Positions 1-64,000 of a stretch of DNA of 64,000 bases are shown one piece after another (position 1 is the first letter of the stretch; every line of letters starts with the position of its first letter). The stretch comes from Candidatus Hydrogenedentales bacterium (GTDB taxonomy: Bacteria; Hydrogenedentota; Hydrogenedentia; Hydrogenedentales; SLHB01): NCBI GenBank assembly GCA_050950105.1, contig JBMNGZ010000008.1, positions 22,167 through 86,166 of the forward strand, read 5' to 3'. The notes below the pieces were generated by a model. It was not told where the DNA came from. It did no database searches and saw only the letters and a list, made by a program, of their open reading frames with translations. The position numbers and the translations under genes were made by a program.

Positions 1-106
1 CTTGCACCCAGCGCCAGAACCAGGCCCGAAACGAGCCAGGCAATGCCTTGCCACGGCGGTTTTGTGGTTTTCGGCTGTTCGTCGCCCACAGAGACTTCCC
101 GAGCGG

Positions 107-994
107 TTACCGGAGCTTCAGATCCTGGATGAGGGCGCGGCAATGTGCCACGTCGCGTTCGAGAATCTCGATGCGCTCTCCAGGCGTCTTAAAGCGTCCC
201 AGCGACTCATTTTCGATGCAGACATCGCCGTCGTAGCCGGCATCCGCCAGCATGCGCAGTACTTTGCCGTGATTGATGTCGCCTTCGTCGAGCGGGCAGG
301 CATACCGGGCGTATTCCCAGCCCGGCTCCCGGGTGATTTCGCGCTGGTCCTCGGGATAGTTGATGTTTTTCGCATGGGTGTGCTTCGTGTACGGCGCAAG
401 AATGCGCAGGATCCCATAGACTTCGGAGAGGGGGTAGCCGCGCCAGTAAAAGTTGCCGGTATCCATCGTTGCGCCCAGGCGATCCGAGCCCACCGCCTGG
501 TAGACATTGAGCTGAAACGCGAGATTATTGCCCTGAAATCCGTGGTTTTCGATACCCAGGGCGACTTTCGAGCCCGCGCTGCGTTCCAGGGCGCCGCCGA
601 GCCCTTCCGCGAACAGCTGCACCCGCTTCTCGAAATCAAGCTCGCGCTCCTTCGACATCGCGCTGTCGATGCGGACCACCGCCATTTCCATGATGTCCGC
701 CAGCTCAATGGCGCGGGCGACCCAGGCCGCGTTGGACTCAGTGTCTCCCGTACTGAAATCTTTGGCGGTCATGAAACAGCAGGCCCGGATGCCCAAGCCG
801 TCCAGATGTTTCTTGTAGGCCTTCGCGTCCTCGTCGGATGCCAGCGTGATCATCTCCTTCGAGTCCATAGCGCAGACCTGATAATCCGGCGTCATTCGTA
901 CTTCGACGTCCTCGACCGCCAGATGCCGCAGCCCGGCGACCGGGCTCGGGAATTCGTCGCCAGATACCATCGCATCGCGTATGGAAAGATACAT
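107..994 (-). CDS. sugar phosphate isomerase/epimerase (xylose isomerase-like TIM-barrel family)
   Basis: The minus-strand ORF 107..1312 is trimmed to the internal ATG at 994 (MYLSIRDAMVSGDEFP...). It has a TIM-barrel family-like layout with conserved acidic/His positions, e.g. GIENH and ELADIMEMAVV. The overlapping plus ORF 2..1183 looks like a spurious antisense ORF. Confidence 0.6.
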   Translation of the reverse strand: MYLSIRDAMVSGDEFPSPVAGLRHLAVEDVEVRMTPDYQVCAMDSKEMITLASDEDAKAYKKHLDGLGIRACCFMTAKDFSTGDTESNAAWVARAIELADIMEMAVVRIDSAMSKERELDFEKRVQLFAEGLGGALERSAGSKVALGIENHGFQGNNLAFQLNVYQAVGSDRLGATMDTGNFYWRGYPLSEVYGILRILAPYTKHTHAKNINYPEDQREITREPGWEYARYACPLDEGDINHGKVLRMLADAGYDGDVCIENESLGRFKTPGERIEILERDVAHCRALIQDLKLR

Positions 995-1338
995 TGCTCG
1001 TGCGTCTCCCGATTGAGTTTCGATGGGGCCTGTCTCGAGCCGCGCCCATCGCCTGGTTGCATCGTGTCGCTCAGTGTACGGTGGAGCCGGCGGCGGTTCA
1101 AGGAGGCGAAATGCCAGACGGTTTCGAACGGAGGGCCGGCGCGAGGGGGGGGATCCACCCGTTTCGACCGGCACATCCTGTAGAATATCGCATAGACTAT
1201 CGCAGCGTACAGCGGCCTTACGGTTGCAGCGGGGCCGTCTGGCCGCTATCCTTCTAAGATACGGCGCCGGAACGGCCGGCCCGTCGGCAAAGCGGGTGCA
1301 GCGCAGAAACAAACAGACAGACAGTCAATTAAACACGC

Positions 1339-1977
1339 ATGTCGCTCTATCTTATAAGCCTGAAAATCGCGGAACGGCCCTGTCTTGTGACAGGCGGCGG
1401 CCAAATCGCCCTGCCCAAAGCGCGCCAGCTCGTGGAGGCCGGCGCGCAGGTCACCGTGGTCAGTCCACGCTTCGCGCCGGGTTTTGCGGAACTCAGCGCC
1501 ACCCTCGTGCAACGCGCGTTTGAGCCCTCCGACCTCGAGGGCATGTTTCTCGCCATCGCCGCGACCGACGACCCCGAGGCCAACCGTAGCGTGGGGGAGA
1601 TCTGCCATGCCCGCGGGATTCTCTGCAACGCAGTCGACGAGCCTGAAGCGTGCGGGTTCTATCTCAACTCCGTGCTGCGGCGGGGCGACCTTCAGATCGC
1701 CGTGTCCACCGGCGGCGCTGCACCGGCCCTCGCAAAACGCCTTCGCGACGACCTGGAGCCCCTGTTTCCGGCGGACTACGGCGAGTATCTGGATTTTCTC
1801 CGCCAGGCCCGCGAGCGGACACGCTCCCGCGTCGCAGTTCCCGCGCTTCGCGCGCGGATCGCCCATGAATTCGCCTCCGAGGAGGGGTATCAGCGATTCC
1901 GCCGGCTTGATGCGGCCCAGCGAGACGACTGGGTCGAACAGGTCATCGCGCGAAACCAGCCGGAGACAAGCGTATGA
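1339..1977 (+). CDS. sirC: precorrin-2 dehydrogenase / sirohydrochlorin ferrochelatase (siroheme synthase N-terminal-type, Met8/SirC/CysG-N)
   Basis: The N-terminus (CLVTGGGQIALPKARQLVEAGAQVTVVSP) matches the NAD-binding start of CysG-N/SirC. The gene heads a hem gene cluster. Confidence 0.7.
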   Translation: MSLYLISLKIAERPCLVTGGGQIALPKARQLVEAGAQVTVVSPRFAPGFAELSATLVQRAFEPSDLEGMFLAIAATDDPEANRSVGEICHARGILCNAVDEPEACGFYLNSVLRRGDLQIAVSTGGAAPALAKRLRDDLEPLFPADYGEYLDFLRQARERTRSRVAVPALRARIAHEFASEEGYQRFRRLDAAQRDDWVEQVIARNQPETSV

Positions 1978-2828
1978 CGATCCTGACCCTGGCGGTATTG
2001 TTTGCCGGAACCCTGGCGTTCGCGGGCGCCACGGCGGCTGCGGTCCTGTATCTTGCCCACAAGCGGGGGGCCGCGCTTAACCTGACCCGGCGGCTGGCCT
2101 TGCTGGGCGCCGGCCTGTTCCTGCTGGCCCTCCTGCTGCGCGGGATTGCCTGGCACACCCTGCCCATGACCACCGCCGCCGACGCCCTCGTCGTATTTGT
2201 CATTTTCGCGACCGTCGTCATGTTTGTGTCCGCGCGCGACACCACACGCGCCGTCGCGTCCTTCTATGCGCCCGCTCTTTTCGTGCTGGCCGTTCTCGGC
2301 GCCAGCCTTGCCCCCGCGACCTTCGGCCATGCCCCAAAAGAGCTGCGCGGCCTGTTTCTCGCTGTACACGTCGGCCTGGCCTTTCTCGCGTACGCCTTCT
2401 TTCTCGGCGCCAGCGTGGCCAGCGTGGCCTATCTCTTTCAGTCGCGCCATCTCAAGAAACACCGTACCGTCGGCCTGTTTCAAGCCTTGCCGCCGCTCGA
2501 ACGGCTCGACAAAAGCCTGTATCGCCTCATACATCACGGGTATGTGATGTTTGCCGCCACGCTTCTGACCGGCGCAATCTGGGCACGGGTAGACCGGGCG
2601 CTGCTGGGGCCCCATTGGTTCCTCGCCCCCAAGGTCCTGCAATCCGTCGTGATGTTTTTGTTCTACGCATTTGTGTTTCACGGGCGCCAGTGCGGCCTGC
2701 TCCGCGGCCGTAAACTGGCGTTTGCGGTCTTGATCGGCTTTTCGGCCATGCTGGGCATCTACCTGGCGCGCACCGTGCTGAACCTGTCGTATTATTATTT
2801 CTGGGAGCCTTCGGCATGGGCGTCGTAG
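1974..2828 (+). CDS. hemX: cytochrome c assembly protein family membrane protein (CcsA/HemX-like), hem-cluster associated
   Basis: This is a 284-aa polytopic membrane protein with W- and H-rich helices (WHTLPM, WARVDRALLGPHWFLAPK). It sits immediately upstream of hemA, as in hemX-hemA-hemC-hemD clusters, and overlaps the sirC stop by 4 nt. Confidence 0.5.
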   Translation: MTILTLAVLFAGTLAFAGATAAAVLYLAHKRGAALNLTRRLALLGAGLFLLALLLRGIAWHTLPMTTAADALVVFVIFATVVMFVSARDTTRAVASFYAPALFVLAVLGASLAPATFGHAPKELRGLFLAVHVGLAFLAYAFFLGASVASVAYLFQSRHLKKHRTVGLFQALPPLERLDKSLYRLIHHGYVMFAATLLTGAIWARVDRALLGPHWFLAPKVLQSVVMFLFYAFVFHGRQCGLLRGRKLAFAVLIGFSAMLGIYLARTVLNLSYYYFWEPSAWAS

Positions 2829-4088
2829 CGGTCGGTCTCAGCCATCATACGAGCCCGTTGGCTCTGCGGGAACGGCTTCATTTTCCGCCGGAGGCCATCC
2901 CGGCGGCCTTGCGTGAACTCCAGAAACGGCTTCACGGCGGCGCCGCGGTGATTCTCAGCACCTGCAACCGCGTCGAAATTTATGCCCACCACGAAAAAGA
3001 CGCGGCGGCCCTCTGCGACGATATCCGCGCCTTCATCGCAGGCTGGCACCACATCGCCGAGCAGGAATTCGCCCCGTCGCTCTACGAACACAAAGGCCCC
3101 GAGGCCGTCAGCCACCTCTTCCGCGTGACGGCGAGCCTCGACAGCCTCGTCGTCGGCGAGGCCCAGATCCTCGGGCAGGTCCACGATGCCTTCACGCTGG
3201 CCCAGGAGCAGGAAACCGTCGACAAGGTCCTGTCCGCCCTGTTCCAGCGCGCCTTTTCCGTCGCGAAACAGGTCCGCACCGAAACGCGAATCGGGGCGGG
3301 AAAGGTCTCCGTCGCGTCGATCGCCGTCGATCTGGCCGTGTCTATCTTTATCGACCTGGCCGACAAGACGGTCATGATCATCGGCTCGGGCAAGATGGGC
3401 GAAAGCACCCTGAAAAGCCTGCTCGCGCGCGGGGTCGGCCGCATTCTCCTCGTCAACCGGAGCCACGAGAAGGCCCGCGCCCTGGCCGAAGAACTGGGGG
3501 GCGAAGCCGTGCCGCTCGACGATCTCGACGAGGCCCTCCCTCGGGCGGATATCGTCGTGACGTCCACCGCGGCCGCCACGCCGACTCCTCAATCCCGGCC
3601 ATTTTCAGCGCGCCTTGCGCAAGCGCGCCAACGCTCCCATGTTTGTCATCGACATCGCCGTGCCCCGCAACGTCGAAGCGGCGGTCAACGAACTCGACAA
3701 CGTCTATGTTTACGATGTCGACGCCCTGAAGCAGGCCGCGGACGAAAATCTGAAGGCGCGGCATGAGGCTATCGGCCAATGCCTGCGCCTGATCGATGAT
3801 GGCGTCACAAAATTCGTGCAATGGATGCAGAGTCTTATTGCGGAACCGGCCATCCTGTCCATCTCGGAGGAACTCCACGGGATTCGCGAGCGGGAACTCC
3901 AGAAGCTGCTGGCGGCCCATCCCGACCTGAGCGGCGAGCAGCGCGAAGCCGTGATCCATATGACCCGCCGCATCGTCAACGCCATCCTCCAGCGGCCTAT
4001 GAGCCAGCTCAAACGTGAAGTCGCCACCGAGGATCCGAGTTTCGTGCTCCAGCTCGTCCGGCGAATCTTTGGATTGAAGGAGTCATAA
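2816..4088 (+). CDS. hemA: glutamyl-tRNA reductase, reading frame interrupted by an apparent 1-nt indel near 3584
   Basis: The N-terminal 250 aa (GLSHHTSPLALRERLHF, SLDSLVVGEAQILGQV, IGSGKMGE, ADIVVTSTAAATP) and the C-terminal 157 aa in another frame (RKRANAPMFVIDIAVPRNVE...) are both clearly HemA. Reading TSTAAATP then LLNPGHFQRALRKR requires skipping one base at acg-ccg-a-ctc-ctc (~3584). Confidence 0.85.
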
Positions 4089-5008
4089 TGCCAAAACCCA
4101 TCGTCATCGGCTCCCGGGGCAGCGAACTGGCCCTGCGCCAGTCCGAACTCATCGCCAACGGGCTCCGCGCTCTGGAGCCCGCCGCCCGCATCGATATCCA
4201 GGTCATTCAAACGTCGGGCGACAAGATCACAGACGTGCCCCTCGCGCAGATCGGGGGCAAGGGGCTCTTCACGAAGGAAATCGAAGAGGCCCTCCTCGCC
4301 GGGGAGATCGACCTGGCCGTCCACAGCATGAAGGATCTGCCCACCGAACTCCCTGACGGGTTGTGCATTGGGGCGATCCCAAAGCGTGAAAGTCCGTGCG
4401 ATGTTCTCGTAAGCGCCGGCAAGCTCAGGCTCGAGCAACTGCCTCCCGGCGCGCGCGTGGGCACTTCAAGCCTTCGCCGCACCGCGCAGCTTCGTGCCTT
4501 CCGCAGCGACCTTAAGATCCTGCCGCTTCGGGGTAATGTCACGACCCGCCTGCGCAAAGTGAGCGAGAACAGCGTGGATGCGGCCATCCTGGCCGCCGCC
4601 GGCCTGATGCGACTCGGCCTCAGTGACCGGATTTCCCAGGAAATCCCCGTGACGCTCATGCTGCCTGCGCCCGCTCAGGGCGCGCTCGCCATCGAGGCGC
4701 GCGAGGACGACGCCAGGATCCTGCGCCTGCTTGCGGCGCTCGACGACCCGGAGACTCGTAGCGCCGTTACCGCCGAACGCACCTTCCTGGCTGCAATGGA
4801 GGGCGGATGTCAGGTTCCTCTGGGCGCCCTGGCGTCCCGTTCCGGCGAATCTATCGTGCTCGACGCCTGCGTGTGCAGCCTCGATGGCGCCCAGGTCTTG
4901 CGCTGCAGAACGGCCAGCAGGCCTGATCGGCCCGAAGAGGCCGGTCACCAGGCCGCTGTGGAGCTGCGCAACCAGGGCGCCGGCGCTCTGCTGGAGTCGC
5001 TGCGATGA
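4088..5008 (+). CDS. hemC: hydroxymethylbilane synthase (porphobilinogen deaminase)
   Basis: Shows IVIGSRGSELALRQ, GGKGLFTKEIEEALL, VHSMKDLP and GTSSLRR motifs. The start overlaps the hemA stop (TAATG). Confidence 0.9.
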   Translation: MPKPIVIGSRGSELALRQSELIANGLRALEPAARIDIQVIQTSGDKITDVPLAQIGGKGLFTKEIEEALLAGEIDLAVHSMKDLPTELPDGLCIGAIPKRESPCDVLVSAGKLRLEQLPPGARVGTSSLRRTAQLRAFRSDLKILPLRGNVTTRLRKVSENSVDAAILAAAGLMRLGLSDRISQEIPVTLMLPAPAQGALAIEAREDDARILRLLAALDDPETRSAVTAERTFLAAMEGGCQVPLGALASRSGESIVLDACVCSLDGAQVLRCRTASRPDRPEEAGHQAAVELRNQGAGALLESLR

Positions 5009-6537
5009 GCCGCCAATTCGGCACGGTCTATCTTGTGGGTGCAGGGCCCGGCGACCCCGGACTCATTACGGTCCGCGGGCGCGAATGCATCGCGCGGGCC
5101 GACGTCATCATCTACGATGCCCTCGCCAACGCCCAGCTTCTCGTGAATGCCCGTCCCGGCGCGAAGTGCATTTTCGCCGGCAAGGGACGCGGCCGCCACA
5201 CCCTCATCCAGGAAGAGATCAACCGGCTTCTGGTCGAGTGGGCCGGCAAAGTCGACCACGTCGTGCGCCTCAAAGGCGGCGACCCTTTCGTCTTTGGCCG
5301 CGGCGGCGAGGAGGCCCTGCTCCTGGCCCAACACAAGATCCCCTTCGAAATTGTGCCCGGCATCACCGCAGGAATCGCCGCCCCCGCGTATGCGGGGATC
5401 CCGGTCACCCACCGCGGCATGGCGGCCAGCGTCACCTTGCTCGCCGGGCACAGCCTCGGAAACGAGCCGGGAAAATCTCTCGCCCTCGACGATATCGCCC
5501 TCAACGGCACACTCGTCTTCTACATGGGAGTAAAAAACCTGCCGGCGCTCCTCGACGAACTCCGCCGGGTGGGCCGTCCGGCGGCCACGCCCGCCGCTGT
5601 CATCGAATGGGGCACCTGCGGGCGTCAGCGCAGCATCCTGGCCTCGCTCGACACCCTGGCCGCTCGCTGCGCCGAAGCCGGCGTACAGCCGCCCGCAGTG
5701 GTTGTGGTGGGGGAGGTGGCCCGGCTCCACGAAACCATCCCGTGGTTTGAGCGGCGGCCCCTGTTTGGTCAACGCATCGCCGTCACTCGCGCACGTGCCC
5801 AGGCCGGCGAGCTTGTCAGCGAACTGCGCGCCCTGGGCGCCGACGTGTTTGAATTTCCCACCATCGAGATCCTGCCCGTCGATGCACTGGCTGATTTCGG
5901 CTATATCGGCGATTACGACTGGGTCATCTTCACCAGCGTTAACGGGGTTGAGATCCTGTTTGACCGGCTCAATGCCCTCGGCCTGGATGCACGCGACCTC
6001 CACGGCGTCCGGCTCTGTGTGGTCGGCCCCGGCACCGCCGAGGCCGTCCGAAAACGATTCCTGCGAATCGATGCCATGCCCGAAAAATACGTCGCGGAAA
6101 AGCTTCTGGCCGAAGTCCTCCGACATGACCCCGAGCTGCGTGGCAAACGCATCTTGTTGCCCCGCGCCGACATCGCCCGCAGCTTTCTCCCCGAGGCACT
6201 CCGCGAACACGGGGCGGAGGTCACCGAACTGATTGTTTACCGGACCGTCGCGCCCTCGTCATCAGAGGCGCGGGTTGACGCACTGATGACTTTCGCGCCG
6301 GATCTCGTCACGTTCAGCAGCTCGTCTACGGCGCGCAACTTCCATGACCTGCTCGGCGCCGGGCGCGTGGATATGTTGAAAACCCGCGCGGCGTTTGCGG
6401 CGATCGGGCCCATCACCGCCCATACCGCACGCGAACTGGGGATGCCGCCCGCGCTTGAAGCCGACGAATACAGCATTCCAGGCCTGGTTCAGGCTATAGT
6501 TGAGTGGGCGGGTACCCGCCCGGGAGATTCACCGTGA
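5005..6537 (+). CDS. cobA-hemD: bifunctional uroporphyrinogen-III C-methyltransferase / uroporphyrinogen-III synthase (CobA-HemD fusion)
   Basis: The N-terminal half is a SAM-dependent tetrapyrrole methylase (VYLVGAGPGDPGLITVRG, RLKGGDPFVFGRGGEE). The C-terminal half is HemD-like (two-lobed, VVGPGTAEAV). The start overlaps the hemC stop (ATGA). Confidence 0.85.
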   Translation: MSRQFGTVYLVGAGPGDPGLITVRGRECIARADVIIYDALANAQLLVNARPGAKCIFAGKGRGRHTLIQEEINRLLVEWAGKVDHVVRLKGGDPFVFGRGGEEALLLAQHKIPFEIVPGITAGIAAPAYAGIPVTHRGMAASVTLLAGHSLGNEPGKSLALDDIALNGTLVFYMGVKNLPALLDELRRVGRPAATPAAVIEWGTCGRQRSILASLDTLAARCAEAGVQPPAVVVVGEVARLHETIPWFERRPLFGQRIAVTRARAQAGELVSELRALGADVFEFPTIEILPVDALADFGYIGDYDWVIFTSVNGVEILFDRLNALGLDARDLHGVRLCVVGPGTAEAVRKRFLRIDAMPEKYVAEKLLAEVLRHDPELRGKRILLPRADIARSFLPEALREHGAEVTELIVYRTVAPSSSEARVDALMTFAPDLVTFSSSSTARNFHDLLGAGRVDMLKTRAAFAAIGPITAHTARELGMPPALEADEYSIPGLVQAIVEWAGTRPGDSP

Positions 6538-7541
6538 CATTTCCACAGACCCGTATGAGGCGCCTTCGGCGCAATCCCTCGTTCCGCCGCATGGTCCGCG
6601 AAACGCGCCTCAGCGTGGACCAGCTCATCTTCCCCATGTTCGTCCGGCCGGGCTCGGGGGTGCGCAATCCCATCGCCTCCATGCCGGGCAACTTCCAGTT
6701 TTCGGTCGATACCCTCGCCGAAGAAGCCAGGAAAGTGGCCGCTTGCGGCGTCCCCGCCATCCTGTTGTTCGGCATCCCCGAGCACAAAGACGCCCAGGGT
6801 ACGCAGGCCTACGCCGAAGAAGCCATCGTGTGCAGGGCCGTTGAGGCCGTCAAACGAGCCGCGCCCGAATTGTCCGTCATCACCGATGTCTGCCTCTGCG
6901 AATACACCGACCACGGCCATTGCGGGATCATCCGAACCAATCGGGACGGCGTGCCCGACGTGGACAACGACGCCACCCTCGAGCTGCTCATCCGGGAAGC
7001 GCTGGCGCATGCGCGCGCCGGCGCCGATATGCTTGCCCCGTCCGACATGATGGACGGACGCGTCGGCGCCATTCGCGCCGGGCTCGACGGCGCCGGATTC
7101 CACGAGATCCCCATCATGGCCTACAGCGCCAAATACGCCTCGAGCTTCTACGGACCCTTCCGAGACGCCGCCGAATCGCCGCCGCAATTCGGCGATCGTT
7201 CCACTTATCAGATGGATCCCGCCAACGCGCGCGAGGCCCTGCGCGAACTCGCCCTCGATATCGAGGAGGGTGCCGACATCGTCATGGTCAAGCCTGCCCT
7301 CGCCTGCCTCGATATCATCGCCCGGGCGGCACAGCGTTTTGACCTCCCTCTCGCCGCATACCACGTTTCGGGCGAATTTGCGATGGTCAAAGCCGCGGCC
7401 GCCAACGGCTGGCTCGACGAAAAACGCGCGGCTCTGGAGATCCTCACCGCCATCGTCCGCGCGGGAGCATCACTCGTGCTCACCTACTGGGCCTGCGACG
7501 CCGCCCGGTGGCTGCAGGAAAGCGCTCCCGTCGCATCGTGA
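6534..7541 (+). CDS. hemB: porphobilinogen synthase (delta-aminolevulinate dehydratase)
   Basis: Shows RMRRLRRNPSFRRMVRETRLSVDQLIFPMFV, a cysteine-rich metal site (DVCLCEYTDHGHCG) and the active-site region YHVSGEFAMVKAAA. The GTG start at 6534 overlaps the cobA-hemD stop; an alternative ATG lies at 6555. Confidence 0.9.
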   Translation: MTFPQTRMRRLRRNPSFRRMVRETRLSVDQLIFPMFVRPGSGVRNPIASMPGNFQFSVDTLAEEARKVAACGVPAILLFGIPEHKDAQGTQAYAEEAIVCRAVEAVKRAAPELSVITDVCLCEYTDHGHCGIIRTNRDGVPDVDNDATLELLIREALAHARAGADMLAPSDMMDGRVGAIRAGLDGAGFHEIPIMAYSAKYASSFYGPFRDAAESPPQFGDRSTYQMDPANAREALRELALDIEEGADIVMVKPALACLDIIARAAQRFDLPLAAYHVSGEFAMVKAAAANGWLDEKRAALEILTAIVRAGASLVLTYWACDAARWLQESAPVAS

Positions 7542-7592
7542 CGCGATATACCGCTATACTGGGTCCGTTGGAGGCAGGGAAGGAGACACCGG

Positions 7593-7739
7593 ATGACGCA
7601 CATGCACGTTCTGACGAAGATCAGGCCCGCCAAAGCACAACAGGAACTTCCCGTTGAGAAACAGGCGCTGCGGTGGTTCAATTTTGGCCTGGACTCCGCC
7701 ATCCTGCTTATACGGGCCTTCGGCCCCAAGGTGTTCTAA
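7593..7739 (+). CDS. small hypothetical protein (48 aa) between hemB and hemL
   Basis: ATG at 7593 is preceded by a strong Shine-Dalgarno (GGAAGGAG, 6-nt spacer) and ends at TAA 7737-7739. Product: MTHMHVLTKIRPAKAQQELPVEKQALRWFNFGLDSAILLIRAFGPKVF. It is too short for the supplied ORF track. Confidence 0.3.
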   Translation: MTHMHVLTKIRPAKAQQELPVEKQALRWFNFGLDSAILLIRAFGPKVF

Positions 7740-7772
7740 GCCAGACTCACAAAACGACAGGGAGCCATCATC

Positions 7773-9063
7773 ATGAAACGCGACACATCCGCGGCCCTCT
7801 GGCGCGAGGCAAACAAGATCTTAGTAGGCGGCGTCAACAGCCCGGTCCGGGCTTTTAGCGCGGTCGGCGGCGAACCGTTTTTTGCCGCCTCCGGACGCGG
7901 CTCCCGTATTCAGGACGTCGATGGCAACGAATACCTCGACTATGTCTTGTCCTGGGGCCCGCTGGTCATGGGACATGCCCATCCGGGCGTCGTTGAAGCC
8001 GTAAGCGCGGCCATGCGCCTCGGCTCCAGTTTCGGCATCTCAACCGAGGCCGAGATCCGTCTTGCACAGCGCATCACGCGCCATTTCCCGGCCATCGAGA
8101 AGCTCCGCTTCGTCAACAGCGGGACCGAAGCCGTCATGAGCGCCATCCGCCTCGCCCGCGGTGTCACCGGCGCCGAGCTGGTTGTCAAAATTGCCGGTTG
8201 TTACCACGGTCACATGGACGGGCTGCTCGTCCGTGCCGGGAGTGGACTGACCACCCTGGGTCAGCCGGACAGCCAGGGCGTGCCAAATGCCTACACCCAA
8301 TGCACCCTCGTGGTTCCCTACAACGACCTGGACGCCGTCCGCGACGCCTTTTCTGCCTACGCCGGGAAGATCGCCTGCCTGATCGTCGAGCCCGTAGCCG
8401 GAAACATGGGCGTTGTCCTGCCCGAACCCGGGTATCTGGAAGGATTGCGCCAGATCACCCAATCCGCCGGCGCCTTGCTCATTTTCGATGAAGTGATGAC
8501 GGGCTTCCGCGTCAGCATGGGAGGCGCACAGGCGCGCTACCAGGTTACGCCCGATCTGACCGTGCTCGGCAAGGTCATTGGCGGCGGCCTCCCCGTGGGC
8601 GCCTACGGCGGTAGCGCCCGGATCATGGACCAGCTTTCTCCGCTCGGCCCCGTCTACCAGGCGGGCACGCTATCGGGCAATCCCCTCGCCATGGCCGCGG
8701 GCCTCGCCACCCTCGACGCCCTCGAACAGCCGGGTGCTTTCGAACGCACACGGAACAGGCCATGACTCGCGCTGTCCGAGGGCCTGGGCGAGATCGCGCG
8801 CCAGCGCGGGCATCCCCGTCTACCAGACCCAGGCGGGCTCCATGGCCTGCCTCTTCTTCAGTGAAGGCCCCGTGCGCAACTACGAAGACGCCACCGCCTC
8901 GGATACCAAACGCTATGCCGCTTTCTTCCGGGGCATGCTCGAACGAGGCGTCTATTTCGCCCCGTCCCAGTTCGAGGCCTGCTTCACCAGCGCGGCCCAT
9001 TCCAGCGCCGACATCGATCGGACGCTCGAGGCTGCCAGCGAGACGTTTCGAGAATTGTCCTGA
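7773..9063 (+). CDS. hemL: glutamate-1-semialdehyde 2,1-aminomutase, disrupted by an in-frame TGA at 8763 plus a 1-nt frame change near 8810
   Basis: Residues 1-330 are typical HemL ([28 protein letters not shown], the PLP-lysine region [17 protein letters not shown]). The C-terminus ([27 protein letters not shown]...[21 protein letters not shown]) continues in frame +1 from 8812. In between, [15 protein letters not shown] is readable in frame 0 only after a TGA. Confidence 0.85.
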
Positions 9064-9175
9064 ATGTATTCAGTCGACTAATTTCTGTAGTCGATTAATG
9101 TTAATATCTGTGCATATCGCTACGTAATGCAGTCGAATAGTCGTAAATCTGAGTTTTTTGACTAATGATGATCGC
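9064..9175. repeat. AT-rich segment with four GTCGA(N)TA(A)T direct repeats immediately downstream of hemL
   Basis: The local composition is strikingly AT-rich compared with the window. The motifs agtcgactaat, agtcgattaat, agtcgaatag and tcgtaaat are spaced 6-20 nt apart, followed by a T-run (gagttttttg). Confidence 0.35.
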
Positions 9176-9475
9176 AGGCACTCGCCCGAGCTGCCCGTTG
9201 CTGATCGTGCAGGGGGACTGAATCGCTGCGCTCTCTGTTTTCCTGGCTGTTTTTACCAGGCATGGGAGCTTTGCCTCGGGCAAGTCTTGCCTCCTCCGTC
9301 CCGCAAAGAGGGAATCCGCATGGTTGAGCTGGCGGCTCGCTTGGGTGCGGCTGTAGAAGCCTTGTTTTGAGACGGCGGGAGTTATACGTCAGCGGGCAAG
9401 CCGGCGCTTCATTCCATCTTGAAATGGCGGGTACAGCCATGGTGCAAGCCGGCCCCGGGTTCGCCATCCAGCGTT

Positions 9476-10330
9476 AAAACTCCACCCCCGAATCGGCTAT
9501 CGCCGATTCACCCCCGCCCGCGGGGGACAGGTGCGCTGCACATAAGTCTCTGGCCTTCAGGTTTTTGTGTCCCTCGCAGAAAAGGATGGATCAAAAGCCA
9601 AACCAAGCGCCGCGTGTGCCGGTTCCGGGTCTTGTGTCCCCCGCGGGCGGGGGTGGCCGCGAAGCGGCCGGGGGTGGATTGTGCGGGCAGACACACGAGT
9701 CTGCTCCTACGCGTTGCGGAGCATAGATAAACCAGGGAAGCTCCCGCGCTGCGGAAACCTGGATCGATCAGGACGGCTCCTGCGATTCCGTTCCGGAATG
9801 TAGGGGCGACCTCCTGGGCCGCCCATCCGGATCGCTCACGCACTTCGACGGGACGCTGTGAGCTGGAAGTCACACCCCAAAATCCAAGCTGCAAAACTCC
9901 ACCCCCAAATCGGCTATCGCCGATTCACCCCCGCCCGCGGAGGACAGGTGCCCTGGGAGCGCCGACGTCCTCGTCGGCACACGTTCACCTCCGCTCGCGG
10001 GGGACAAGTTGCGCTGCGTTTTGCCGAATGGGGTTACCCTGTTTTGACGGACACGTAGGGGTAGATGGAATGGAGCAAGGAGACCTGCGGCACATGGCTG
10101 CTAGTGAGCGCCGGCTACTGCAATCCGGCCGCAAAACTCCACCCCCAAATCGGCTATCGCCGATTCACCCCCGCCCGCGGGGGACAGGTGCGCTGGGAGC
10201 GCCGACGTCCTCGTCGGCACACGGTTCAGCCTCGCCAGCGGGGACAGCGCGCCGCGCCTGAATCGATCCATTTCCGGCTCTTGTGTCCCCCGCGGGCGGG
10301 GGTGGCCGCGAAGCGGCCGGGGGTGGACTC
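9476..10330. repeat. cluster of composite GC-rich palindromic (REP/BIME-like) repeats in a 1.66 kb non-coding gap
   Basis: Element A (aaaactccacccccRaatcggctatcgccgattcacccccgcccgcggRggacaggtgcSctg) occurs at 9476-9537, 9893-9955 and 10133-10195. Copies 2 and 3 extend with the hairpin gccgacgtcctcgtcggc and a partial re-iteration. Element B (cttgtgtcccccgcgggcgggggtggccgcgaagcggccgggggtgga) occurs at 9631-9678 and 10279-10326 and is an inverted relative of A. Each element is built from perfect stem-loops. Confidence 0.5.
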
Positions 10331-10850
10331 TGTAGACCGCGTGGCCGGGGGGGGCACGCTCAGCTTTTCTTCCTGATGATCCAGCCAAACAATTTCCTCC
10401 GCACGGTTCCTCTGTCCACGCATGTTTGCTTGACACCCGCGGCGCGCCCTGCTAGCCTGAATGTCATTCCGGTGGGCGAGTACCTGTCGAGGGCGAACCT
10501 TGAGCTGATTGGCTCACTCGTAAGCAATGGCAACAAGTACAGCCGATAAAGATGAGAGCCACCCCGCTGTTTGTGAAGCAGCAGACTCCGATGAGGCCGG
10601 GGCTCGTCCCGCGAAATACATGACATACAGTGCGGGGCGCTGGCCAGGCGTCGAGCTTCGGACAAACGGGCACCCGACGGGTCTCCTGCTGCAGATAGGA
10701 GACAGAGTGCAGCCGTCGCATTGGAGCGCCGCCGGCGGCGAGGCAACGCCTCCCTGCTCGTTTGCAGCGGGGGCTCCACAGCCGGCGCTTTCTGCGTCGG
10801 GCTTTTCTTTTTTTTCCTCTTATACACAGCCTGTTGGGGTACACAATATC

Positions 10851-10879
10851 TTGACACACTAAACGTTGTAATCTACACT
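10851..10879 (+). promoter_or_regulatory. putative sigma-70-type promoter for the LysM/lytic transglycosylase gene
   Basis: TTGACA (10851-10856), a 17-nt spacer, then TACACT (10874-10879), about 65 nt upstream of the GTG start at 10946. Confidence 0.3.
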
Positions 10880-10945
10880 ATGGGCCGGGGAGAAAGTTTC
10901 CCGTCTTGCGTTAGAGGCAGAATACGACTTTTTGGGGATATATTC

Positions 10946-13111
10946 GTGAGAAAACACTTGTTGCGCCTGGCGTTCCCACTTGTGCTTTGCCCTCTCCTTG
11001 CTGCGCTTGGCTGCGCCACAGCGGGTGCGCCTGGCAGGCGCGGTGTCCAGACCTTTGAACCTGTTCCGCACGGGCGGGTAGGCCGCCAGGAGCTTCCCAG
11101 TCCTCCTGCGCAACGAGCCACCGACCTGCTTCGGGCCGCCGGTGACGCCTTCCGAAAAGCCAATGAAGCCCAGGAAAACGGCGAAGAACAGGCCGCCTTG
11201 CGCCATTACGCCAAGATGTTACAACTGCTGCAGGAGGCGGACCTCGACCCTGCGATCTTTTACAACCTCCGCCCCGAGTTTGAACGCATTCTTGCCCAGA
11301 CCGCCGCGCAAGCCGGGTTGATGGACAGCGAAGGCCACCTGGAACGGCTCACGCCCGAAGAGATGGCCGAGGCCGGCCTGGGTGGCGGCATCGAAATCCC
11401 GTTTCCACTGCCTGAACGGGTCCTGGCAGAGATCGAAGAGATTCAGCAGGTTTATGCGAAGAACTTCCAGTATGGGTTGAACCGAAGCGTCAAATACGAC
11501 CAGCATCTGCGCCGCGAACTCACGTTGGCCGGCTTGCCCGAAGATCTCGTCTGGCTGGCCATGGTCGAAAGCCAGTTTCATCCCACCGTCGTGTCCCATG
11601 CCGGCGCAGCCGGTATGTGGCAGTTCATGCCCGCGACCGGCCGCCGCTACAACCTCCGCATCACTTCCTACGTCGACGAGCGCTTCAACTGGCGCAAAGA
11701 AACCAATGCCGCTGTCGCTTACCTGACCGAACTGCGCGACTTTTTCGAGGGCGATTGGCCTCTCGCCGTTACCGCGTACAATATGGGCGAGAATGGGATG
11801 GAGCGCGTCATCGCCTTGAATGGGGGAGAACGCGATCTCTGGAAACTCCTGGAAACCTCCCCCGGTTGCGATCGCATGGCTCGTGAATCACAAAAGTTTT
11901 ATGCCAAGTTTCTCGCATCCATCATTGTGGGCAAAAATCCCGAGAAATATGGGTTCACCACCCCTTCCGGCACGGCTGAAGAAGCGGAATTCGTGCCTAT
12001 CGAAGGCAGCTACAGTCTGGCCTCACTGGAAAAGGCCGCCGGCTGGCCCGAAAGTACGCTGCGCGACTTGAACCGTGACCTCACGCGCGGGATCACGCCC
12101 CCCACCGGCGAACACATGCTCGTGGTCCCAAAACATGGGGCCAAAACGCTCCTTGCCGCACTGGAAAACGCGGCCAAAGTGCAGCCCAACGTCCATGTGG
12201 TGAAGCGGGGTGAAACCCCGGATGGCATTGCCAAACACTATGGCGTCTCCGTGCGCGAGTTGATGGCCGTCAACAAGGTCCGCTCTCCGCGCCATCTTCC
12301 GGTCGGGATGAGTCTCATGATCCCCGGTACCGGCAGCGTGCCGGCCCCGAACGCTCCGGCGGCTCCGGCCGTATCAGAAACCCGTGAGACGCACGCCGCA
12401 ACAACGTATCGCGTCAAAAAAGGCGATACGCTGTCCGGAATTGCCACCCGCTTCGGCGCTAAAGTCAGCGACATCCAAACCTGGAACAACATGGGCCGAA
12501 AGACCCGAATTCAGGTGGGCTCCACGCTGAAAGTCGCTCCGGCCGGCACGAAGGTTGCCTCGGCGCCTCAACCCCAGGCGGCCAAACCTGCCGCTGAAAC
12601 CCACACGCACGTCGTGCGGGCCGGCGAATATCCCGCCAAGATCGCCAAACAGTACGGCGTGGGCCTCGATGAATTCCTCGCCTGGAACGGCCTCAAAAAA
12701 GACACCATGATTCGCGTGGGCGACAAACTGCTGGTCCACGGAAAAGTAAAGACCGCCGCCGCATCCGCACCCAGCGAGCCCGCCAAAACCGTATACAAAG
12801 TGAAATCGGGCGATTCCGCCTCGGTCATTGCGGATAAGCACGGCGTGAAGCTCTCCGAACTCCTGAAGTGGAACAACCTTTCCCGCACCTCCACCCTCAA
12901 AGTGGGCAAGGAACTGGTCCTCTACAAACCCGGCGCCCCAAGCGCCCCCGCCAAGGAAGAAGTCGTCGTGCACCGCGTCGCAAAAGGCCAGAATCCCACG
13001 ACGATTGCGCGAAGATACGGTGTCTCCGTAGATGACCTTCTCCGTTGGAACGGCTGGGACAAAAACCGTGTCCTGCGCGTGGGTGACACGGTCACCATTC
13101 GCCCGAACTAA
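10946..13111 (+). CDS. membrane-bound lytic murein transglycosylase D-like protein with five C-terminal LysM domains (lipoprotein/secreted)
   Basis: The GTG start at 10946 gives the signal/lipobox sequence VRKHLLRLAFPLVLCPLLAALGCATAG. The SLT domain shows EDLVWLAMVESQFHPTVVSHAGAAGMWQFMPATGRRY. Five LysM repeats follow (e.g. HVVKRGETPDGIAKHYGVSVRELMAVN, YRVKKGDTLSGIATRFGAKVSDIQTWN). Confidence 0.75.
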   Translation: MRKHLLRLAFPLVLCPLLAALGCATAGAPGRRGVQTFEPVPHGRVGRQELPSPPAQRATDLLRAAGDAFRKANEAQENGEEQAALRHYAKMLQLLQEADLDPAIFYNLRPEFERILAQTAAQAGLMDSEGHLERLTPEEMAEAGLGGGIEIPFPLPERVLAEIEEIQQVYAKNFQYGLNRSVKYDQHLRRELTLAGLPEDLVWLAMVESQFHPTVVSHAGAAGMWQFMPATGRRYNLRITSYVDERFNWRKETNAAVAYLTELRDFFEGDWPLAVTAYNMGENGMERVIALNGGERDLWKLLETSPGCDRMARESQKFYAKFLASIIVGKNPEKYGFTTPSGTAEEAEFVPIEGSYSLASLEKAAGWPESTLRDLNRDLTRGITPPTGEHMLVVPKHGAKTLLAALENAAKVQPNVHVVKRGETPDGIAKHYGVSVRELMAVNKVRSPRHLPVGMSLMIPGTGSVPAPNAPAAPAVSETRETHAATTYRVKKGDTLSGIATRFGAKVSDIQTWNNMGRKTRIQVGSTLKVAPAGTKVASAPQPQAAKPAAETHTHVVRAGEYPAKIAKQYGVGLDEFLAWNGLKKDTMIRVGDKLLVHGKVKTAAASAPSEPAKTVYKVKSGDSASVIADKHGVKLSELLKWNNLSRTSTLKVGKELVLYKPGAPSAPAKEEVVVHRVAKGQNPTTIARRYGVSVDDLLRWNGWDKNRVLRVGDTVTIRPN

Positions 13112-13262
13112 TCCGCCGAACATAGACTCACTACGATACGAGCCGTTTGTCTGCCGCTTGGACCGCTGTAAAAATCGTCGGTCTTCTGCGAGCGGACGCT
13201 CGCCAATTTCCTCCTGCGCGGCTGCGTCCATTTAATTTGCGCAGGCCCGCCAAGCAAATACT

Positions 13263-13292
13263 TTGACACTGTTCACGCACGAGGGGTATAGT
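13263..13292 (+). promoter_or_regulatory. putative sigma-70-type promoter upstream of the PilT-family ATPase gene
   Basis: TTGACA (13263-13268), an 18-nt spacer, then TATAGT (13287-13292). The AAGGAGG Shine-Dalgarno sits before ATG 13369. Confidence 0.4.
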
Positions 13293-13368
13293 GGCTCCCG
13301 ATACGTCAGGCGGCCTTTTATACCCCGGCAGGCAGGATCTCTGAACGTTCCGAAGGAGGGTTCGGCGT

Positions 13369-14877
13369 ATGGCAGAGCATATTGTCGGAATTGGCGGCGA
13401 ACGTAGTATTTTGGAGGCGGTGGCCATTGCCGCGGAAGAACTTGGCGTCGCCGAAGGGCATCCCAAGAAGATCAAGTTGCGGGCGGACACCTGCGAAATC
13501 GTGGCCGAACGCGCGGACTATGAGAGTCCGTTTAGTACATTCACTTTACGGATCCGCTCGGAGGCGATCAGTGCCACGGCCCTCCAGGGAGCCCTTGCTG
13601 CCGGGGCTTCCGAAAAGTATACCCTCACCCAAGACGAAGGATGGCAAGTCCTTCGCTGGCAGGAAACGGCCGCCGAAACGACCGAGGCCCAGCAAGCCGA
13701 AGATAGGGAATTTGCCAGCGCCCTGAAGCTTCCGGAGGTATGGCGCATTCACGGCGCAGATTTCCGTGTCGACGAGATCAGCCCTCATCTTCTCTTCCAG
13801 GCCATGGTGCAATACAAAGCCAGCGACGTCCATCTTTTCCCGGGAGCGCCCCCCGTGTTTCGCGTCGACAACAAGACCCAGGAGTCCAAACTGATCGGAG
13901 CGTTGTCCGCGCATCAGATACGCGCCCTGATCCGTGAAATCGCCGCGGAACGGTATTGGGAAGAGTTCGAGCGCGATTTTCAGACCAGTTTCAATTACCA
14001 CCAGAGCGGGCTCGGGTACGCGCGCGTTTCCGCCTTCACCAAAAACAGCGCCCCCCACTGCACCTTCCGTTTTCTGCCTGAGAAGATTCCGTCGTTCGAG
14101 GAACTCAATATCCCGCACGATACCATGGTCGAGCTGGGCAAGCTCCACCACGGGCTTATCCTCATTACCGGCATGACCGGCAGTGGAAAATCGACCACCA
14201 TGGCCGCACTCGTCGACTGGATCAATGCCAACAAAGCGGTCCATATCCTCTGTATCGAAAATCCCGTTGAATATGTGCATGTCAACAGAAAAGCGGTCGT
14301 CTCGCAGCGCAGTACCGGCTCCGACGTCCGCAATTTCTTCGACGCCGTTACCGGCGCCCTGCGTCATGACCCCGATGTCATCGTCATCGGCGAAATGCGC
14401 GACCCCGACACCATCCGCGCCGCCATTAATGCCGCGGCCACCGGGCACCTGGTGCTCAGCACCCTGCACTCCAACACGGCCTCCGAAGTCATCAACCGGA
14501 TCGTCAGCTTTTTCGATCCGGTCGAGCGCGACCTCGTCAGGCTGCAATTGCGCGACTGCATCCGCTGTGTTCTTTGCCAGCGGCTGGTGCCCCGCATCGG
14601 TGGGGGCCGGGTTCCAACGCTGGAATTTTTGTTCAATGACATCAAACCCATTACCGACGCCATCATCGCCGGCAACACCGATGCCCTGCGAATCGGTATG
14701 CAACAGACCGTGTCGCATTCCTTCCTCTTCGAGGAGTACCTGTACAAGCTCTACAAAAGAAAAATTATCAGTCTCGAAAACGCCCGGGAATTCACCACCG
14801 ATGTCAGTGTGCTCGACCAGATGCTCATGGGCACGTATTCCGTGCCGCGCCTCGATTCCATCAAAGCGGCGCACTGA
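13369..14877 (+). CDS. PilT/PilU-family type IV pilus retraction-type ATPase with a ~150-aa N-terminal extension of unknown function
   Basis: The C-terminal 350 aa carry Walker A (GMTGSGKST), the Asp box/Walker B (DVIVIGEMRD), the His box (LSTLHSN) and a PilT-like AIRRIV-type region. The N-terminal 150 aa (MAEHIVGIGGERSILEAVAIAAEELG...) is not a PilT domain I recognise. No other pilus genes are adjacent. Confidence 0.75.
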   Translation: MAEHIVGIGGERSILEAVAIAAEELGVAEGHPKKIKLRADTCEIVAERADYESPFSTFTLRIRSEAISATALQGALAAGASEKYTLTQDEGWQVLRWQETAAETTEAQQAEDREFASALKLPEVWRIHGADFRVDEISPHLLFQAMVQYKASDVHLFPGAPPVFRVDNKTQESKLIGALSAHQIRALIREIAAERYWEEFERDFQTSFNYHQSGLGYARVSAFTKNSAPHCTFRFLPEKIPSFEELNIPHDTMVELGKLHHGLILITGMTGSGKSTTMAALVDWINANKAVHILCIENPVEYVHVNRKAVVSQRSTGSDVRNFFDAVTGALRHDPDVIVIGEMRDPDTIRAAINAAATGHLVLSTLHSNTASEVINRIVSFFDPVERDLVRLQLRDCIRCVLCQRLVPRIGGGRVPTLEFLFNDIKPITDAIIAGNTDALRIGMQQTVSHSFLFEEYLYKLYKRKIISLENAREFTTDVSVLDQMLMGTYSVPRLDSIKAAH

Positions 14878-14920
14878 GGCTGAACGGACCGGAGCGATGC
14901 CGGCCGATCGAAAAAAAAGG

Positions 14921-14940
14921 TTATCCACAGGTTTTCCACA
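14921..14940. promoter_or_regulatory. pair of DnaA-box-like 9-mers (TTATCCACA, TTTTCCACA)
   Basis: A perfect consensus DnaA box lies at 14921-14929 and a 1-mismatch box at 14932-14940, in the same orientation, in the 366-bp gap upstream of rsmD-nrdR. Confidence 0.3.
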
Positions 14941-15243
14941 GGGGGATGGCCGCGCGCAAAAACAGACAAACGATAAAATCCTGAAGTCCTTGCCGCGAAT
15001 TTCCCGATTTTGGAAACCGAATACTCTCCAACCCGGTTGTGCTCTGTATCTTGTTGATTGTACGTGGGTTACGCCGTTTTTACAGGCCCGCGCCACCCAC
15101 AAGGAGCAATGTGATAGACAGCGAGGTAGCGTACCCTACATATTCTTGAATTTTCTGCCAGTTACGCCTGCTTTTAGCCAAACTGGCAGAGTTATCCCCA
15201 TCAGTTTCTACACCGCGGCGCCTTGTCGCGAACGGTGTTTTTC

Positions 15244-15798
15244 ATGCGGATAATCGCTGGAAAAGCCAAAGGGATGCGGCTTTGTGCACCGAAAAGCCGG
15301 AATGTCCGGCCCACCTTGGATCGCGTGCGCGAAAGCCTGTTCAATATCCTCGGACCCCGGATTCCTCACTCCCGATTCCTGGATCTTTACGCCGGTTCCG
15401 GGGCGAACGGCATGGAGGCGCTCAGCCGTGGCGCTTCCCGTGCCGTTTTTGTCGACAAAGATATCCAGTATATCCGTTCCAACTTGCAAAAAACCCGGCT
15501 AGATTCCCTGGCTGCCTGCGTGCAGGCCAATCTCCCGGGCGGGCTTGAAAAACTCGAAAATCTCCCTCCTTTTGACCTCATTTTCGCTGATCCACCCTTC
15601 AACTTGGTGGATTTCGCCCCTCTCTTGACCCGAATCGCCCGGCACGCGCTTCTGGTGGCCGGCGGGATGATTGTGCTCGAACATGCATCGCGCCTCACGC
15701 TGGACGAGCGCATTGGACCCTTCCAGCGGGACCGCGTCCGCCTCTACGGCGAAACCCAGCTGTCCTTCTATCTTGACGCTCCCGCCCCAATTTGTTAA
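15244..15798 (+). CDS. rsmD: 16S rRNA (guanine966-N2)-methyltransferase
   Basis: Shows MRIIAGKAKG..., the SAM-binding region LDLYAGSGANGMEALSRGA, and the DPPF catalytic motif (IFADPPFN). Confidence 0.7.
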   Translation: MRIIAGKAKGMRLCAPKSRNVRPTLDRVRESLFNILGPRIPHSRFLDLYAGSGANGMEALSRGASRAVFVDKDIQYIRSNLQKTRLDSLAACVQANLPGGLEKLENLPPFDLIFADPPFNLVDFAPLLTRIARHALLVAGGMIVLEHASRLTLDERIGPFQRDRVRLYGETQLSFYLDAPAPIC

Positions 15799-15807
15799 AG
15801 TGCTCCC

Positions 15808-15822
15808 ACAACATATAGTTGT
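15808..15822. promoter_or_regulatory. NrdR-box-like palindrome ACAACATATAGTTGT upstream of nrdR
   Basis: A 15-bp palindrome (ACAAC-ATATA-GTTGT) lies 64 nt upstream of the nrdR ATG. It resembles the AT-centred NrdR operator consensus. Confidence 0.35.
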
Positions 15823-15885
15823 TGAGCGCCCGTAGTTGGAATCTCTTGTGGTAGCATTAAGGTAAGTACCGGAAGGCGAGCCCTC

Positions 15886-16335
15886 ATGCGTTGTCCATTC
15901 TGCAGTCACACCGAAGGCAAAGTCGTGGATTCCCGGTCATCCAAAGATGGCGATTCCATTCGTCGCAGGCGTGAGTGCCTCCGCTGTGGCCGCCGTTTCA
16001 CCACCTACGAACGCATCGAGGAAATCGCCCAGATGGTGATCAAAAAGGATGGGCGGCGCGAGGCCTTTGATCGCTGGAAAATCAAGAGCGGTATCCTCAA
16101 AGCCTGTGAAAAACGTCCCGTCAGCCTGGAACAGGTCGATTCCCTCATCGACAGCGTCGAGCGCGCGCTGTTCAATTCCTCCGACAACGAAATTTCCACG
16201 GAAGCCATCGGGGCCGCGGTCATGGACCGGCTCAAAGACATCGATCAGGTGGCGTACGTCCGTTTCGCTTCGGTCTACCGCCAGTTCAAAGACCTGAACG
16301 AATTCATGGACGAGTTGAAGGGGCTTCTCATCTGA
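15886..16335 (+). CDS. nrdR: transcriptional repressor NrdR (zinc ribbon + ATP-cone)
   Basis: Shows the N-terminal zinc ribbon [19 protein letters not shown]...[12 protein letters not shown] followed by an ATP-cone ([16 protein letters not shown]). Confidence 0.9.
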
Positions 16336-16477
16336 CCCTCTGCCTGCCGGCCCTGACCCCACGCCGGATTTGCCCTTGTGTCTCCGGTCAAAAGCCGCTA
16401 AACTGATGTCTTGCACGCCATTGCACTGTATCTGAACGCTGCGGGACATTGCCTGCGCCATTTCGCAACAGAAACTG

Positions 16478-18781
16478 ATGACGGATCCAGAAGAACACCT
16501 TGCCGAAGACAGCTTCCGGCCCCTGGAGGCGGCGCGCGAAGGCGCCTACGACGAGCAGCTGCGCTTTGATTCCCCGCTGATGCGCCCCTCGGCGCCCGTG
16601 CGCATGGTCATCAAACGCGATGGCCGCGAAGAGCCCTACGACAAAAACAAGATCGCTGCCGCGATCCTGCGGGCCGCAGACAGCGCCGGCGAGGGTGACC
16701 GCGATCGTGCCATGAGTCTCGCCTCCGGCGTGACCATTTTTCTCAGCAAACGCTTTGAGGGCCGGGCGCCCACGGTGGCTCAGGTTCAGGATGCGGTTGA
16801 GAAAGTTCTGCTGGAAATGGGCCATGCGCGAACCGCCCTGGCCTTTGCGCGCCACCGGCGCAAACGGACCCGCGTCACCCGGCTGCGCCAGGGCGACCTC
16901 CATCATCTGCTCGATGAATTCGATGAAGCTCAATGGGAGCAGCGGCTTCGCGATGAAACCCACCAGGGCGCCCTCTTTGTCCGGACCAGCAGCGAGACCC
17001 TCTCCGGGTGGGATCGCTCGCGCATCGTCGATGCGCTGGTGCGCGAAACCCGGCTCGACCGCGCACGTGCTGAATCCATCGCGCTGGAGGTCGAGGCACA
17101 AATCCTGTCGGCCGGGATCAGCCCTCTGACCACGGCCCTCGTGCGGGAACTCGTCGACGCCAAACTCGCCGAACGCGGTCTCGAAGAATTCCGCCGCCGC
17201 CATATGCGGATCGGCGTCCCTCTGTACGACGCAGAACGCATCATCTGCACACCGGGCGAAACCGAGCGGATGTGCCGCCAGGACCCGGAGACGACCGACC
17301 GCTTCCTCGCGCAGCGGGTGAAGCGTGAATATGCCCTTACGCAGGTATTCTCCGAGCGCATCGTCGATGCCCACGTTTTCGGCGACCTGCACCTCTGCGG
17401 CCTGGGCTATGTCGACCGCTTTCAGGGTTTTTCCGCACCCATCGACTTTCTCGTGCGCTACGGTGGCGGGCTCCCGGGCGTATCCCGCCAGGCCGCTCCG
17501 CCTCAAGACCTGGAAGGCTTGTTGGTGCAGCTGGGCCGATTCCGGACGCAGGTCGACGCCCATTTCGCCGGGCCGGTCACCTGGGACATGCCCCACGTGT
17601 ACCTCAGCCCATTCCTGGATAACGCAACTGCCCAAGAACGGCAGCGCGCAGCACAAATTCTGCTCTTTGTGCTCGGCACGGACGCCGCACAACGCGCGGC
17701 AAAACCAGAACTCACCCTGAGCTGGGACGTCCCCGCACGGCTGGCGCGCCGAAAAGCCGAGGGACCGGCCCACGCCGTCGACGGCCGGGTCTACGCGGAT
17801 TTCGAATCGCTCGCCCAAGAACTCATGGAAGACATTCTGGCCACCTACCTCCAGGCCAACACCACGAACCGGCCCCTGCTGAGGTTCGTCCTCGACCGTT
17901 CCACATTTGCCCGCCGCGGCTGCCGCAGCGTCCTCGTGCGTCTGGCCGAAACGGCCCTGGCCAGCGGACTCCTCGAGATTGAGTTTGACCGCCCCTGCGA
18001 CGATGCCGCGAGCCCGCCTCCCCGGGACGGCAGCCCTGTGGCTCATGTGGTCAATCTAAACCTGGCGCGTATGGCCTTTCGTTCCGCAGACGAAACGGCA
18101 CTGATGGAAAATCTCGACGCCCTGGTTGATCTGGCCGCACAGGCGCACCAGGAAAAGTGCGCGTTTTTTGAGCGGCTCGTTGCGCTGCGCGCGCTCGGTC
18201 CCTTCGTGTTCCTCGCGGAGACGCCCGCGCATCCGCCCCTGTTCGATATCTCCAAGGCGGTCTATACCATTGCCGTGGACGGGCTCAGCGAATGCGTCGA
18301 AGCGCTTTGTGGAGCAGGGCCGCAGCAGTCCGGCGATGCCCAGGCGCTGGCGCTGCGCGTGCTGACCCGCCTCGCGGAAGGATGCCGGATCGCAAGCGAC
18401 CGCACCGGCTTGCGCATCGTGCCCGCCCAGGCCCGGTATGAATCCTCGGTCCGCCGTTTCGCGGCGCTCGACCTCCGGCCCTTCCCCGAGGAGGCCCGGC
18501 GCGTTGCGAAGAGCGATCCCATCACCCAGGACATCCACTATACGGCGGGAGCCCGTGTCGCCCGAACTGCCACCTGCACTCCGAGCGAGCGTGCCCTGCT
18601 GGAAGGAGAATTGCAGGCGCTTGTGTCTGAAGGCGCTCTTTCCCGCATCGAATTACCCGACATGGAGACCAGTCCGGAGGCCGTCGCCAGTTTTATTGAG
18701 ATGACATGGCGCCGCACAAAAATACGCCACCTGCTCCTGGAACGTCGCGGCGCGCCCACCGGATACCTGGTATACGAATGA
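16478..18781 (+). CDS. ATP-cone domain protein, putative ribonucleotide-reductase-like (class III NrdD-like N-terminal region) lacking a recognizable glycyl-radical C-terminus
   Basis: It has an N-terminal ATP-cone (VRMVIKRDGREEPYDKNKIAAAILRA) and a second ATP-cone-like segment. A GDLHLCGLGY motif resembles the GxIHIHD region of NrdD. The C-terminal 100 aa contain no CxxC pairs or RVxGY motif. The gene lies directly downstream of nrdR. Confidence 0.4.
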   Translation: MTDPEEHLAEDSFRPLEAAREGAYDEQLRFDSPLMRPSAPVRMVIKRDGREEPYDKNKIAAAILRAADSAGEGDRDRAMSLASGVTIFLSKRFEGRAPTVAQVQDAVEKVLLEMGHARTALAFARHRRKRTRVTRLRQGDLHHLLDEFDEAQWEQRLRDETHQGALFVRTSSETLSGWDRSRIVDALVRETRLDRARAESIALEVEAQILSAGISPLTTALVRELVDAKLAERGLEEFRRRHMRIGVPLYDAERIICTPGETERMCRQDPETTDRFLAQRVKREYALTQVFSERIVDAHVFGDLHLCGLGYVDRFQGFSAPIDFLVRYGGGLPGVSRQAAPPQDLEGLLVQLGRFRTQVDAHFAGPVTWDMPHVYLSPFLDNATAQERQRAAQILLFVLGTDAAQRAAKPELTLSWDVPARLARRKAEGPAHAVDGRVYADFESLAQELMEDILATYLQANTTNRPLLRFVLDRSTFARRGCRSVLVRLAETALASGLLEIEFDRPCDDAASPPPRDGSPVAHVVNLNLARMAFRSADETALMENLDALVDLAAQAHQEKCAFFERLVALRALGPFVFLAETPAHPPLFDISKAVYTIAVDGLSECVEALCGAGPQQSGDAQALALRVLTRLAEGCRIASDRTGLRIVPAQARYESSVRRFAALDLRPFPEEARRVAKSDPITQDIHYTAGARVARTATCTPSERALLEGELQALVSEGALSRIELPDMETSPEAVASFIEMTWRRTKIRHLLLERRGAPTGYLVYE

Positions 18782-18877
18782 CCGGAGCGGGCGCCGTTCG
18801 CCCCACAATAGCTCCGCCCATGTTTGCTCAGCCGTGGCCGGTGTAGAGGCAGAAAAGATGTCCGCTCGGGCGTCTCG

Positions 18878-19828
18878 TCAGAAGCTGTTTTCTTTTGTAA
18901 AGGCGATGAGTTCGTCCAGGTTTGCGTAGGCCACGGCCAGCACGGTGTCCGCGGCGCCGTAATACAGCCTGAGCTGCCGCTGGCTGTCCACGAGGGCCGC
19001 GCACGGAAATACCACGCTCGGCACGTCGCCCACACGCTCGTAGGGTTCTGTAGGCGCCAGGAGGTAGGTGCGGGTGCGGTAGCGGACCTGCCACGGTTTT
19101 TCCAGGTCGAGAAGTGCCGCGCCCACACTGTAGACAAACCCGGAACAGCTGGTTCGCACACCGTGATAAATCAGCAGCCATCCCTCGTCCGTCTCGATCG
19201 GCACGGGGCCGGCCCCTACCTTCGTGCTCTGCCACCCGCCACGCGGGCCAAACACAAAGCGGTGGCGGCCCCAATGCACGAGATCCGGGCTCGTCGAGTA
19301 AAAGATATCGCCGTACGGCGTATGTCCGAGATCGCTGGGGCGGTGCAGCATGGCGTACATCCCGTCGATCTTTCGTGGGAAGAGGACGCCGTTGCGGTTC
19401 AAATAGGCCACATTCGCATCGATTAGTTCGAAGCGGTGAAAATCCTGAGTTTGGGCCAGGCCGATGGCCGGCGCCTGCCCGCCCTGCGGGGCGTCGGGGT
19501 AATGGCACCAGGTCACGTAGTAGAGGTTGTCAATCCGTGTAATCCGGGGGTCGTACTGGAAGCGGCCGTCGAAGTTTACGTCCGGTCCGTCCAGATCATT
19601 GCGTTCAAACAGAATGGGCGATGCCTCGATCTGCCAGGCCAGCCCGTCATTGCTGAACCCGGCATGCAGCCCGGCCTCCATCCGCTGGGAATCCACCCGG
19701 AACACGCCGGCAAATCCGGTTCCAAATGGTGCCACCGCGCTGTTGAAGATCGAGTTGGCGGTAGGTACTGCCGCGGGGGTGACGATAGGATTGTGCTCGT
19801 AGCGCCGAAACACGGTCTCGTTGGCCAT
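18878..19828 (-). CDS. glycoside hydrolase family 130 protein (beta-mannoside phosphorylase/glycosidase-related, DUF377)
   Basis: A 316-aa 5-bladed beta-propeller-type sequence (YYVTWCHYPD, GMYAMLHRP, DEGWLLIYHGV, LRLYYGAADTVLAVAY) typical of GH130 members. Confidence 0.7.
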   Translation of the reverse strand: MANETVFRRYEHNPIVTPAAVPTANSIFNSAVAPFGTGFAGVFRVDSQRMEAGLHAGFSNDGLAWQIEASPILFERNDLDGPDVNFDGRFQYDPRITRIDNLYYVTWCHYPDAPQGGQAPAIGLAQTQDFHRFELIDANVAYLNRNGVLFPRKIDGMYAMLHRPSDLGHTPYGDIFYSTSPDLVHWGRHRFVFGPRGGWQSTKVGAGPVPIETDEGWLLIYHGVRTSCSGFVYSVGAALLDLEKPWQVRYRTRTYLLAPTEPYERVGDVPSVVFPCAALVDSQRQLRLYYGAADTVLAVAYANLDELIAFTKENSF

Positions 19829-19921
19829 AGAATACTCCTTGACGTGCCCGCATCCCGGATCCGGGTCACTTCAATCGCCCCTTACGCGCTGATACGCGAA
19901 ATTGCTGGGCAGCCGCCCCGG

Positions 19922-21106
19922 CTATTCTGCGTCAGCCGCCGGTTGCGGTTCCAGCGCCGGCGCCTCGGCCGGTGGGTCGGCCGGCGCGATGTCTTTCAGC
20001 GTTACCGTAAAAGTAGAACCTTCGCCGGGTTCGCTGTCCACCTTGACCTTGCCCGCATACAGCAGGGCCAGCTTTTTCACGATCGACAAGCCCAGACCGC
20101 TGCCCAGGATGCCCGAGGTGCTCGAGTTCTTGATCCGCACGAAGTCATTGAACAGTTTCCCCGCTTCGTCTCGGGTCATTCCGATGCCGGTGTCTTTCAC
20201 CGCGATGTGGAGGAGATCCTCGTCACGGGAGAGCGTGACGGCAACGTGTCCATCGTCCTTGTTGTATTTCACGGCGTTCGAGATGAGATTGTTCATGATA
20301 ATCTCAAGTTCGCCCGTGTCCGCCCACAAGAGCATATCGCCCGTTTGATGCAGGTCGATGCTGATCTTTCGGGACTGTGCTTCGGGGAGAAAGGTCTCGA
20401 TCGCGCGCTCCGCCATGCTTCCGGCGTCCACACGTTCCATCTCGCGCCGTTTCTGGCCGGATTCGATGCGCGTCAGGTCCAGCAGGTCGGCAATCATTTT
20501 TCGCATCCCCTGGATCCGGTCCAGGCAGCGAAAAATGACCTGGTTTATGGCCTGTGGATTTTCGCCGAGGGTCCCATCGCGTACGACGTTCAAATAGCCT
20601 TCGATGGCGTTAATCGGCGCTTTGAGTTCATGTGCGAGCACTGAAATGAACTGAAAGCGCACCTGGCGCTTTTCCTGGGCCAGCCGGCGCGCCTGGCGCG
20701 CCACCATCAGGTGCATGGCCGCTTTCGTAACCGTACTTTTCAGTTCCGTCGGAGTGAAGGGTTTTGCCAGAAAATCGTAGGCCCCCTGTTTCGTGGCGCG
20801 CACTGCGGTCTCGATCGACGCGTAGGCCGTGATCATCACGGTCAACGTTTCGATGTCTCGCTTATGCAGCTCCTCCAGCACATCCAGGCCGCTGATGCCG
20901 GGGAGTTTCAGGTCGAGCAGCAGGATCTGGGGCGGCTCCGCTGTAATTTTCTCAAGCGCTTCCTCGCCGGTCTCCGCCAGTTCCACCTGGAACTGCACGG
21001 ACTCGTCCATGTCGGGGATGTCCACGCTGAAATCGCGCAGGGCGCGTGCAACCCCCATGCGCATGCCCATTTCGTCGTCACAAACCAGCAGCTTCAGCGT
21101 TTCCAT
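19922..21106 (-). CDS. hybrid response-regulator/histidine kinase (REC-HisKA-HATPase_c)
   Basis: The start at METLKLLVCDDE (GGGAG Shine-Dalgarno upstream) gives a receiver domain with DDE...D...K positions (LLLDLKLPG). The H-box is LAHELKAPI. The N, G1 and G2 boxes are NLISNAVKYN, DTGIGM and GSGLGLSIV. Confidence 0.75.
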   Translation of the reverse strand: METLKLLVCDDEMGMRMGVARALRDFSVDIPDMDESVQFQVELAETGEEALEKITAEPPQILLLDLKLPGISGLDVLEELHKRDIETLTVMITAYASIETAVRATKQGAYDFLAKPFTPTELKSTVTKAAMHLMVARQARRLAQEKRQVRFQFISVLAHELKAPINAIEGYLNVVRDGTLGENPQAINQVIFRCLDRIQGMRKMIADLLDLTRIESGQKRREMERVDAGSMAERAIETFLPEAQSRKISIDLHQTGDMLLWADTGELEIIMNNLISNAVKYNKDDGHVAVTLSRDEDLLHIAVKDTGIGMTRDEAGKLFNDFVRIKNSSTSGILGSGLGLSIVKKLALLYAGKVKVDSEPGEGSTFTVTLKDIAPADPPAEAPALEPQPAADAE

Positions 21107-21224
21107 AGTACTCCCTTCGGCCGGTGGCGTCGATTGCCCGTCAAGGCCGCGTGGCGCATGGACCGCCACCACATCCAACATCCGCTCTGCTCTGGTACGC
21201 GCCCGATGGCGCCCGGCGGCCAAA

Positions 21225-21617
21225 TCAGCGAATCAGCCGCTCGATTTCGTGTTGCAGTTGTTCAAAACGGACCGGCTTGTCCAGCAGCGCATCGGCTTTG
21301 ACCCAGGCGCGCTCCTCTTCCGTCGCCGCATCGAAGGCCATGCCGGTCTCGTTGGCGACACCCGTGCAGATTACCACAGGACATCCGGGATAGGTCTTTT
21401 TGATCTCCCGGCACAAGGTGAAGCCCGCATCCATTTCTTCCATCATCAGGTCGATCACGGCCATGTCCGGCTGGGTGGAACGCAAGAGATTGCGCGCTGC
21501 GTTCAGGCCTGCTGCGGTAAGCACTTTGTATCCCGCTGCTTCAAGCTGCACTTTCTGCTGAAAGAGAAAGTCTTCGTCGTCATCAACTACCAGGATCATC
21601 TTTTTCTCGTCGCTCAT
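21225..21617 (-). CDS. single-domain response regulator (CheY/Spo0F-like receiver)
   Basis: A 130-aa protein with ILVVDDDEDF, the phospho-acceptor region AVIDLMM, and a conserved K in LLDKP. It has no output domain. Confidence 0.75.
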   Translation of the reverse strand: MSDEKKMILVVDDDEDFLFQQKVQLEAAGYKVLTAAGLNAARNLLRSTQPDMAVIDLMMEEMDAGFTLCREIKKTYPGCPVVICTGVANETGMAFDAATEEERAWVKADALLDKPVRFEQLQHEIERLIR

Positions 21618-21637
21618 TACGCCATCCCATCTATGGG

Positions 21638-21663
21638 AACTGCCGGCTTCGGCGCCGGCAGTT
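21638..21663 (-). other. perfect 10-bp stem / 6-nt loop hairpin between the hydrogenase-kinase gene and the receiver gene
   Basis: AACTGCCGGC-ttcggc-GCCGGCAGTT in the 136-bp gap. No U-tract follows, so it looks like an attenuator or processing hairpin rather than an intrinsic terminator. Confidence 0.3.
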
Positions 21664-21753
21664 TGCCCGTCATTCAGCTCAACGCACCAAACACCTTACG
21701 ATACCGCAATCCAGGTTGGGAATGAAACTTTCGCTCTTTGCCTGCATCGGCGG

Positions 21754-23820
21754 CTACGCGCCCAGCAACTCTTCTTCGCCGCCCAGGCCGATGCTCATCT
21801 CTACGGATTCCGGCTGGCCGGTCTGCCTGTGCCGAGGCAGCGAGATCTTGAATGTTGTGCCTGTCTGCCCCTTGGCCGGGTCTGAATTCGATTCCACGCG
21901 GATGTCTCCATGGTGCATTTTGACGATGCCGTAGGTCACCGCCAAGCCCAATCCTGTGCCAACACCGAGTTGTTTCGTCGTGAAAAAGGGGTCGAAAATC
22001 CGCGAGAGGTTCTCTTTTTTGATGCCCGTGCCTGTATCGACGATCTGCAGCATAATCCGGTCTGCTTCGTCCGTCAGCCGAACCGTCAGCACTCCGCCGT
22101 CGGGCATCGCCGCGAGGGCATTGCCAACCAGATTGGCCAGCACCTGCGTCATTTGATCGCGATCGATATCCGCCATGGGGACGCTCATTTCGTTCTCAAA
22201 CCGGACTCGTACGTTCTCGGGCACCGTGTTCGCTCGGAGCACGTGCTCGAGCATGTCCCCAACGTCGACAGACTCGAAAAGGACCTTGTTCTGTCGCGCA
22301 AAGTGCAAGAGCCCCGCCACGATCTTCTTGCAGCGGTCGGCATGCTCCGAGATCATCTGGAGGTCTTCCAGCATTTGGACATTCCCGCCGAACTCATCCT
22401 TGATGATGTGGGCGTACATCAGCACGATGCCCAGCGGGTTGTTCAATTCGTGTGCGATGCCCGCGGCCAACTGGCCCATGCTCGCCAGCTTTTCCGACTG
22501 CACCAGGGCCGACCGCGCTTCCGCGAGCTGCTCGTTCGACTGATTGAGATCCTGGATGGTCGTCGCCAGCAGCTCGATCGTGTGCGGGAGGCACATCGCG
22601 GTTTCCGCCAGCCCTTTGTAGATCGCAATGGCATGTTCGCGGCAGGTCTCGTATCCGCAGGCGCCGCAATTGAGCTCGTCGCCCGGTAAAAACTTGCCCA
22701 TCCGCTCCATCAGCTCGCGGATCTGACCCTCCGACGGCACCGCGATCCGCTGATCGTCCGGCCGGTACGTCCGGCTCAAGTCCAGCGTGCTGAATTCCTG
22801 CATCGCGTCCGCCCACTCCGCCTCGGCGGCGTTTTTCATGCGGCGGCGCACATACGAGCTTACCCGGCAGCGCCGGACGTATTGCGGGTCCTGGTTCGTC
22901 GTCCCCGGCCCCATGATGCAGCCTTTGCAGGCGAGGGTTTCCAGCAGACGCACCTCAAAAAATCCCGCTGCAAACTCGCTGATCGCTTCAGGAAAATCGA
23001 CGCGACCATCCGCCACCGCCACATTGCCGTCAACGAGGTCCTCGACAATGTTAGCCGCCTGCAGAAGGCCCCGGCTGACCGGGAACAGACCGCCGTAGCG
23101 CGCGTGTGGCGGGTCAAAATTGCTCGCATCGACCGATTCCGGCGTGATGTTTCGCGCCGCCAGCAGCGCCTGCAATTCGGCGAAAGTCAGGACGCTCTGT
23201 ACGTCATCGGGCAGCTCGTCGCTCGCGGCCTCGCCTTTCTTCGCGATGCAGGGGCCGATGAACACAATCTTCAACCCCGGTCCATGCTGCTTATGCAGCA
23301 CGCGCGCCATCGCCACCATCGGCGACACGATGGGCGCCAGCGATGTGACCAAGTCCGGCTGGTAGCGCTGCACGTACGCCACAATGGACGGGCAGGTCGT
23401 TGCCACAAAGCGCTTATCCTGCGTCGTTTCGATCAGCTTTCGGTATTGATCCGCCACAAGATCGGCGCCAAAGGCCACCTCGTGGACATAATCGAAGCCA
23501 AGCGCGCGCAACATGCCCACGACGCGCTCGTACTCGCAATCATCGAATTCCACTGGAAAGCTCGGTGCGAGCAGCGCCGCCACCTTAGCTTCTCCGGCCA
23601 GCAGCGCCTCGACCTCCGCCTTGGAATCCCAGACGCGTTTCGCGCCCTGGCTGCACACGCGAACACAGTTGCCGCAACCAATGCACCGGCTGCAGATCAC
23701 ATCCGCCTGACCGTCCACGATGCGGATGGCTTTCGCGGGACATTCCCGCACGCAGGTGAAACAGACGCGGCACCGTTCTTTAATGGTGGTGACCAGCGGT
23801 ATGTTGGATGCGCTTTTCAT
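21754..23820 (-). CDS. [FeFe]-hydrogenase-like sensory protein: 2x[4Fe-4S] ferredoxin + H-cluster domain + extra Cys motif fused to a HisKA/HATPase_c histidine kinase
   Basis: The N-terminus has CRVCFTCVRECP and CSRCIGCGNCVRVC. The H-domain has L2 (GPCIAKKGE) and L3 (ETLACKGCIMGPG), but L1 reads ATTCPSI instead of TSCCPxW. An extra CGACGYETC...C motif follows. The kinase part has the H-box IAHELNNPLG, N-box LVGNALAAM, and G-boxes DTGTGI and GLGLAV. Confidence 0.7.
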   Translation of the reverse strand: MKSASNIPLVTTIKERCRVCFTCVRECPAKAIRIVDGQADVICSRCIGCGNCVRVCSQGAKRVWDSKAEVEALLAGEAKVAALLAPSFPVEFDDCEYERVVGMLRALGFDYVHEVAFGADLVADQYRKLIETTQDKRFVATTCPSIVAYVQRYQPDLVTSLAPIVSPMVAMARVLHKQHGPGLKIVFIGPCIAKKGEAASDELPDDVQSVLTFAELQALLAARNITPESVDASNFDPPHARYGGLFPVSRGLLQAANIVEDLVDGNVAVADGRVDFPEAISEFAAGFFEVRLLETLACKGCIMGPGTTNQDPQYVRRCRVSSYVRRRMKNAAEAEWADAMQEFSTLDLSRTYRPDDQRIAVPSEGQIRELMERMGKFLPGDELNCGACGYETCREHAIAIYKGLAETAMCLPHTIELLATTIQDLNQSNEQLAEARSALVQSEKLASMGQLAAGIAHELNNPLGIVLMYAHIIKDEFGGNVQMLEDLQMISEHADRCKKIVAGLLHFARQNKVLFESVDVGDMLEHVLRANTVPENVRVRFENEMSVPMADIDRDQMTQVLANLVGNALAAMPDGGVLTVRLTDEADRIMLQIVDTGTGIKKENLSRIFDPFFTTKQLGVGTGLGLAVTYGIVKMHHGDIRVESNSDPAKGQTGTTFKISLPRHRQTGQPESVEMSIGLGGEEELLGA

Positions 23821-23828
23821 ACTTGACC

Positions 23829-25550
23829 TCAGATCATAACCTCGCGTTTGGCGTAGTGTGTGTGGAGCAGTTGGTGGCTCTTTTCGCCGAGCGGCTCGCC
23901 CAGAAACTCTTCGTAGAGCCGTTGGATCGCCGGATTTCCGTGCGAGGTGCGCACGGGCTCGTCCCGGTCGATCGTATACAGCGCCTGCATCCGCGCCCGG
24001 ATGGCGTCCGGGTCTGCGTTGAGCGGTTGCCCGCCGCCCGCGATGCAGCCGCCGGGGCAGGTCATCACTTCGATGAAATGAATGTCGTCGCGCCCGTTGC
24101 GAATTTCTTCCAGCAAGAGCCGCGCGTTCTGCAGGCCACTGACTACCGCTACGCCAATCGGGATGCCGTTAATCTCAAGTTTGGCCTCTTTGCGCCCCTC
24201 GAACCCTCGGATCGCTTCCACTTTGAGGCCGGGCAGTTCCTCGCCGGTCAGCAGGTAGTGTGCCGTGCGGATCGCCGCTTCCATCACCCCGCCGCTCGCG
24301 CCGAAAATCTTGCCCGCCGTGCTGCGCTCGCCAAACGGCGTATCGGCGTGTTCGGGGGCCAGCGATTGCATGTCCATGCCGCGCATGCGTATGACCCGCG
24401 CCAGTTCCCGCGTGGTCAGGACCGCGTCGACATCGGGCCTGCCGTCCCGGGAATGTTCCGGCCGTCCCGCTTCGAATTTCTTGGCCACACAGGGCATGAT
24501 CGCCACACTGAAGATATCCTCTGGAGCGATACCTTCCCGCTCCGCGAAAAACGACTTGATCACCGCTCCCATCATCTGCTGCGGGCTCTTGCAGGTCGAG
24601 AGGTTGTCGATCATTTCCGGGTAGAACTCTTCCACAAATTTGATCCAGCCCGGCGAACAACTGGTCATCATGGGAAGTTTTCCGCCGGTGCGGATGCGAT
24701 GAGCCAGTTCCGAGGCCTCTTCCATGATCGTCAGGTCCGCCGAAAACGACGTGTCGAACACCTGGTCAAAACCGAGTCTGCGCAACGCCGCCACCAGCAT
24801 GCCGTCTACGTCCGCGCCCGGTTTCAGACCGAATTCCTCGCCCAGGGTCACCGACACGCTCGGCGCGTGCTGCACCACCACGAGCTTCGTGGGGTCTGCG
24901 ATGGCATTCAGCACTTCCTTGATATAACTCTGCTCGCGCAGCGCGCCTGTCGGGCACACCATGATGCACTGGCCGCAGTTGATGCAGCTCGAAACGTTGA
25001 GCCCTTCGCTGAACGCCGTTCCGATCACGGTCTGGCTGCCGCGGCCCACAAAATCGATGGCCGAGACTCCCTGCACTTCCTCACACACGCGCACGCATTT
25101 CCCGCAGAGGATGCATTTGGCGGGCTCGCGTACGATGGCGGGGTTCGACGAATCCACATGGTATTCATTCTTGCCGCCCGAGTAGCGCCGTTCACGCACG
25201 CCCAGCTCATTGGCCAGACCCTGCAGGTCGCAATGGCCGCTGCGCACGCAATACAGGCAATCGTCGGGGTGGTTCGCGAGCAGCAGCTCGATGATCGTCT
25301 TGCGCGCTCGCAACGCCCGGGGCGAATGCGTCTGGACCCGCATCCCGTCCCGTACCGGGTAGGCGCAGCTCGGCACCAGCGCCCGCTCGCCCTCCACCTC
25401 AACCGCGCACATGCGGCAGGCGCCCGTCGGGAACAGGTTGTCCATGTTACACAAGGTCGGCACCGTAATGCCGTTCCGTTTCAGCGCATCCAGCAGCATC
25501 TCGCCGCTTTTCGCCTCAATCTTCCGGTTATTGACTTCGATGCTAAGCAT
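23829..25550 (-). CDS. hydA: [FeFe]-hydrogenase catalytic subunit HydA (NuoG-like N-terminal FeS domains + H-cluster domain)
   Basis: The start is at MLSIEVNN (GAGGAA Shine-Dalgarno; the upstream in-frame ATG at 25577 overlaps the hydB stop region). It has a 2Fe-2S site (CNMDNLFPTGACRMC), a His-ligated cluster (HPDDCLYCVRSGHC) and 2x CxxCxxCxxxCP motifs. H-cluster motifs L2 (MPCVAKKFE) and L3 (EVMTCPGGCIAGGGQP) are canonical, while L1 is MMTSCSPGW (a Ser where the second Cys is expected). Confidence 0.85.
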   Translation of the reverse strand: MLSIEVNNRKIEAKSGEMLLDALKRNGITVPTLCNMDNLFPTGACRMCAVEVEGERALVPSCAYPVRDGMRVQTHSPRALRARKTIIELLLANHPDDCLYCVRSGHCDLQGLANELGVRERRYSGGKNEYHVDSSNPAIVREPAKCILCGKCVRVCEEVQGVSAIDFVGRGSQTVIGTAFSEGLNVSSCINCGQCIMVCPTGALREQSYIKEVLNAIADPTKLVVVQHAPSVSVTLGEEFGLKPGADVDGMLVAALRRLGFDQVFDTSFSADLTIMEEASELAHRIRTGGKLPMMTSCSPGWIKFVEEFYPEMIDNLSTCKSPQQMMGAVIKSFFAEREGIAPEDIFSVAIMPCVAKKFEAGRPEHSRDGRPDVDAVLTTRELARVIRMRGMDMQSLAPEHADTPFGERSTAGKIFGASGGVMEAAIRTAHYLLTGEELPGLKVEAIRGFEGRKEAKLEINGIPIGVAVVSGLQNARLLLEEIRNGRDDIHFIEVMTCPGGCIAGGGQPLNADPDAIRARMQALYTIDRDEPVRTSHGNPAIQRLYEEFLGEPLGEKSHQLLHTHYAKREVMI

Positions 25551-25580
25551 TGCCGTTCCTCGTTCGAGCGCGTCCACGCG

Positions 25581-27656
25581 CTATTGTTTGCCCATGCGGT
25601 AAAGCGCCGCGCCTTCATGCCAGTCTTCGAAAGCGTCCGATGCAAACACGCTCAAGGCCTGCTCACTCTCGCGGCGTTCACGGTCGATCTCTTCCGCGCC
25701 CGGAATCCGAAGCCGTGCGGCGTGTATCGGGCACACGTCCACACAGGTCCCGCAACCGATGCACTTGTCCTCAATGATGTAATGCACTTTTTTCGGCACG
25801 CCCACGATCGCCCCGTCCACGGGGCAACGCTGCGCGCAGAGGGTGCAGCCGTCGCACAATTCCACGTCGATCTCGAAGGAGCGCAGCTCCTGGCAGACCC
25901 CCGCGGGGCAGCGCCGCTCGTAGATGTGGGCCTCATATTCGTCGCGGAACCAGTGCAGTGTGCTCAATACCGGGTTCGGGGCCGTCTGGCCCAGGCCGCA
26001 GAGGCTCGTGTCGCGAATGACCTCGGCCGTCCGATTGAGCATCATGACGCCTTTGAAGCGTTCGAGCGCCTGGAATTTCGATTCGCTTTTGCGGCCCCGC
26101 GTGATGCGTTCGAGTATCTGGAGCATACGCAGCGTGCCTTCCCGGCAGGGGATGCATTTTCCGCAGCTTTCCCGCTGGATGAACTCCATGAAGAACTTGG
26201 CCACGTCGACCATGCACGTGTCTTCGTCCATCACGACCAGGCCGCCGGAACCCATCATCGCGCCCACGGTCTTCAGCGATTCGTAATCGATGGCGATGTC
26301 CAGATGCTGGTCGGGGATGCACCCGCCGGAGGGACCGCCGATCTGCACCGCCTTGAATTTCTTTCCGCCCGGGATCCCGCCGCCGATATCAAACAAGACC
26401 TGGCGCAGCCGGGTGCCCATCGCCACTTCGACCAGGCCGGTCAGCGCGATCTTGCCGGAGAGCGCAAACACCTTGGTGCCTTTGCTCGTCTCCGTGCCTA
26501 TCGCCGCGAACGCTTCCGCTCCTTTTTCCGCAATCCGCGGGACATTCGCCAGGGTCTCCACGTTGTTGATGATCGTCGGTTTATCAAAGAGGCCCCGGAC
26601 GGCCGGAAACGGCGGGCGGGGACGAGGCATGCCCCGTTTCCCTTCGATGCTGTTGATCAATGCGGTCTCTTCGCCGCATACGAAGGCGCCCGCGCCCATC
26701 TTGATCACGATCTCGAGGCTGAACCCGCTGTCCTGAACGTTGTCGCCGAGGAAACCGCAGTCTTTCGCCTCGGCAATGGCGTGCTGGAGCCGTTTGATGG
26801 CCAGCGGATACTCGGCCCGGATATAAATGTAAGCCTTGCTTGCGCCGATGGCGTACGCCGCAATGGCCATGCCTTCCAAGAGCCGGTGCGGGTCGCCTTC
26901 AATCACCGCCCGGTCCATGAACGCACCCGGATCGCCTTCGTCCGCGTTGCAGACCAGATACTTGCGGTCGCTGGTCGTGCTCAGCGCGAATTTCCATTTT
27001 TTGCCCGCTGGAAACCCGCCGCCGCCCCGGCCGCGCAGCCCGCTCTGTTCAACCAGGTCGCAGACCTCGGCCGGCGTCATGGTATGAATGACTTTCGTCA
27101 GAGCCCGGTAGCCGCCGCTCGCGACATATTCTCCCAGACTCGATGGATTGATGATCCCGCAGTTCTTCAGCACCCAGCGCGTCTGCGGCGCGAAGAAAGG
27201 ATGTTCCGAAAGCCGGTCAACGTTATGCCAGGGCGCCACGCCCGGCGTGGTGAACTGGCCCAATACCATGTCCGTGGGGATCGTCTCCGACAGCACGCTT
27301 TCCAGTAAAGGCTTGACCTTGTCTTCCGTCACGTGTTTGAACGAGACGCGCGGCTTGCCCGGCAGCTGAATGTCCACCAGGGGCTCTTCGGCGCACAACC
27401 CGATGCACCCCACTTCGACAATCTCGGCGTCAATGTTGCGCAGGCGCAAGAACGCCCGGATCGCATTGAGCGACTTGCCTGCGCCCGCGCCCAGGCCACA
27501 GGTGCCCGCGCCCACGTAGATCGTCGGGCGCTCCGTCCGTTCGCGGCGCAGCAGCCGCAGTTGTTCTTCATAGTCCGCACGCACGGCCTCATCGAGGTCC
27601 GGCGTGAGACCGCATGCATAGTTTAATAAACCGTTCAGGCTGGCCGGCGGTTTCAT
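25581..27656 (-). CDS. hydB: NADH-binding hydrogenase subunit HydB (NuoF-like flavoprotein with thioredoxin-like [2Fe-2S] and C-terminal 2x[4Fe-4S])
   Basis: The start at ATG 27656 is preceded by AAGGAAA, which overlaps the hydC stop. It has the NADH/FMN motifs GRGGGGFPAGKKW and ESCGKCIPCREG, and the C-terminal clusters CDGCTLCAQRCP and CIGCGTCVDVCP. Confidence 0.9.
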   Translation of the reverse strand: MKPPASLNGLLNYACGLTPDLDEAVRADYEEQLRLLRRERTERPTIYVGAGTCGLGAGAGKSLNAIRAFLRLRNIDAEIVEVGCIGLCAEEPLVDIQLPGKPRVSFKHVTEDKVKPLLESVLSETIPTDMVLGQFTTPGVAPWHNVDRLSEHPFFAPQTRWVLKNCGIINPSSLGEYVASGGYRALTKVIHTMTPAEVCDLVEQSGLRGRGGGGFPAGKKWKFALSTTSDRKYLVCNADEGDPGAFMDRAVIEGDPHRLLEGMAIAAYAIGASKAYIYIRAEYPLAIKRLQHAIAEAKDCGFLGDNVQDSGFSLEIVIKMGAGAFVCGEETALINSIEGKRGMPRPRPPFPAVRGLFDKPTIINNVETLANVPRIAEKGAEAFAAIGTETSKGTKVFALSGKIALTGLVEVAMGTRLRQVLFDIGGGIPGGKKFKAVQIGGPSGGCIPDQHLDIAIDYESLKTVGAMMGSGGLVVMDEDTCMVDVAKFFMEFIQRESCGKCIPCREGTLRMLQILERITRGRKSESKFQALERFKGVMMLNRTAEVIRDTSLCGLGQTAPNPVLSTLHWFRDEYEAHIYERRCPAGVCQELRSFEIDVELCDGCTLCAQRCPVDGAIVGVPKKVHYIIEDKCIGCGTCVDVCPIHAARLRIPGAEEIDRERRESEQALSVFASDAFEDWHEGAALYRMGKQ

Positions 27657-27669
27657 CGCTGTGGTTTCC

Positions 27670-28170
27670 TTATTCATCGGTTTCGACCTCTTCGCGGAGT
27701 TCATCCAAAATGTCACGGACCTTTTGAGGGGTCAGATTTGCGTAAAACTCGCCGTTGATGCTGATCACGGGCGCCAGACCGCAGGCGCCGATGCATGCCA
27801 CAACTTCCAGGCTGAACAGGCCGTCGCGCGTCGTTTTGCCGGGTTCAAGCGCCAGATCCTGCCGGATCGCGTCCAGGACCCCCAGCGAGCCCTTTACGTG
27901 GCACGCCGTGCCACGGCAGACTTGAATGTGATAACGCCCGAGCGGCTGAAAACGGAACTGGTTATAGAAGGTCGCCACACCGTAGATCTTGCTTGCCGGA
28001 AGCTGAAGATGTTCGCCGATACGCGCGATCGCTTCCCGTGACAGGTAGCCGTGTGTCTCCTGAACGTCCTGAAGCAGGGGGATCAGGGCATCTCGCCCCG
28101 CACCCGCGTGCCGCTCAAGAATCTCCCCAATATCCGGCTGCACGGCCGGCTGTCCCGTAATGGTGCTCAT
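27670..28170 (-). CDS. hydC: hydrogenase [2Fe-2S] subunit HydC (NuoE-like)
   Basis: Shows CRGTACHVKGS...CIGACGLAPV, a thioredoxin-like 2Fe-2S ferredoxin signature. It overlaps the rex stop by 4 nt. Confidence 0.85.
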   Translation of the reverse strand: MSTITGQPAVQPDIGEILERHAGAGRDALIPLLQDVQETHGYLSREAIARIGEHLQLPASKIYGVATFYNQFRFQPLGRYHIQVCRGTACHVKGSLGVLDAIRQDLALEPGKTTRDGLFSLEVVACIGACGLAPVISINGEFYANLTPQKVRDILDELREEVETDE

Positions 28171-28805
28171 GACATGGTTTCCTTCTGCGACGCCCGAAGG
28201 CCCGCAAAAAACGCGACCTTCTCCAGCGCCATACTCAAATCCAGGTTCTCAATGTATACATGCGGCGGAACCCAGAGGTGCGTGGGGGCAAAATTCAGCA
28301 GGCCCGACACCCCCGCACGGCAAAGACGCCGCGCGGTGTCCTGGGCCACGGCCGACGGCACTGCGATGATGCCCACCCGGATCCCTTCCGATTCCACAAC
28401 CTCTTCCAACTGCGGCATCGGATAACACCGGCACCCGTGAATCACCCGGTTCACTTTCGTCTTGTCGTTGTCGAAAGCCGCGACCAGAGGGATACGCGGA
28501 TTGCGCCGCGGCGAAAACGCCATCAGCGCGCGACCCAGGTTGCCGATGCCCACCAACGCCACTTTCTGCGCGTCGGAATGAAACAAAAAGTCGTTGATGC
28601 TTCCCGCCAGAGCCGCTACGTCGTAGCCGCGAACCGGGCTCCCGGTGTAGCCCGTGGCCATCACGTCCCGACGGACCTGCGCCGCCGTGCATCCCGACCG
28701 CGCGGCCAGCTCATGTGAAAACACATGCTGCTGCCCGGCGTCCTGCATCGCCAGCAGGACCCGCCGGTACACACTGAGCCGGGCCACGGTTTTATCGGAA
28801 ATCAC
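28167..28805 (-). CDS. rex: redox-sensing transcriptional repressor Rex
   Basis: The N-terminal winged helix (TVARLSVYRRVLL) and a Rossmann-type NADH-binding domain (VALVGIGNLGRALM) are present. I place the start at GTG 28805 (GAGGAA Shine-Dalgarno 5 nt upstream) rather than ATG 28844, because ATG 28844 lies inside a Rex operator. Confidence 0.8.
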   Translation of the reverse strand: MISDKTVARLSVYRRVLLAMQDAGQQHVFSHELAARSGCTAAQVRRDVMATGYTGSPVRGYDVAALAGSINDFLFHSDAQKVALVGIGNLGRALMAFSPRRNPRIPLVAAFDNDKTKVNRVIHGCRCYPMPQLEEVVESEGIRVGIIAVPSAVAQDTARRLCRAGVSGLLNFAPTHLWVPPHVYIENLDLSMALEKVAFFAGLRASQKETMS

Positions 28806-28833
28806 GGCAATTCCTCGCGGTTTACGGTAGAAC

Positions 28834-28866
28834 TGTGAAGACATTCACGCTGTGATTCGTTTCACA
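28834..28866. promoter_or_regulatory. two tandem Rex operator sites (TGTGAAGACATTCACG and TGTGATTCGTTTCACA)
   Basis: Both match the TTGTGAA-N4-TTCACAA Rex consensus (the second with one mismatch). They are separated by 1 nt and sit 30-60 nt upstream of the proposed rex GTG start, at the head of the rex-hydCBA-sensor operon. Confidence 0.6.
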
Positions 28867-29100
28867 GGGACTATACCACCCGAAGTGGCCTCATGTCAAG
28901 AGAAATCGTGATGCTTTATCACGATTCGACGGCTGCCTCTACGCGCTTACGGCCCTTCGATATAAGGGAGGCTTGCACTTCCGTTGCAGATCGTGCATGC
29001 TGAATCCTGCGCGAATAGCGCATCCGCGGGTTAAATGCGTGTTGATCTGCGTCTTTTTTGGGGCTCTGAGGCGCTGTGCCGGCCAAATGGAGGAGAAACC

Positions 29101-30420
29101 GTGCGTATTTTCACGATTAGCGTGTCTGTCCTGGGAGTGCTTTCCGCCGTGGTGGCCTGGTCCGCGGAGCTGGAATTCGCGGGCAACTGGGCGAATGAGG
29201 CGGCGGTGGCGGAGCTGGCCGCCGGCACCCGTACGGAGGCCAATGCCGCCTGGTGGGGATTTGACCCCGAGGATGCGACCGCCGCCGTGCAGGCCGCGAT
29301 CGATTCCAATGCCCCGCGCGTCCGCATCCCGTACCTGGGCCGCCCCTGGATCGTCACGCCCATCCGCCTTCGGGGCAACCTGGAACTGCATTTCGAGCCG
29401 GGTGTGGTGGTTCTCGCAAAAGGAGGCCAGTTCAAAGGCAAGAGCGACAGCCTCTTCACCGCGGCGAACGCGGCCAACATTACGTTGCGCGGATACGGGG
29501 CGACCTTGCGTATGCCCAAAGCCGATTACCAGAGCGATGCCTATGAAAAGGCCGAATGGCGGATGAGCCTTGCTTTTCGCGGCTGCCGGAACATCCGGGT
29601 CGAGGGCCTTCGTCTTGAAGGCAGCGGGGGAGACGGCATCTACCTGGGGGCGACCCAGGAGCTTGCCTGGTGCGAGGATGTCGTCGTTCGCGACGTGATC
29701 TGCCACGACCATCACCGCCAGGGCATCAGCGTCATCGGAGCGGTGAATCTGCTTATCGAGAATACCGTGATGACCGATACCCGCGGGACAGCCCCCGCTG
29801 CGGGCATCGATTTCGAGCCCAACCATCCCCGCGAAAAGCTGGTCAACTGCCTGGTACGGAATTGTGTTTTCTCCGGCAATCAGGGCGCCGGTATACTCCT
29901 GTATCTCAAAAATCTCGACGCCAACAGCAGCCCTGTGTCTCTGACCTTTGAGGATTGCTACATCGGCGCCGGCAACAGTTCCGGTATCACGATAGGCGCA
30001 GTAAACGATCAGGGACCCGGCGGGCATGTCGAGTTCCGCAATTGCGCCGTCGAAGGCTCGCTCCGGCACGGCCTGCGCATTTACGACAAGGCCGCGTCAA
30101 GCGTGGGGGTCCACTTCATGAACTGCCATTGGAGTGCTTCCTGGTCGCAGGCTCCCAAACAGACCGATGCCCCCCGGTCTCCCCTGGAGATCGAGCTTCG
30201 CCGGCAGGAGATCACCCGCGAGCAAGGCGGCGTGACCTTTGATGCCTGCTATGTCTATGACAGCGTCGACCAGCCCGTGCTTGCCATCCGTGAAAACGAG
30301 ACTGAATTCGGCGCGCGCCATGTGTCCGGCACGCTGTTTGTTGCCTCTCCCCATGCCCCGCGCATGGATCCCGGACCCAACCCGAAAGGCGTGAACGTCG
30401 AGCTAATCCAGATCCCCTGA
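29101..30420 (+). CDS. secreted right-handed parallel beta-helix repeat protein (pectate-lyase-fold; putative glycan-active enzyme)
   Basis: The GTG start at 29101 is preceded by GGAGGAG and followed by a signal peptide (RIFTISVSVLGVLSAVVAWSAE). Repeated NxxxxN/GxGIxL-type beta-helix rungs appear (NCVFSGNQGAGILLY, GAGNSSGITIGA). Confidence 0.5.
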   Translation: MRIFTISVSVLGVLSAVVAWSAELEFAGNWANEAAVAELAAGTRTEANAAWWGFDPEDATAAVQAAIDSNAPRVRIPYLGRPWIVTPIRLRGNLELHFEPGVVVLAKGGQFKGKSDSLFTAANAANITLRGYGATLRMPKADYQSDAYEKAEWRMSLAFRGCRNIRVEGLRLEGSGGDGIYLGATQELAWCEDVVVRDVICHDHHRQGISVIGAVNLLIENTVMTDTRGTAPAAGIDFEPNHPREKLVNCLVRNCVFSGNQGAGILLYLKNLDANSSPVSLTFEDCYIGAGNSSGITIGAVNDQGPGGHVEFRNCAVEGSLRHGLRIYDKAASSVGVHFMNCHWSASWSQAPKQTDAPRSPLEIELRRQEITREQGGVTFDACYVYDSVDQPVLAIRENETEFGARHVSGTLFVASPHAPRMDPGPNPKGVNVELIQIP

Positions 30421-30649
30421 CGTTCCGGATCCAGGCGCACCTGGCCCGGGCGAAGCGGTGAGAGACCGAGTTGCCGGGTGTCGGGTTTGCATATGACAGG
30501 CACGAAGCACATATACTAATATTCTGCAAGACGCAGTAGAGTTCATGAAGTGCCTGCAACCGGCCGTATTCATTTCTGTCTGGTTGCGCGCCGTGCGCCA
30601 AAAAAGTGGCAGGAATTCCCTGTTTGGTCCGGCATGCGGAGGAAAATGA

Positions 30650-31402
30650 GTGATTCATGCAGGTGACGGACTGACGCCGAAACAGCGCGAGATCCGGGAG
30701 CGGGAGGAACAGATTCTTGAGACCGCCCGCCAGATGTTTTTCGAAAAGGGATACTACAACCTGACCATGGGCAAAATTGCCAAGCGGGTCAACTGTGCCA
30801 AAGGCACCGTATATCTTCATTTTCCAAGCAAGGAAGACATCATCGTCGCGCTGGCCGAACGGGCGCACGAACGGCGCTATGCCATGCTCCAGCGCGCCAT
30901 GGGGTTCCAGGGATACAACCGGGAACGTCTGCTGGCGTTCTGCCTGGCGGGCGAGTATTACGCGCGTCTCAACCCGGGCGACATGCAGATCATGAAGACC
31001 ATCACCCGTTCGTTCCGCGAAAAGATCTCGGCCGAGCGGGCAGCCTGCTTTGAAAAACTGGAGCAACGCATTATCAATTATCTGATGCGCATGGTGCATC
31101 AGGCCGTGACCGACGGAGATCTGGTGCTCCGCCCAGGCAGCACGGTGGGTAGAATCGTATGGGCCTTGTGGGCCCTGGCGGAGGGCGGCTACGGCATCGT
31201 TCTCAGCGGCGTGTCTCTGGAAGCCCTCGGCATCGAAGATCCCTGGGGGATGATCGCATCGTTTGCGGGAAAAATGGCGGACAGCCTGGGATGGAAACCG
31301 CTGTCTTCCGAATGGGATTACGATGCGTCCATTAAACGCATCCAGCGGGAGGTGTTCGCCGACGAGGCCCGGCAACTTGGGGAATTTCCTGGTGACGCCT
31401 AG
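30650..31402 (+). CDS. TetR/AcrR-family transcriptional regulator
   Basis: Shows the N-terminal HTH (LTMGKIAKRVNCAKGTVYLHFPSKEDI) and an all-helical C-terminal ligand domain. The GTG start follows GGAGGA. Confidence 0.7.
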   Translation: MIHAGDGLTPKQREIREREEQILETARQMFFEKGYYNLTMGKIAKRVNCAKGTVYLHFPSKEDIIVALAERAHERRYAMLQRAMGFQGYNRERLLAFCLAGEYYARLNPGDMQIMKTITRSFREKISAERAACFEKLEQRIINYLMRMVHQAVTDGDLVLRPGSTVGRIVWALWALAEGGYGIVLSGVSLEALGIEDPWGMIASFAGKMADSLGWKPLSSEWDYDASIKRIQREVFADEARQLGEFPGDA

Positions 31403-31501
31403 AGCACTGCCGGGATGACCGGCCCCATTCACGGCGCATGGCCTCCGCCTTGCAGTTCCGTGGGCTCCTCTCCTACCATGGCGGGGGAGGACTACGCCGT
31501 T

Positions 31502-32959
31502 ATGAATCAGCCGCGAAGAGACCCGAGGACAACCGTTAGCCGGCGCCATTTTCTGGCGGGCACGGCGGCCGGCGTTGCGCTGGCCCATACCGCGCGCCCG
31601 GGCACCGACTCTCCGGTATCGAAGCCCAACGTCGTTTTCGTTTTTGCTGACCAGTGGCGCGCCCAGGCCACCCCTTTCAACAACGACCCGAATGTGCAGG
31701 CTCCGTACCTCGCCCGGCTGGCCGCCGAAAGCGTGAACTTCACCCGCGCCGTGTCGGGCTGCCCCGTCTGCACGCCGTACCGCGCCAGTCTGATGACCGG
31801 CCAGACGCCCCTGACCAACGGCGTGTTCATGAACGACGTGCCCTTACCCGACCAGGCCGTCACCATCGGGAAAGTGTTCAAAAACGCCGGTTATGATACG
31901 GCCTATATCGGCAAATGGCATCTCGACGGACGCGGCCGTTCGAGCTATATCCCTCCGGAACGCCGACAGGGATGGGACTACTGGAAGGTGCTCGAATGCA
32001 CCCACGACTACAATCATTCCGCCTACTATGCCGATGAAGACGAGAAACTGCAGTGGGACGGATACGACGCCCTTGCCCAGACCCGCGACGCCCAGCAGTA
32101 CATTCACGCGCATGCGCGGACAGAGAAACCGTTCGTGCTCTTTCTCTCCTGGGGACCACCCCACGCGCCCTACCAGACGGCCCCGGAGCCCTACCGTCAG
32201 CGATTCCGTCCCGAAGACCTCGTGCTGAGGCCCAATGTATCGCCAGAGGCGCAGGAACAAGCCCGCAGCGACCTCGCCGGATACTACGCGCACATCGCCG
32301 CGCTCGACGACTGCCTGGCCGCGCTCGATCAAACCCTCGCCGAGGCCGGCATTGCCGAGAACACCGTCTTTGTGTTCACCTCCGACCACGGCGATATGCT
32401 GGGCTGCCAAGGCCGCTGGAAGAAGCAGTGGCCTTTCGAGGAATCGATTCGTGTGCCCTTCCTGCTGCGGTATCCCGCCGCGTTCGGGCGGCTGGGCCGC
32501 CAGCTGGATGCCCCGATCGATGCACCCGATATCATGCCCACCCTGCTCGGCCTCTGCGGCATTCCCGTGCCCGAGAGCGTCGAAGGGCTTGATTTCTCCG
32601 GGTACATCGGCGGCGGACCCAATCCCGGCGACGGAACCGCCATCATCATGTGTCCTCAGCCGTTCGGGCAGGTCTCGCGCAAACACGGCGGCCGTGAATA
32701 CCGCGGCATCGTTGACGGCCAATACAGCTACGTGCGCGATCTCAACGGTCCCTGGCTCCTCTACGACAACGCAAGCGACCCCTATCAGCTCCAGAATCGC
32801 TGCAACGACTCCGAGATGGCGGAGATCCAGGCGAAGCTGGACGCGCAGTTGTCCGCCCGCCTCGCGCAACGCAACGACGAGTTCCTCCCCGGCCGCGCCT
32901 ACATCGAACGGTTCGGCTACACGGTCGATGACACGGAGACGGTGCCCTACAAGCCTTGA
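31502..32959 (+). CDS. sulfatase (formylglycine-dependent arylsulfatase family), TAT-secreted
   Basis: Shows a twin-arginine signal (SRRHFLAGTAAGVALA), the sulfatase signature C-x-P-x-R (CTPYRASLMTG), and GKWHL and DHGD motifs. Confidence 0.8.
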   Translation: MNQPRRDPRTTVSRRHFLAGTAAGVALAHTARPGTDSPVSKPNVVFVFADQWRAQATPFNNDPNVQAPYLARLAAESVNFTRAVSGCPVCTPYRASLMTGQTPLTNGVFMNDVPLPDQAVTIGKVFKNAGYDTAYIGKWHLDGRGRSSYIPPERRQGWDYWKVLECTHDYNHSAYYADEDEKLQWDGYDALAQTRDAQQYIHAHARTEKPFVLFLSWGPPHAPYQTAPEPYRQRFRPEDLVLRPNVSPEAQEQARSDLAGYYAHIAALDDCLAALDQTLAEAGIAENTVFVFTSDHGDMLGCQGRWKKQWPFEESIRVPFLLRYPAAFGRLGRQLDAPIDAPDIMPTLLGLCGIPVPESVEGLDFSGYIGGGPNPGDGTAIIMCPQPFGQVSRKHGGREYRGIVDGQYSYVRDLNGPWLLYDNASDPYQLQNRCNDSEMAEIQAKLDAQLSARLAQRNDEFLPGRAYIERFGYTVDDTETVPYKP

Positions 32960-33099
32960 GGCCCGGCGCCACCGTCGACAGCCTGTCGTTCCGTCCGTTG
33001 AGTGTCGTCCGTTGAGCTGCCCAGGGAGTCTGTTCGTGCTATCATGCGCGGCGGCGCGACCGGCAACAGGACGCGCATGAGATACAGGGGAGACGCGCC

Positions 33100-34170
33100 A
33101 TGTTCAACGGCCTTGGAATGCATCTGGGTAACCTGTCGCGCCTGTCAAACGCGAAGACACGATCGATCTCGGCGGAAAACTTTGATGGCGCGAAAGGCCG
33201 CGGCGGCATGGCCACCGACGGCACGTGCGCCCAATGCGCGCGCGACCTCGGCCAGGGCTGGAAGATCTCGCCGTCGGTCTGCATCGAACCGGGGCAGACC
33301 TTCGAGCTTGCCAGCATCGACGGCCCGGGAGCGATCCAGCAGATCTGGATGACGCCCACCGGCAACTGGCGCTTCAGCATCCTGCGCGTCTATTGGGACG
33401 GCGAGGACCTCCCCAGCATCGAAACGCCCGTCGGCGACTTTTTCTGCATGGGCTGGGGCGAATACACCCACGTGAACTCCCTGCCGGTCTGCGTCAATCC
33501 CGGCAGCGCGTTCAACTGCTATTGGGAAATGCCTTTCCGCAAACACTGCCGCATGACGTTTGAGAATATCGGCGACGAGCCCATGATCCTGTTCTATCAG
33601 ATCAACTACACCCTCACCAGCGTGCCCGACGACTGCGCCTACCTTCATGCCCAATTCCGCCGGACCAATCCGCTCCCGTACAAAGAGAACTACACCATCG
33701 CCGACGGCATCCGCGGGCACGGCCAGTACGTCGGCACCTACCTCGCCTGGCAAGTCAATAACACCGGCTGGTGGGGAGAGGGCGAGATCAAGTTTTTTCT
33801 AGACGGCGACGGGGAGTTTCCTACGATCTGCGGCACGGGCACGGAAGATTACTTCTGCGGCTCCTACAACTTCGACCGAAACGGCCACTATACGGAATTC
33901 AGCACCGCCTATGCCGGGTTGCCCCAGGTCATCCGTCCTGACGGCGCCTATCGTTCCCAGCAACGCTTCGGCCTCTATCGCTGGCACCTTATGGACCCGA
34001 TCCGCTTTGAACAGGACCTGCGGGTGACCATCCAGGCCCTGGGCTGGCGGAGCGGCGGACGTTACCTGCCCCTCCAGGACGACATCGCGTCGGTTGCATT
34101 TTGGTACCAGGCCGAGCCGCACGCGCCGTTCCCCAGTCTTCCTGGAAGAGATGAACTCGAAGTGATCTGA
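33100..34170 (+). CDS. DUF2961-family protein (glycoside hydrolase family 172-like)
   Basis: A 356-aa protein with a GTGTEDYFCGSYNFD motif and a jelly-roll-like composition I associate with DUF2961/GH172 members. Confidence 0.55.
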   Translation: MFNGLGMHLGNLSRLSNAKTRSISAENFDGAKGRGGMATDGTCAQCARDLGQGWKISPSVCIEPGQTFELASIDGPGAIQQIWMTPTGNWRFSILRVYWDGEDLPSIETPVGDFFCMGWGEYTHVNSLPVCVNPGSAFNCYWEMPFRKHCRMTFENIGDEPMILFYQINYTLTSVPDDCAYLHAQFRRTNPLPYKENYTIADGIRGHGQYVGTYLAWQVNNTGWWGEGEIKFFLDGDGEFPTICGTGTEDYFCGSYNFDRNGHYTEFSTAYAGLPQVIRPDGAYRSQQRFGLYRWHLMDPIRFEQDLRVTIQALGWRSGGRYLPLQDDIASVAFWYQAEPHAPFPSLPGRDELEVI

Positions 34171-34326
34171 AAAAACGGCGAAATTTGAGTTTCTGGCGCG
34201 CCAGTGAGTTCTGAAGAAAGGGGTGGGTTCTTTGACCATCCTGCTCGATTCCGCCCATGGCCTCATTGCCACTCCCTCTCCCAGGTGATACAATGTAGGT
34301 ACACAAAAACAACAAGGAGCCCACTC

Positions 34327-34554
34327 ATGATCAAGAAACTCGTACGACACGGAAACAGCCTGGCGCTCGTCATCGACAAAGCCATCCTCGAACTTCTCCG
34401 CATCGACCACGACACGCCCCTCGAACTCATCACCGACGGCGACGTCATCGTCATCAAGCCGGAAAGGGATGAGGACCATGAAAAGAAGTTGCATCTCGCG
34501 CTGGAAGCCGTCAATGAAAAATACGGCCGGGTGCTTAAACGGCTCGCGGAGTAG
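34327..34554 (+). CDS. AbrB/MazE/SpoVT-family antitoxin (Phd-like partner of Doc)
   Basis: A 75-aa protein (MIKKLVRHGNSLALVIDKAILELL...) with the swapped-hairpin AbrB-type N-terminus. The AGGAG Shine-Dalgarno precedes the start, and the gene sits 7 nt upstream of a Doc toxin gene. Confidence 0.55.
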   Translation: MIKKLVRHGNSLALVIDKAILELLRIDHDTPLELITDGDVIVIKPERDEDHEKKLHLALEAVNEKYGRVLKRLAE

Positions 34555-34560
34555 TGACTG

Positions 34561-34959
34561 ATGCCAATGGACAGGCCGGAGTTTCTCAGCCTCGCTGATG
34601 TCCTGACGATTCATGAAGACCAGATAGACCGGTATGGTGGATCGCACGGGATACGCGACCAAGGCCTCCTGGAAAGCGCTTTAGCACAGCCCCCTGCCAC
34701 GTTCGGTGGGGAGTATCTGCACCTCGGCCTCTATGAAATGGCGGCCGCCTACCTCTATCACATTGTGCAGAATCACCCATTTATCGACGGGAACAAGCGT
34801 GTCGGGGCTGTTTCTGCCTATGTCTTCCTGCGGATGAATGGCATTGAACTCGTCTCCTCCGAGGAAGCGATTGAGTCGCTCGTTCTCGCGGTTGCTTCAG
34901 GACAGGCCCACAAAGCCCAGGCAGCGGCCTTTTTCGAGCAACACAGCCGCCCGGTATGA
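34561..34959 (+). CDS. doc: Doc (death-on-curing) toxin, Fic/Doc family
   Basis: Shows the Doc-type Fic motif HPFIDGNKRVG in a 132-aa protein. Confidence 0.75.
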   Translation: MPMDRPEFLSLADVLTIHEDQIDRYGGSHGIRDQGLLESALAQPPATFGGEYLHLGLYEMAAAYLYHIVQNHPFIDGNKRVGAVSAYVFLRMNGIELVSSEEAIESLVLAVASGQAHKAQAAAFFEQHSRPV

Positions 34960-35030
34960 GGGCGGCGCCGCCTTTGCAAAAGCACCACAATTCGCGAAAA
35001 AAGGCGTAGCGAACCGCGGCCACAAAAAAA

Positions 35031-35053
35031 GCCCGCGACGCATCGCGGGCTTT
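35031..35053. terminator. bidirectional intrinsic terminator-like hairpin between convergent doc and Gfo/Idh/MocA genes
   Basis: GCCCGCGA-cgca-TCGCGGGC, flanked by an A7 run upstream and TTT downstream. Confidence 0.5.
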
Positions 35054-35076
35054 CACGAACCAGTCTGTTGCCGGCT

Positions 35077-36483
35077 TTAGCCGAGCGTGTATCCATTGAG
35101 ATAGGGGCGCGCAATCCACTCGTTGGCCTGTTTGACCGCATCGGCCGGCCCTCCGGTGAACTGTTCCGCCGCGGCGTCCCAGGTCAACTTGGCGCCCGCG
35201 AGGTACGCCGCGTTGCCGATGTGGCAGATCGTGCTCGAATTGTGGCACGACTCCACGTGGCTGATGGGTTTTTCGCCCGACCGGATGCAGGAGATGAAGT
35301 CATCGAGGTGCGGCTCGTAGAGCACCGACGCGCTGTCGTTTTCCTGGGCTTCGGCGGATTCGTAGGGGCCGCGTTCGGGCACGTATTGCTCGTTCGCCCC
35401 CGGGATCAGCTTAAATCCCGCGCGGCTGAGTTTCAACGAGCCCTTCGTGCCGTAGAAGATGATCCCGTGGTTGTCCGCCGGCGCGATCTGATCGCCATAG
35501 GAATTCCAGACCCGGTTTGTGAAGGTCAGCAGGTAGTCGTCGAATTCCCAACTGACGTTGATGGTGTCCGGCGTGGTGCGGTTGTCGGTAATGATGAATT
35601 TGCCGCCCGAGGCCGACACCGTCTTCGGTGCTTTCTCTTCGCCCATGGCCGACACTACGATGTCGACCAGGTGAACGCCCCAGTCGGTCAGTTTGCCGCC
35701 CGCGTAATCGTAGAACCAGCGGAAATTGTAGAGCCAGCGGTTCACGTTGAAAGGTTTGTGCTCCACCCAGCCCTGGTAGGTGTCCCACGGCCCGTACGAT
35801 TTCCATTTCTCGGGATCCGTCACGTCCGGCGGATTGCCGATGCCGGTCGGCGCCAGCATGTCGATCGAGAACGTATGCACGTGGGCGATCTGGCCGAGCG
35901 TCCCGCTCTTGACGATCTCGATGGCTTCCTTAAAGTGTTCGCCGCTGCGCTGGATGGTTCCACACTGGAACACCGTGTTGTTGCGCTGCGCGGCCGCGAC
36001 CATCGCCTGGCCTTCTTCCACCGTGGTGCCCAGCGGCTTCTCGCAATATACGGCCTTACCCGCATCGCAGGCGGCGATCGAGATCAGCGCGTGCCAATGG
36101 TCGGTTGTCGAGCAGATCACCGCATCGACGTCTGGATTGTCGATGATTTCCTTGTAATCATCATGTACCGTCGCCTGTTCGTTTTTCGCCTGGGCCATGG
36201 CATGTCCCTTGTCGCGGTTGCGCGGGAGCAGGTCGCAGACCGCGATCGGCATGACATCCGGACGCTGCATATTGTATCTCAGGTTGCCCGAACCCATAAC
36301 CCCCAAGCCGATGTGGCCGGTGCGAATCATCTCGTTGGCCCCGAGCACGCTCGAGGGAAGGATCGATTTATATACATCCGCGCGAGCCGTTTTGACCGTC
36401 GCTGCGCCCGCCGTGATGCCCGCCGCCGTCTTGGCCGCATCGCGCATAAATGCCCGGCGGCTCACTTCCTTCTTGCCTGCCAT
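35077..36483 (-). CDS. Gfo/Idh/MocA-family oxidoreductase, TAT-secreted
   Basis: Shows a twin-arginine signal (SRRAFMRDAAKTAAGITAGAATV), the Rossmann start (IGLGVMGSG) and the family-typical EKP motif (VYCEKPLG). Confidence 0.8.
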   Translation of the reverse strand: MAGKKEVSRRAFMRDAAKTAAGITAGAATVKTARADVYKSILPSSVLGANEMIRTGHIGLGVMGSGNLRYNMQRPDVMPIAVCDLLPRNRDKGHAMAQAKNEQATVHDDYKEIIDNPDVDAVICSTTDHWHALISIAACDAGKAVYCEKPLGTTVEEGQAMVAAAQRNNTVFQCGTIQRSGEHFKEAIEIVKSGTLGQIAHVHTFSIDMLAPTGIGNPPDVTDPEKWKSYGPWDTYQGWVEHKPFNVNRWLYNFRWFYDYAGGKLTDWGVHLVDIVVSAMGEEKAPKTVSASGGKFIITDNRTTPDTINVSWEFDDYLLTFTNRVWNSYGDQIAPADNHGIIFYGTKGSLKLSRAGFKLIPGANEQYVPERGPYESAEAQENDSASVLYEPHLDDFISCIRSGEKPISHVESCHNSSTICHIGNAAYLAGAKLTWDAAAEQFTGGPADAVKQANEWIARPYLNGYTLG

Positions 36484-36790
36484 CGTGTACCTCCATTATC
36501 TGACTACGCGGTCGCTGATACGCGCCGGGTTGCTCCGATTCGCCGCCTGGCGGACCGGTTTCAAGGATTGCGGTCATGGTACTCCAAACGAGGCCGCGTT
36601 TCCAGAATCCGTCCTGCGGCATAAACCAACGCACTAACTGGCAATGTTCTCGCGCGCCAGGCGTCCACGAAGTGGAGCGCGCCACATTCCCGCTAAAACC
36701 AGCCTCAAGAGGCGGCAAGCAAACCCGGGTCCCCCGACATTCGCGGCATGCCCGGGCGAGCCCTGCTTGCCATCTTCGGCCACCGCTGCG

Positions 36791-36882
36791 ATTCTGCCCA
36801 CGAGCGCCCGGGAACAATGCCGCGGCGTGCGGGTGTTCCACGCTGTACTGCATTCTGCCCACGAACGCCGGGGAATAATCCC
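36791..36882. repeat. 31-bp direct repeat (ATTCTGCCCACGARCGCCSGGGAAYAATSCC) x2 in the divergent promoter region upstream of fabF
   Basis: The copies lie at 36791-36821 and 36852-36882, 61 nt apart, and match at 26/31 positions. Confidence 0.35.
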
Positions 36883-37015
36883 TTGAACTTCATTCGCGCC
36901 ACCCGTACCATGGCGCTTGCGTTTTAACCAGACAGGGAGGGATGGCTGCGAGCGCGTGTCTACCGTTTGCGGCGGCGCGGCGGCTGGCTAGCGTTGCATC
37001 CAAGAGGGTTGCACT

Positions 37016-38263
37016 TTGAAACATGAACGCCGCGTTGTTGTCACGGGGCTCGGCGCCATTACACCGCTGGGTGTTGGTCTTGAGCCAACGTGGGAGGGGC
37101 TTCTGGCCGGGAAGAACGGCATCGACCGCCTCACCCATTTTGATCCTTCGCAGTATCGCTCCCAGATTGCCGGCGAGGTGCGCGACTTTCGGGTGGAAGA
37201 CTGGCTCGACAGCAAATCTGCGCGCCGGATGGATCGGGTGATGCACTTTGGGCTCGTCGCCTCGAAAATGGCCCTTGCGGATGCCGCCCTCGACAACGCC
37301 TCGTATGACAAGAACCGTGCAGGCGTCATCATCGGTTCGGGGATTGGCGGTTCGACGAGCATCGAAGAAGGCTGCGCGATATCCAGAGCGAAAGGCCCAC
37401 GCGCCATCAGCCCCTTTTTCGTGTCTAAAGTGCTGATCAACATGACCGCGTGCGCGGTCTCCATCGAGCATGGGCTGAAAGGCCCCTTGACCGCGTTGTC
37501 GGTGGCCTGTTCGACCGGCGCCAATGCCGTGGGCGATGCATTTCGCGTGATTCAGCGCGGGGACGCCGAGATCATGGTGGCAGGGGCCTCGGAAGCCTGT
37601 CTTACCCCGGTGCCGTACGGAGGATTCTGTGCGACGCGTTCCATGTCGACCCGGAACGACGATCCCACCCACGCCAGCCGGCCTTTCGACAGAAACCGCG
37701 ACGGATTTGTGATGGGAGAAGGCGCGGGCGTGGCCGTTCTGGAGGAATTGGAGCACGCCCGGGCCCGCGGCGCACGGATTTATGCGGAGCTGGTGGGCTA
37801 CGGAAATACCGCGGATGCATACCACTTCACCGCGCCGGAACCGGCAGGTGACGGCATGCTGCGGGTGATGCGCGCGGCGCTGCATGATGCGGGGCTCGCC
37901 CCTGAGGCCATCGGTTACATAAATGCCCACGGTACATCGACGGTCCTGAACGATCGCACCGAATCCCTGGCCATCGAGCGGGTATTCGGCGCACAGGCGA
38001 AAAAGTTGAAAATCAGCGCCACAAAGTCCATGATCGGCCACTTGATGGCTGCGGCCGGCGCTGCGGAGTTCATTGCGACCGTCATGTGCCTTCATACCGG
38101 CAAGATCCATCCAACCATCAACTACGAGGAACCCGACCCGGAATGCCCCCTGGACTACGTGCCCAATGTGGCCCAGGAATGCCAATTCGACGCGGCCCTG
38201 TGCAATGCGTTCGGATTCGGCGGCGGCAACGCGTGTCTCATCGTACAACGCTTCGGAGAATAG
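37016..38263 (+). CDS. fabF: beta-ketoacyl-[acyl-carrier-protein] synthase II
   Basis: Shows the active-site Cys region (SVACSTGANAVGDA), the His-His pair (HGTSTVLND...GHLMAAAGAAE) and C-terminal NAFGFGGGNACLIV. Confidence 0.85.
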   Translation: MKHERRVVVTGLGAITPLGVGLEPTWEGLLAGKNGIDRLTHFDPSQYRSQIAGEVRDFRVEDWLDSKSARRMDRVMHFGLVASKMALADAALDNASYDKNRAGVIIGSGIGGSTSIEEGCAISRAKGPRAISPFFVSKVLINMTACAVSIEHGLKGPLTALSVACSTGANAVGDAFRVIQRGDAEIMVAGASEACLTPVPYGGFCATRSMSTRNDDPTHASRPFDRNRDGFVMGEGAGVAVLEELEHARARGARIYAELVGYGNTADAYHFTAPEPAGDGMLRVMRAALHDAGLAPEAIGYINAHGTSTVLNDRTESLAIERVFGAQAKKLKISATKSMIGHLMAAAGAAEFIATVMCLHTGKIHPTINYEEPDPECPLDYVPNVAQECQFDAALCNAFGFGGGNACLIVQRFGE

Positions 38264-38264
38264 C

Positions 38265-39332
38265 GTGGACATCCCAAAACTTCAGATAGGCTCCATTACA
38301 GCCGAAGTGCCCATCATTCAGGGCGGTATGGGCGTGAAGGTGTCGCTGGCCTCGCTGGCGGCCGCCGTGGCCAATGAAGGCGGCATCGGCACCATCGCCA
38401 GTGTGGGCCTCGGCGATATGCACGCGACGCGCGAAAATTACGAGGGGGTTAGCAGCGAGGCCATTGCCGAAGAGATCCGCAAGGCCCAAAGGGCTACCCA
38501 GGGACCGATCGCCGTGAACGTCATGAGCGTCCTGAGCAATGCGGAAACGCTTATCCGCACCAGCGTCCGCGAGGGCGTCAAAATGGTCGTCGTCGGCGCG
38601 GGATTGCCGCTCAAGCTTCCGGCCATGGTCGAAGACGACAGCGTCAACCTCGTTCCGATTGTCAGTTCCAGCCGGGCCGCTGCCCTGATCCTCCGGACTT
38701 GGAAAAAACGCTATGGGCGTACGGCCCAGGCCGTCATCCTCGAGGGTCCGCTGGCTGGCGGCCATCTCGGTTTCTCCGAAGAAGAGTTGTCCCGGGCGGA
38801 GGACTTCTCGCTCGAACGCCTGCTGCCCGAGACCCTGGAAGCCCTCAAACCGTTTGAAGACGCGTTCGGCGTCAAAATCCCCGTGATCGCCGCGGGAGGC
38901 ATCTATACCGGCCACGACATTGCCCGCATGCTGTCGCTCGGCGCGTCGGGCATCCAGATGGCGACCCGCTTTGTGTGCACCCGGGAATGCGGCGTGTCCG
39001 ACGCCTTCAAACAGGCCTATCTCGATGCATCCGAGGACGATATCGTCATCATCAAGAGTCCCGTGGGCATTCCCGGCCGCGCAGTCCGCAACCGTTTTCT
39101 CCAACGCCTGGACCGCGGTGAGCCCATTCCGATCAATTGCCCCTATAAATGCCTCAGCACGTGTAAGATTTACGATTCCCGCTACTGTATCGCGAATGCG
39201 CTGCTCAACGCCTATGACGGCGATATGGAGAACGGGCTTGTGTTCGCAGGGCACAACGTCTCACGTGTCCATGAAATTCTCACGGTCAAGGAGCTGATCG
39301 ACAGCCTCCTCGACGAGCTGCGGGCCGCCTGA
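38265..39332 (+). CDS. fabK: NAD(P)H-dependent flavin oxidoreductase, nitronate monooxygenase family (putative enoyl-ACP reductase FabK)
   Basis: The GTG start immediately follows the fabF stop. The FMN-binding TIM barrel shows PIIQGGMGV and IAAGGIYTGHDIA. The FabK assignment rests on the linkage to fabF. Confidence 0.55.
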   Translation: MDIPKLQIGSITAEVPIIQGGMGVKVSLASLAAAVANEGGIGTIASVGLGDMHATRENYEGVSSEAIAEEIRKAQRATQGPIAVNVMSVLSNAETLIRTSVREGVKMVVVGAGLPLKLPAMVEDDSVNLVPIVSSSRAAALILRTWKKRYGRTAQAVILEGPLAGGHLGFSEEELSRAEDFSLERLLPETLEALKPFEDAFGVKIPVIAAGGIYTGHDIARMLSLGASGIQMATRFVCTRECGVSDAFKQAYLDASEDDIVIIKSPVGIPGRAVRNRFLQRLDRGEPIPINCPYKCLSTCKIYDSRYCIANALLNAYDGDMENGLVFAGHNVSRVHEILTVKELIDSLLDELRAA

Positions 39333-39500
39333 TTTTACGGGCGCTGTGCGGACCCCGGCCCCGTCAACAGGACCCCCTCCGAAACGGAGCGGTCCCGGCT
39401 GCCGGGTGCTTGCGGGCGAGGCAAGCCTTTGTTTAGTATGGCGGCCGCAGAATTCATGGCGCCCCTGCTTTGTGGCGAGAAATGAGTCTTGGAGGCTTTC

Positions 39501-41195
39501 ATGCGGAATTCCCGGCGGCCTGTCTTGTTCCAACCGCTGCGTGCGGCGGTACTGATGGCATTCCTGTGGGTGCTTTTCCTGGGCGGCTGCGGCGGTCCAG
39601 CCGTGCAGCCCGGCCCGGCGCCGGGCGGGGAGGAAGCCGAAGCCGCGCCCACCGCATCGGCGGAAACGGACGGCGAACCCGCGTATGGGGACTGGCTCAT
39701 CACGCGCATGTCGGCCGAGACCGAAAACCTCAATCCGTACACGAGTTCCGACGCCTATGCGTCGCGGATCACTGCGTTCATTTTTGAGAGCCTGCTGGAA
39801 CGTGACAACGAATCCCTCGAGATGGTCCCCCGGCTGGCCGAAACCTGGGAAATTTCCGACGATAAACTGGCGTATACCTTTACCCTTCACGAAGGAACCG
39901 TATTTTCCGACGGAACGCCGCTGACGACCGAAGACATCAAGTTCAGCTTCGACACCATCAAGGATCCCAAGGTTGACGCGCCGCACCTGCGCAATTATTA
40001 CCAGGATGTCACGGCCTGCGAGGTTATTGATGCGCGGACGGTCCGGTTTGTGTGTTCAAAACCCTATTTCCGCCATATCGTCATGCTGGGCGGCCTCGAC
40101 ATCATTCCCAAGCACATTTACGGTGTGGGCGATTTCAACGCGCACCCCAACAACCGCAAACCCGTAGGTTCGGGGCCATACATGCTTGAAAAATGGGATC
40201 CCGGGCAGCAAATGGTGCTGGTTGAAAATCCCGTGTATTGGGGCAAACGGCCCTACCTCGCAAAGCGCGTTTACCGGATCATCCTGTCCGATGGGCCCGC
40301 CCTGCAGGCACTCCAGGGAGGGCAACTCGATACGATGGGGCTCACCCCCGAACAATGGGTGCGCCAGACGGGTTCCAAACGGTTCACGGGACAGTTCAAC
40401 AAATTTTCGTTTTATGCGCCCTACTACAATTATATCGGCTGGAACAGCCGCCGGCCTCAGTTCAGCGACAAGCGAGTCCGGCGCGCACTCACTATGCTGC
40501 TGAACCGCGAGGACATCCGCGAAAAGATCTTCCACGGTCTGGCGATCACTGTGACGGGCAACGCCTTTGTCGAGAGCCCGGAATACAACAAAGACATTCA
40601 GCCATGGCCTTTCGACCCCGAACAGGCCAAACAGCTCCTGGCCGAAGCGGGCTGGGTCGATTCCGACGGCGACGGCCTCCGCGATAAAGACGGGACCGCG
40701 TTCCGCTTCGACCTGCTCATCAAGAACGACAGCCCGGAAACGGAACAGATCGCCACGATTTTTCAAAACGAACTCAAGCGGGCCGGCATCGAAATGTCGC
40801 TCCGCCCCCTGGAATGGGCCACTTTTCTTCAGCAGATCGACGCGCGCAAATTTGACGCCTGCATCCTGGGCTGGTCGATGCCGGCTGATTTTGACCCGTA
40901 CCAAGTCTGGCATTCGAGCATGGCCGAGGGCACCGGGTCGAATTTCGTCGGTTTCAACAGCGCCGAGGCGGACGAGATCATGGAGACGGCCCGCCAGACC
41001 TTTGACCGGGAAGAGCGCATCCGGATGTACCACCGGTTCCACGAGATTCTCCACGAGGAACAGCCCTATACCTTCCTTTTCTGCAGCAAATCGCTTCTGG
41101 CCGTGGATAAGCGTTTCCACGGGATCGTGATGTATCCGCTCGGCCCTGATACGCGGGAGTGGTGGGTGCCCAAGGCATTGCAGCGGTATCCGTAA
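39501..41195 (+). CDS. ABC transporter substrate-binding lipoprotein, peptide/nickel (family 5, OppA/DppA-like)
   Basis: Shows a lipobox (LFLGGC). The ATG at 39501 follows GGAGG. The ~560-aa SBP-5 architecture is present. Confidence 0.8.
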   Translation: MRNSRRPVLFQPLRAAVLMAFLWVLFLGGCGGPAVQPGPAPGGEEAEAAPTASAETDGEPAYGDWLITRMSAETENLNPYTSSDAYASRITAFIFESLLERDNESLEMVPRLAETWEISDDKLAYTFTLHEGTVFSDGTPLTTEDIKFSFDTIKDPKVDAPHLRNYYQDVTACEVIDARTVRFVCSKPYFRHIVMLGGLDIIPKHIYGVGDFNAHPNNRKPVGSGPYMLEKWDPGQQMVLVENPVYWGKRPYLAKRVYRIILSDGPALQALQGGQLDTMGLTPEQWVRQTGSKRFTGQFNKFSFYAPYYNYIGWNSRRPQFSDKRVRRALTMLLNREDIREKIFHGLAITVTGNAFVESPEYNKDIQPWPFDPEQAKQLLAEAGWVDSDGDGLRDKDGTAFRFDLLIKNDSPETEQIATIFQNELKRAGIEMSLRPLEWATFLQQIDARKFDACILGWSMPADFDPYQVWHSSMAEGTGSNFVGFNSAEADEIMETARQTFDREERIRMYHRFHEILHEEQPYTFLFCSKSLLAVDKRFHGIVMYPLGPDTREWWVPKALQRYP

Positions 41196-41210
41196 CGTAA
41201 TGGGTGGTTC

Positions 41211-42215
41211 GTGAAAGCCTATCTCATACGACGCTTGTTCCTGGTGATTCCGACCTTTCTCGGGATCAGCATGATCTCGTTCGCGGTCATTCAATTGGCG
41301 CCCGGCAGCCCGATCTACATGAAATTGCGCACGGCCGATCAGGGTATGTCCACCGACGCCAACACCCAGGAAATTCTCCAGCAGACCCGGGAACTCTACG
41401 GGCTGGATCGGCCGCTTCCCGTGCAATACATCAAATGGCTGGGCCGCCTCGTAACCCTGGATTTCGGCGAATCGTTCAAAGACCATCGTCCCGTGCGCGA
41501 CAAAATCCTCGAAGCATTGCCGATCACGCTGCAGCTCAACATCATTTCGATCTTTCTCGTCTATCTCATCTCCATTCCAATCGGAGTGTATTCCTCCACC
41601 CACCAGCGCACCTGGTCGGACACGTTTATCACGATCGGGCTCTTTGTGCTGTACAGCATGCCGAGCTTCTGGGTGGCGATGCTGCTGATTTACTTTTTCG
41701 GCGGCGGTGAATGGTTTAACTGGTTTCCAGTCTCCGGCATGAACTCGATTGGCGCAGAAAATTTCTCGTGGATGCACTGGCTCGTCGACCGCACCTGGCA
41801 CCTGGTGTTGCCGGTCTTCTGTCTGACCTATGGCGGGCTTGCCGGATTATCGCGCTATGCCCGTTCGGGGATGATTGAGGTCATCCGGCAGGACTATATC
41901 CGCACCGCCCGCGCCTACGGGTTTTCGGAAAAGGTCGTGGTCTTCAAATACGCGATGCGAAACTCGTTGATCCCCATCATTACGCTGCTCGGCACGCTGC
42001 TTCCGTCGTTGCTGGGCGGCAGCGTGATCATCGAGAGCATTTTTTCCGTTCCCGGGATGGGTTTCCGGGGCTTTGACGCCCTCTTGTCGCGGGATTATCC
42101 GATGATCATGGGTCTGTTGGCGGTGTCCGCCTTGCTTACCCTCATCGGGCTGCTTGTGTCCGATGTCCTGTATGCGATCGCGGATCCGCGCATCAAATTT
42201 GAACAATCGGATTGA
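41211..42215 (+). CDS. ABC transporter permease (OppB/DppB-like)
   Basis: Has 6 TM segments and the EAA-like loop (SRYARSGMIEVIRQDYIRTARAYG). Confidence 0.8.
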   Translation: MKAYLIRRLFLVIPTFLGISMISFAVIQLAPGSPIYMKLRTADQGMSTDANTQEILQQTRELYGLDRPLPVQYIKWLGRLVTLDFGESFKDHRPVRDKILEALPITLQLNIISIFLVYLISIPIGVYSSTHQRTWSDTFITIGLFVLYSMPSFWVAMLLIYFFGGGEWFNWFPVSGMNSIGAENFSWMHWLVDRTWHLVLPVFCLTYGGLAGLSRYARSGMIEVIRQDYIRTARAYGFSEKVVVFKYAMRNSLIPIITLLGTLLPSLLGGSVIIESIFSVPGMGFRGFDALLSRDYPMIMGLLAVSALLTLIGLLVSDVLYAIADPRIKFEQSD

Positions 42216-42224
42216 CGGGGCGGT

Positions 42225-43256
42225 ATGAACGGCGCAGCTGGAAAGAGACAGAGTTACTGGCGGCTGGTCTGGCGGCAGTACCGGAAAAACCGGCTCGCCA
42301 TGGCCGGGCTTGCGGTGATTCTCTGCCTTTTCGTGGTGGCGTTGCTGGCGCCGTTTCTGGCCCATTCGCGTCCCATATACCTGATCAAAGACGGGCGCAG
42401 CTACTGGTTCACCAACCTGATCAACTATCCCCAGCTGGTTGAGGTCGATTTTGTGAACTGGACCCCCGGTGATGGCGAGCGCGCCCTGCGGCCGCCCGTG
42501 CCGTTTGGCCCGCTCGATGACAACGTGCTTCAGCGCCTCGAACCGCCCGCCTGGGCGGGCGCCGGGTTAACGGCGGAGTCCGCGCGGCACTGGCTGGGCA
42601 CGGACGACCGCGGCCGCGATGTGCTCAGCCGTCTCATCTGGGGCACGCGCATTTCGATGAGCATCGGCTTTGTGGCCGTGGGCATTTCGGCACTGATCGG
42701 CGTGCTCTTCGGGGCCCTGGCGGGCTATTACGGCGGCAAAGTCGATTTGGTTATTCTGCGGCTGATCGAGATCGTGATGTGTTTTCCGAGCTTCTTTCTG
42801 ATTTTGACCCTGATGGCCTTCCTGCCGCCGAGTATCTGGAACATCATGGTGGCGATCGGGCTGCTTGGCTGGACAGGGATTGCCCGGCTCGTGCGGGGCG
42901 AATTTCTCCGCCTGCGCGAGAGCGATTTTGCGACGGCCGCACGGGCTACGGGCCTTCATGACGGTTGGATCATCTTTCGCCACCTGCTGCCGAACGCGCT
43001 CGCGCCCGTCTGGGTATCCGCGACATTCGGCGTGGCGGGTGCTATTTTGACAGAATCGGGCCTCAGTTTTCTGGGATTTGGCGTGCCGCCGCCCGCGGCC
43101 AGCTGGGGCGAAGTGCTCAAACAATCACAAACATACATCACGTACGCGTGGTGGCTCGTGACTTTTCCAGGCGTGGCCATTTTTATTACCGTGACTGCGT
43201 TCAACCTGGTGGGAGAGGGCCTGCGTGATGCCATGGATCCGAGGCTCCGTCAATAA
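42225..43256 (+). CDS. ABC transporter permease (OppC/DppC-like)
   Basis: A TM-rich protein with an EAA-like loop (TAARATGLHDGWIIFRHLLPNAL). Confidence 0.8.
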   Translation: MNGAAGKRQSYWRLVWRQYRKNRLAMAGLAVILCLFVVALLAPFLAHSRPIYLIKDGRSYWFTNLINYPQLVEVDFVNWTPGDGERALRPPVPFGPLDDNVLQRLEPPAWAGAGLTAESARHWLGTDDRGRDVLSRLIWGTRISMSIGFVAVGISALIGVLFGALAGYYGGKVDLVILRLIEIVMCFPSFFLILTLMAFLPPSIWNIMVAIGLLGWTGIARLVRGEFLRLRESDFATAARATGLHDGWIIFRHLLPNALAPVWVSATFGVAGAILTESGLSFLGFGVPPPAASWGEVLKQSQTYITYAWWLVTFPGVAIFITVTAFNLVGEGLRDAMDPRLRQ

Positions 43257-43275
43257 CAACACAAAGGAGAGTGCG

Positions 43276-43662
43276 ATGCGAGTCGAACATCTGGCCCTGA
43301 ATGCTGCCAATCCAGCGGAATTGACCGGATGGTTGTGTGAAAACCTCGGCATGCGCGTACTGCGGCAGTTTGGCGAGCCCCCGAACGCCTTCTTTGTGGC
43401 CGATTCCGAGGGATTCACCGTGCTCGAGATCTACAATAACCCGGACGGTCCCATCCCGGATTACGCGTCGATGCATCCGGCCACACTGCATCTGGCGTTC
43501 GTGACCGACGACGTGGCGGGGACCCTCGAACGACTGCTCGCCGCGGGGGCGGCACCCGAAGCAGGCGTCAGCACGACGCCGGGAGGCGATGAACTGGCCA
43601 TGGTGCGTGCTCCGGGCGGCCTCGCGGTCCAGCTCATGAAACGCGCTGCTCCGTTCATTTAG
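43276..43662 (+). CDS. VOC-family protein (glyoxalase/bleomycin-resistance/dioxygenase superfamily)
   Basis: A 128-aa protein (MRVEHLALNAANPAELTGWLCENLGMRV...HLAFVTDD...) with AAGGAGAG Shine-Dalgarno. It is inserted between the permease and ATPase genes of the opp-like operon. Confidence 0.5.
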   Translation: MRVEHLALNAANPAELTGWLCENLGMRVLRQFGEPPNAFFVADSEGFTVLEIYNNPDGPIPDYASMHPATLHLAFVTDDVAGTLERLLAAGAAPEAGVSTTPGGDELAMVRAPGGLAVQLMKRAAPFI

Positions 43663-43668
43663 GAAACC

Positions 43669-44697
43669 ATGGATACCGTACTCAGCATCCGCAACCTGAA
43701 GACCTGCTTTTTCACCGACGCGGGCGTCGCGAAGGCGGTGGACGGGGTGTCTCTCGACATTCCGAAAGGCAAGACGGTCGCACTGGTCGGAGAGAGCGGC
43801 TGCGGGAAAAGCGTGACCGCGTTGTCCGTGTTGCGGCTTGTGCCCAGTCCTCCCGGCCGCATCGTGGACGGGGAGATCCTGTTTGGCGGCCGTAATCTGG
43901 TGGAGCTGCCGGAGCGGGAGATGCGCCGTATTCGCGGTAACGGCATCTCGATGATCTTCCAGGAGCCCATGACGGCGCTGAATCCGGTATTTCGCGTCGG
44001 CAAGCAGATTGCCGCGGCGATCCGGGTCCATCGCGATGTGACGAAGAAAGAAGCGATGGAACAAGCCGTCGAGCTGCTTGACCAAGTCGGTATCCCGGAC
44101 CCGGCGCAACGGATCCGAGAATATCCGCATCAGATGTCGGGCGGCATGCGGCAGCGGGCCATGATCGCCATGGCGCTCGCGTGCAATCCAGAACTGCTCA
44201 TCGCGGACGAGCCCACCACCGCCCTGGACGTGACCATTCAGGCACAAATCCTGGAGCTGCTCCGCCAGCTCCAGGTCGAGCGGCATATGGCCATCCTGCT
44301 CATCACGCACGACCTCGGCATCGTCGCCGAAACAGCCGATGAAGTGGCCATCATGTATGCGGGAAAAATCGTCGAGCAGGCGACGGTCAACGACCTCTTC
44401 GACCATCCGCTGCATCCGTACACGCTGGGGCTGTTTAAGAGCCTTCCCCGTCTCGACGAACCCCGCGGACGCCTGCGCACGATCGAGGGGCGCGTGCCTG
44501 CCGCCACGCATTTCCCGCCGGGCTGCCGTTTCCACCCACGCTGCGACTATGCCATGGCGGTGTGCCGCAAACAGGAACCGCCGCTCATGGACGGCGCGCC
44601 CGGGCATCGCGTAGCCTGCTGGCTTTATGATGCGGAAGCCACCGGCCGCGAGGGCCGTCCCCTGGGTATCCCCCGGAATGAGGAGGCAGCCCCATGA
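43669..44697 (+). CDS. ABC transporter ATP-binding protein (OppD/DppD-like)
   Basis: Shows Walker A (GESGCGKS), the signature (MSGGMRQR), Walker B ([12 protein letters not shown]) and a C-terminal oligopeptide-ABC extension with Cys residues. Confidence 0.85.
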
Positions 44698-45689
44698 CCG
44701 ACTCCGCAGGACAGCAGCCTCTCCTTGAGGTGGATGGCCTGGTCAAATACTTCCCCGTGCGGGGCGGCGTGCTGTCCCGTGTGCTGGGCACGGTCCGCGC
44801 GGTCGACGGGGTCAGCTTCGCGATCCCGAAAGGCAAGACCCTGAGCCTCGTCGGCGAGAGCGGCAGCGGCAAGACCACCGCCGGACGAAGCATTCTGCGG
44901 CTCATTGAGCCGTCCGCGGGGCGTATATTGTTCAACGGGGTCGATCTGACGACGATCGATCGGCGGGCGATGCGCCGTTACCGCAAGGCCATGCAGATCA
45001 TCTTTCAGGACCCGTACGGCTCGCTGAATCCGCGCATGACCGTGTACAACATGCTGTCAGAAATACTGGCGACGCATAAACTGGTGCCGCGAGCGCAGCG
45101 CCGCCAGCGCATCGACGAGCTTCTCGAACTGGTCGGACTGCCGCCGGAAAGCGCCGATCGGTACCCGCATGAGTTCAGCGGCGGCCAGCGCCAGCGTATT
45201 GGTATCGCCCGTGCGCTTGCGGTCGAACCCGAGCTGATCGTCGCCGATGAACCCATCTCCGCGCTCGATGTCTCGATCCAGGCCCAGATCCTCAATCTGC
45301 TGCGCGATTTGCAGGAACAACTCGGCCTGACCTATCTGTTCATCGCCCACGACCTGAGCGTGGTGCGCCACATCTCTGATTTTGTCGCCGTGATGTACCT
45401 GGGGCGCATCGTTGAGCGCGGGCCCGTCGACGATATCTTCGCGCATCCCGTCCATCCCTACACGAAAGCGCTGCTCGCCGCGGCGCCTGTGCCCAATCCA
45501 AAGTGCGCGCGCCGGCGCCAGCCGCTCGCCGGCGACGTCCCGTCGCCGATCCATCCCCCCTCGGGTTGCCATTTCCATCCGCGCTGCCCGGATGCCGTTG
45601 CGGCGTGCCGAGTTACTGAGCAGCGCCTCGTCGAGGTGACGCCCGGCCACTGGGTCGCCTGCAGCGTCCATGCCCCGTACGTGGAATAG
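44694..45689 (+). CDS. ABC transporter ATP-binding protein (OppF/DppF-like)
   Basis: Shows Walker A (GESGSGKTT), the signature (FSGGQRQR) and Walker B ([12 protein letters not shown]). Confidence 0.85.
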
Positions 45690-45866
45690 CGGCGCCCGGC
45701 CGGTCGACCGCAAGTCCAGTGCCGATAGGTGCAAGGTTCGTGTGGGAAGCCGCTGGGCAGTCTTTGGACGTGGGCTCAACCGATTTGCCGCCGCCCAGCG
45801 TTTCTTTTCGCAATTGAGGCGCGACTGAGTATAGAATGCGGGCGCGACGCATTCAGGAGAAGACGC

Positions 45867-46286
45867 ATGAATTGTCCCGCCTGCAAAGAACCGATGATCG
45901 GGCTTGAATACGATAAGGTGGAGGTGGACTACTGCCTCGAATGCGCGGGCGTGTGGCTGGACGAAGGCGAGCTGGAGCTTCTGCTGGGCATGGACGCGCC
46001 GGAGGTGGCGTCGATGATCTCAAACGGCGAAGGCCTCGCGGCGGACGAGGCGAAACGGCCCTGTCCCGCCTGCGACCGGCCCATGGCCAAAATGGTGTTT
46101 GGCACGGAAAACCGGGTGATATACGACTGGTGCCCGCAGAACCACGGCCTGTTTCTTGACCGGGGTGAGCTTGTGGCGATTCTCGAACATGCGCCTGAAT
46201 TTGAGCGTGGCAGCGAAATAGCGCAATTTCTGCGCGGCATCTTCACCGAACCGGAAGAGAAACCGGGGCAGGTTTCCGAGACCTAG
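45867..46286 (+). CDS. tandem zinc-ribbon protein (zf-TFIIB-like, two CPxC...C(x)EC/CP half-sites)
   Basis: MNCPACKEPM...VDYCLECAGVWLD and CPACDRPMAKM...DWCPQNHGLFLD. The AGGAGAAG Shine-Dalgarno precedes ATG 45867. Confidence 0.45.
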   Translation: MNCPACKEPMIGLEYDKVEVDYCLECAGVWLDEGELELLLGMDAPEVASMISNGEGLAADEAKRPCPACDRPMAKMVFGTENRVIYDWCPQNHGLFLDRGELVAILEHAPEFERGSEIAQFLRGIFTEPEEKPGQVSET

Positions 46287-46353
46287 ATGAGGCGGATGAG
46301 GAAAGCCATGTCCGGGCGGAACGGGTGTGGCACAACGAGGGAGTGAGTCACCT

Positions 46354-46917
46354 ATGAGTATCCTCGTCGTTCTGATTGTGCTGGCGGTCATCGTGTTCGG
46401 CGCGCTTGCCTGGCTGACCGGCATCTACAACGGCCTGGTCCGGCTGCGCAACGAAGTGAAGAACGCCTGGGCCCAGGTGGATGTGCAGCTCAAACGGCGT
46501 TACGACCTGATCCCAAACCTGATCGAGACCGTGAAGGGCTACGCGAAACACGAACGAGAGACCTTTGAGAAGATTACGCAGGCACGCAGCGCGGCCATGA
46601 GCGCGCAGGGCGTGGCCGAACAGGCCAAAGCGGAGACGCAGCTCAGTCAGGCCCTGGGCGGGTTGCGACTCGTTGTCGAGGCCTATCCCGACCTGAAGGC
46701 CAATACGAATTTCCTCGCCTTGCAGGAGGAACTGACGTCGACCGAGAACAAGATCGGGTTTGCGCGCCAGTTTTACAACGACCAGGTGATGCAACTGAAC
46801 AACAAGGTGCAGATGTTTCCGAGCAATATCGTTGCGGGGATGTTCGGGTTCACACTGGAGGACTTCTTCGAAGTGGAAGAGCCCGAAGCGCGCGAAGCCC
46901 CCAAAGTGCAGTTTTAA
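46354..46917 (+). CDS. lemA: LemA-family protein
   Basis: Shows an N-terminal TM helix followed by the characteristic LemA sequence (YNGLVRLRNEVKNAWAQVDVQLKRRYDLIPNLIETVKGYAKHE...FYNDQVMQLNNKVQMFPSNIVAGMFGF). Confidence 0.8.
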   Translation: MSILVVLIVLAVIVFGALAWLTGIYNGLVRLRNEVKNAWAQVDVQLKRRYDLIPNLIETVKGYAKHERETFEKITQARSAAMSAQGVAEQAKAETQLSQALGGLRLVVEAYPDLKANTNFLALQEELTSTENKIGFARQFYNDQVMQLNNKVQMFPSNIVAGMFGFTLEDFFEVEEPEAREAPKVQF

Positions 46918-46987
46918 GAGCGCGACCGGATTGTGAACCCCGGCCCGGGAGCGCCCCCGGGCTGTATGCAAGAGGATAGCGGCGCCA

Positions 46988-48508
46988 ATGTGGGAAGCCA
47001 TTCGGGCGAACAAACGAAAATCGATCGTTCTCGCTGCATCCATGTTCATGCTGCTGACGGCACTGGGTTTTTTTATCGGCGTCGCTCTGTTTGCGGTTCC
47101 GATGGAGCTTGACGCCTACGGCCAGACCTATCCCGTTCCCCTGCTCGGCGGCGTTTTGGGCGTGCTGGCGGCAAGCGGCGTTTGGGCGTTGCTGACCGTT
47201 ATCGCCTATTTCAGCGGGGGCAGCATCCTGATGGCGGCGAGCGGTGCACGGAGGATCGAGAAGCAGGACCATCCGCAGCTGTTCAATGTCGTTGAGGAGA
47301 TGACGATCGCCTCCGGACTGGGCGCGATGCCGGCCGTGTACATCATCGACGATCCCGCCCTGAACGCATTTGCGACGGGCCGCGACCCTCAGCACGCCGC
47401 GGTGGCCATTACATCGGGCTTGCTCTCGCGGCTGAGCCGCGACCAGCTGCAAGGCGTGATCGCGCACGAGATGGGGCATATCCTCAACCGCGACATCCTG
47501 TTCATGCAGATGCTCGGGGTCATGGCAGGCGCGATCGTGATGATCTCCGATCTATACGTTCGGGGCGTGTTCTATTCGTCCGGGGGGGGACGGCGGCGTT
47601 CGCGCTCGTCTTCGAAAGGCAAAGGCAACCAGTTGCAGGCGCTCTTGCTCTTGCTGGGTCTGGTCTTCGCCGTATTGTCTCCGCTCTTTGCGCAGCTCAT
47701 TTATCTGGCGGCATCCCGCCGGCGCGAATACCTCGCGGATGCCCAAAGTGCGGTCCTCACGCGGTATCCGGAAGGGCTGGCATCCGCCCTGGAACTCATC
47801 GAGCGGGACAGCCAACAGCTCGCCCGCCTCAACCGCAATATCGCCCCCATGTTCATCTGCAATCCGTACAAACGAGGGCTCTCGACGGCCGGCCTCATGC
47901 GGACGCATCCCCCGACGGCAGAGCGCATCCGCATTCTCCGCACGATGGCGGGCGCCGCCTCGTTCGCCGAATACCAGCGGGCGTCGGAGCGTCTCGGGGC
48001 GAAAGCAAACGTGCCGCCGTCGGTCCGGGCCGCGGAGGCGGCTGCGCCGATCCGGGCTGCCCAGCCCGAAGCTCCCCGCGCTCAGCTGCACGAACAGCGG
48101 AAACTGCAGTGGCGTCAGGCGACCGACGCGCTGCGCGGCGTGAACAAGTTCATGTTTCTTACCTGTGCCTGCGGGCTCCGGCTGAAACTTCCGCCCGATT
48201 TCAAAAAAGAGAAGGTCGCATGTCCGCGCTGCCGTCGCGAGCTGGCCCTTCCTGTCGCGGCGCTGGCGGCTGCGCGTTCGCTTGGCGATACGCTGGAACG
48301 CGCCGCAGCATCTTCGCCGCCCGATTCCCGGCGCGAACCGCCGAAAGCTAAAGCTCCGGAGATGCTTTCTGTGAAACGCCAGCCGGGCGCCTGGACCTCG
48401 TTTCGCTGTCCCTGCGGCCAGGTCACCAACCTCCCGCCGGGTTTCGAGGCGCCGACCGTGCAATGCCCTCGGTGCAAGCGCAGCATACGCATTGATGGCG
48501 CCGCGTAA
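46988..48508 (+). CDS. M48-family zinc metallopeptidase (HtpX-like) with two C-terminal zinc-ribbon repeats
   Basis: Shows TM segments, the HEMGH zinc site (VIAHEMGHILNRD), and two C-terminal ribbons: CACG...CPRCRR and CPCG...CPRCKR. Confidence 0.7.
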   Translation: MWEAIRANKRKSIVLAASMFMLLTALGFFIGVALFAVPMELDAYGQTYPVPLLGGVLGVLAASGVWALLTVIAYFSGGSILMAASGARRIEKQDHPQLFNVVEEMTIASGLGAMPAVYIIDDPALNAFATGRDPQHAAVAITSGLLSRLSRDQLQGVIAHEMGHILNRDILFMQMLGVMAGAIVMISDLYVRGVFYSSGGGRRRSRSSSKGKGNQLQALLLLLGLVFAVLSPLFAQLIYLAASRRREYLADAQSAVLTRYPEGLASALELIERDSQQLARLNRNIAPMFICNPYKRGLSTAGLMRTHPPTAERIRILRTMAGAASFAEYQRASERLGAKANVPPSVRAAEAAAPIRAAQPEAPRAQLHEQRKLQWRQATDALRGVNKFMFLTCACGLRLKLPPDFKKEKVACPRCRRELALPVAALAAARSLGDTLERAAASSPPDSRREPPKAKAPEMLSVKRQPGAWTSFRCPCGQVTNLPPGFEAPTVQCPRCKRSIRIDGAA

Positions 48509-48571
48509 GGCGTCGGACGGGAAACAGCCGCGTGCAAGCGGGCGTTTCCTCTCGGCACTGCGCGGGGTGGG

Positions 48572-49540
48572 TCAGCCGGCGGTCCCTTCGATATTCCCAG
48601 GCGCGTGACGGTGCTCGAGAGAACGCTGGAAATAGTCGTCGAGCAGCTCGAACTCGAATTCTTCGATCAGGTCGCCGATGGTGAACTCGGAGGTTTCGCT
48701 GCTGATCAGGACGGCGCCGAGGAGTCCCGGGTCGTGCATCTTCACCTTCGGGCCGTATTGGTTGAGCATGGCCCGGATTCTGCCCCAGTTATGGTCGAGA
48801 TGGATGAGCACGCAGTCGAGATTGACGGTGGCCGTGACGTGAGAGAAGTAATTGGTGGTTGTGGCCAGAATCTCCCCCGTGGGCGCGAGGATGGCGCTGG
48901 GCAGGCCGCAACAGGCGCCCACAAAATGTGCGCGGCAGGAATAGGCCCAGTACGCCTGCATCAGCCCGCCGTGGTACATCGATGAAAACACGATGAGTTC
49001 GGGTTTTTGGGCAGCGTACTTCAGGCGCAGCTCATCGAAATTCAGGTCAAAACAGATCGCACAGGCCACGCGCCCGAAGTCGCATTCAAAAACGGGCGCC
49101 TCCGCACCGTAGAGCATGCCCCACCGGGTGCGTTCCTCGATGACCAGGTGGTTCTTGTTGTAGATGCCCGCGACCTTGCCGGCGCGATCGAGCAGTTGGG
49201 TCGAGTTGCGCCAGCTGCCGTCGTCCATCTCGCGCGCCGCCGAATAGGCGATATAGCATTCGTGCTCCCGGGCGATGGCGGCGAGGGCGTCGCGGATCTG
49301 GTTTCCCCGGATCGTGTAATACTCGAAACGATCCTCGTTGTCATGGTCCGGAAAGCGATCGGAGGCTTCAGGCAGGACGATGAGGTCCGGCCGGGTGGGA
49401 AGCACCTGCGCCAATTGCGCCCGCCAGTGCGCGAGCATGCGGTCAACCGCCTCCTGCCCGAAGACTCGTCCGCTGCGTTCAAAACGCAGGGCAGGGGTGG
49501 CGAATGTGCTGATACGAACGGGTCGGGCCATAACGGACAT
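48572..49540 (-). CDS. carbon-nitrogen hydrolase family protein (nitrilase/amidase superfamily)
   Basis: The E-K-C catalytic triad context is consistent with the fold (LPEASD...; KNHL; ACAICFDLNF). Confidence 0.65.
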   Translation of the reverse strand: MSVMARPVRISTFATPALRFERSGRVFGQEAVDRMLAHWRAQLAQVLPTRPDLIVLPEASDRFPDHDNEDRFEYYTIRGNQIRDALAAIAREHECYIAYSAAREMDDGSWRNSTQLLDRAGKVAGIYNKNHLVIEERTRWGMLYGAEAPVFECDFGRVACAICFDLNFDELRLKYAAQKPELIVFSSMYHGGLMQAYWAYSCRAHFVGACCGLPSAILAPTGEILATTTNYFSHVTATVNLDCVLIHLDHNWGRIRAMLNQYGPKVKMHDPGLLGAVLISSETSEFTIGDLIEEFEFELLDDYFQRSLEHRHAPGNIEGTAG

Positions 49541-49632
49541 TCCTTCGGCATGGGCTGCCGGTCAGGGCTTCGTGTTGGCGCTAGTATAACGATTTTGGAG
49601 GCGGAATATCGTCGGGCAGACCGGCGGCGGGG

Positions 49633-52105
49633 TCATGGCGCCTTGGTCTGGGCATCGGCCAGCGCCTGCTGGATGGCTCTGCTCAGGTCGGCGTCAACAA
49701 ACGGCTTTTCGAGGTAGCCGTTGAATTTGGCCTCGCGTGCCCGCCGTTCATCCATTCGTTCACTGTAGCCCGTGCACAGGATGATGGGGATATCGGGGCG
49801 GATCGCGCGCATGCGTTCGGCGAGTTCCTCGCCCGTCATATCCGGCATGGTCTGATCCGTGATGACCACATCAAAGTCCTGGGGTCTCTCTTCGAAACGA
49901 CGGAGGGCCTCCAGGCTCTTCGTGCAGGACAGCACCCGGTAGCCGCTGCGCTCGAGCGCCATGCGCGCCAGCAGGGCCAACGACTCTTCGTCGTCCACAA
50001 ACAGGATGCGCTCGCCGCGGGCCCGCCGGACGAGGCTTGGGCCTTCGGGCGCGGCGGCATCTTCTTCGTGCCGGTACAAGGGGATATAGACGTCGAAGGT
50101 CGAGCCTTCGCCGGGGGCGCTTTTGACCGTCACAAGCCCCTGGTGGCCGCGCACGATGCCGTGCACAATAGCCAGGCCCATTCCCGTGCCCTCGCCGGGC
50201 GGTTTGGTCGTGAAATAGGGTTCAAAAATCCGTTCGAGGGTGGCTTTGTTCATGCCTTTGCCCGTGTCGGTCACGGACAGATGCGCGTAGTCTCCGGGGG
50301 GCAGGCCGGGCGCCGGCTCGGGTCCGCCGGGCGCGATATCGAGCCGGCGGTAGGTGACGGTGAGCACCCCGCCGCGTTCGCGCATGGCGTGATACGCGTT
50401 GGTGCAGAGATTGACGATAACCTGGTGCAACTGGGTCGGATCGGCCAGGATCTGGCCGCATTCAGAATCGATGTCCCTGCTGAATTGTAATCGTAACGGG
50501 CAACGTGCCCCGAAGAAGCTTCATGGCTTCTTTCAGAACGGGCTGAATCTGTACCGGTTGATGTTCCTGTTCGGTCTGTCGGCTGAAGGTGAGGATCTGG
50601 TGAACCAGTTCCGCGGCGCGGCGGCCCGCTTTGCGCACTTCTTCAATGCATTTACGTGTGACGCTCGGCTCGGGCATGTCTTCCAGGGCCAGCTCGGCAA
50701 ATCCGATGATGGCGCTGAGGATGTTGTTGAAGTCGTGGGCGATCCCCCCGGCCAGCGTGCCGATGGCCTCCATTTTCTGGGCCTGGCGGAGCTGCGCCGC
50801 GAGTTCCATCTCTTGGGTGAGATCGCGCGAGATCGAGATGAAATGCTCCACTTCGCCTGCGGGATTCAGCACCGGCGAAATCGTGACTTCCTTCTCGTAG
50901 AGCGAGCCGTTCTTGCGTTTGTTGGTCAGGCGCCCGCGCCAGGTCTCGCCACGGAGCAGCGTTGCCCACAGTTGCGCGTAGAATGTCGCGCTGTGCCGGC
51001 CGCTTTTGAGTATCCGGGGCGTTTTGCCAATGGCTTCGGCGGACGAAAATCCCGACAGGCGTTCAAAGGCGGGGTTGGCGTATTCGACCACACCTTCGGG
51101 CGTGGTGATGAAGATGCTCTCGCTGGCGTATTCAATCGCCGTCGCCAGCAAGCGGTTTTCGTCTTCCGCACGCTTCTGCGGCGTGATGTCCTCATAGACA
51201 AACACCAGCTCGCCCGTCGAGAGCTTGTACGCAAAACATTCGAACCAGCGCTCGCCGCGCCCGGCAGCCTTTGATGAAAGATACCTCCGAACAGACTTGC
51301 CGGAACGCCAGACTTCGCGGCATACCTCGAGCAGCGGCGCGCCCATGCCTGTAAAATCCACCTCGGCAAGGCGCCGCCCGACGATGTCTTCGCGGAACCG
51401 GCCCGTGATGCGTTCCCCGGCGGCGTTCAGATCCTCGACGATGAAGTCGCTGCCGTCTTCGACTACCTCCAACACGGCCACGCCGCCGTTGATGTTGTTG
51501 AAAAGATCCCGGTACCGCTCCTCGCCCAGACGGATGGCCTGAATCGCGCGGTCGCGCTCGGCAACGGCCTCTTGGGCTGCGCGCTCGTGCCGCCGGATGC
51601 GCAGATACGCGATCCCGAGTCCGAGGGCGACCACGAGCAGGGCCGCCGAAGTGGCCGTCAGGGCTGCGGGGAGCGGCAATGGCTCGCTTTCGGCGGCGAA
51701 CGCCGCACTCGCAGCGCTGAGATGGGCCAGGGCGGCGACAGCGATGATCGCGAAAAACGGCCTTTTACGCAGAACATACCCCCTTCTTGCCCGTTGTGCC
51801 TTCGGAAAGTACGCCGACGGAACCCGAACGCGGGCCGCGGCCTCCCCCTCAGCAGAAAGCGGTGTGGTCCTCATCATGGGTCTAGCTACCGGGCATCCCC
51901 CTGCCCCAGCCCCGCCGTGAGGCTCGGGCGCCAGACATGATACCATAACTGCGGGGTCCACGCTCCCCGTAAGATAGCGGTTGGGAAGGGCATCGCCTGT
52001 CAAGAACGCCACAGGCTGTGCGAGAAGATTCAGATGCTCATTGACATTCATACACGGGCCTCGCCGCGGCGACACCCGAAGATCACCCGCGCAAAGGGCT
52101 CGCAC
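49633..52105 (-). CDS. PAS-domain hybrid sensor histidine kinase (TM-PAS-HisKA-HATPase_c-REC), interrupted by a 1-nt frame change near 50478
   Basis: The upstream piece (50462-52105) ends in HisKA (IAHDFNNILSAI...). The downstream piece (49633-50430) begins within HATPase_c (HQVIVNLCTNAYHAM, DTGKGM, GTGMGLAIV) and ends with a receiver (ILFVDDEESL...VITDQTMPDMTG). Reading DIDSECGQILADPTQLHQV across the junction requires a +1 shift at cagcagg-gacatc. Confidence 0.65.
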
Positions 52106-52357
52106 TTTTCCGGGCCGGCCGGACTGATTCAGATGATGGACAACGCGCCGATCGATAAGGCAGGTGTCATGGGAGGGGTCCGCCCCGAATGCCGGTATAC
52201 CGTGGTGATGGTCGAGGACCTCGTCGAGCTTTGCGCGCAGTATTTCGCTCGCTTGATTCCGTTCTGCAAGCTCGAGCCACGGTTACCTGAGCCATGACGC
52301 CGGCCGCCTTTTGGAGCTGGGTCTGGAATGAACACGCGACACCGGAGGGACCTGACG

Positions 52358-54847
52358 ATGCGATATGACCGCGGATGCTGGACATGGTGGTTTTCTGCAG
52401 GCGCGTTGCTTTTGCTGGCTGCCGTTCTGACGGCGGGCCCTGAGGCAGGTGCTGCGGAACCCGTTTCGGACGCAGCCGTAGAGCGGATGGAGCGCAATGT
52501 TCCGCAGCCGCTGCCCGGGCATCCGGGAAATGTCTTTCTTGCAGGCGAGGCGGTCGAGATACCGAGTCCCCCGGACAGCGCGTGGACCCAGTTTCGTGTC
52601 CTGGATGACGCCGGCGAAACACAAGGCGGCGGTGCGCGCGAAAACGGCGCCACGCAGGTCGCGGCGGGGACGCTCCCAGCCGGATGGTACCGGATTGAGT
52701 TCCTGGACGCCGGCGGGAAGGCAGTGGCGCAGACCTCCGCGGCAGTCCTGGTTCCTCTGACCGCGCCGATCCCCCTGGATTCACCGATCTGCATTGATAC
52801 GGCGATGGCGTGGTTTGCGCGGAGGGACGCGGAAAAACAACGCGCGTTTGCGTCGCTTGCGGCGCTGGCGGGCATGAACTGGTCGCGTGACCGTTTGTCA
52901 TGGGGTGAGCTTGAGACCGAGCCGGGCGTCTTCGCGCAAGACGGCACCTCGTACGATACCGCGGCATCTGCGGCAGCGGCCGAGGGCCTGAACGTGTTGC
53001 AGGTATTTCATCATACGCCGCCGTGGGCTCAAAATGTCGAGCTGGACAGCACCCGGCCGGGCGGGCGCTTTCCACGGGATCTCCGGGCGCTTTACCGGCT
53101 TTGCGAGGCCCTGGCTATACGATACCAAGGGCGCGTGCAGGCCTGGGAACCGTGGAACGAGGCAAATATCACGTCGTTTGGCGGCCATTTGATCAACGAG
53201 ATGTGTTCGTTCCAGAAGGCGGCATTTCTGGCCTTCAAGGCGGGCGATCCGGAACTCACGGTCTGCTGGAATGTGTACGCAGGCAGTGGCTCCGCATTGC
53301 ATACCGAGGGCGTCTTGTTGAATGAAGCCTGGCCCTATTTCGACACCTACAACATCCATACCTACAGCGCCCCCGCCAATTATCTGGCCGAGTTCGAAGG
53401 GCCCCGAAACGCTGCCAGCGGAAAGCCTATCTGGTTGACGGAATGCGGTATACGCCTCAAAGCCGCCGACCCCGAGCCCGAGGCGGAGATGTCGGAAGAG
53501 GACGAATTACAGCAGGCCTGGTTTGTGGCGCCGTCGTATGCGTCGAGCTTGTATTCGGGTGTGGAGCGCCATTTCTTTTTCATCCTTGGAAATTATTTCG
53601 AGCGGGGCATCCAGTTTGGCCTGCTGCGCCATGACCTGACCCCGCGGCCCGGGTACGTGGCGCTGGCGTCCGTCGGCCGCCTCCTTGCGAGCGCGCGGCC
53701 TCTCGGGCGCCACTGCATTGACGCCGAGGCCAATGCCTGGGCATACGCATTTCATGCCCGGCCGGAGGGGCGGCCCGCCGAAGTGCTTGTGGCCTGGGCG
53801 GACACCGCGTTCTCCTGGCAACCCGTTTTTGCCCGTGCCCCCGTGGCGGTTCATGATTATCTGGGCCGGGCCCTGGCGGACGAAGCAGCGCTGGAGCTGG
53901 GTCCGGCTGCCGTCTTTGTAGTGCTTCCGGAGGGAACCTGCGGACAGCTGGCGCTGGAACCCCCGCCGCCGCTCGCGATGTTGCGCGAGGGGACGCCCTC
54001 GCCGGTGGTCTTGCAGGCGGAGTTCCCGCAGGAAACCGTGCGGCTGGAACCGCAGGCCTACGAACTGACCGCAGGCGAGCCGGCTGCCATGCCGCTGTGG
54101 GTGTACAACTTCAGCGCCGAACCGGTCGAAGGACGCCTCGCCGTGGACCGCGCGCCGGCTGACTGGCGGGTGGAACTGCCCGGCGGGCTGATTCAAATCC
54201 CGCCGTTTGAGGGTATCCCGCTGATGCTGGACCTGGCGCTGCCCACGAACGGCCGGCCCGCGCTGGTGGGCGAATGGGTGCACATCCGGGGTGATTTCGG
54301 GGCTGCGGGACAGCCCGTGCTGGCATTCCGGCTGATCGGCGAGCGGGGCAGCCTGGCGCCCCTAAGCGTGCACGCCATTGAAGCGGCTGCCGACCCCGCC
54401 CGATGGGAAGAAAATATCGTTGAGGGGGCGTCCATGGTGCACCAGGTTGCTGAGGACGGCGCGCAGGTGTTTACGATGCAGTTTGGCGATGGGGAGCCGT
54501 GGTCGTATCCGCGGCTACGACTGGAACCGGCCGAACGGCCTTCTGACGATGACGACGGCCTCGCGGTCACCGTGGACCTGATCGAAGGAGAAGGCTCCGT
54601 CAACGCGCAATTCATAGAGGAATCCGGCGCAACCTATGTGGCCCGCTTGGGCGCGCCGTCCGCGGGCGATGGACCGCAACGAGTAATGGCGCTGTTTTCG
54701 GAGGCGCGCTGGGCCAGCTATTCGCGTCCGGATCCGAACGGTCGCCTGGATCCCGGGCAAATTTCAATCATCCTCATCGGGCTGAGTTCCCGGCGCAACA
54801 CGCGCGCTGAACTGGCCCTAGCTGACCCCGCGTGGGTGCGGTACTGA
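52358..54847 (+). CDS. secreted glycoside hydrolase, TIM-barrel clan GH-A-like catalytic domain (GH39/GH5-like) with large C-terminal beta-rich region
   Basis: Shows a signal peptide (MRYDRGCWTWWFSAGALLLLAAVLTAG) and acid/base-like (WEPWNEANI) and nucleophile-like (IWLTECGI) motifs in the expected order. Confidence 0.45.
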   Translation: MRYDRGCWTWWFSAGALLLLAAVLTAGPEAGAAEPVSDAAVERMERNVPQPLPGHPGNVFLAGEAVEIPSPPDSAWTQFRVLDDAGETQGGGARENGATQVAAGTLPAGWYRIEFLDAGGKAVAQTSAAVLVPLTAPIPLDSPICIDTAMAWFARRDAEKQRAFASLAALAGMNWSRDRLSWGELETEPGVFAQDGTSYDTAASAAAAEGLNVLQVFHHTPPWAQNVELDSTRPGGRFPRDLRALYRLCEALAIRYQGRVQAWEPWNEANITSFGGHLINEMCSFQKAAFLAFKAGDPELTVCWNVYAGSGSALHTEGVLLNEAWPYFDTYNIHTYSAPANYLAEFEGPRNAASGKPIWLTECGIRLKAADPEPEAEMSEEDELQQAWFVAPSYASSLYSGVERHFFFILGNYFERGIQFGLLRHDLTPRPGYVALASVGRLLASARPLGRHCIDAEANAWAYAFHARPEGRPAEVLVAWADTAFSWQPVFARAPVAVHDYLGRALADEAALELGPAAVFVVLPEGTCGQLALEPPPPLAMLREGTPSPVVLQAEFPQETVRLEPQAYELTAGEPAAMPLWVYNFSAEPVEGRLAVDRAPADWRVELPGGLIQIPPFEGIPLMLDLALPTNGRPALVGEWVHIRGDFGAAGQPVLAFRLIGERGSLAPLSVHAIEAAADPARWEENIVEGASMVHQVAEDGAQVFTMQFGDGEPWSYPRLRLEPAERPSDDDDGLAVTVDLIEGEGSVNAQFIEESGATYVARLGAPSAGDGPQRVMALFSEARWASYSRPDPNGRLDPGQISIILIGLSSRRNTRAELALADPAWVRY

Positions 54848-54999
54848 GCCGTCTGTTTGGCTACATAGATATATTTGACCAGACATAATCCCGTAACGTA
54901 TTGTGACGGGCATGTTTCGAAGAACTGAATTCGCCGTATGTCCGTCGATCCCGGCACCTAAGCCAAGCATGGGTGACGGGCCTGGGCGGGATGTGAAAT

Positions 55000-55028
55000 T
55001 TGAGGCGCCGTAGTCGCTCTGATATGAT
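55000..55028 (+). promoter_or_regulatory. putative sigma-70-type promoter of the rpsF-ssb-rpsR operon
   Basis: TTGAGG (55000-55005), a 17-nt spacer, then TATGAT (55023-55028). The Shine-Dalgarno AAAGGAGGTG precedes the GTG at 55079. Confidence 0.4.
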
Positions 55029-55078
55029 ATGCACTTCGTGCTTCTGGCAACAATCTACAAAAAAGGAGGTGAATACTA

Positions 55079-55585
55079 GTGCGGACATACGAAGCGCTCT
55101 ACATCGTCCATCCGGAAGTAAAGGACGATGAGATCCAGACGATAGCCAACAACGTCGAGACGCTTGTCACCGACAACGGCGGAGCTATCGTGCGCTCGGA
55201 GATCCAGGGCAAACGCAAATTGGCCTACGAGGTCAAGCGCTGCACCGAAGGTTGCTACGTGCTGTTGCGGTTCCAGGCGGAACCGCCGTGCATCACGAAG
55301 CTGGAAACTTATTTCCGGCTTGCGGAAACCATCATTCGCAGCCTGGTGGTCTATTTCGACGAGCACACGTTACGTCTCGAAGCCGAACAGGAAAAACGGA
55401 GGCAGTTGGAGCTGCAGGCGAGCGCCGCGGCACGGTCATCGGACGGCGAGGAAGATGACGACGGCCGTGGGCGCAGGCGGCGCTCCCCGCGTCATCGCGA
55501 CGACGACGATGACGACGCCGATGACGACCGGGAGCGGGGACGCCGGAAACGGCCCGCGCGGCCGGCGGCATCCGATGACGAATAA
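55079..55585 (+). CDS. rpsF: 30S ribosomal protein S6 with a ~70-aa highly charged C-terminal extension
   Basis: Shows MRTYEALYIVHPEV...GKRKLAYEV. The tail is RRRRSPRHRDDDDDDADDDRERGRRKRPARPAASDDE. Confidence 0.9.
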   Translation: MRTYEALYIVHPEVKDDEIQTIANNVETLVTDNGGAIVRSEIQGKRKLAYEVKRCTEGCYVLLRFQAEPPCITKLETYFRLAETIIRSLVVYFDEHTLRLEAEQEKRRQLELQASAAARSSDGEEDDDGRGRRRRSPRHRDDDDDDADDDRERGRRKRPARPAASDDE

Positions 55586-55612
55586 CGCATCAACGCTTGG
55601 AGGGATAGACGG

Positions 55613-56038
55613 ATGGCAGATCTGCGGATGCCGGACCTGAATAAGGTTTTCCTGGCGGGTCGCTTGACGCGCGATCCAGAGCTGCGTTACCTGTCCAGCG
55701 GAACCCCTTTATGCCGGATGGGCCTGGCGGTTAGCCGCTTTTACAAAACCCGGGAAGGTGAACGCCGCGAAGAGACCCTTTTTGTGGACGTGGTTGCGTG
55801 GCGAGGCACAGCGGAGTATTGCGGCGAAAACCTCAAAAAAGGCCGCCCTATCCTCGTGGAAGGGACGCTTCGCAGCGACCATTGGGAAGACAAGACCACC
55901 GGACAGAAACGCAGCAAAATTGAAGTGCAGGCAGATCGCATCCAGACCCTGGACTGGGACTCGGACGGCGGAACCGGCGGAAAACCCGCGCCGCGGGTCA
56001 TTGAAGAGCCGATTCCCGAAGACGACGTCCCGTTTTAG
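55613..56038 (+). CDS. ssb: single-stranded DNA-binding protein
   Basis: Shows the OB fold (LNKVFLAGRLTRDPELRY...LFVDVVAWRGTAE), a Gly-rich linker, and a C-terminal acidic tip ending in EDDVPF. Confidence 0.9.
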   Translation: MADLRMPDLNKVFLAGRLTRDPELRYLSSGTPLCRMGLAVSRFYKTREGERREETLFVDVVAWRGTAEYCGENLKKGRPILVEGTLRSDHWEDKTTGQKRSKIEVQADRIQTLDWDSDGGTGGKPAPRVIEEPIPEDDVPF

Positions 56039-56071
56039 CACTAGGCTTTCTGAACCAGGAGTGACTACACA

Positions 56072-56335
56072 ATGGCACGAGCAATGGGTAAACGGTCGAA
56101 AAAGCGCAGAAAAAAGAAGCGCGGTACCGGCCGGGCCAAGGTCTGCCGGTTAACGGTCGACCGGGTTGTATATATCGATTACAAAGACGTGAACCTTCTG
56201 AAGCATTACGTGACAGAACGCGGAAAGATTATTCCGCGCCGTATCACCGGGGCGACAGCCCAGCATCAGCGCATGTTGACCCGCGCCATCAAGCTGGCGC
56301 GTCAGATCGCGCTATTGCCGTACGTGGCGGATTGA
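56072..56335 (+). CDS. rpsR: 30S ribosomal protein S18
   Basis: Shows the KRR-rich N-terminus and the conserved region [26 protein letters not shown]. Confidence 0.9.
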
Positions 56336-56348
56336 TCGGGGCGGGCGC

Positions 56349-57335
56349 GTGGCGGCCAACAGCCTCGTAACGACGCTTCGTTACTCCATGGCGCTCGCGG
56401 GCGCGGGGCTGTTTTGCGCCATGCTGTCGTGGGCGGGAGCCAACCCGGTTGCGCCGCTGCCGTTTATTCTGCTGGTTGCGGTGTACTGGGCTACCGGGCG
56501 TTATTGGCTGGCCGGTGCAGCCGTGGCCTGCGCCATAGTGATTGGCACGGGCGCGACCCTGCGGCTGCAGGCAGGCCTGTTTTACGGCCTGCTTGTGCTG
56601 GCGGGCGCCGCGCTGGGGTCGGGAATCCGCCGCCAATGGAGTCTGGGCACGCTGGTCGCCATGGTTTCGGGATGGATGACCGGAACGTTTGCGGCGTTTC
56701 TCGTGCTGCATCTCACTTGGAGTGGATGGGCGCAGCAGGCCTCGGCCTCGTACGAGATGCTGGTGGCGCAGGCGCACGACGCCTCAAGCGCTTCGGCCAG
56801 CCAGCAGGCGGCTCAGGAAGCGCTGCGATGGTTGCTGGTGGAACATTGGGCCGACGTCAGCGTTGGATTGATGTTCGGCTCGTTCCTCGTCTGCGCGGCC
56901 CTGGCGGCGGCTACTGCGTCCGCATGGCTGCGTTTGCGGTACGGCCTGCCGGGCCCCCGCACGACCTTTGGCGCGATGCGGCCGTCCGAATGGCTTGTGT
57001 GGCCCGCGATTCTGTGCGCGGTGCTATGGTATGTAGAGCAGCGGTCGCCGAATAGTGTGCTTCGAGCCCTGACCTGGAATACCGCGATCGGGCTGGCTGC
57101 GATATACTGGCTCAACGGGCTGAGTATAGCGGTGTACGCAATACGCCGTATACAACCTCCGGTGTTCGTCGTGGTGGCCGTGGTCATCTTTCTGGCGTAC
57201 GTGGGGGGCTGGCTCCTGGGTTTTGCCGGGCTCTTCGACACCTGGTGGGAGTTGCGCGGCAAAGTGGACCGCCTCGTTGCGATGCGCGATAAGCTCCGCG
57301 AAGGTCCCGGCGGCGATGGGCCGCCCGGAGCGTGA
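56349..57335 (+). CDS. DUF2232-family integral membrane protein (YybS-like)
   Basis: A polytopic membrane protein. The call is mainly positional (rpsR-DUF2232-rplI-dnaB as in Bacillota). Confidence 0.45.
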   Translation: MAANSLVTTLRYSMALAGAGLFCAMLSWAGANPVAPLPFILLVAVYWATGRYWLAGAAVACAIVIGTGATLRLQAGLFYGLLVLAGAALGSGIRRQWSLGTLVAMVSGWMTGTFAAFLVLHLTWSGWAQQASASYEMLVAQAHDASSASASQQAAQEALRWLLVEHWADVSVGLMFGSFLVCAALAAATASAWLRLRYGLPGPRTTFGAMRPSEWLVWPAILCAVLWYVEQRSPNSVLRALTWNTAIGLAAIYWLNGLSIAVYAIRRIQPPVFVVVAVVIFLAYVGGWLLGFAGLFDTWWELRGKVDRLVAMRDKLREGPGGDGPPGA

Positions 57336-57411
57336 ATTCATAAACGCGTGAGAAGCCGGACCGGCAACCCGCCGGACGGCGGATAGGCAGACTTTAAGGG
57401 AGGTGGATGCC

Positions 57412-57987
57412 GTGAAGGTAATCCTGAGTGAAAATGTGCCGCATCTGGGCGATATGGGCGCCACGATCAATGTAAAAGACGGTTACGCCCGCAATTTTCT
57501 GTTCCCACGGAAACTGGCTGTGCCGGCCGATTCGGGGACTGCGAAAGAGCTGGAGCATCAGCGTCGGCAGATCGCGCGACGCGAGGAGAAAGTGCGCGCG
57601 GGACTGACGCAGGCAGCCAAGGAACTCGAAGGGTTGACCCTCGAGATCAAGGCGCGCGCGGGGGAGAACGAGAAGATCTTCGGGTCGGTTACCACCGGAA
57701 TGCTCGCGGAGAAGCTGCGCGAACTGGGGCATGAGTTTGACCGGCGGCAGATCGAGCTGGAAGAGCCGATCAAGAGCCTCGGCATTTACTCGGTGCCGCT
57801 GCGCCTCATGCAAGGCATTACAGCCAACCTGAAAGTCTGGGTGAGCGCGACGGAGCCCGAAGAAGCGGCGGAAACCAAGACGGTCGAGGCTGAGTCGGCC
57901 AAGGAAGCTGAGGAGACGCCTGAACCGGCCGCAGATACCCCGCAGGAAGCACAGGAAGCAACCGACGAAGCCTCCACCGAGGAGTAA
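57412..57987 (+). CDS. rplI: 50S ribosomal protein L9 with acidic C-terminal extension
   Basis: The GTG at 57412 (VKVILSEN, GGGAGGTGG upstream) is read as MKVIL. Conserved NVKDGYARNFLFPRKLAV is present. The tail is about 45 aa, rich in E/A/T. Confidence 0.85.
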   Translation: MKVILSENVPHLGDMGATINVKDGYARNFLFPRKLAVPADSGTAKELEHQRRQIARREEKVRAGLTQAAKELEGLTLEIKARAGENEKIFGSVTTGMLAEKLRELGHEFDRRQIELEEPIKSLGIYSVPLRLMQGITANLKVWVSATEPEEAAETKTVEAESAKEAEETPEPAADTPQEAQEATDEASTEE

Positions 57988-57993
57988 ACAGCG

Positions 57994-59457
57994 GTGGCGA
58001 CCCGCCCTAAAGCCGACCCGGTCTTTGACCGTACGCCCCCGCACGATATCGACGCGGAGCGGGCGGTGCTTGGAGCGATGCTGCTCGATTCCGACGCCGT
58101 TGGCGCCGCGATTGAGATCTTGCGCGAAAATCCTGCGGAAATGTTTTACGCGCCCGCGCACCAGCGCCTCTACGGCGCGATATTGTCGCTGTATCGCAAC
58201 AACACGGCGGTGGATTCCACGACGCTGGTCCACCAACTCAATCGGGACGGCGCCCTTGACGAGGCGGGCGGAGCCAGCTACGTCGCCGAACTGACCAGCG
58301 CGGTCCCGACCTCGGCCAATATCGAGCACTATGCCCGCATCGTGCTCGATGCCGCCGTGCTTCGGCGTACGATCACCGTCTGCACGCGGATCATCGGCAA
58401 AGCATACGAAGCGCGGGATGACGTCAACGAGCTGCTCGACAACGCCGAAGCCGACATCTTCGCCATTGCCGAAAAACGACAGCTCAATCCCATCCTGCAT
58501 GTAGGGCAATTGCTTCGGCCCGCCGTCGAGAAGATCGAAAGCATCATCAAGTCGCATAAGGGCATTACCGGTATCGAAACCGGTTTTTCCCGGTTGGACG
58601 AGCTGCTTTCGGGATTTCAGGCATCGGACATGATCGTCCTGGCGGCGCGTCCGTCGGTGGGCAAAACGGCGCTCGCCCTCAACATGGCGCGCCACGTCGC
58701 CGTGCACAATGGCCAGTCGGCGCTGGTGTTCAGCCTGGAAATGGCGAAAGAACAGCTGGTGCAACGCATGATCTGCATGGAAGGGCAGATCGATTCGGGT
58801 AAATTGCGCACGGGTTTTCTCGCGAAACAGGTCTTCTCGAAACTCCAGCTCGCCGCAGGAAAACTCAACACGGCCCCCATCTTCATCGACGACACGCCGA
58901 ACATCAGCATCCTGGAATTGCGGTCTAAGGCGCGCCGCCACGCGTCACAACACGCGCTCGACCTGATCATCATCGACTACCTTCAGCTCATGAACGTGGG
59001 GGGGCGCCGCCTCGAAAACCGGCAGCAGGAAATCTCGGAGATCTCGCGTGCCGTCAAAGGGCTCGCCCGCGAACTCAAGGTCCCCGTGCTGGCCCTGTCG
59101 CAGTTGAGCCGCGAGGCCGAAAAAGACGATTCCGGCATCCCCAAACTCTCGCACCTGCGCGAATCGGGCGCCATCGAGCAGGACGCCGATGTCGTGCTGA
59201 TGTTGTCGCGCATGACAAGCGAAGAGACCGAACACATGCATCAGAACAAAATTCGCCTGAACGTGGTCAAACAGCGCAATGGTCCCACCGGCGAGGTACA
59301 CCTGCTGTTTGACAAGCCCATGCAGCGTTTTGGCGACCTTGTCGCAGGCGCGGGAGGACGGCGCATGGAAGAGCCACCTCCTGGTGTCGGCGAATACGAG
59401 CACGATACCTACGACACGCGCCCAGTAGACGACGGCGAGGACGACGTTCCCTTCTGA
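57994..59457 (+). CDS. dnaB: replicative DNA helicase DnaB
   Basis: Shows the N-terminal domain (PPHDIDAERAVLGAMLL), Walker A (ARPSVGKTALAL), Walker B (IIIDYLQLM), and SQLSRE / RNGPTG motifs. The C-terminal tail ends in DDGEDDVPF. Confidence 0.9.
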   Translation: MATRPKADPVFDRTPPHDIDAERAVLGAMLLDSDAVGAAIEILRENPAEMFYAPAHQRLYGAILSLYRNNTAVDSTTLVHQLNRDGALDEAGGASYVAELTSAVPTSANIEHYARIVLDAAVLRRTITVCTRIIGKAYEARDDVNELLDNAEADIFAIAEKRQLNPILHVGQLLRPAVEKIESIIKSHKGITGIETGFSRLDELLSGFQASDMIVLAARPSVGKTALALNMARHVAVHNGQSALVFSLEMAKEQLVQRMICMEGQIDSGKLRTGFLAKQVFSKLQLAAGKLNTAPIFIDDTPNISILELRSKARRHASQHALDLIIIDYLQLMNVGGRRLENRQQEISEISRAVKGLARELKVPVLALSQLSREAEKDDSGIPKLSHLRESGAIEQDADVVLMLSRMTSEETEHMHQNKIRLNVVKQRNGPTGEVHLLFDKPMQRFGDLVAGAGGRRMEEPPPGVGEYEHDTYDTRPVDDGEDDVPF

Positions 59458-59546
59458 ATGCCGGCATGAGCTGCGGCCGGTTGCCGCGCAGAACCCGTGC
59501 CCGAAGCGTGTATCCGTGTCGCGCGCTGTATGGCTGCTCCCCGCAA

Positions 59547-62300
59547 TCACCTGCCTTCGATGCTGATATCGTCGATATAGAACGCGGTTTCCGCGTCTGC
59601 GTTCGAGACGAAGCCGAACCAGTCGAGGCGCTTGATCCCTTCCCCGGTCTGTCGCAGGCTCTCAAAGTGTCTGGGTTCCTGGCCGTCCACGGTAACCGTC
59701 AGGTCATAGGTTCCCGTGGCGTGGCGCCCGAGCGGGCACTCCATCTCAAACCGTACCCAGACCCCAAACGGCAGCTCCATCAACGTCTGTCCGTTTGCAA
59801 TGAGACGTCCGTCGCGAACCCAGAGGCTTGGCCCCACCCGGTACGGCGAATGGTTGTCGCGCCATTCGTGGAAAAACACCACGCCCGGCTCAAAGCGCCC
59901 TGAAAAGGCGCCAACGGCCGTGCCGGTCCGCAGGCGCGGTGCGTAGTGCATGTACGGCAGGAAGGCGTGTTTGAGGCCGGAAACATCCGTGAACTTGAGG
60001 CTGTGCGTGCCCGACGCGGCGGCCTCACGGGTGACGCGGATCGATGCGGCGCCTTCGCCCTCTGTCGTATACGCACCGCGGGCGGTCTCGTTCTCCGGGG
60101 TCTCTTCAAAATCATCCGCGATCGTAACGGGCTCGGGCACGGGAGGCGGCATGAAGGGTTCGCGCTCGATCTGCCTGGGTTTATTAACCCATTCCGGGTC
60201 GCCGTAGAGTCCCGGTTCGGTCAGGTCAAAAGGCTGAAATCCCAATTCCAGGGCCGGGGAGTCCGGATGAAGCCGGAAATCGCCGTGTTCGGGGTCGAGG
60301 AAACGCGGGTCAGCCACAATCGACTGCGCATCGTGACCCTCGGCCTGCCACTCTGAAAAATCGCGTCCCGCAAAATCGAGGTCGTCGCCGTCCGAATTCC
60401 AATAACAGTGGGCGTCGAGCCGGTAGTTGCCGTTCGCCCAGTGGACGCCGAGCATGGAGTCGTTGTTGGCGAAGACGATGTTGCGCTCGAGTATGAACGA
60501 GATGTGATCCTCTTCGCGTGACCGGCGTAGCTGCGGCCCGTGGGAGTACGCGAAGATGTTGTTGATGACGTGGTTTTCCTTGCCGTAATGCTGATGCAGG
60601 TTGCCGCTCCGCGTGTTGTAGACAAGATTGTTCTCGGCGACGATGTACGTGGAGCCCTCGTCGAAATAGATGCCCCAGCCGCCCGACACCTTCGGATACG
60701 AGAGCGAGTCGTGAAAAATGTTGTTGCGGATCACGGTTCCGGGCGAAACCCCGAGGGTATAGATGCTCCCCGTATCGCTCAACTGGCCTTTGGCCGTGTG
60801 GTGAACGTGGTTGTACTCGATGCGGTTGTGGTGGGCGCTGCTCGGCTGGAATCCCCACGACCACCCCACCGAAATGCCCGTATACCGGAAATCGCAGATC
60901 TCGTTGTGGGAGAGGGTATTGTAAGAGCTTCGGCCGATCCAGGCGCCGATCGCGCCGCGGTACCGTTTTCCGCCGTCGTGGATGAAGCAGTTGTCGACGG
61001 TGTTGCGCATGCATACGAGTGCGGCGGAAGCGGCGCTGCTGGTCTCGCCGATACGCACACCGCCCGCCCCCAGATCCGTGATCTCGCAGCGGACGAGGAG
61101 GTTGTCCTGGCAGCCGGCGCGGAACCAGACGCCATAATTGCCGACGTGGGCAATTTCACAATCCTCGATGAGGCAATGGCGGGCGCCGCGGGCTTCCACG
61201 GCAGCGTTGACCGCCACGGCCGCCTGTCCGCCGGGATATCCGGCCTCGGGCAGCGTGTATTCGGTGTAATTGAATCGCAGTCCCTTAAACGCCAAATGCT
61301 CGACGTAACTCTTTTCTTCGGGCTTGCCCGTGAGCAGGAGCAATTGCTGCGCCACAGGGGCGACCACGACCGTGGTGTCGGGCGTCTCGCCCGGCATTGG
61401 ATAGTAATACAGCGTGCCGGTCTTGCGGTTCAGATACCATTCGCCCGGCTGATCGAGGCCCTCGAAGAGATTTTCGATGAAAAAGCGCTGTCCGGCGGAC
61501 TGCCAATACCCCATCGGCCGGCCCGAGCCGCACGAAAACTCCATCGTATGATCCTCGAGATCCAAGGTCTTGACGAAATGCATGGACGTGTTCCACGAGT
61601 GAAACATGACGACCCAGGCATCCGGGAGGGACTCCCATTGCTGCACATCGCCCGCCTGGAAGCGGATTTTGTCTTTGCTGGGCTCTTCTTTGCCCGTGTC
61701 GGGATTTACCACGGTGACCTGGCCGGTGGTGTAGAAATAGTCCGTTTCTTCGGGGTAATCCCCCACGGGGTGCGCGGGATTGGGCGTGCGCGCGGGCTGC
61801 CGCCATTCTCCGTTGGCATAGAGGCCCGTGAAGACCCACCGGCCTTCGCGCACCTCGGGCAATTCCAGGGTCCACAGCGGGCCGTCCGTCTTCCACCCCG
61901 AGAGAACGCGTCCGCCGTGAATGACCGGCTCCTCTCCGGGATACGCCTCGTAGGTGATGGGCGCGGAAGCGGTACCCGAATCTTCCGGTCCAAAGGTGAT
62001 TGGCCCGGTGACGTGATAATTGCCGCCCCGGATCCGGATCTGAACCGGGCCCTGCGCGCGCACGGCGGGTTCACGGCTCCTGAGGGCATCGCGCGCGCCG
62101 GCGATCGTGGCAAAGGGCCCGTCCGTCCCATCGGTATTGGGCGCCTCAAAAGCGCCCGACCAGGCATCGTTGCCGTTGGGCGCGACGTAGACGATCGCGG
62201 CGCCGGAAAACTCCTGCGCCACTCCGAAGAAAGAGGCCAGCAGGAGACCCAGGCTCGCCAGCGCGGTTCGAGAATGCGATAGGGTGCTTCGTAGGGACAC
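59547..62300 (-). CDS. secreted right-handed parallel beta-helix protein (pectin-lyase-fold) with C-terminal beta-sandwich-like domain
   Basis: The GTG start at 62300 (rc) sits 7 nt after AGAGGAGG, giving MSLRSTLSHSRTALASLGLLLASFFGVAQE as a signal peptide. Many beta-helix rungs appear (NNIFHDS, ENNLVYNT, INNIFAYS). The longer ORF to 62615 lacks a Shine-Dalgarno. Confidence 0.5.
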   Translation of the reverse strand: MSLRSTLSHSRTALASLGLLLASFFGVAQEFSGAAIVYVAPNGNDAWSGAFEAPNTDGTDGPFATIAGARDALRSREPAVRAQGPVQIRIRGGNYHVTGPITFGPEDSGTASAPITYEAYPGEEPVIHGGRVLSGWKTDGPLWTLELPEVREGRWVFTGLYANGEWRQPARTPNPAHPVGDYPEETDYFYTTGQVTVVNPDTGKEEPSKDKIRFQAGDVQQWESLPDAWVVMFHSWNTSMHFVKTLDLEDHTMEFSCGSGRPMGYWQSAGQRFFIENLFEGLDQPGEWYLNRKTGTLYYYPMPGETPDTTVVVAPVAQQLLLLTGKPEEKSYVEHLAFKGLRFNYTEYTLPEAGYPGGQAAVAVNAAVEARGARHCLIEDCEIAHVGNYGVWFRAGCQDNLLVRCEITDLGAGGVRIGETSSAASAALVCMRNTVDNCFIHDGGKRYRGAIGAWIGRSSYNTLSHNEICDFRYTGISVGWSWGFQPSSAHHNRIEYNHVHHTAKGQLSDTGSIYTLGVSPGTVIRNNIFHDSLSYPKVSGGWGIYFDEGSTYIVAENNLVYNTRSGNLHQHYGKENHVINNIFAYSHGPQLRRSREEDHISFILERNIVFANNDSMLGVHWANGNYRLDAHCYWNSDGDDLDFAGRDFSEWQAEGHDAQSIVADPRFLDPEHGDFRLHPDSPALELGFQPFDLTEPGLYGDPEWVNKPRQIEREPFMPPPVPEPVTIADDFEETPENETARGAYTTEGEGAASIRVTREAAASGTHSLKFTDVSGLKHAFLPYMHYAPRLRTGTAVGAFSGRFEPGVVFFHEWRDNHSPYRVGPSLWVRDGRLIANGQTLMELPFGVWVRFEMECPLGRHATGTYDLTVTVDGQEPRHFESLRQTGEGIKRLDWFGFVSNADAETAFYIDDISIEGR

Positions 62301-62560
62301 GGAAGAACCTCCTCTGAATGGCGTGCGCTGCGCACGCGCAGCCGGGATACGCCGTGGGACTGTTTTCGACATCATTACGCACCAGGAGACAATATTCAAT
62401 GCGTGCACGTAGAACGTAAAGGTGCCGTGCTTCTTGCGTTCAGACAATGAGCGGGCTAGGATGAGTGGCGGGCCGCTTTCGATGTGGCCGGCACTCACGG
62501 CGCGTATACCGCAACGCAGCGGCGCGACCGCCGAAGTACGATGGAAGGAGGCACGATTCA

Positions 62561-63415
62561 GTGAAAGCTCAGACAACAGATCAGATAGGGGTGTGCAGCT
62601 GGTCGCTTCAGGCAACGGGTCCGGACGATCTCGCGCAGAAGGTGAATGCCCTGGGCGTCAAACGGGTGCAGCTGGGACTGACCCCGCACCGCGACGACCC
62701 CGGCGCCTGGGATGGCGTCGAGGACGTCCTGGGTGCCTCGGGAATCCGCATTGTGACGGGGATGTATTCCACCATTGGCGAGGACTACAGCACGCCGGAG
62801 ACGATCCGGTTGACGGGCGGCATCGTGCCGGATCAGCACTGGGAAGAGAACCTGGCCCTGGCGAAAGTCACGGCGGCGAAAGCGGCGGAGCTGGAATTGC
62901 CGTACATCATGGCCCACGCCGGGTTTTTACCGCACGACCCCAACGATCCGAGCTTCGACAAGCTGGCCGGCCGGGTCGCCACGCTCGCGAAGCTTTTCGC
63001 AGACGCCGGGGCGGGCCTGCTGATGGAAACGGGCCAGGAAAGCGCGGACACCCTGCTCGAATTCCTGGAGGAAATGAAACGGCGCGGCGCGGACAATGTC
63101 GCCGTGAACTTTGATCCGGCCAATATGATCCTCTACGACATGGACGAGCCCATTGACGCGTTGACCAAACTGGCCCCGCATGTGCGGCAGGTGCACGTGA
63201 AAGACGCAAAACGCACGCAGGTCAAAGGCGAATGGGGCGAGGAAGTCGTGGTCGGCACCGGTCAAGTGGACTGGGTGGCCTTTGTGCGCATTCTCGCCAA
63301 TGCGGGATTTGACGGCGGCTACATTTTCGAGAGAGAGGCCGGCGACGACCGTGTGGGCGATATTTTGAAAGGTATTGAAGCCCTGACCGCGGCCATGAAG
63401 GCGGTGGCCGAATAG
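62561..63415 (+). CDS. sugar phosphate isomerase/epimerase (xylose isomerase-like TIM barrel)
   Basis: The GTG at 62561 follows GGAAGGAGG. The fold-typical metal-ligand spacing is present (E in LMETGQE, D in NFDPAN, H in HVKD). Confidence 0.6.
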   Translation: MKAQTTDQIGVCSWSLQATGPDDLAQKVNALGVKRVQLGLTPHRDDPGAWDGVEDVLGASGIRIVTGMYSTIGEDYSTPETIRLTGGIVPDQHWEENLALAKVTAAKAAELELPYIMAHAGFLPHDPNDPSFDKLAGRVATLAKLFADAGAGLLMETGQESADTLLEFLEEMKRRGADNVAVNFDPANMILYDMDEPIDALTKLAPHVRQVHVKDAKRTQVKGEWGEEVVVGTGQVDWVAFVRILANAGFDGGYIFEREAGDDRVGDILKGIEALTAAMKAVAE

Positions 63416-63544
63416 ACTCGCGTGGACTTGTTCCCAGCATGGCACGGGCGCCGGCGCATCTGCGGCGGGCGCCCGGCTGCCTGCGCTTCCTGACGGCATA
63501 CCGGCAGCGCGGGGAGAGCCTGAACCCTCCCGGAGGAGACAGTG

Positions 63545-64000
63545 GTGGATTTCCGGATCGAAACGGACTCAATGGGCGAAATGCGCGTACCGGCCGGCAT
63601 GTATTATGGTTGCCAGACCGCGCGCTCGATTGAAAACTTCAAGATCGGCACCGAAACCATGCCGCGCGAGGTTATTCATGCCTTCGGGATCCTCAAAAAG
63701 GCCGCGGCGCTGACCAACTACGAACTGGGCCTGCTCAGCCCCGACCTCCGCAGCGCCATCTGCCAGGCGGCCGGTGAGGTCGTGGATGGCCATCTGGACG
63801 CGCATTTCCCCCTGGTGGTGTGGCAGACGGGCAGCGGGACCCAGAGCAACATGAATGCGAACGAGGTCATCTCCAACCGGGCCATCGAAATTCTCGGCGG
63901 GGAGTTGGGCAGCAAAAACCCCGTGCACCCCAATGACCACGTGAATATGTCGCAATCGTCAAACGACACGTTCCCGACCGCCATGAACATCGCGGCCGCG
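63545..64000 (+). CDS. fumC: class II fumarate hydratase (3'-truncated at window edge)
   Basis: Shows the FumC/aspartase signature block [58 protein letters not shown]. The GTG start is 6 nt after GGAGGAG. Confidence 0.85.

Follow-up and report, generated by a model that had tools for sequence, protein, structure and literature searches.

The region upstream of rex in this stretch of DNA (64,000 nucleotides, referred to as the window), which comes from an uncultured Candidatus Hydrogenedentota bacterium, very probably controls an autoregulated rex-hydCBA-hydS operon. A sigma-70-type promoter is combined with two predicted Rex operators, and repression would be relieved by NADH. The locus represents a well-supported yet expected case of predicted redox control, and its two-site layout is conserved across phyla. 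Rex control of [FeFe] hydrogenases, autoregulation of Rex, and clusters of Rex with HydS kinases have already been published, and the current picture of Rex and hydrogenase regulation is not changed by the locus. The phased double operator, however, is possibly undescribed so far.

Two Rex boxes at the predicted promoter

On the plus strand, TGTGAAGACATTCACG (28834-28849) and TGTGATTCGTTTCACA (28851-28866) are separated by the single base 28850. The preliminary description had claimed two boxes of the Rex consensus one base apart, and its statements about the sequence are true. On the coding (minus) strand, box A (28851..28866) reads TGTGAAACGAATCACA and box B (28834..28849) reads CGTGAATGTCTTCACA. 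Each box has one mismatch over the 12 specified positions of TGTGAA-N4-TTCACA (11/12 core match), and the two are the sole matches to this Rex core with up to two mismatches in the window. A chance origin of both boxes was rejected, as 0.03-0.045 matches with at most one mismatch are expected per 64 kb; two such matches appeared in 0 of 300 simulations. Matches with three mismatches elsewhere in the window were at the level of shuffled sequence (17 found, 13 expected). With a clade PWM, box A scored 19.3 bits and box B 19.9 bits, and no further Rex site of at least 12 bits was detected in the 64-kb window. At 13262, a near-match overlaps a TTGACA; it is part of the promoter that precedes a gene for a PilT-like ATPase, and it is unsupported as a Rex site. 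When compared with the ROP consensus TTGTGAA-N4-TTCACAA, the boxes retain the core and lack the outer T/A flanks (C...G in box A), whereas the boxes of the related loci L003 and L005 do have TTGTGAA.

The best sigma-70-type promoter of the region lies directly upstream on the same strand. It consists of the -35 hexamer TTGACA (28894..28899, minus strand) and, after an 18-nt spacer, the extended -10 element TGgTATAGT (28870..28878, minus strand), with TG before the -10 hexamer. It scored 11/12 in the promoter scan; only two matches of at least 11/12 were found in 64 kb, compared to 0.13 expected. The extended -10 element is invariant across six Hydrogenedentota sequences. Transcription is predicted to start near 28863, 7 nt past the -10 hexamer. 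Because the boxes start 3 nt past the -10 element, they would cover approximately -3 to +30 (box A about -3 to +13, box B about +15 to +30). This overlap with the promoter is seen at the same place in most relatives, and the boxes are kept upstream of orthologous genes despite diverging surroundings. The promoter, as well as a third palindrome and a conserved 136-nt spacer described below, had been absent from the earlier account of this DNA.

As far as sequence analysis reaches, the prediction of both boxes as Rex operators is supported. The same reading had been put forward before, and it holds up well: a true Rex is encoded downstream, the predicted start is overlapped, both boxes occur in five relatives, and the 17-bp layout recurs in distant lineages.

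The gene downstream of the boxes encodes Rex

The rex gene (28167..28805, minus strand) encodes 212 amino acids from a GTG start (28805-28803), preceded at a distance of 5 nt by the Shine-Dalgarno sequence GAGGAA (28811..28816, minus strand). The GTG start had been proposed earlier, and all observations agree with it: the Pfam winged helix-turn-helix domain (PF06971, residues 2-47) aligns from residue 2, the GAGG core and the GTG are invariant in the six Hydrogenedentota sequences, and the product shares its whole sequence (100% identity) with P0001, an NCBI protein of 212 aa named 'Rex'. An ATG described as the annotated start does lie inside box B (28844-28842, minus strand). It is not annotated, however, but the first-start choice of the ORF list. 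Since it is lost in two close relatives (L003 and L005) and the public protein already has 212 aa, this non-functional ATG is a mechanical ORF start only.

The product of rex was matched by Rex proteins in the PDB with E values of 4e-30 to 6e-22. It contains PF06971 and a Rossmann NAD(H) domain (PF02629, residues 79-174) with GxGxxG and the acidic residue after strand 2; the respective motifs, GIGNLG and AAFD, can be seen when the protein is aligned with 5zz5 and 2vt2, and their columns are invariant in the clade. The AlphaFold model (pLDDT 90.7) ends in a helix of residues 190-211, and Foldseek returned 7wb3, 3ket, 3ikt, and 3wgg with TM scores of 0.85-0.91. The model has the Rex fold, including the C-terminal helix that is used for domain-swapped dimerisation. 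These results indicate that the gene below the boxes encodes a true Rex. The protein also carries a clade-specific H-G-C-R-C-Y motif (residues 123-128) on a surface strand. The CxC motif and the tandem operator co-occur across loci, but both follow phylogeny, and the link was rejected as independent evidence.

The operon encodes a bifurcating-type hydrogenase and a putative H2 sensor

All genes that follow rex are on the minus strand. The gene hydC (27670..28170), which overlaps the stop of rex by 4 nt, encodes a NuoE-like [2Fe-2S] subunit (PF01257, E 4e-52). It is followed by hydB (25581..27716), which encodes a NuoF-like FMN/NADH subunit with the Pfam domains Complex1_51K, NADH_4Fe-4S, and Fer4. 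HydB of A. woodii and T. kivui in the PDB (7q4v/8a6t) match it with E values of about 1e-200 from query residues 63-97, and its translation probably begins downstream of the GTG given in the ORF list. The third gene, hydA (23829..25577), codes for a catalytic subunit of bifurcating-type [FeFe] hydrogenase, with Fe_hyd_lg_C and Fe_hyd_SSU besides FeS domains at the N-terminus; its best PDB matches were 8a6t, 'Electron bifurcating hydrogenase subunit HydA1' (E 2e-194), and 7q4v (E 1.5e-172). The domains of HydA, HydB, and HydC are thus found in adjacent genes, as in group A3 HydABC, and we infer a bifurcating activity.

The next gene, hydS::HK (21754..23820), encodes a sensory-type [FeFe] hydrogenase with a histidine kinase (Fer4, Fe_hyd_lg_C, FeS (PF04060), HisKA, and HATPase_c). 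Its ATTCP aligns with TSC(C/S)P, which places Thr at the position of the proton-relay Cys, and the motif Cx2Cx4Cx16C is present as CGACGYETC-x16-C. Absence of the relay Cys, the C-terminal motif, and a fused signalling domain are the features of putative sensory [FeFe] hydrogenases, and the sequence points to a putative H2 sensor of the histidine kinase-linked group C type. To our knowledge, no HydS-type protein has a known signalling route, and H2 sensing is unproven for any kinase-linked member of group C. Two more genes encode a single-domain response regulator (REC only; 21225..21617, PF00072) and a hybrid REC-HisKA-HATPase kinase (19922..21223), the start of which is uncertain; relatives align from residues 18-36. 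No DNA-binding response regulator was found among the neighbour genes checked. Neither of the REC proteins encoded in the operon carries a DNA-binding domain, which implies that the output regulator is located elsewhere.

According to the preliminary description, all genes are joined by overlaps or short gaps. This is correct except for a gap of 136 nt between the end of the hydrogenase-kinase gene (21754) and the start of REC (21617). The spacer (21618..21753, minus strand) is conserved and structured (z -2.1), with a hairpin at 21661-21640 and a palindrome at 21639-21625 over the ribosome site of REC; two pairs of the structure show compensatory changes. It also contains a weak promoter-like pair, TTTCAT (21727-21722) and TATCGT (21703-21698). 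Judging from these features, the spacer may have its own promoter, and REC and REC-HK may be outside the control of the rex promoter. The conserved, structured spacer makes co-transcription of these two genes uncertain in the lineage. Rfam gave no match for the spacer, only the chance match 'Histone3' for 19700-29200 at E values up to 1, and none for the whole window at the gathering score; no tRNAs were found either. RNA explanations of the locus were rejected on these grounds.

Promoter and boxes are conserved at a fixed spacing

The order rex-hydC-hydB-hydA-hydS::HK-REC-REC::HK is kept in Hydrogenedentota and in distant lineages. This conservation across phyla supports the earlier proposal that an NADH sensor, a hydrogenase, and a putative H2 sensor form one unit. 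In six Hydrogenedentota sequences, the upstream palindrome, the -35 and -10 elements, both boxes, the Shine-Dalgarno sequence, and the GTG are all kept, and conservation collapses upstream of 28925. Within the boxes the spacers vary (ATGTCT, ATCCCT, TGTGCT, ATATCT), and both boxes are kept in the five relatives. The arrangement of promoter, box A, one base, and box B is also found at 53-67% Rex identity, including a Planctomycetota MAG. A genome scan with a single Rex protein gave five useful close relatives and eight distant Rex loci; the latter have neither boxes nor hydC.

To quantify the spacing, we used loci from a metagenome scan with alignment, namely 38 non-redundant loci with a Rex identity below 79%, scored with the literature consensus only and with at least 8/12 for the second site. 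A second Rex-like box was located at +17 bp in 27 and at -17 bp in 3 of the 38 loci (30 in total), and any other offset between 16 and 45 occurred in 0-1 loci. Nearly every related locus has a TTGAC(A/T/G), and box A usually begins 26-27 nt past it. Among 35 unique composite sites, box A is the strong box, and the clade consensus of box B is CGTkA-N5-TTCACA. About one fifth of the related loci have a weak or degenerate box B. In L019, a gene caller put the rex start of the relative inside the operator.

Two other explanations of the boxes were weighed against Rex operators. The core TGTGA-N6-TCACA is the CRP-type consensus too and fits both boxes as well as the Rex core does, so the boxes could be read as sites of the CRP/FNR family in an operon answering cAMP or another CRP-type signal. 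Sites of this family are placed at about -41.5, -61.5 or similar, whereas -3 to +30, on and downstream of the start, is the position of a repressor rather than of a class I or II activator. The boxes also accompany a rex gene in cis across phyla, no gene of the CRP family is present among the genes checked around the locus, and 31 of the 35 box A copies have A at position 6, in agreement with the TGTGAA half-site of Rex. In addition, box B frequently has a GTTA half-site, which is not CRP-like and agrees with a documented Rex variant, the T. ethanolicus motif ATTGTTA-N6-TAACAAT (PMC5886521). On this evidence, CRP-type sites are very unlikely.

Alternatively, only box A would be a Rex operator, while box B and the conserved junction ACA-G-CGT would serve as an element of the initially transcribed region or of the 5' UTR RNA, or as the site of a second protein. 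Both boxes are inside the predicted transcript, box B is systematically weaker (its first base is C instead of T in 25 of the 35 loci), and the base between the boxes is G in 23 of 35, which is conserved beyond the needs of a Rex half-site. Against this, box B has Rex-type half-sites at the Rex spacing, and in the window it equals box A in strength. L019 and L026 show a swap of the weak and strong halves or boxes, which a symmetric dimer site would lead one to expect. Moreover, box B is not self-complementary in most loci (CGTTA versus TCACA), so a conserved RNA hairpin is not possible, and there is no Rfam match. We consider this explanation very unlikely and retain two Rex operators as the preferred reading.

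A third palindrome lies upstream of the promoter

Five nucleotides short of the -35 hexamer, a further palindrome terminates, which we refer to as O-up (28905..28925, minus strand; ATCGTGAT-AAAGC-ATCACGAT; centre at about -52). Its half-sites are Rex-like (CGTGA/TCACG) and spaced one base wider than in a Rex box (6+5+6). O-up is the sole perfect match to its own palindrome in the window, that is, no second copy was found in 64 kb. It is located at a fixed distance from the -35 hexamer in L001-L003, L005, and L014, despite a differing upstream neighbour gene. In an enrichment scan, the element appeared solely in the Hydrogenedentota group plus a few others. Given this additional conserved palindrome, whose spacing is non-canonical, two Rex dimers do not account for the whole control region.

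O-up might be the site of another regulator, e.g., an activator at about -52, perhaps the terminal response regulator of the HydS phosphorelay, and the promoter would then integrate H2 and NADH. The wider half-site spacing, found in no Rex box and kept in the window and the five loci named above, is consistent with this, as are the position directly upstream of the -35 hexamer, which is typical for activators, and the need for an output regulator encoded elsewhere. On the other hand, the half-sites have the same sequence as the left half of box B, L004 and L016 carry a 16-mer with canonical Rex spacing at this position (55 bp upstream of box A), the window contains neither a candidate regulator nor a second copy of the motif, and the element is lineage-restricted. 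A non-Rex site is possible, though somewhat doubtful.

Discussion

We infer from the sequence the transcription start, Rex binding, the response to NADH, dimer cooperativity, and the extent of the transcript, and the following model is proposed for the two Rex operators. The strong sigma-70-type promoter (TTGACA 28899-28894, 18 nt, TGgTATAGT 28878-28870) would drive the operon. At a low NADH/NAD+ ratio, each box would be occupied by one Rex dimer, and the two together would prevent the open complex from forming and the polymerase from escaping the promoter. At rising NADH levels, Rex would bind NADH, close, and leave the DNA, allowing transcription of rex, of the genes for the NADH/ferredoxin-dependent (bifurcating/confurcating) [FeFe] hydrogenase HydABC, and of the gene for the hydrogenase-like histidine kinase. 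By producing H2, the hydrogenase would re-oxidise NADH, and freshly made Rex would close the promoter again, which corresponds to negative feedback. The fixed 17-bp spacing of the boxes suggests joint action of the two dimers, whether through cooperativity or by forming a longer roadblock, and this would result in tight repression and a sharp switch. The HydS kinase, REC, and the REC kinase would form a separate H2-responsive phosphorelay with its output encoded elsewhere.

A more far-reaching version, which we regard as rather unlikely, is that the hydrogenase-linked Rex clade is a specialised dimer-of-dimers repressor on a fixed 33-bp double operator (16+1+16) and acts as an ultrasensitive NADH switch. 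The H-G-C-R-C-Y motif could be a metal site or thiol switch that provides a dimer-dimer contact or an O2, redox, or metal input. The centre of O-up is 73.5 bp (about 7 helical turns) away from box B, and O-up could allow looping of the promoter by Rex, or, alternatively, the H2 phosphorelay could act on the rex promoter through it. If true, signals from NADH, H2, and possibly oxidants would converge on a single control region.

The locus provides a model, open to testing, of how hydrogen metabolism may be regulated in Hydrogenedentota and in uncultured anaerobes related to them: the NADH/NAD+ state would gate the enzyme through which reducing power is released as H2, together with a putative H2 sensor. 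The 33-bp double operator is a compact and portable part that could be of use in predicting Rex regulons in MAGs. It could also help to correct rex starts that were mis-called inside the operator, as in the relative in L019, and could serve to test cooperation between Rex dimers.

Autoregulation by Rex at ROP is said to have been first described by Brekasis and Paget in 2003 for rex-hemACD of Streptomyces coelicolor. As in that system, rex is the first gene of the operon, TGTGAA-N4-TTCACA is located at the promoter, and NADH is predicted to release the repressor. The S. coelicolor promoter reportedly carries one operator and precedes genes for haem synthesis; here, two abutting operators precede hydrogenase and sensor genes in a different phylum.

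In Caldicellulosiruptor bescii, EMSA demonstrated Rex binding upstream of structural genes for [FeFe] hydrogenases, of hydG, and of rex, with repression of the hydrogenase genes and of rex, and the Rex consensus of C. bescii and C. saccharolyticus is TTGTGAANNNNTTCACAA (PMC6391272). The predicted sites described here are likewise upstream of [FeFe]-hydrogenase genes and rex. For C. bescii, a Firmicute, no fixed-phase double operator is described; in the operon studied here, rex itself stands ahead of the hydrogenase genes as the first cistron. Promoters that accommodate several Rex dimers, as predicted here, have precedents: Staphylococcus aureus Pldh1 has two Rex sites and gives two shifted species in EMSA (PMC3544828), and two Rex sites were predicted at adhE of T. 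saccharolyticus (PMC5886521). In those promoters, a distal and a proximal site are tens of bp apart, whereas 1 bp lies between the boxes described here, with a conserved distance of 17 bp from centre to centre. Our literature search, the scope of which was without Ravcheev et al. 2012 (PMC3294762), found no account of abutting Rex boxes or of Rex in Hydrogenedentes.

Putative sensory [FeFe] hydrogenases (HydS, groups C/D) adjoin trimeric bifurcating HydABC (PMC8163306; PMC10084766 citing Zheng 2014 and Greening 2019), and joint control of the bifurcating hydrogenase by Rex and HydS has already been proposed (PMC10084766, PMC6391272, 10.1101/765248). Like HydS, the protein encoded here lacks the relay Cys, has two N-terminal [4Fe-4S] motifs and the C-terminal Cx2Cx4Cx16C, and is encoded beside a group A bifurcating enzyme. 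Characterised HydS proteins contain a PAS domain or no signalling domain, whereas here the H-domain is fused to HisKA and HATPase, followed by genes for REC and a REC kinase. A fusion of a group C hydrogenase to a histidine kinase ATPase domain, beside a trimeric group A hydrogenase and Rex, was reported for lineage V of the Elusimicrobia (10.1101/765248). That study addresses gene content in another phylum, without operator, promoter, or start-codon analysis, and the gene set of the lineage V cluster is essentially identical to that of the operon described here.

Results

The preliminary description had placed two tandem Rex operators at the head of the rex operon, and both 16-mers are indeed found there. 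The plus strand reads TGTGAAGACATTCACG at 28834-28849 and TGTGATTCGTTTCACA at 28851-28866, and each sequence matches the Rex core TGTGAA-N4-TTCACA at 11 of its 12 specified positions. On the minus (coding) strand these are box A (28866-28851, TGTGAAACGAATCACA, approximately -3 to +13 of the predicted transcription start) and box B (28849-28834, CGTGAATGTCTTCACA, approximately +15 to +30), with a single base between them. When up to two mismatches were allowed, boxes A and B were the only matches in the 64-kb window. At the composition of the window (62% G+C), the analytical expectation for matches with one mismatch or none is 0.045, and first-order Markov simulation gives 0.033; none of 300 Markov simulations produced two of them. 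Given these low values, the box pair is not due to chance. Rex-like matches with three mismatches elsewhere in the window were at shuffle level (17 observed vs. 13 expected).

Directly 5' of the boxes, the minus strand carries a -35 hexamer (TTGACA, 28899-28894) and, after an 18-nt spacer, an extended -10 element (TGgTATAGT, 28878-28870), a promoter of which the preliminary description made no mention. It scored 11/12 with an extended -10 in the promoter scan. Only two matches of at least 11/12 were found on both strands of the window (0.13 expected), and the rex promoter is the only one having the TG. Transcription would start near 28863, about 7 nt past the -10, and the predicted leader of approximately 58 nt places GAGGAA (28816-28811) and then GTG (28805) 3' of the boxes. 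A repressor that prevents open-complex formation and escape classically sits where the boxes are predicted to lie. The other promoter match (TTGACA-18-TATAGT, 13263-13292, plus strand) lies 5' of an ORF for a 502-aa PilT/PilB-like ATPase (13369-14877); a Rex-like string over its -35 has three mismatches, i.e. chance level, and was rejected.

The proposal that rex starts with this GTG rather than with the ATG inside the box (28844-28842) is borne out. The ATG is merely the first start after a stop in a mechanical ORF list, and the PF06971 winged-helix model matches the GTG-start protein from its second residue (profile position 2) onwards. In an alignment of the window with five Hydrogenedentota relatives, the GTG and its GAGG do not vary, and the in-box ATG is missing from the related loci L003 (AATCCC) and L005 (AATATC). 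The public record, however, needs no correction: the protein identical to the window rex product (P0001, named Rex by NCBI) already has 212 aa and the GTG. The suspected error does occur in a relative, L019, where the gene call (10001-10696) for the public protein P0041 (231 aa) starts at 10001, inside its own box A (9996-10011; region 9996-10028). The true start there is probably about 60 nt downstream.

The overlaps and short gaps described for the operon hold from rex to hydS::HK and between REC and REC-HK, but not before REC. The rex and hydC genes overlap by 4 nt, the gaps between hydB and hydA and between hydA and hydS are 3 and 8 nt, and by ORF limits REC and REC-HK are 1 nt apart, whereas a 136-nt spacer (21618-21753, minus strand), conserved in close relatives, separates hydS::HK from REC. 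This spacer, which has no Rfam match, holds a weak promoter-like pair and two hairpins. One (21661-21640, minus strand, CTGCCGGC-GCCGAA-GCCGGCAG) shows compensatory changes from GC to AU at two of its base pairs in relatives; the other is a palindrome over the REC ribosome site (TCCCAT-AG-ATGGGA, minus strand). Distant lineages lack the spacer, and there REC abuts or overlaps hydS::HK. No convincing intrinsic terminator was seen between the operon genes. Judged from this arrangement, the first five genes very likely form one transcript; REC and REC-HK are probably co-transcribed with them and may be additionally controlled.

A terminator-like hairpin with a T-run (29025-29051, plus strand) lies in the leader of a divergent gene for a secreted beta-helix protein, whose probable start is the GTG at 29101 with GGAGGAGA. 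The operon neighbours (16478-19828; 29101-34170) comprise the anaerobic ribonucleotide reductase NrdD (16478-18781) and polysaccharide-degradation genes (GH130, beta-helix protein, sulfatase, DUF2961). An ORF of 1166 aa antisense to hydA and hydB (23808-27308, plus strand) and two on the minus strand (28939-30069, 13546-15102) are almost certainly high-G+C artefacts and not genes.

Rex contains PF06971 and the Rossmann domain PF02629 and aligns with every solved Rex protein (E 4e-30 to 6e-22), GIGNLG and the FD motif included. Its predicted model (pLDDT 90.7) reaches TM scores of 0.85-0.91 to Rex structures, including DNA complexes. In the hydrogenase-linked Rex clade (alignment A3), H-G-C-R-C-Y (residues 123-128; 28422-28439) is nearly invariant where solved Rex proteins show GLTVSD or GVPVYN; it occurs in almost all loci with Rex identity of at least 47% and is absent at 41% or below. 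C125 and C127 lie within a predicted beta-strand (125-129, pLDDT above 90), and the motif could be a metal site or a thiol switch.

According to Pfam, rex is followed by hydC (NuoE-like), hydB (NuoF-like) and hydA; the best PDB matches of HydA and HydB are electron-bifurcating HydABC subunits of Thermoanaerobacter kivui and Acetobacterium woodii. The HydA L1 motif (24648-24668, residues ~304-310) is TSCSPGW, as in A. woodii HydA1 (7q4v); in the alignment, Ser stands at the second Cys position of the TSCCP of T. kivui (8a6t) and CpI. The hydrogenase-kinase combines two [4Fe-4S] motifs, an H-cluster domain, a PF04060 FeS motif, HisKA and HATPase. It has Thr at the position of the proton-relay cysteine of prototypical enzymes and carries a Cx2Cx4Cx16C motif; relay-Cys replacement and this motif are described marks of putative sensory [FeFe] hydrogenases (PMC8163306). 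A REC-only protein and a REC-HisKA-HATPase protein complete the operon.

The window derives from a Candidatus Hydrogenedentota genome, and its gene order from rex to REC-HK is intact in all five Hydrogenedentota loci (Rex 80-97% identical), three of which also keep GH130 after REC-HK. In these close relatives, intergenic conservation collapses 5' of 28925; the conserved blocks 3' of it are a palindrome, the -35, the -10, boxes A and B, the ribosome site and the GTG. Within the boxes, substitutions fall in the central four to six bases and spare the half-sites, a pattern expected of a protein-binding site. Loci with Rex 53-67% identical, one labelled Planctomycetota, share the cassette rex-hydC-hydB-hydA-hydS::HK-REC(-REC)-REC::HK, and in all of them a TTGACA-type promoter is followed by a strong box and, after one base, a second box. 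Radical-SAM maturase genes sometimes trail the cassette in distant loci.

A metagenome scan gave 80 further loci. To avoid circularity, sites were scored solely on matches to the literature half-site TGTGAA. Among 38 non-redundant loci (Rex below 79% identity, site at least 10/12), a second site of at least 8/12 lies exactly 17 bp downstream in 27 and exactly 17 bp upstream in three; each of the remaining 58 offsets between 16 and 45 bp occurs in at most one locus. The 35 unique composite sites give the consensus TGTGAA-N4-wTCACA-g-CGTkA-N5-TTCACA, and box A usually starts 26-27 nt downstream of the -35. Since spacing and layout recur across related loci, the two-box design is, by sequence comparison, evolutionarily maintained in this Rex clade rather than peculiar to the window. 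L019 has the weak half on the opposite side and L026 has the weak box first, as a symmetric dimer site would allow.

Some genomes carry two tandem rex paralogues (L020, 8116-8799 and 9238-9876; also L043), with promoter and double operator solely at the copy directly 5' of hydC, for which the public gene call is N-terminally truncated (164 aa). An extra near-perfect Rex box (TTGTGAATTAATTCACGA, L014:9690-9705, also in L015) sits 247 bp 5' of box A, just past the end of the preceding gene.

Discussion

Modelled on established Rex behaviour (the literature behind the matched Rex PDB entries; C. bescii EMSA, PMC6391272), the most likely mechanism is that at low NADH/NAD+ two Rex dimers bound to boxes A and B would keep the promoter silent, and that NADH binding would release them. 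HydABC would then be made and oxidise NADH and reduced ferredoxin to H2, while the additional Rex would reset the switch. The strict 17-bp spacing suggests that the dimers cooperate. The output to which the HydS-kinase, REC and REC-kinase set would signal H2 is not encoded among the neighbouring genes. The core sequence is common to CRP-type sites, and the boxes might be read as such, but their position, their GTTA half-sites and their cis-linkage to rex all speak against this; the Rex motif of Thermoanaerobacter ethanolicus, ATTGTTA-N6-TAACAAT (PMC5886521), has as its half-site the GTTA that forms the weak half of box B. Action of box B at the RNA level is unlikely, since most related loci lack self-complementarity in this box and the RNA-family searches gave no match.

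The palindrome just 5' of the -35 (28925-28905, coding strand ATCGTGAT-AAAGC-ATCACGAT, centre about -52) is perfect, unique within the window and lineage-restricted. An auxiliary Rex operator and a site for a different factor are about equally likely readings. Both half-sites are identical to the left half of box B, with one base more between them than any Rex box has. L004 and L016 instead carry canonically spaced 16-mers at this position (CGTTAAAAAAATCACG and TGAGAAAAAATTCACG, 55 bp 5' of box A). The palindrome keeps its distance to the -35 in L001-L003, L005 and L014 despite differing upstream neighbour genes. If it serves as an auxiliary operator, 73.5 bp, about seven helical turns, would separate its centre from that of box B.

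In the literature searched we found no description of an abutting, fixed-phase double operator conserved across phyla, an absence of evidence and no more; other promoters are already known to carry two Rex sites (PMC3544828). In Firmicutes, experiments have established that Rex regulates its own gene and represses [FeFe]-hydrogenase genes (PMC6391272). For Ruminococcus albus and Solidesulfovibrio, Rex and HydS have been proposed to control bifurcating hydrogenases jointly (PMC10084766), and in Elusimicrobia Rex was noted to cluster with a trimeric group A hydrogenase and a kinase-fused group C hydrogenase (10.1101/765248). The assignment of tandem Rex operators holds up, is well supported by the comparative data and is of a known kind; the locus offers a good starting point for experiments but will not surprise the specialist.
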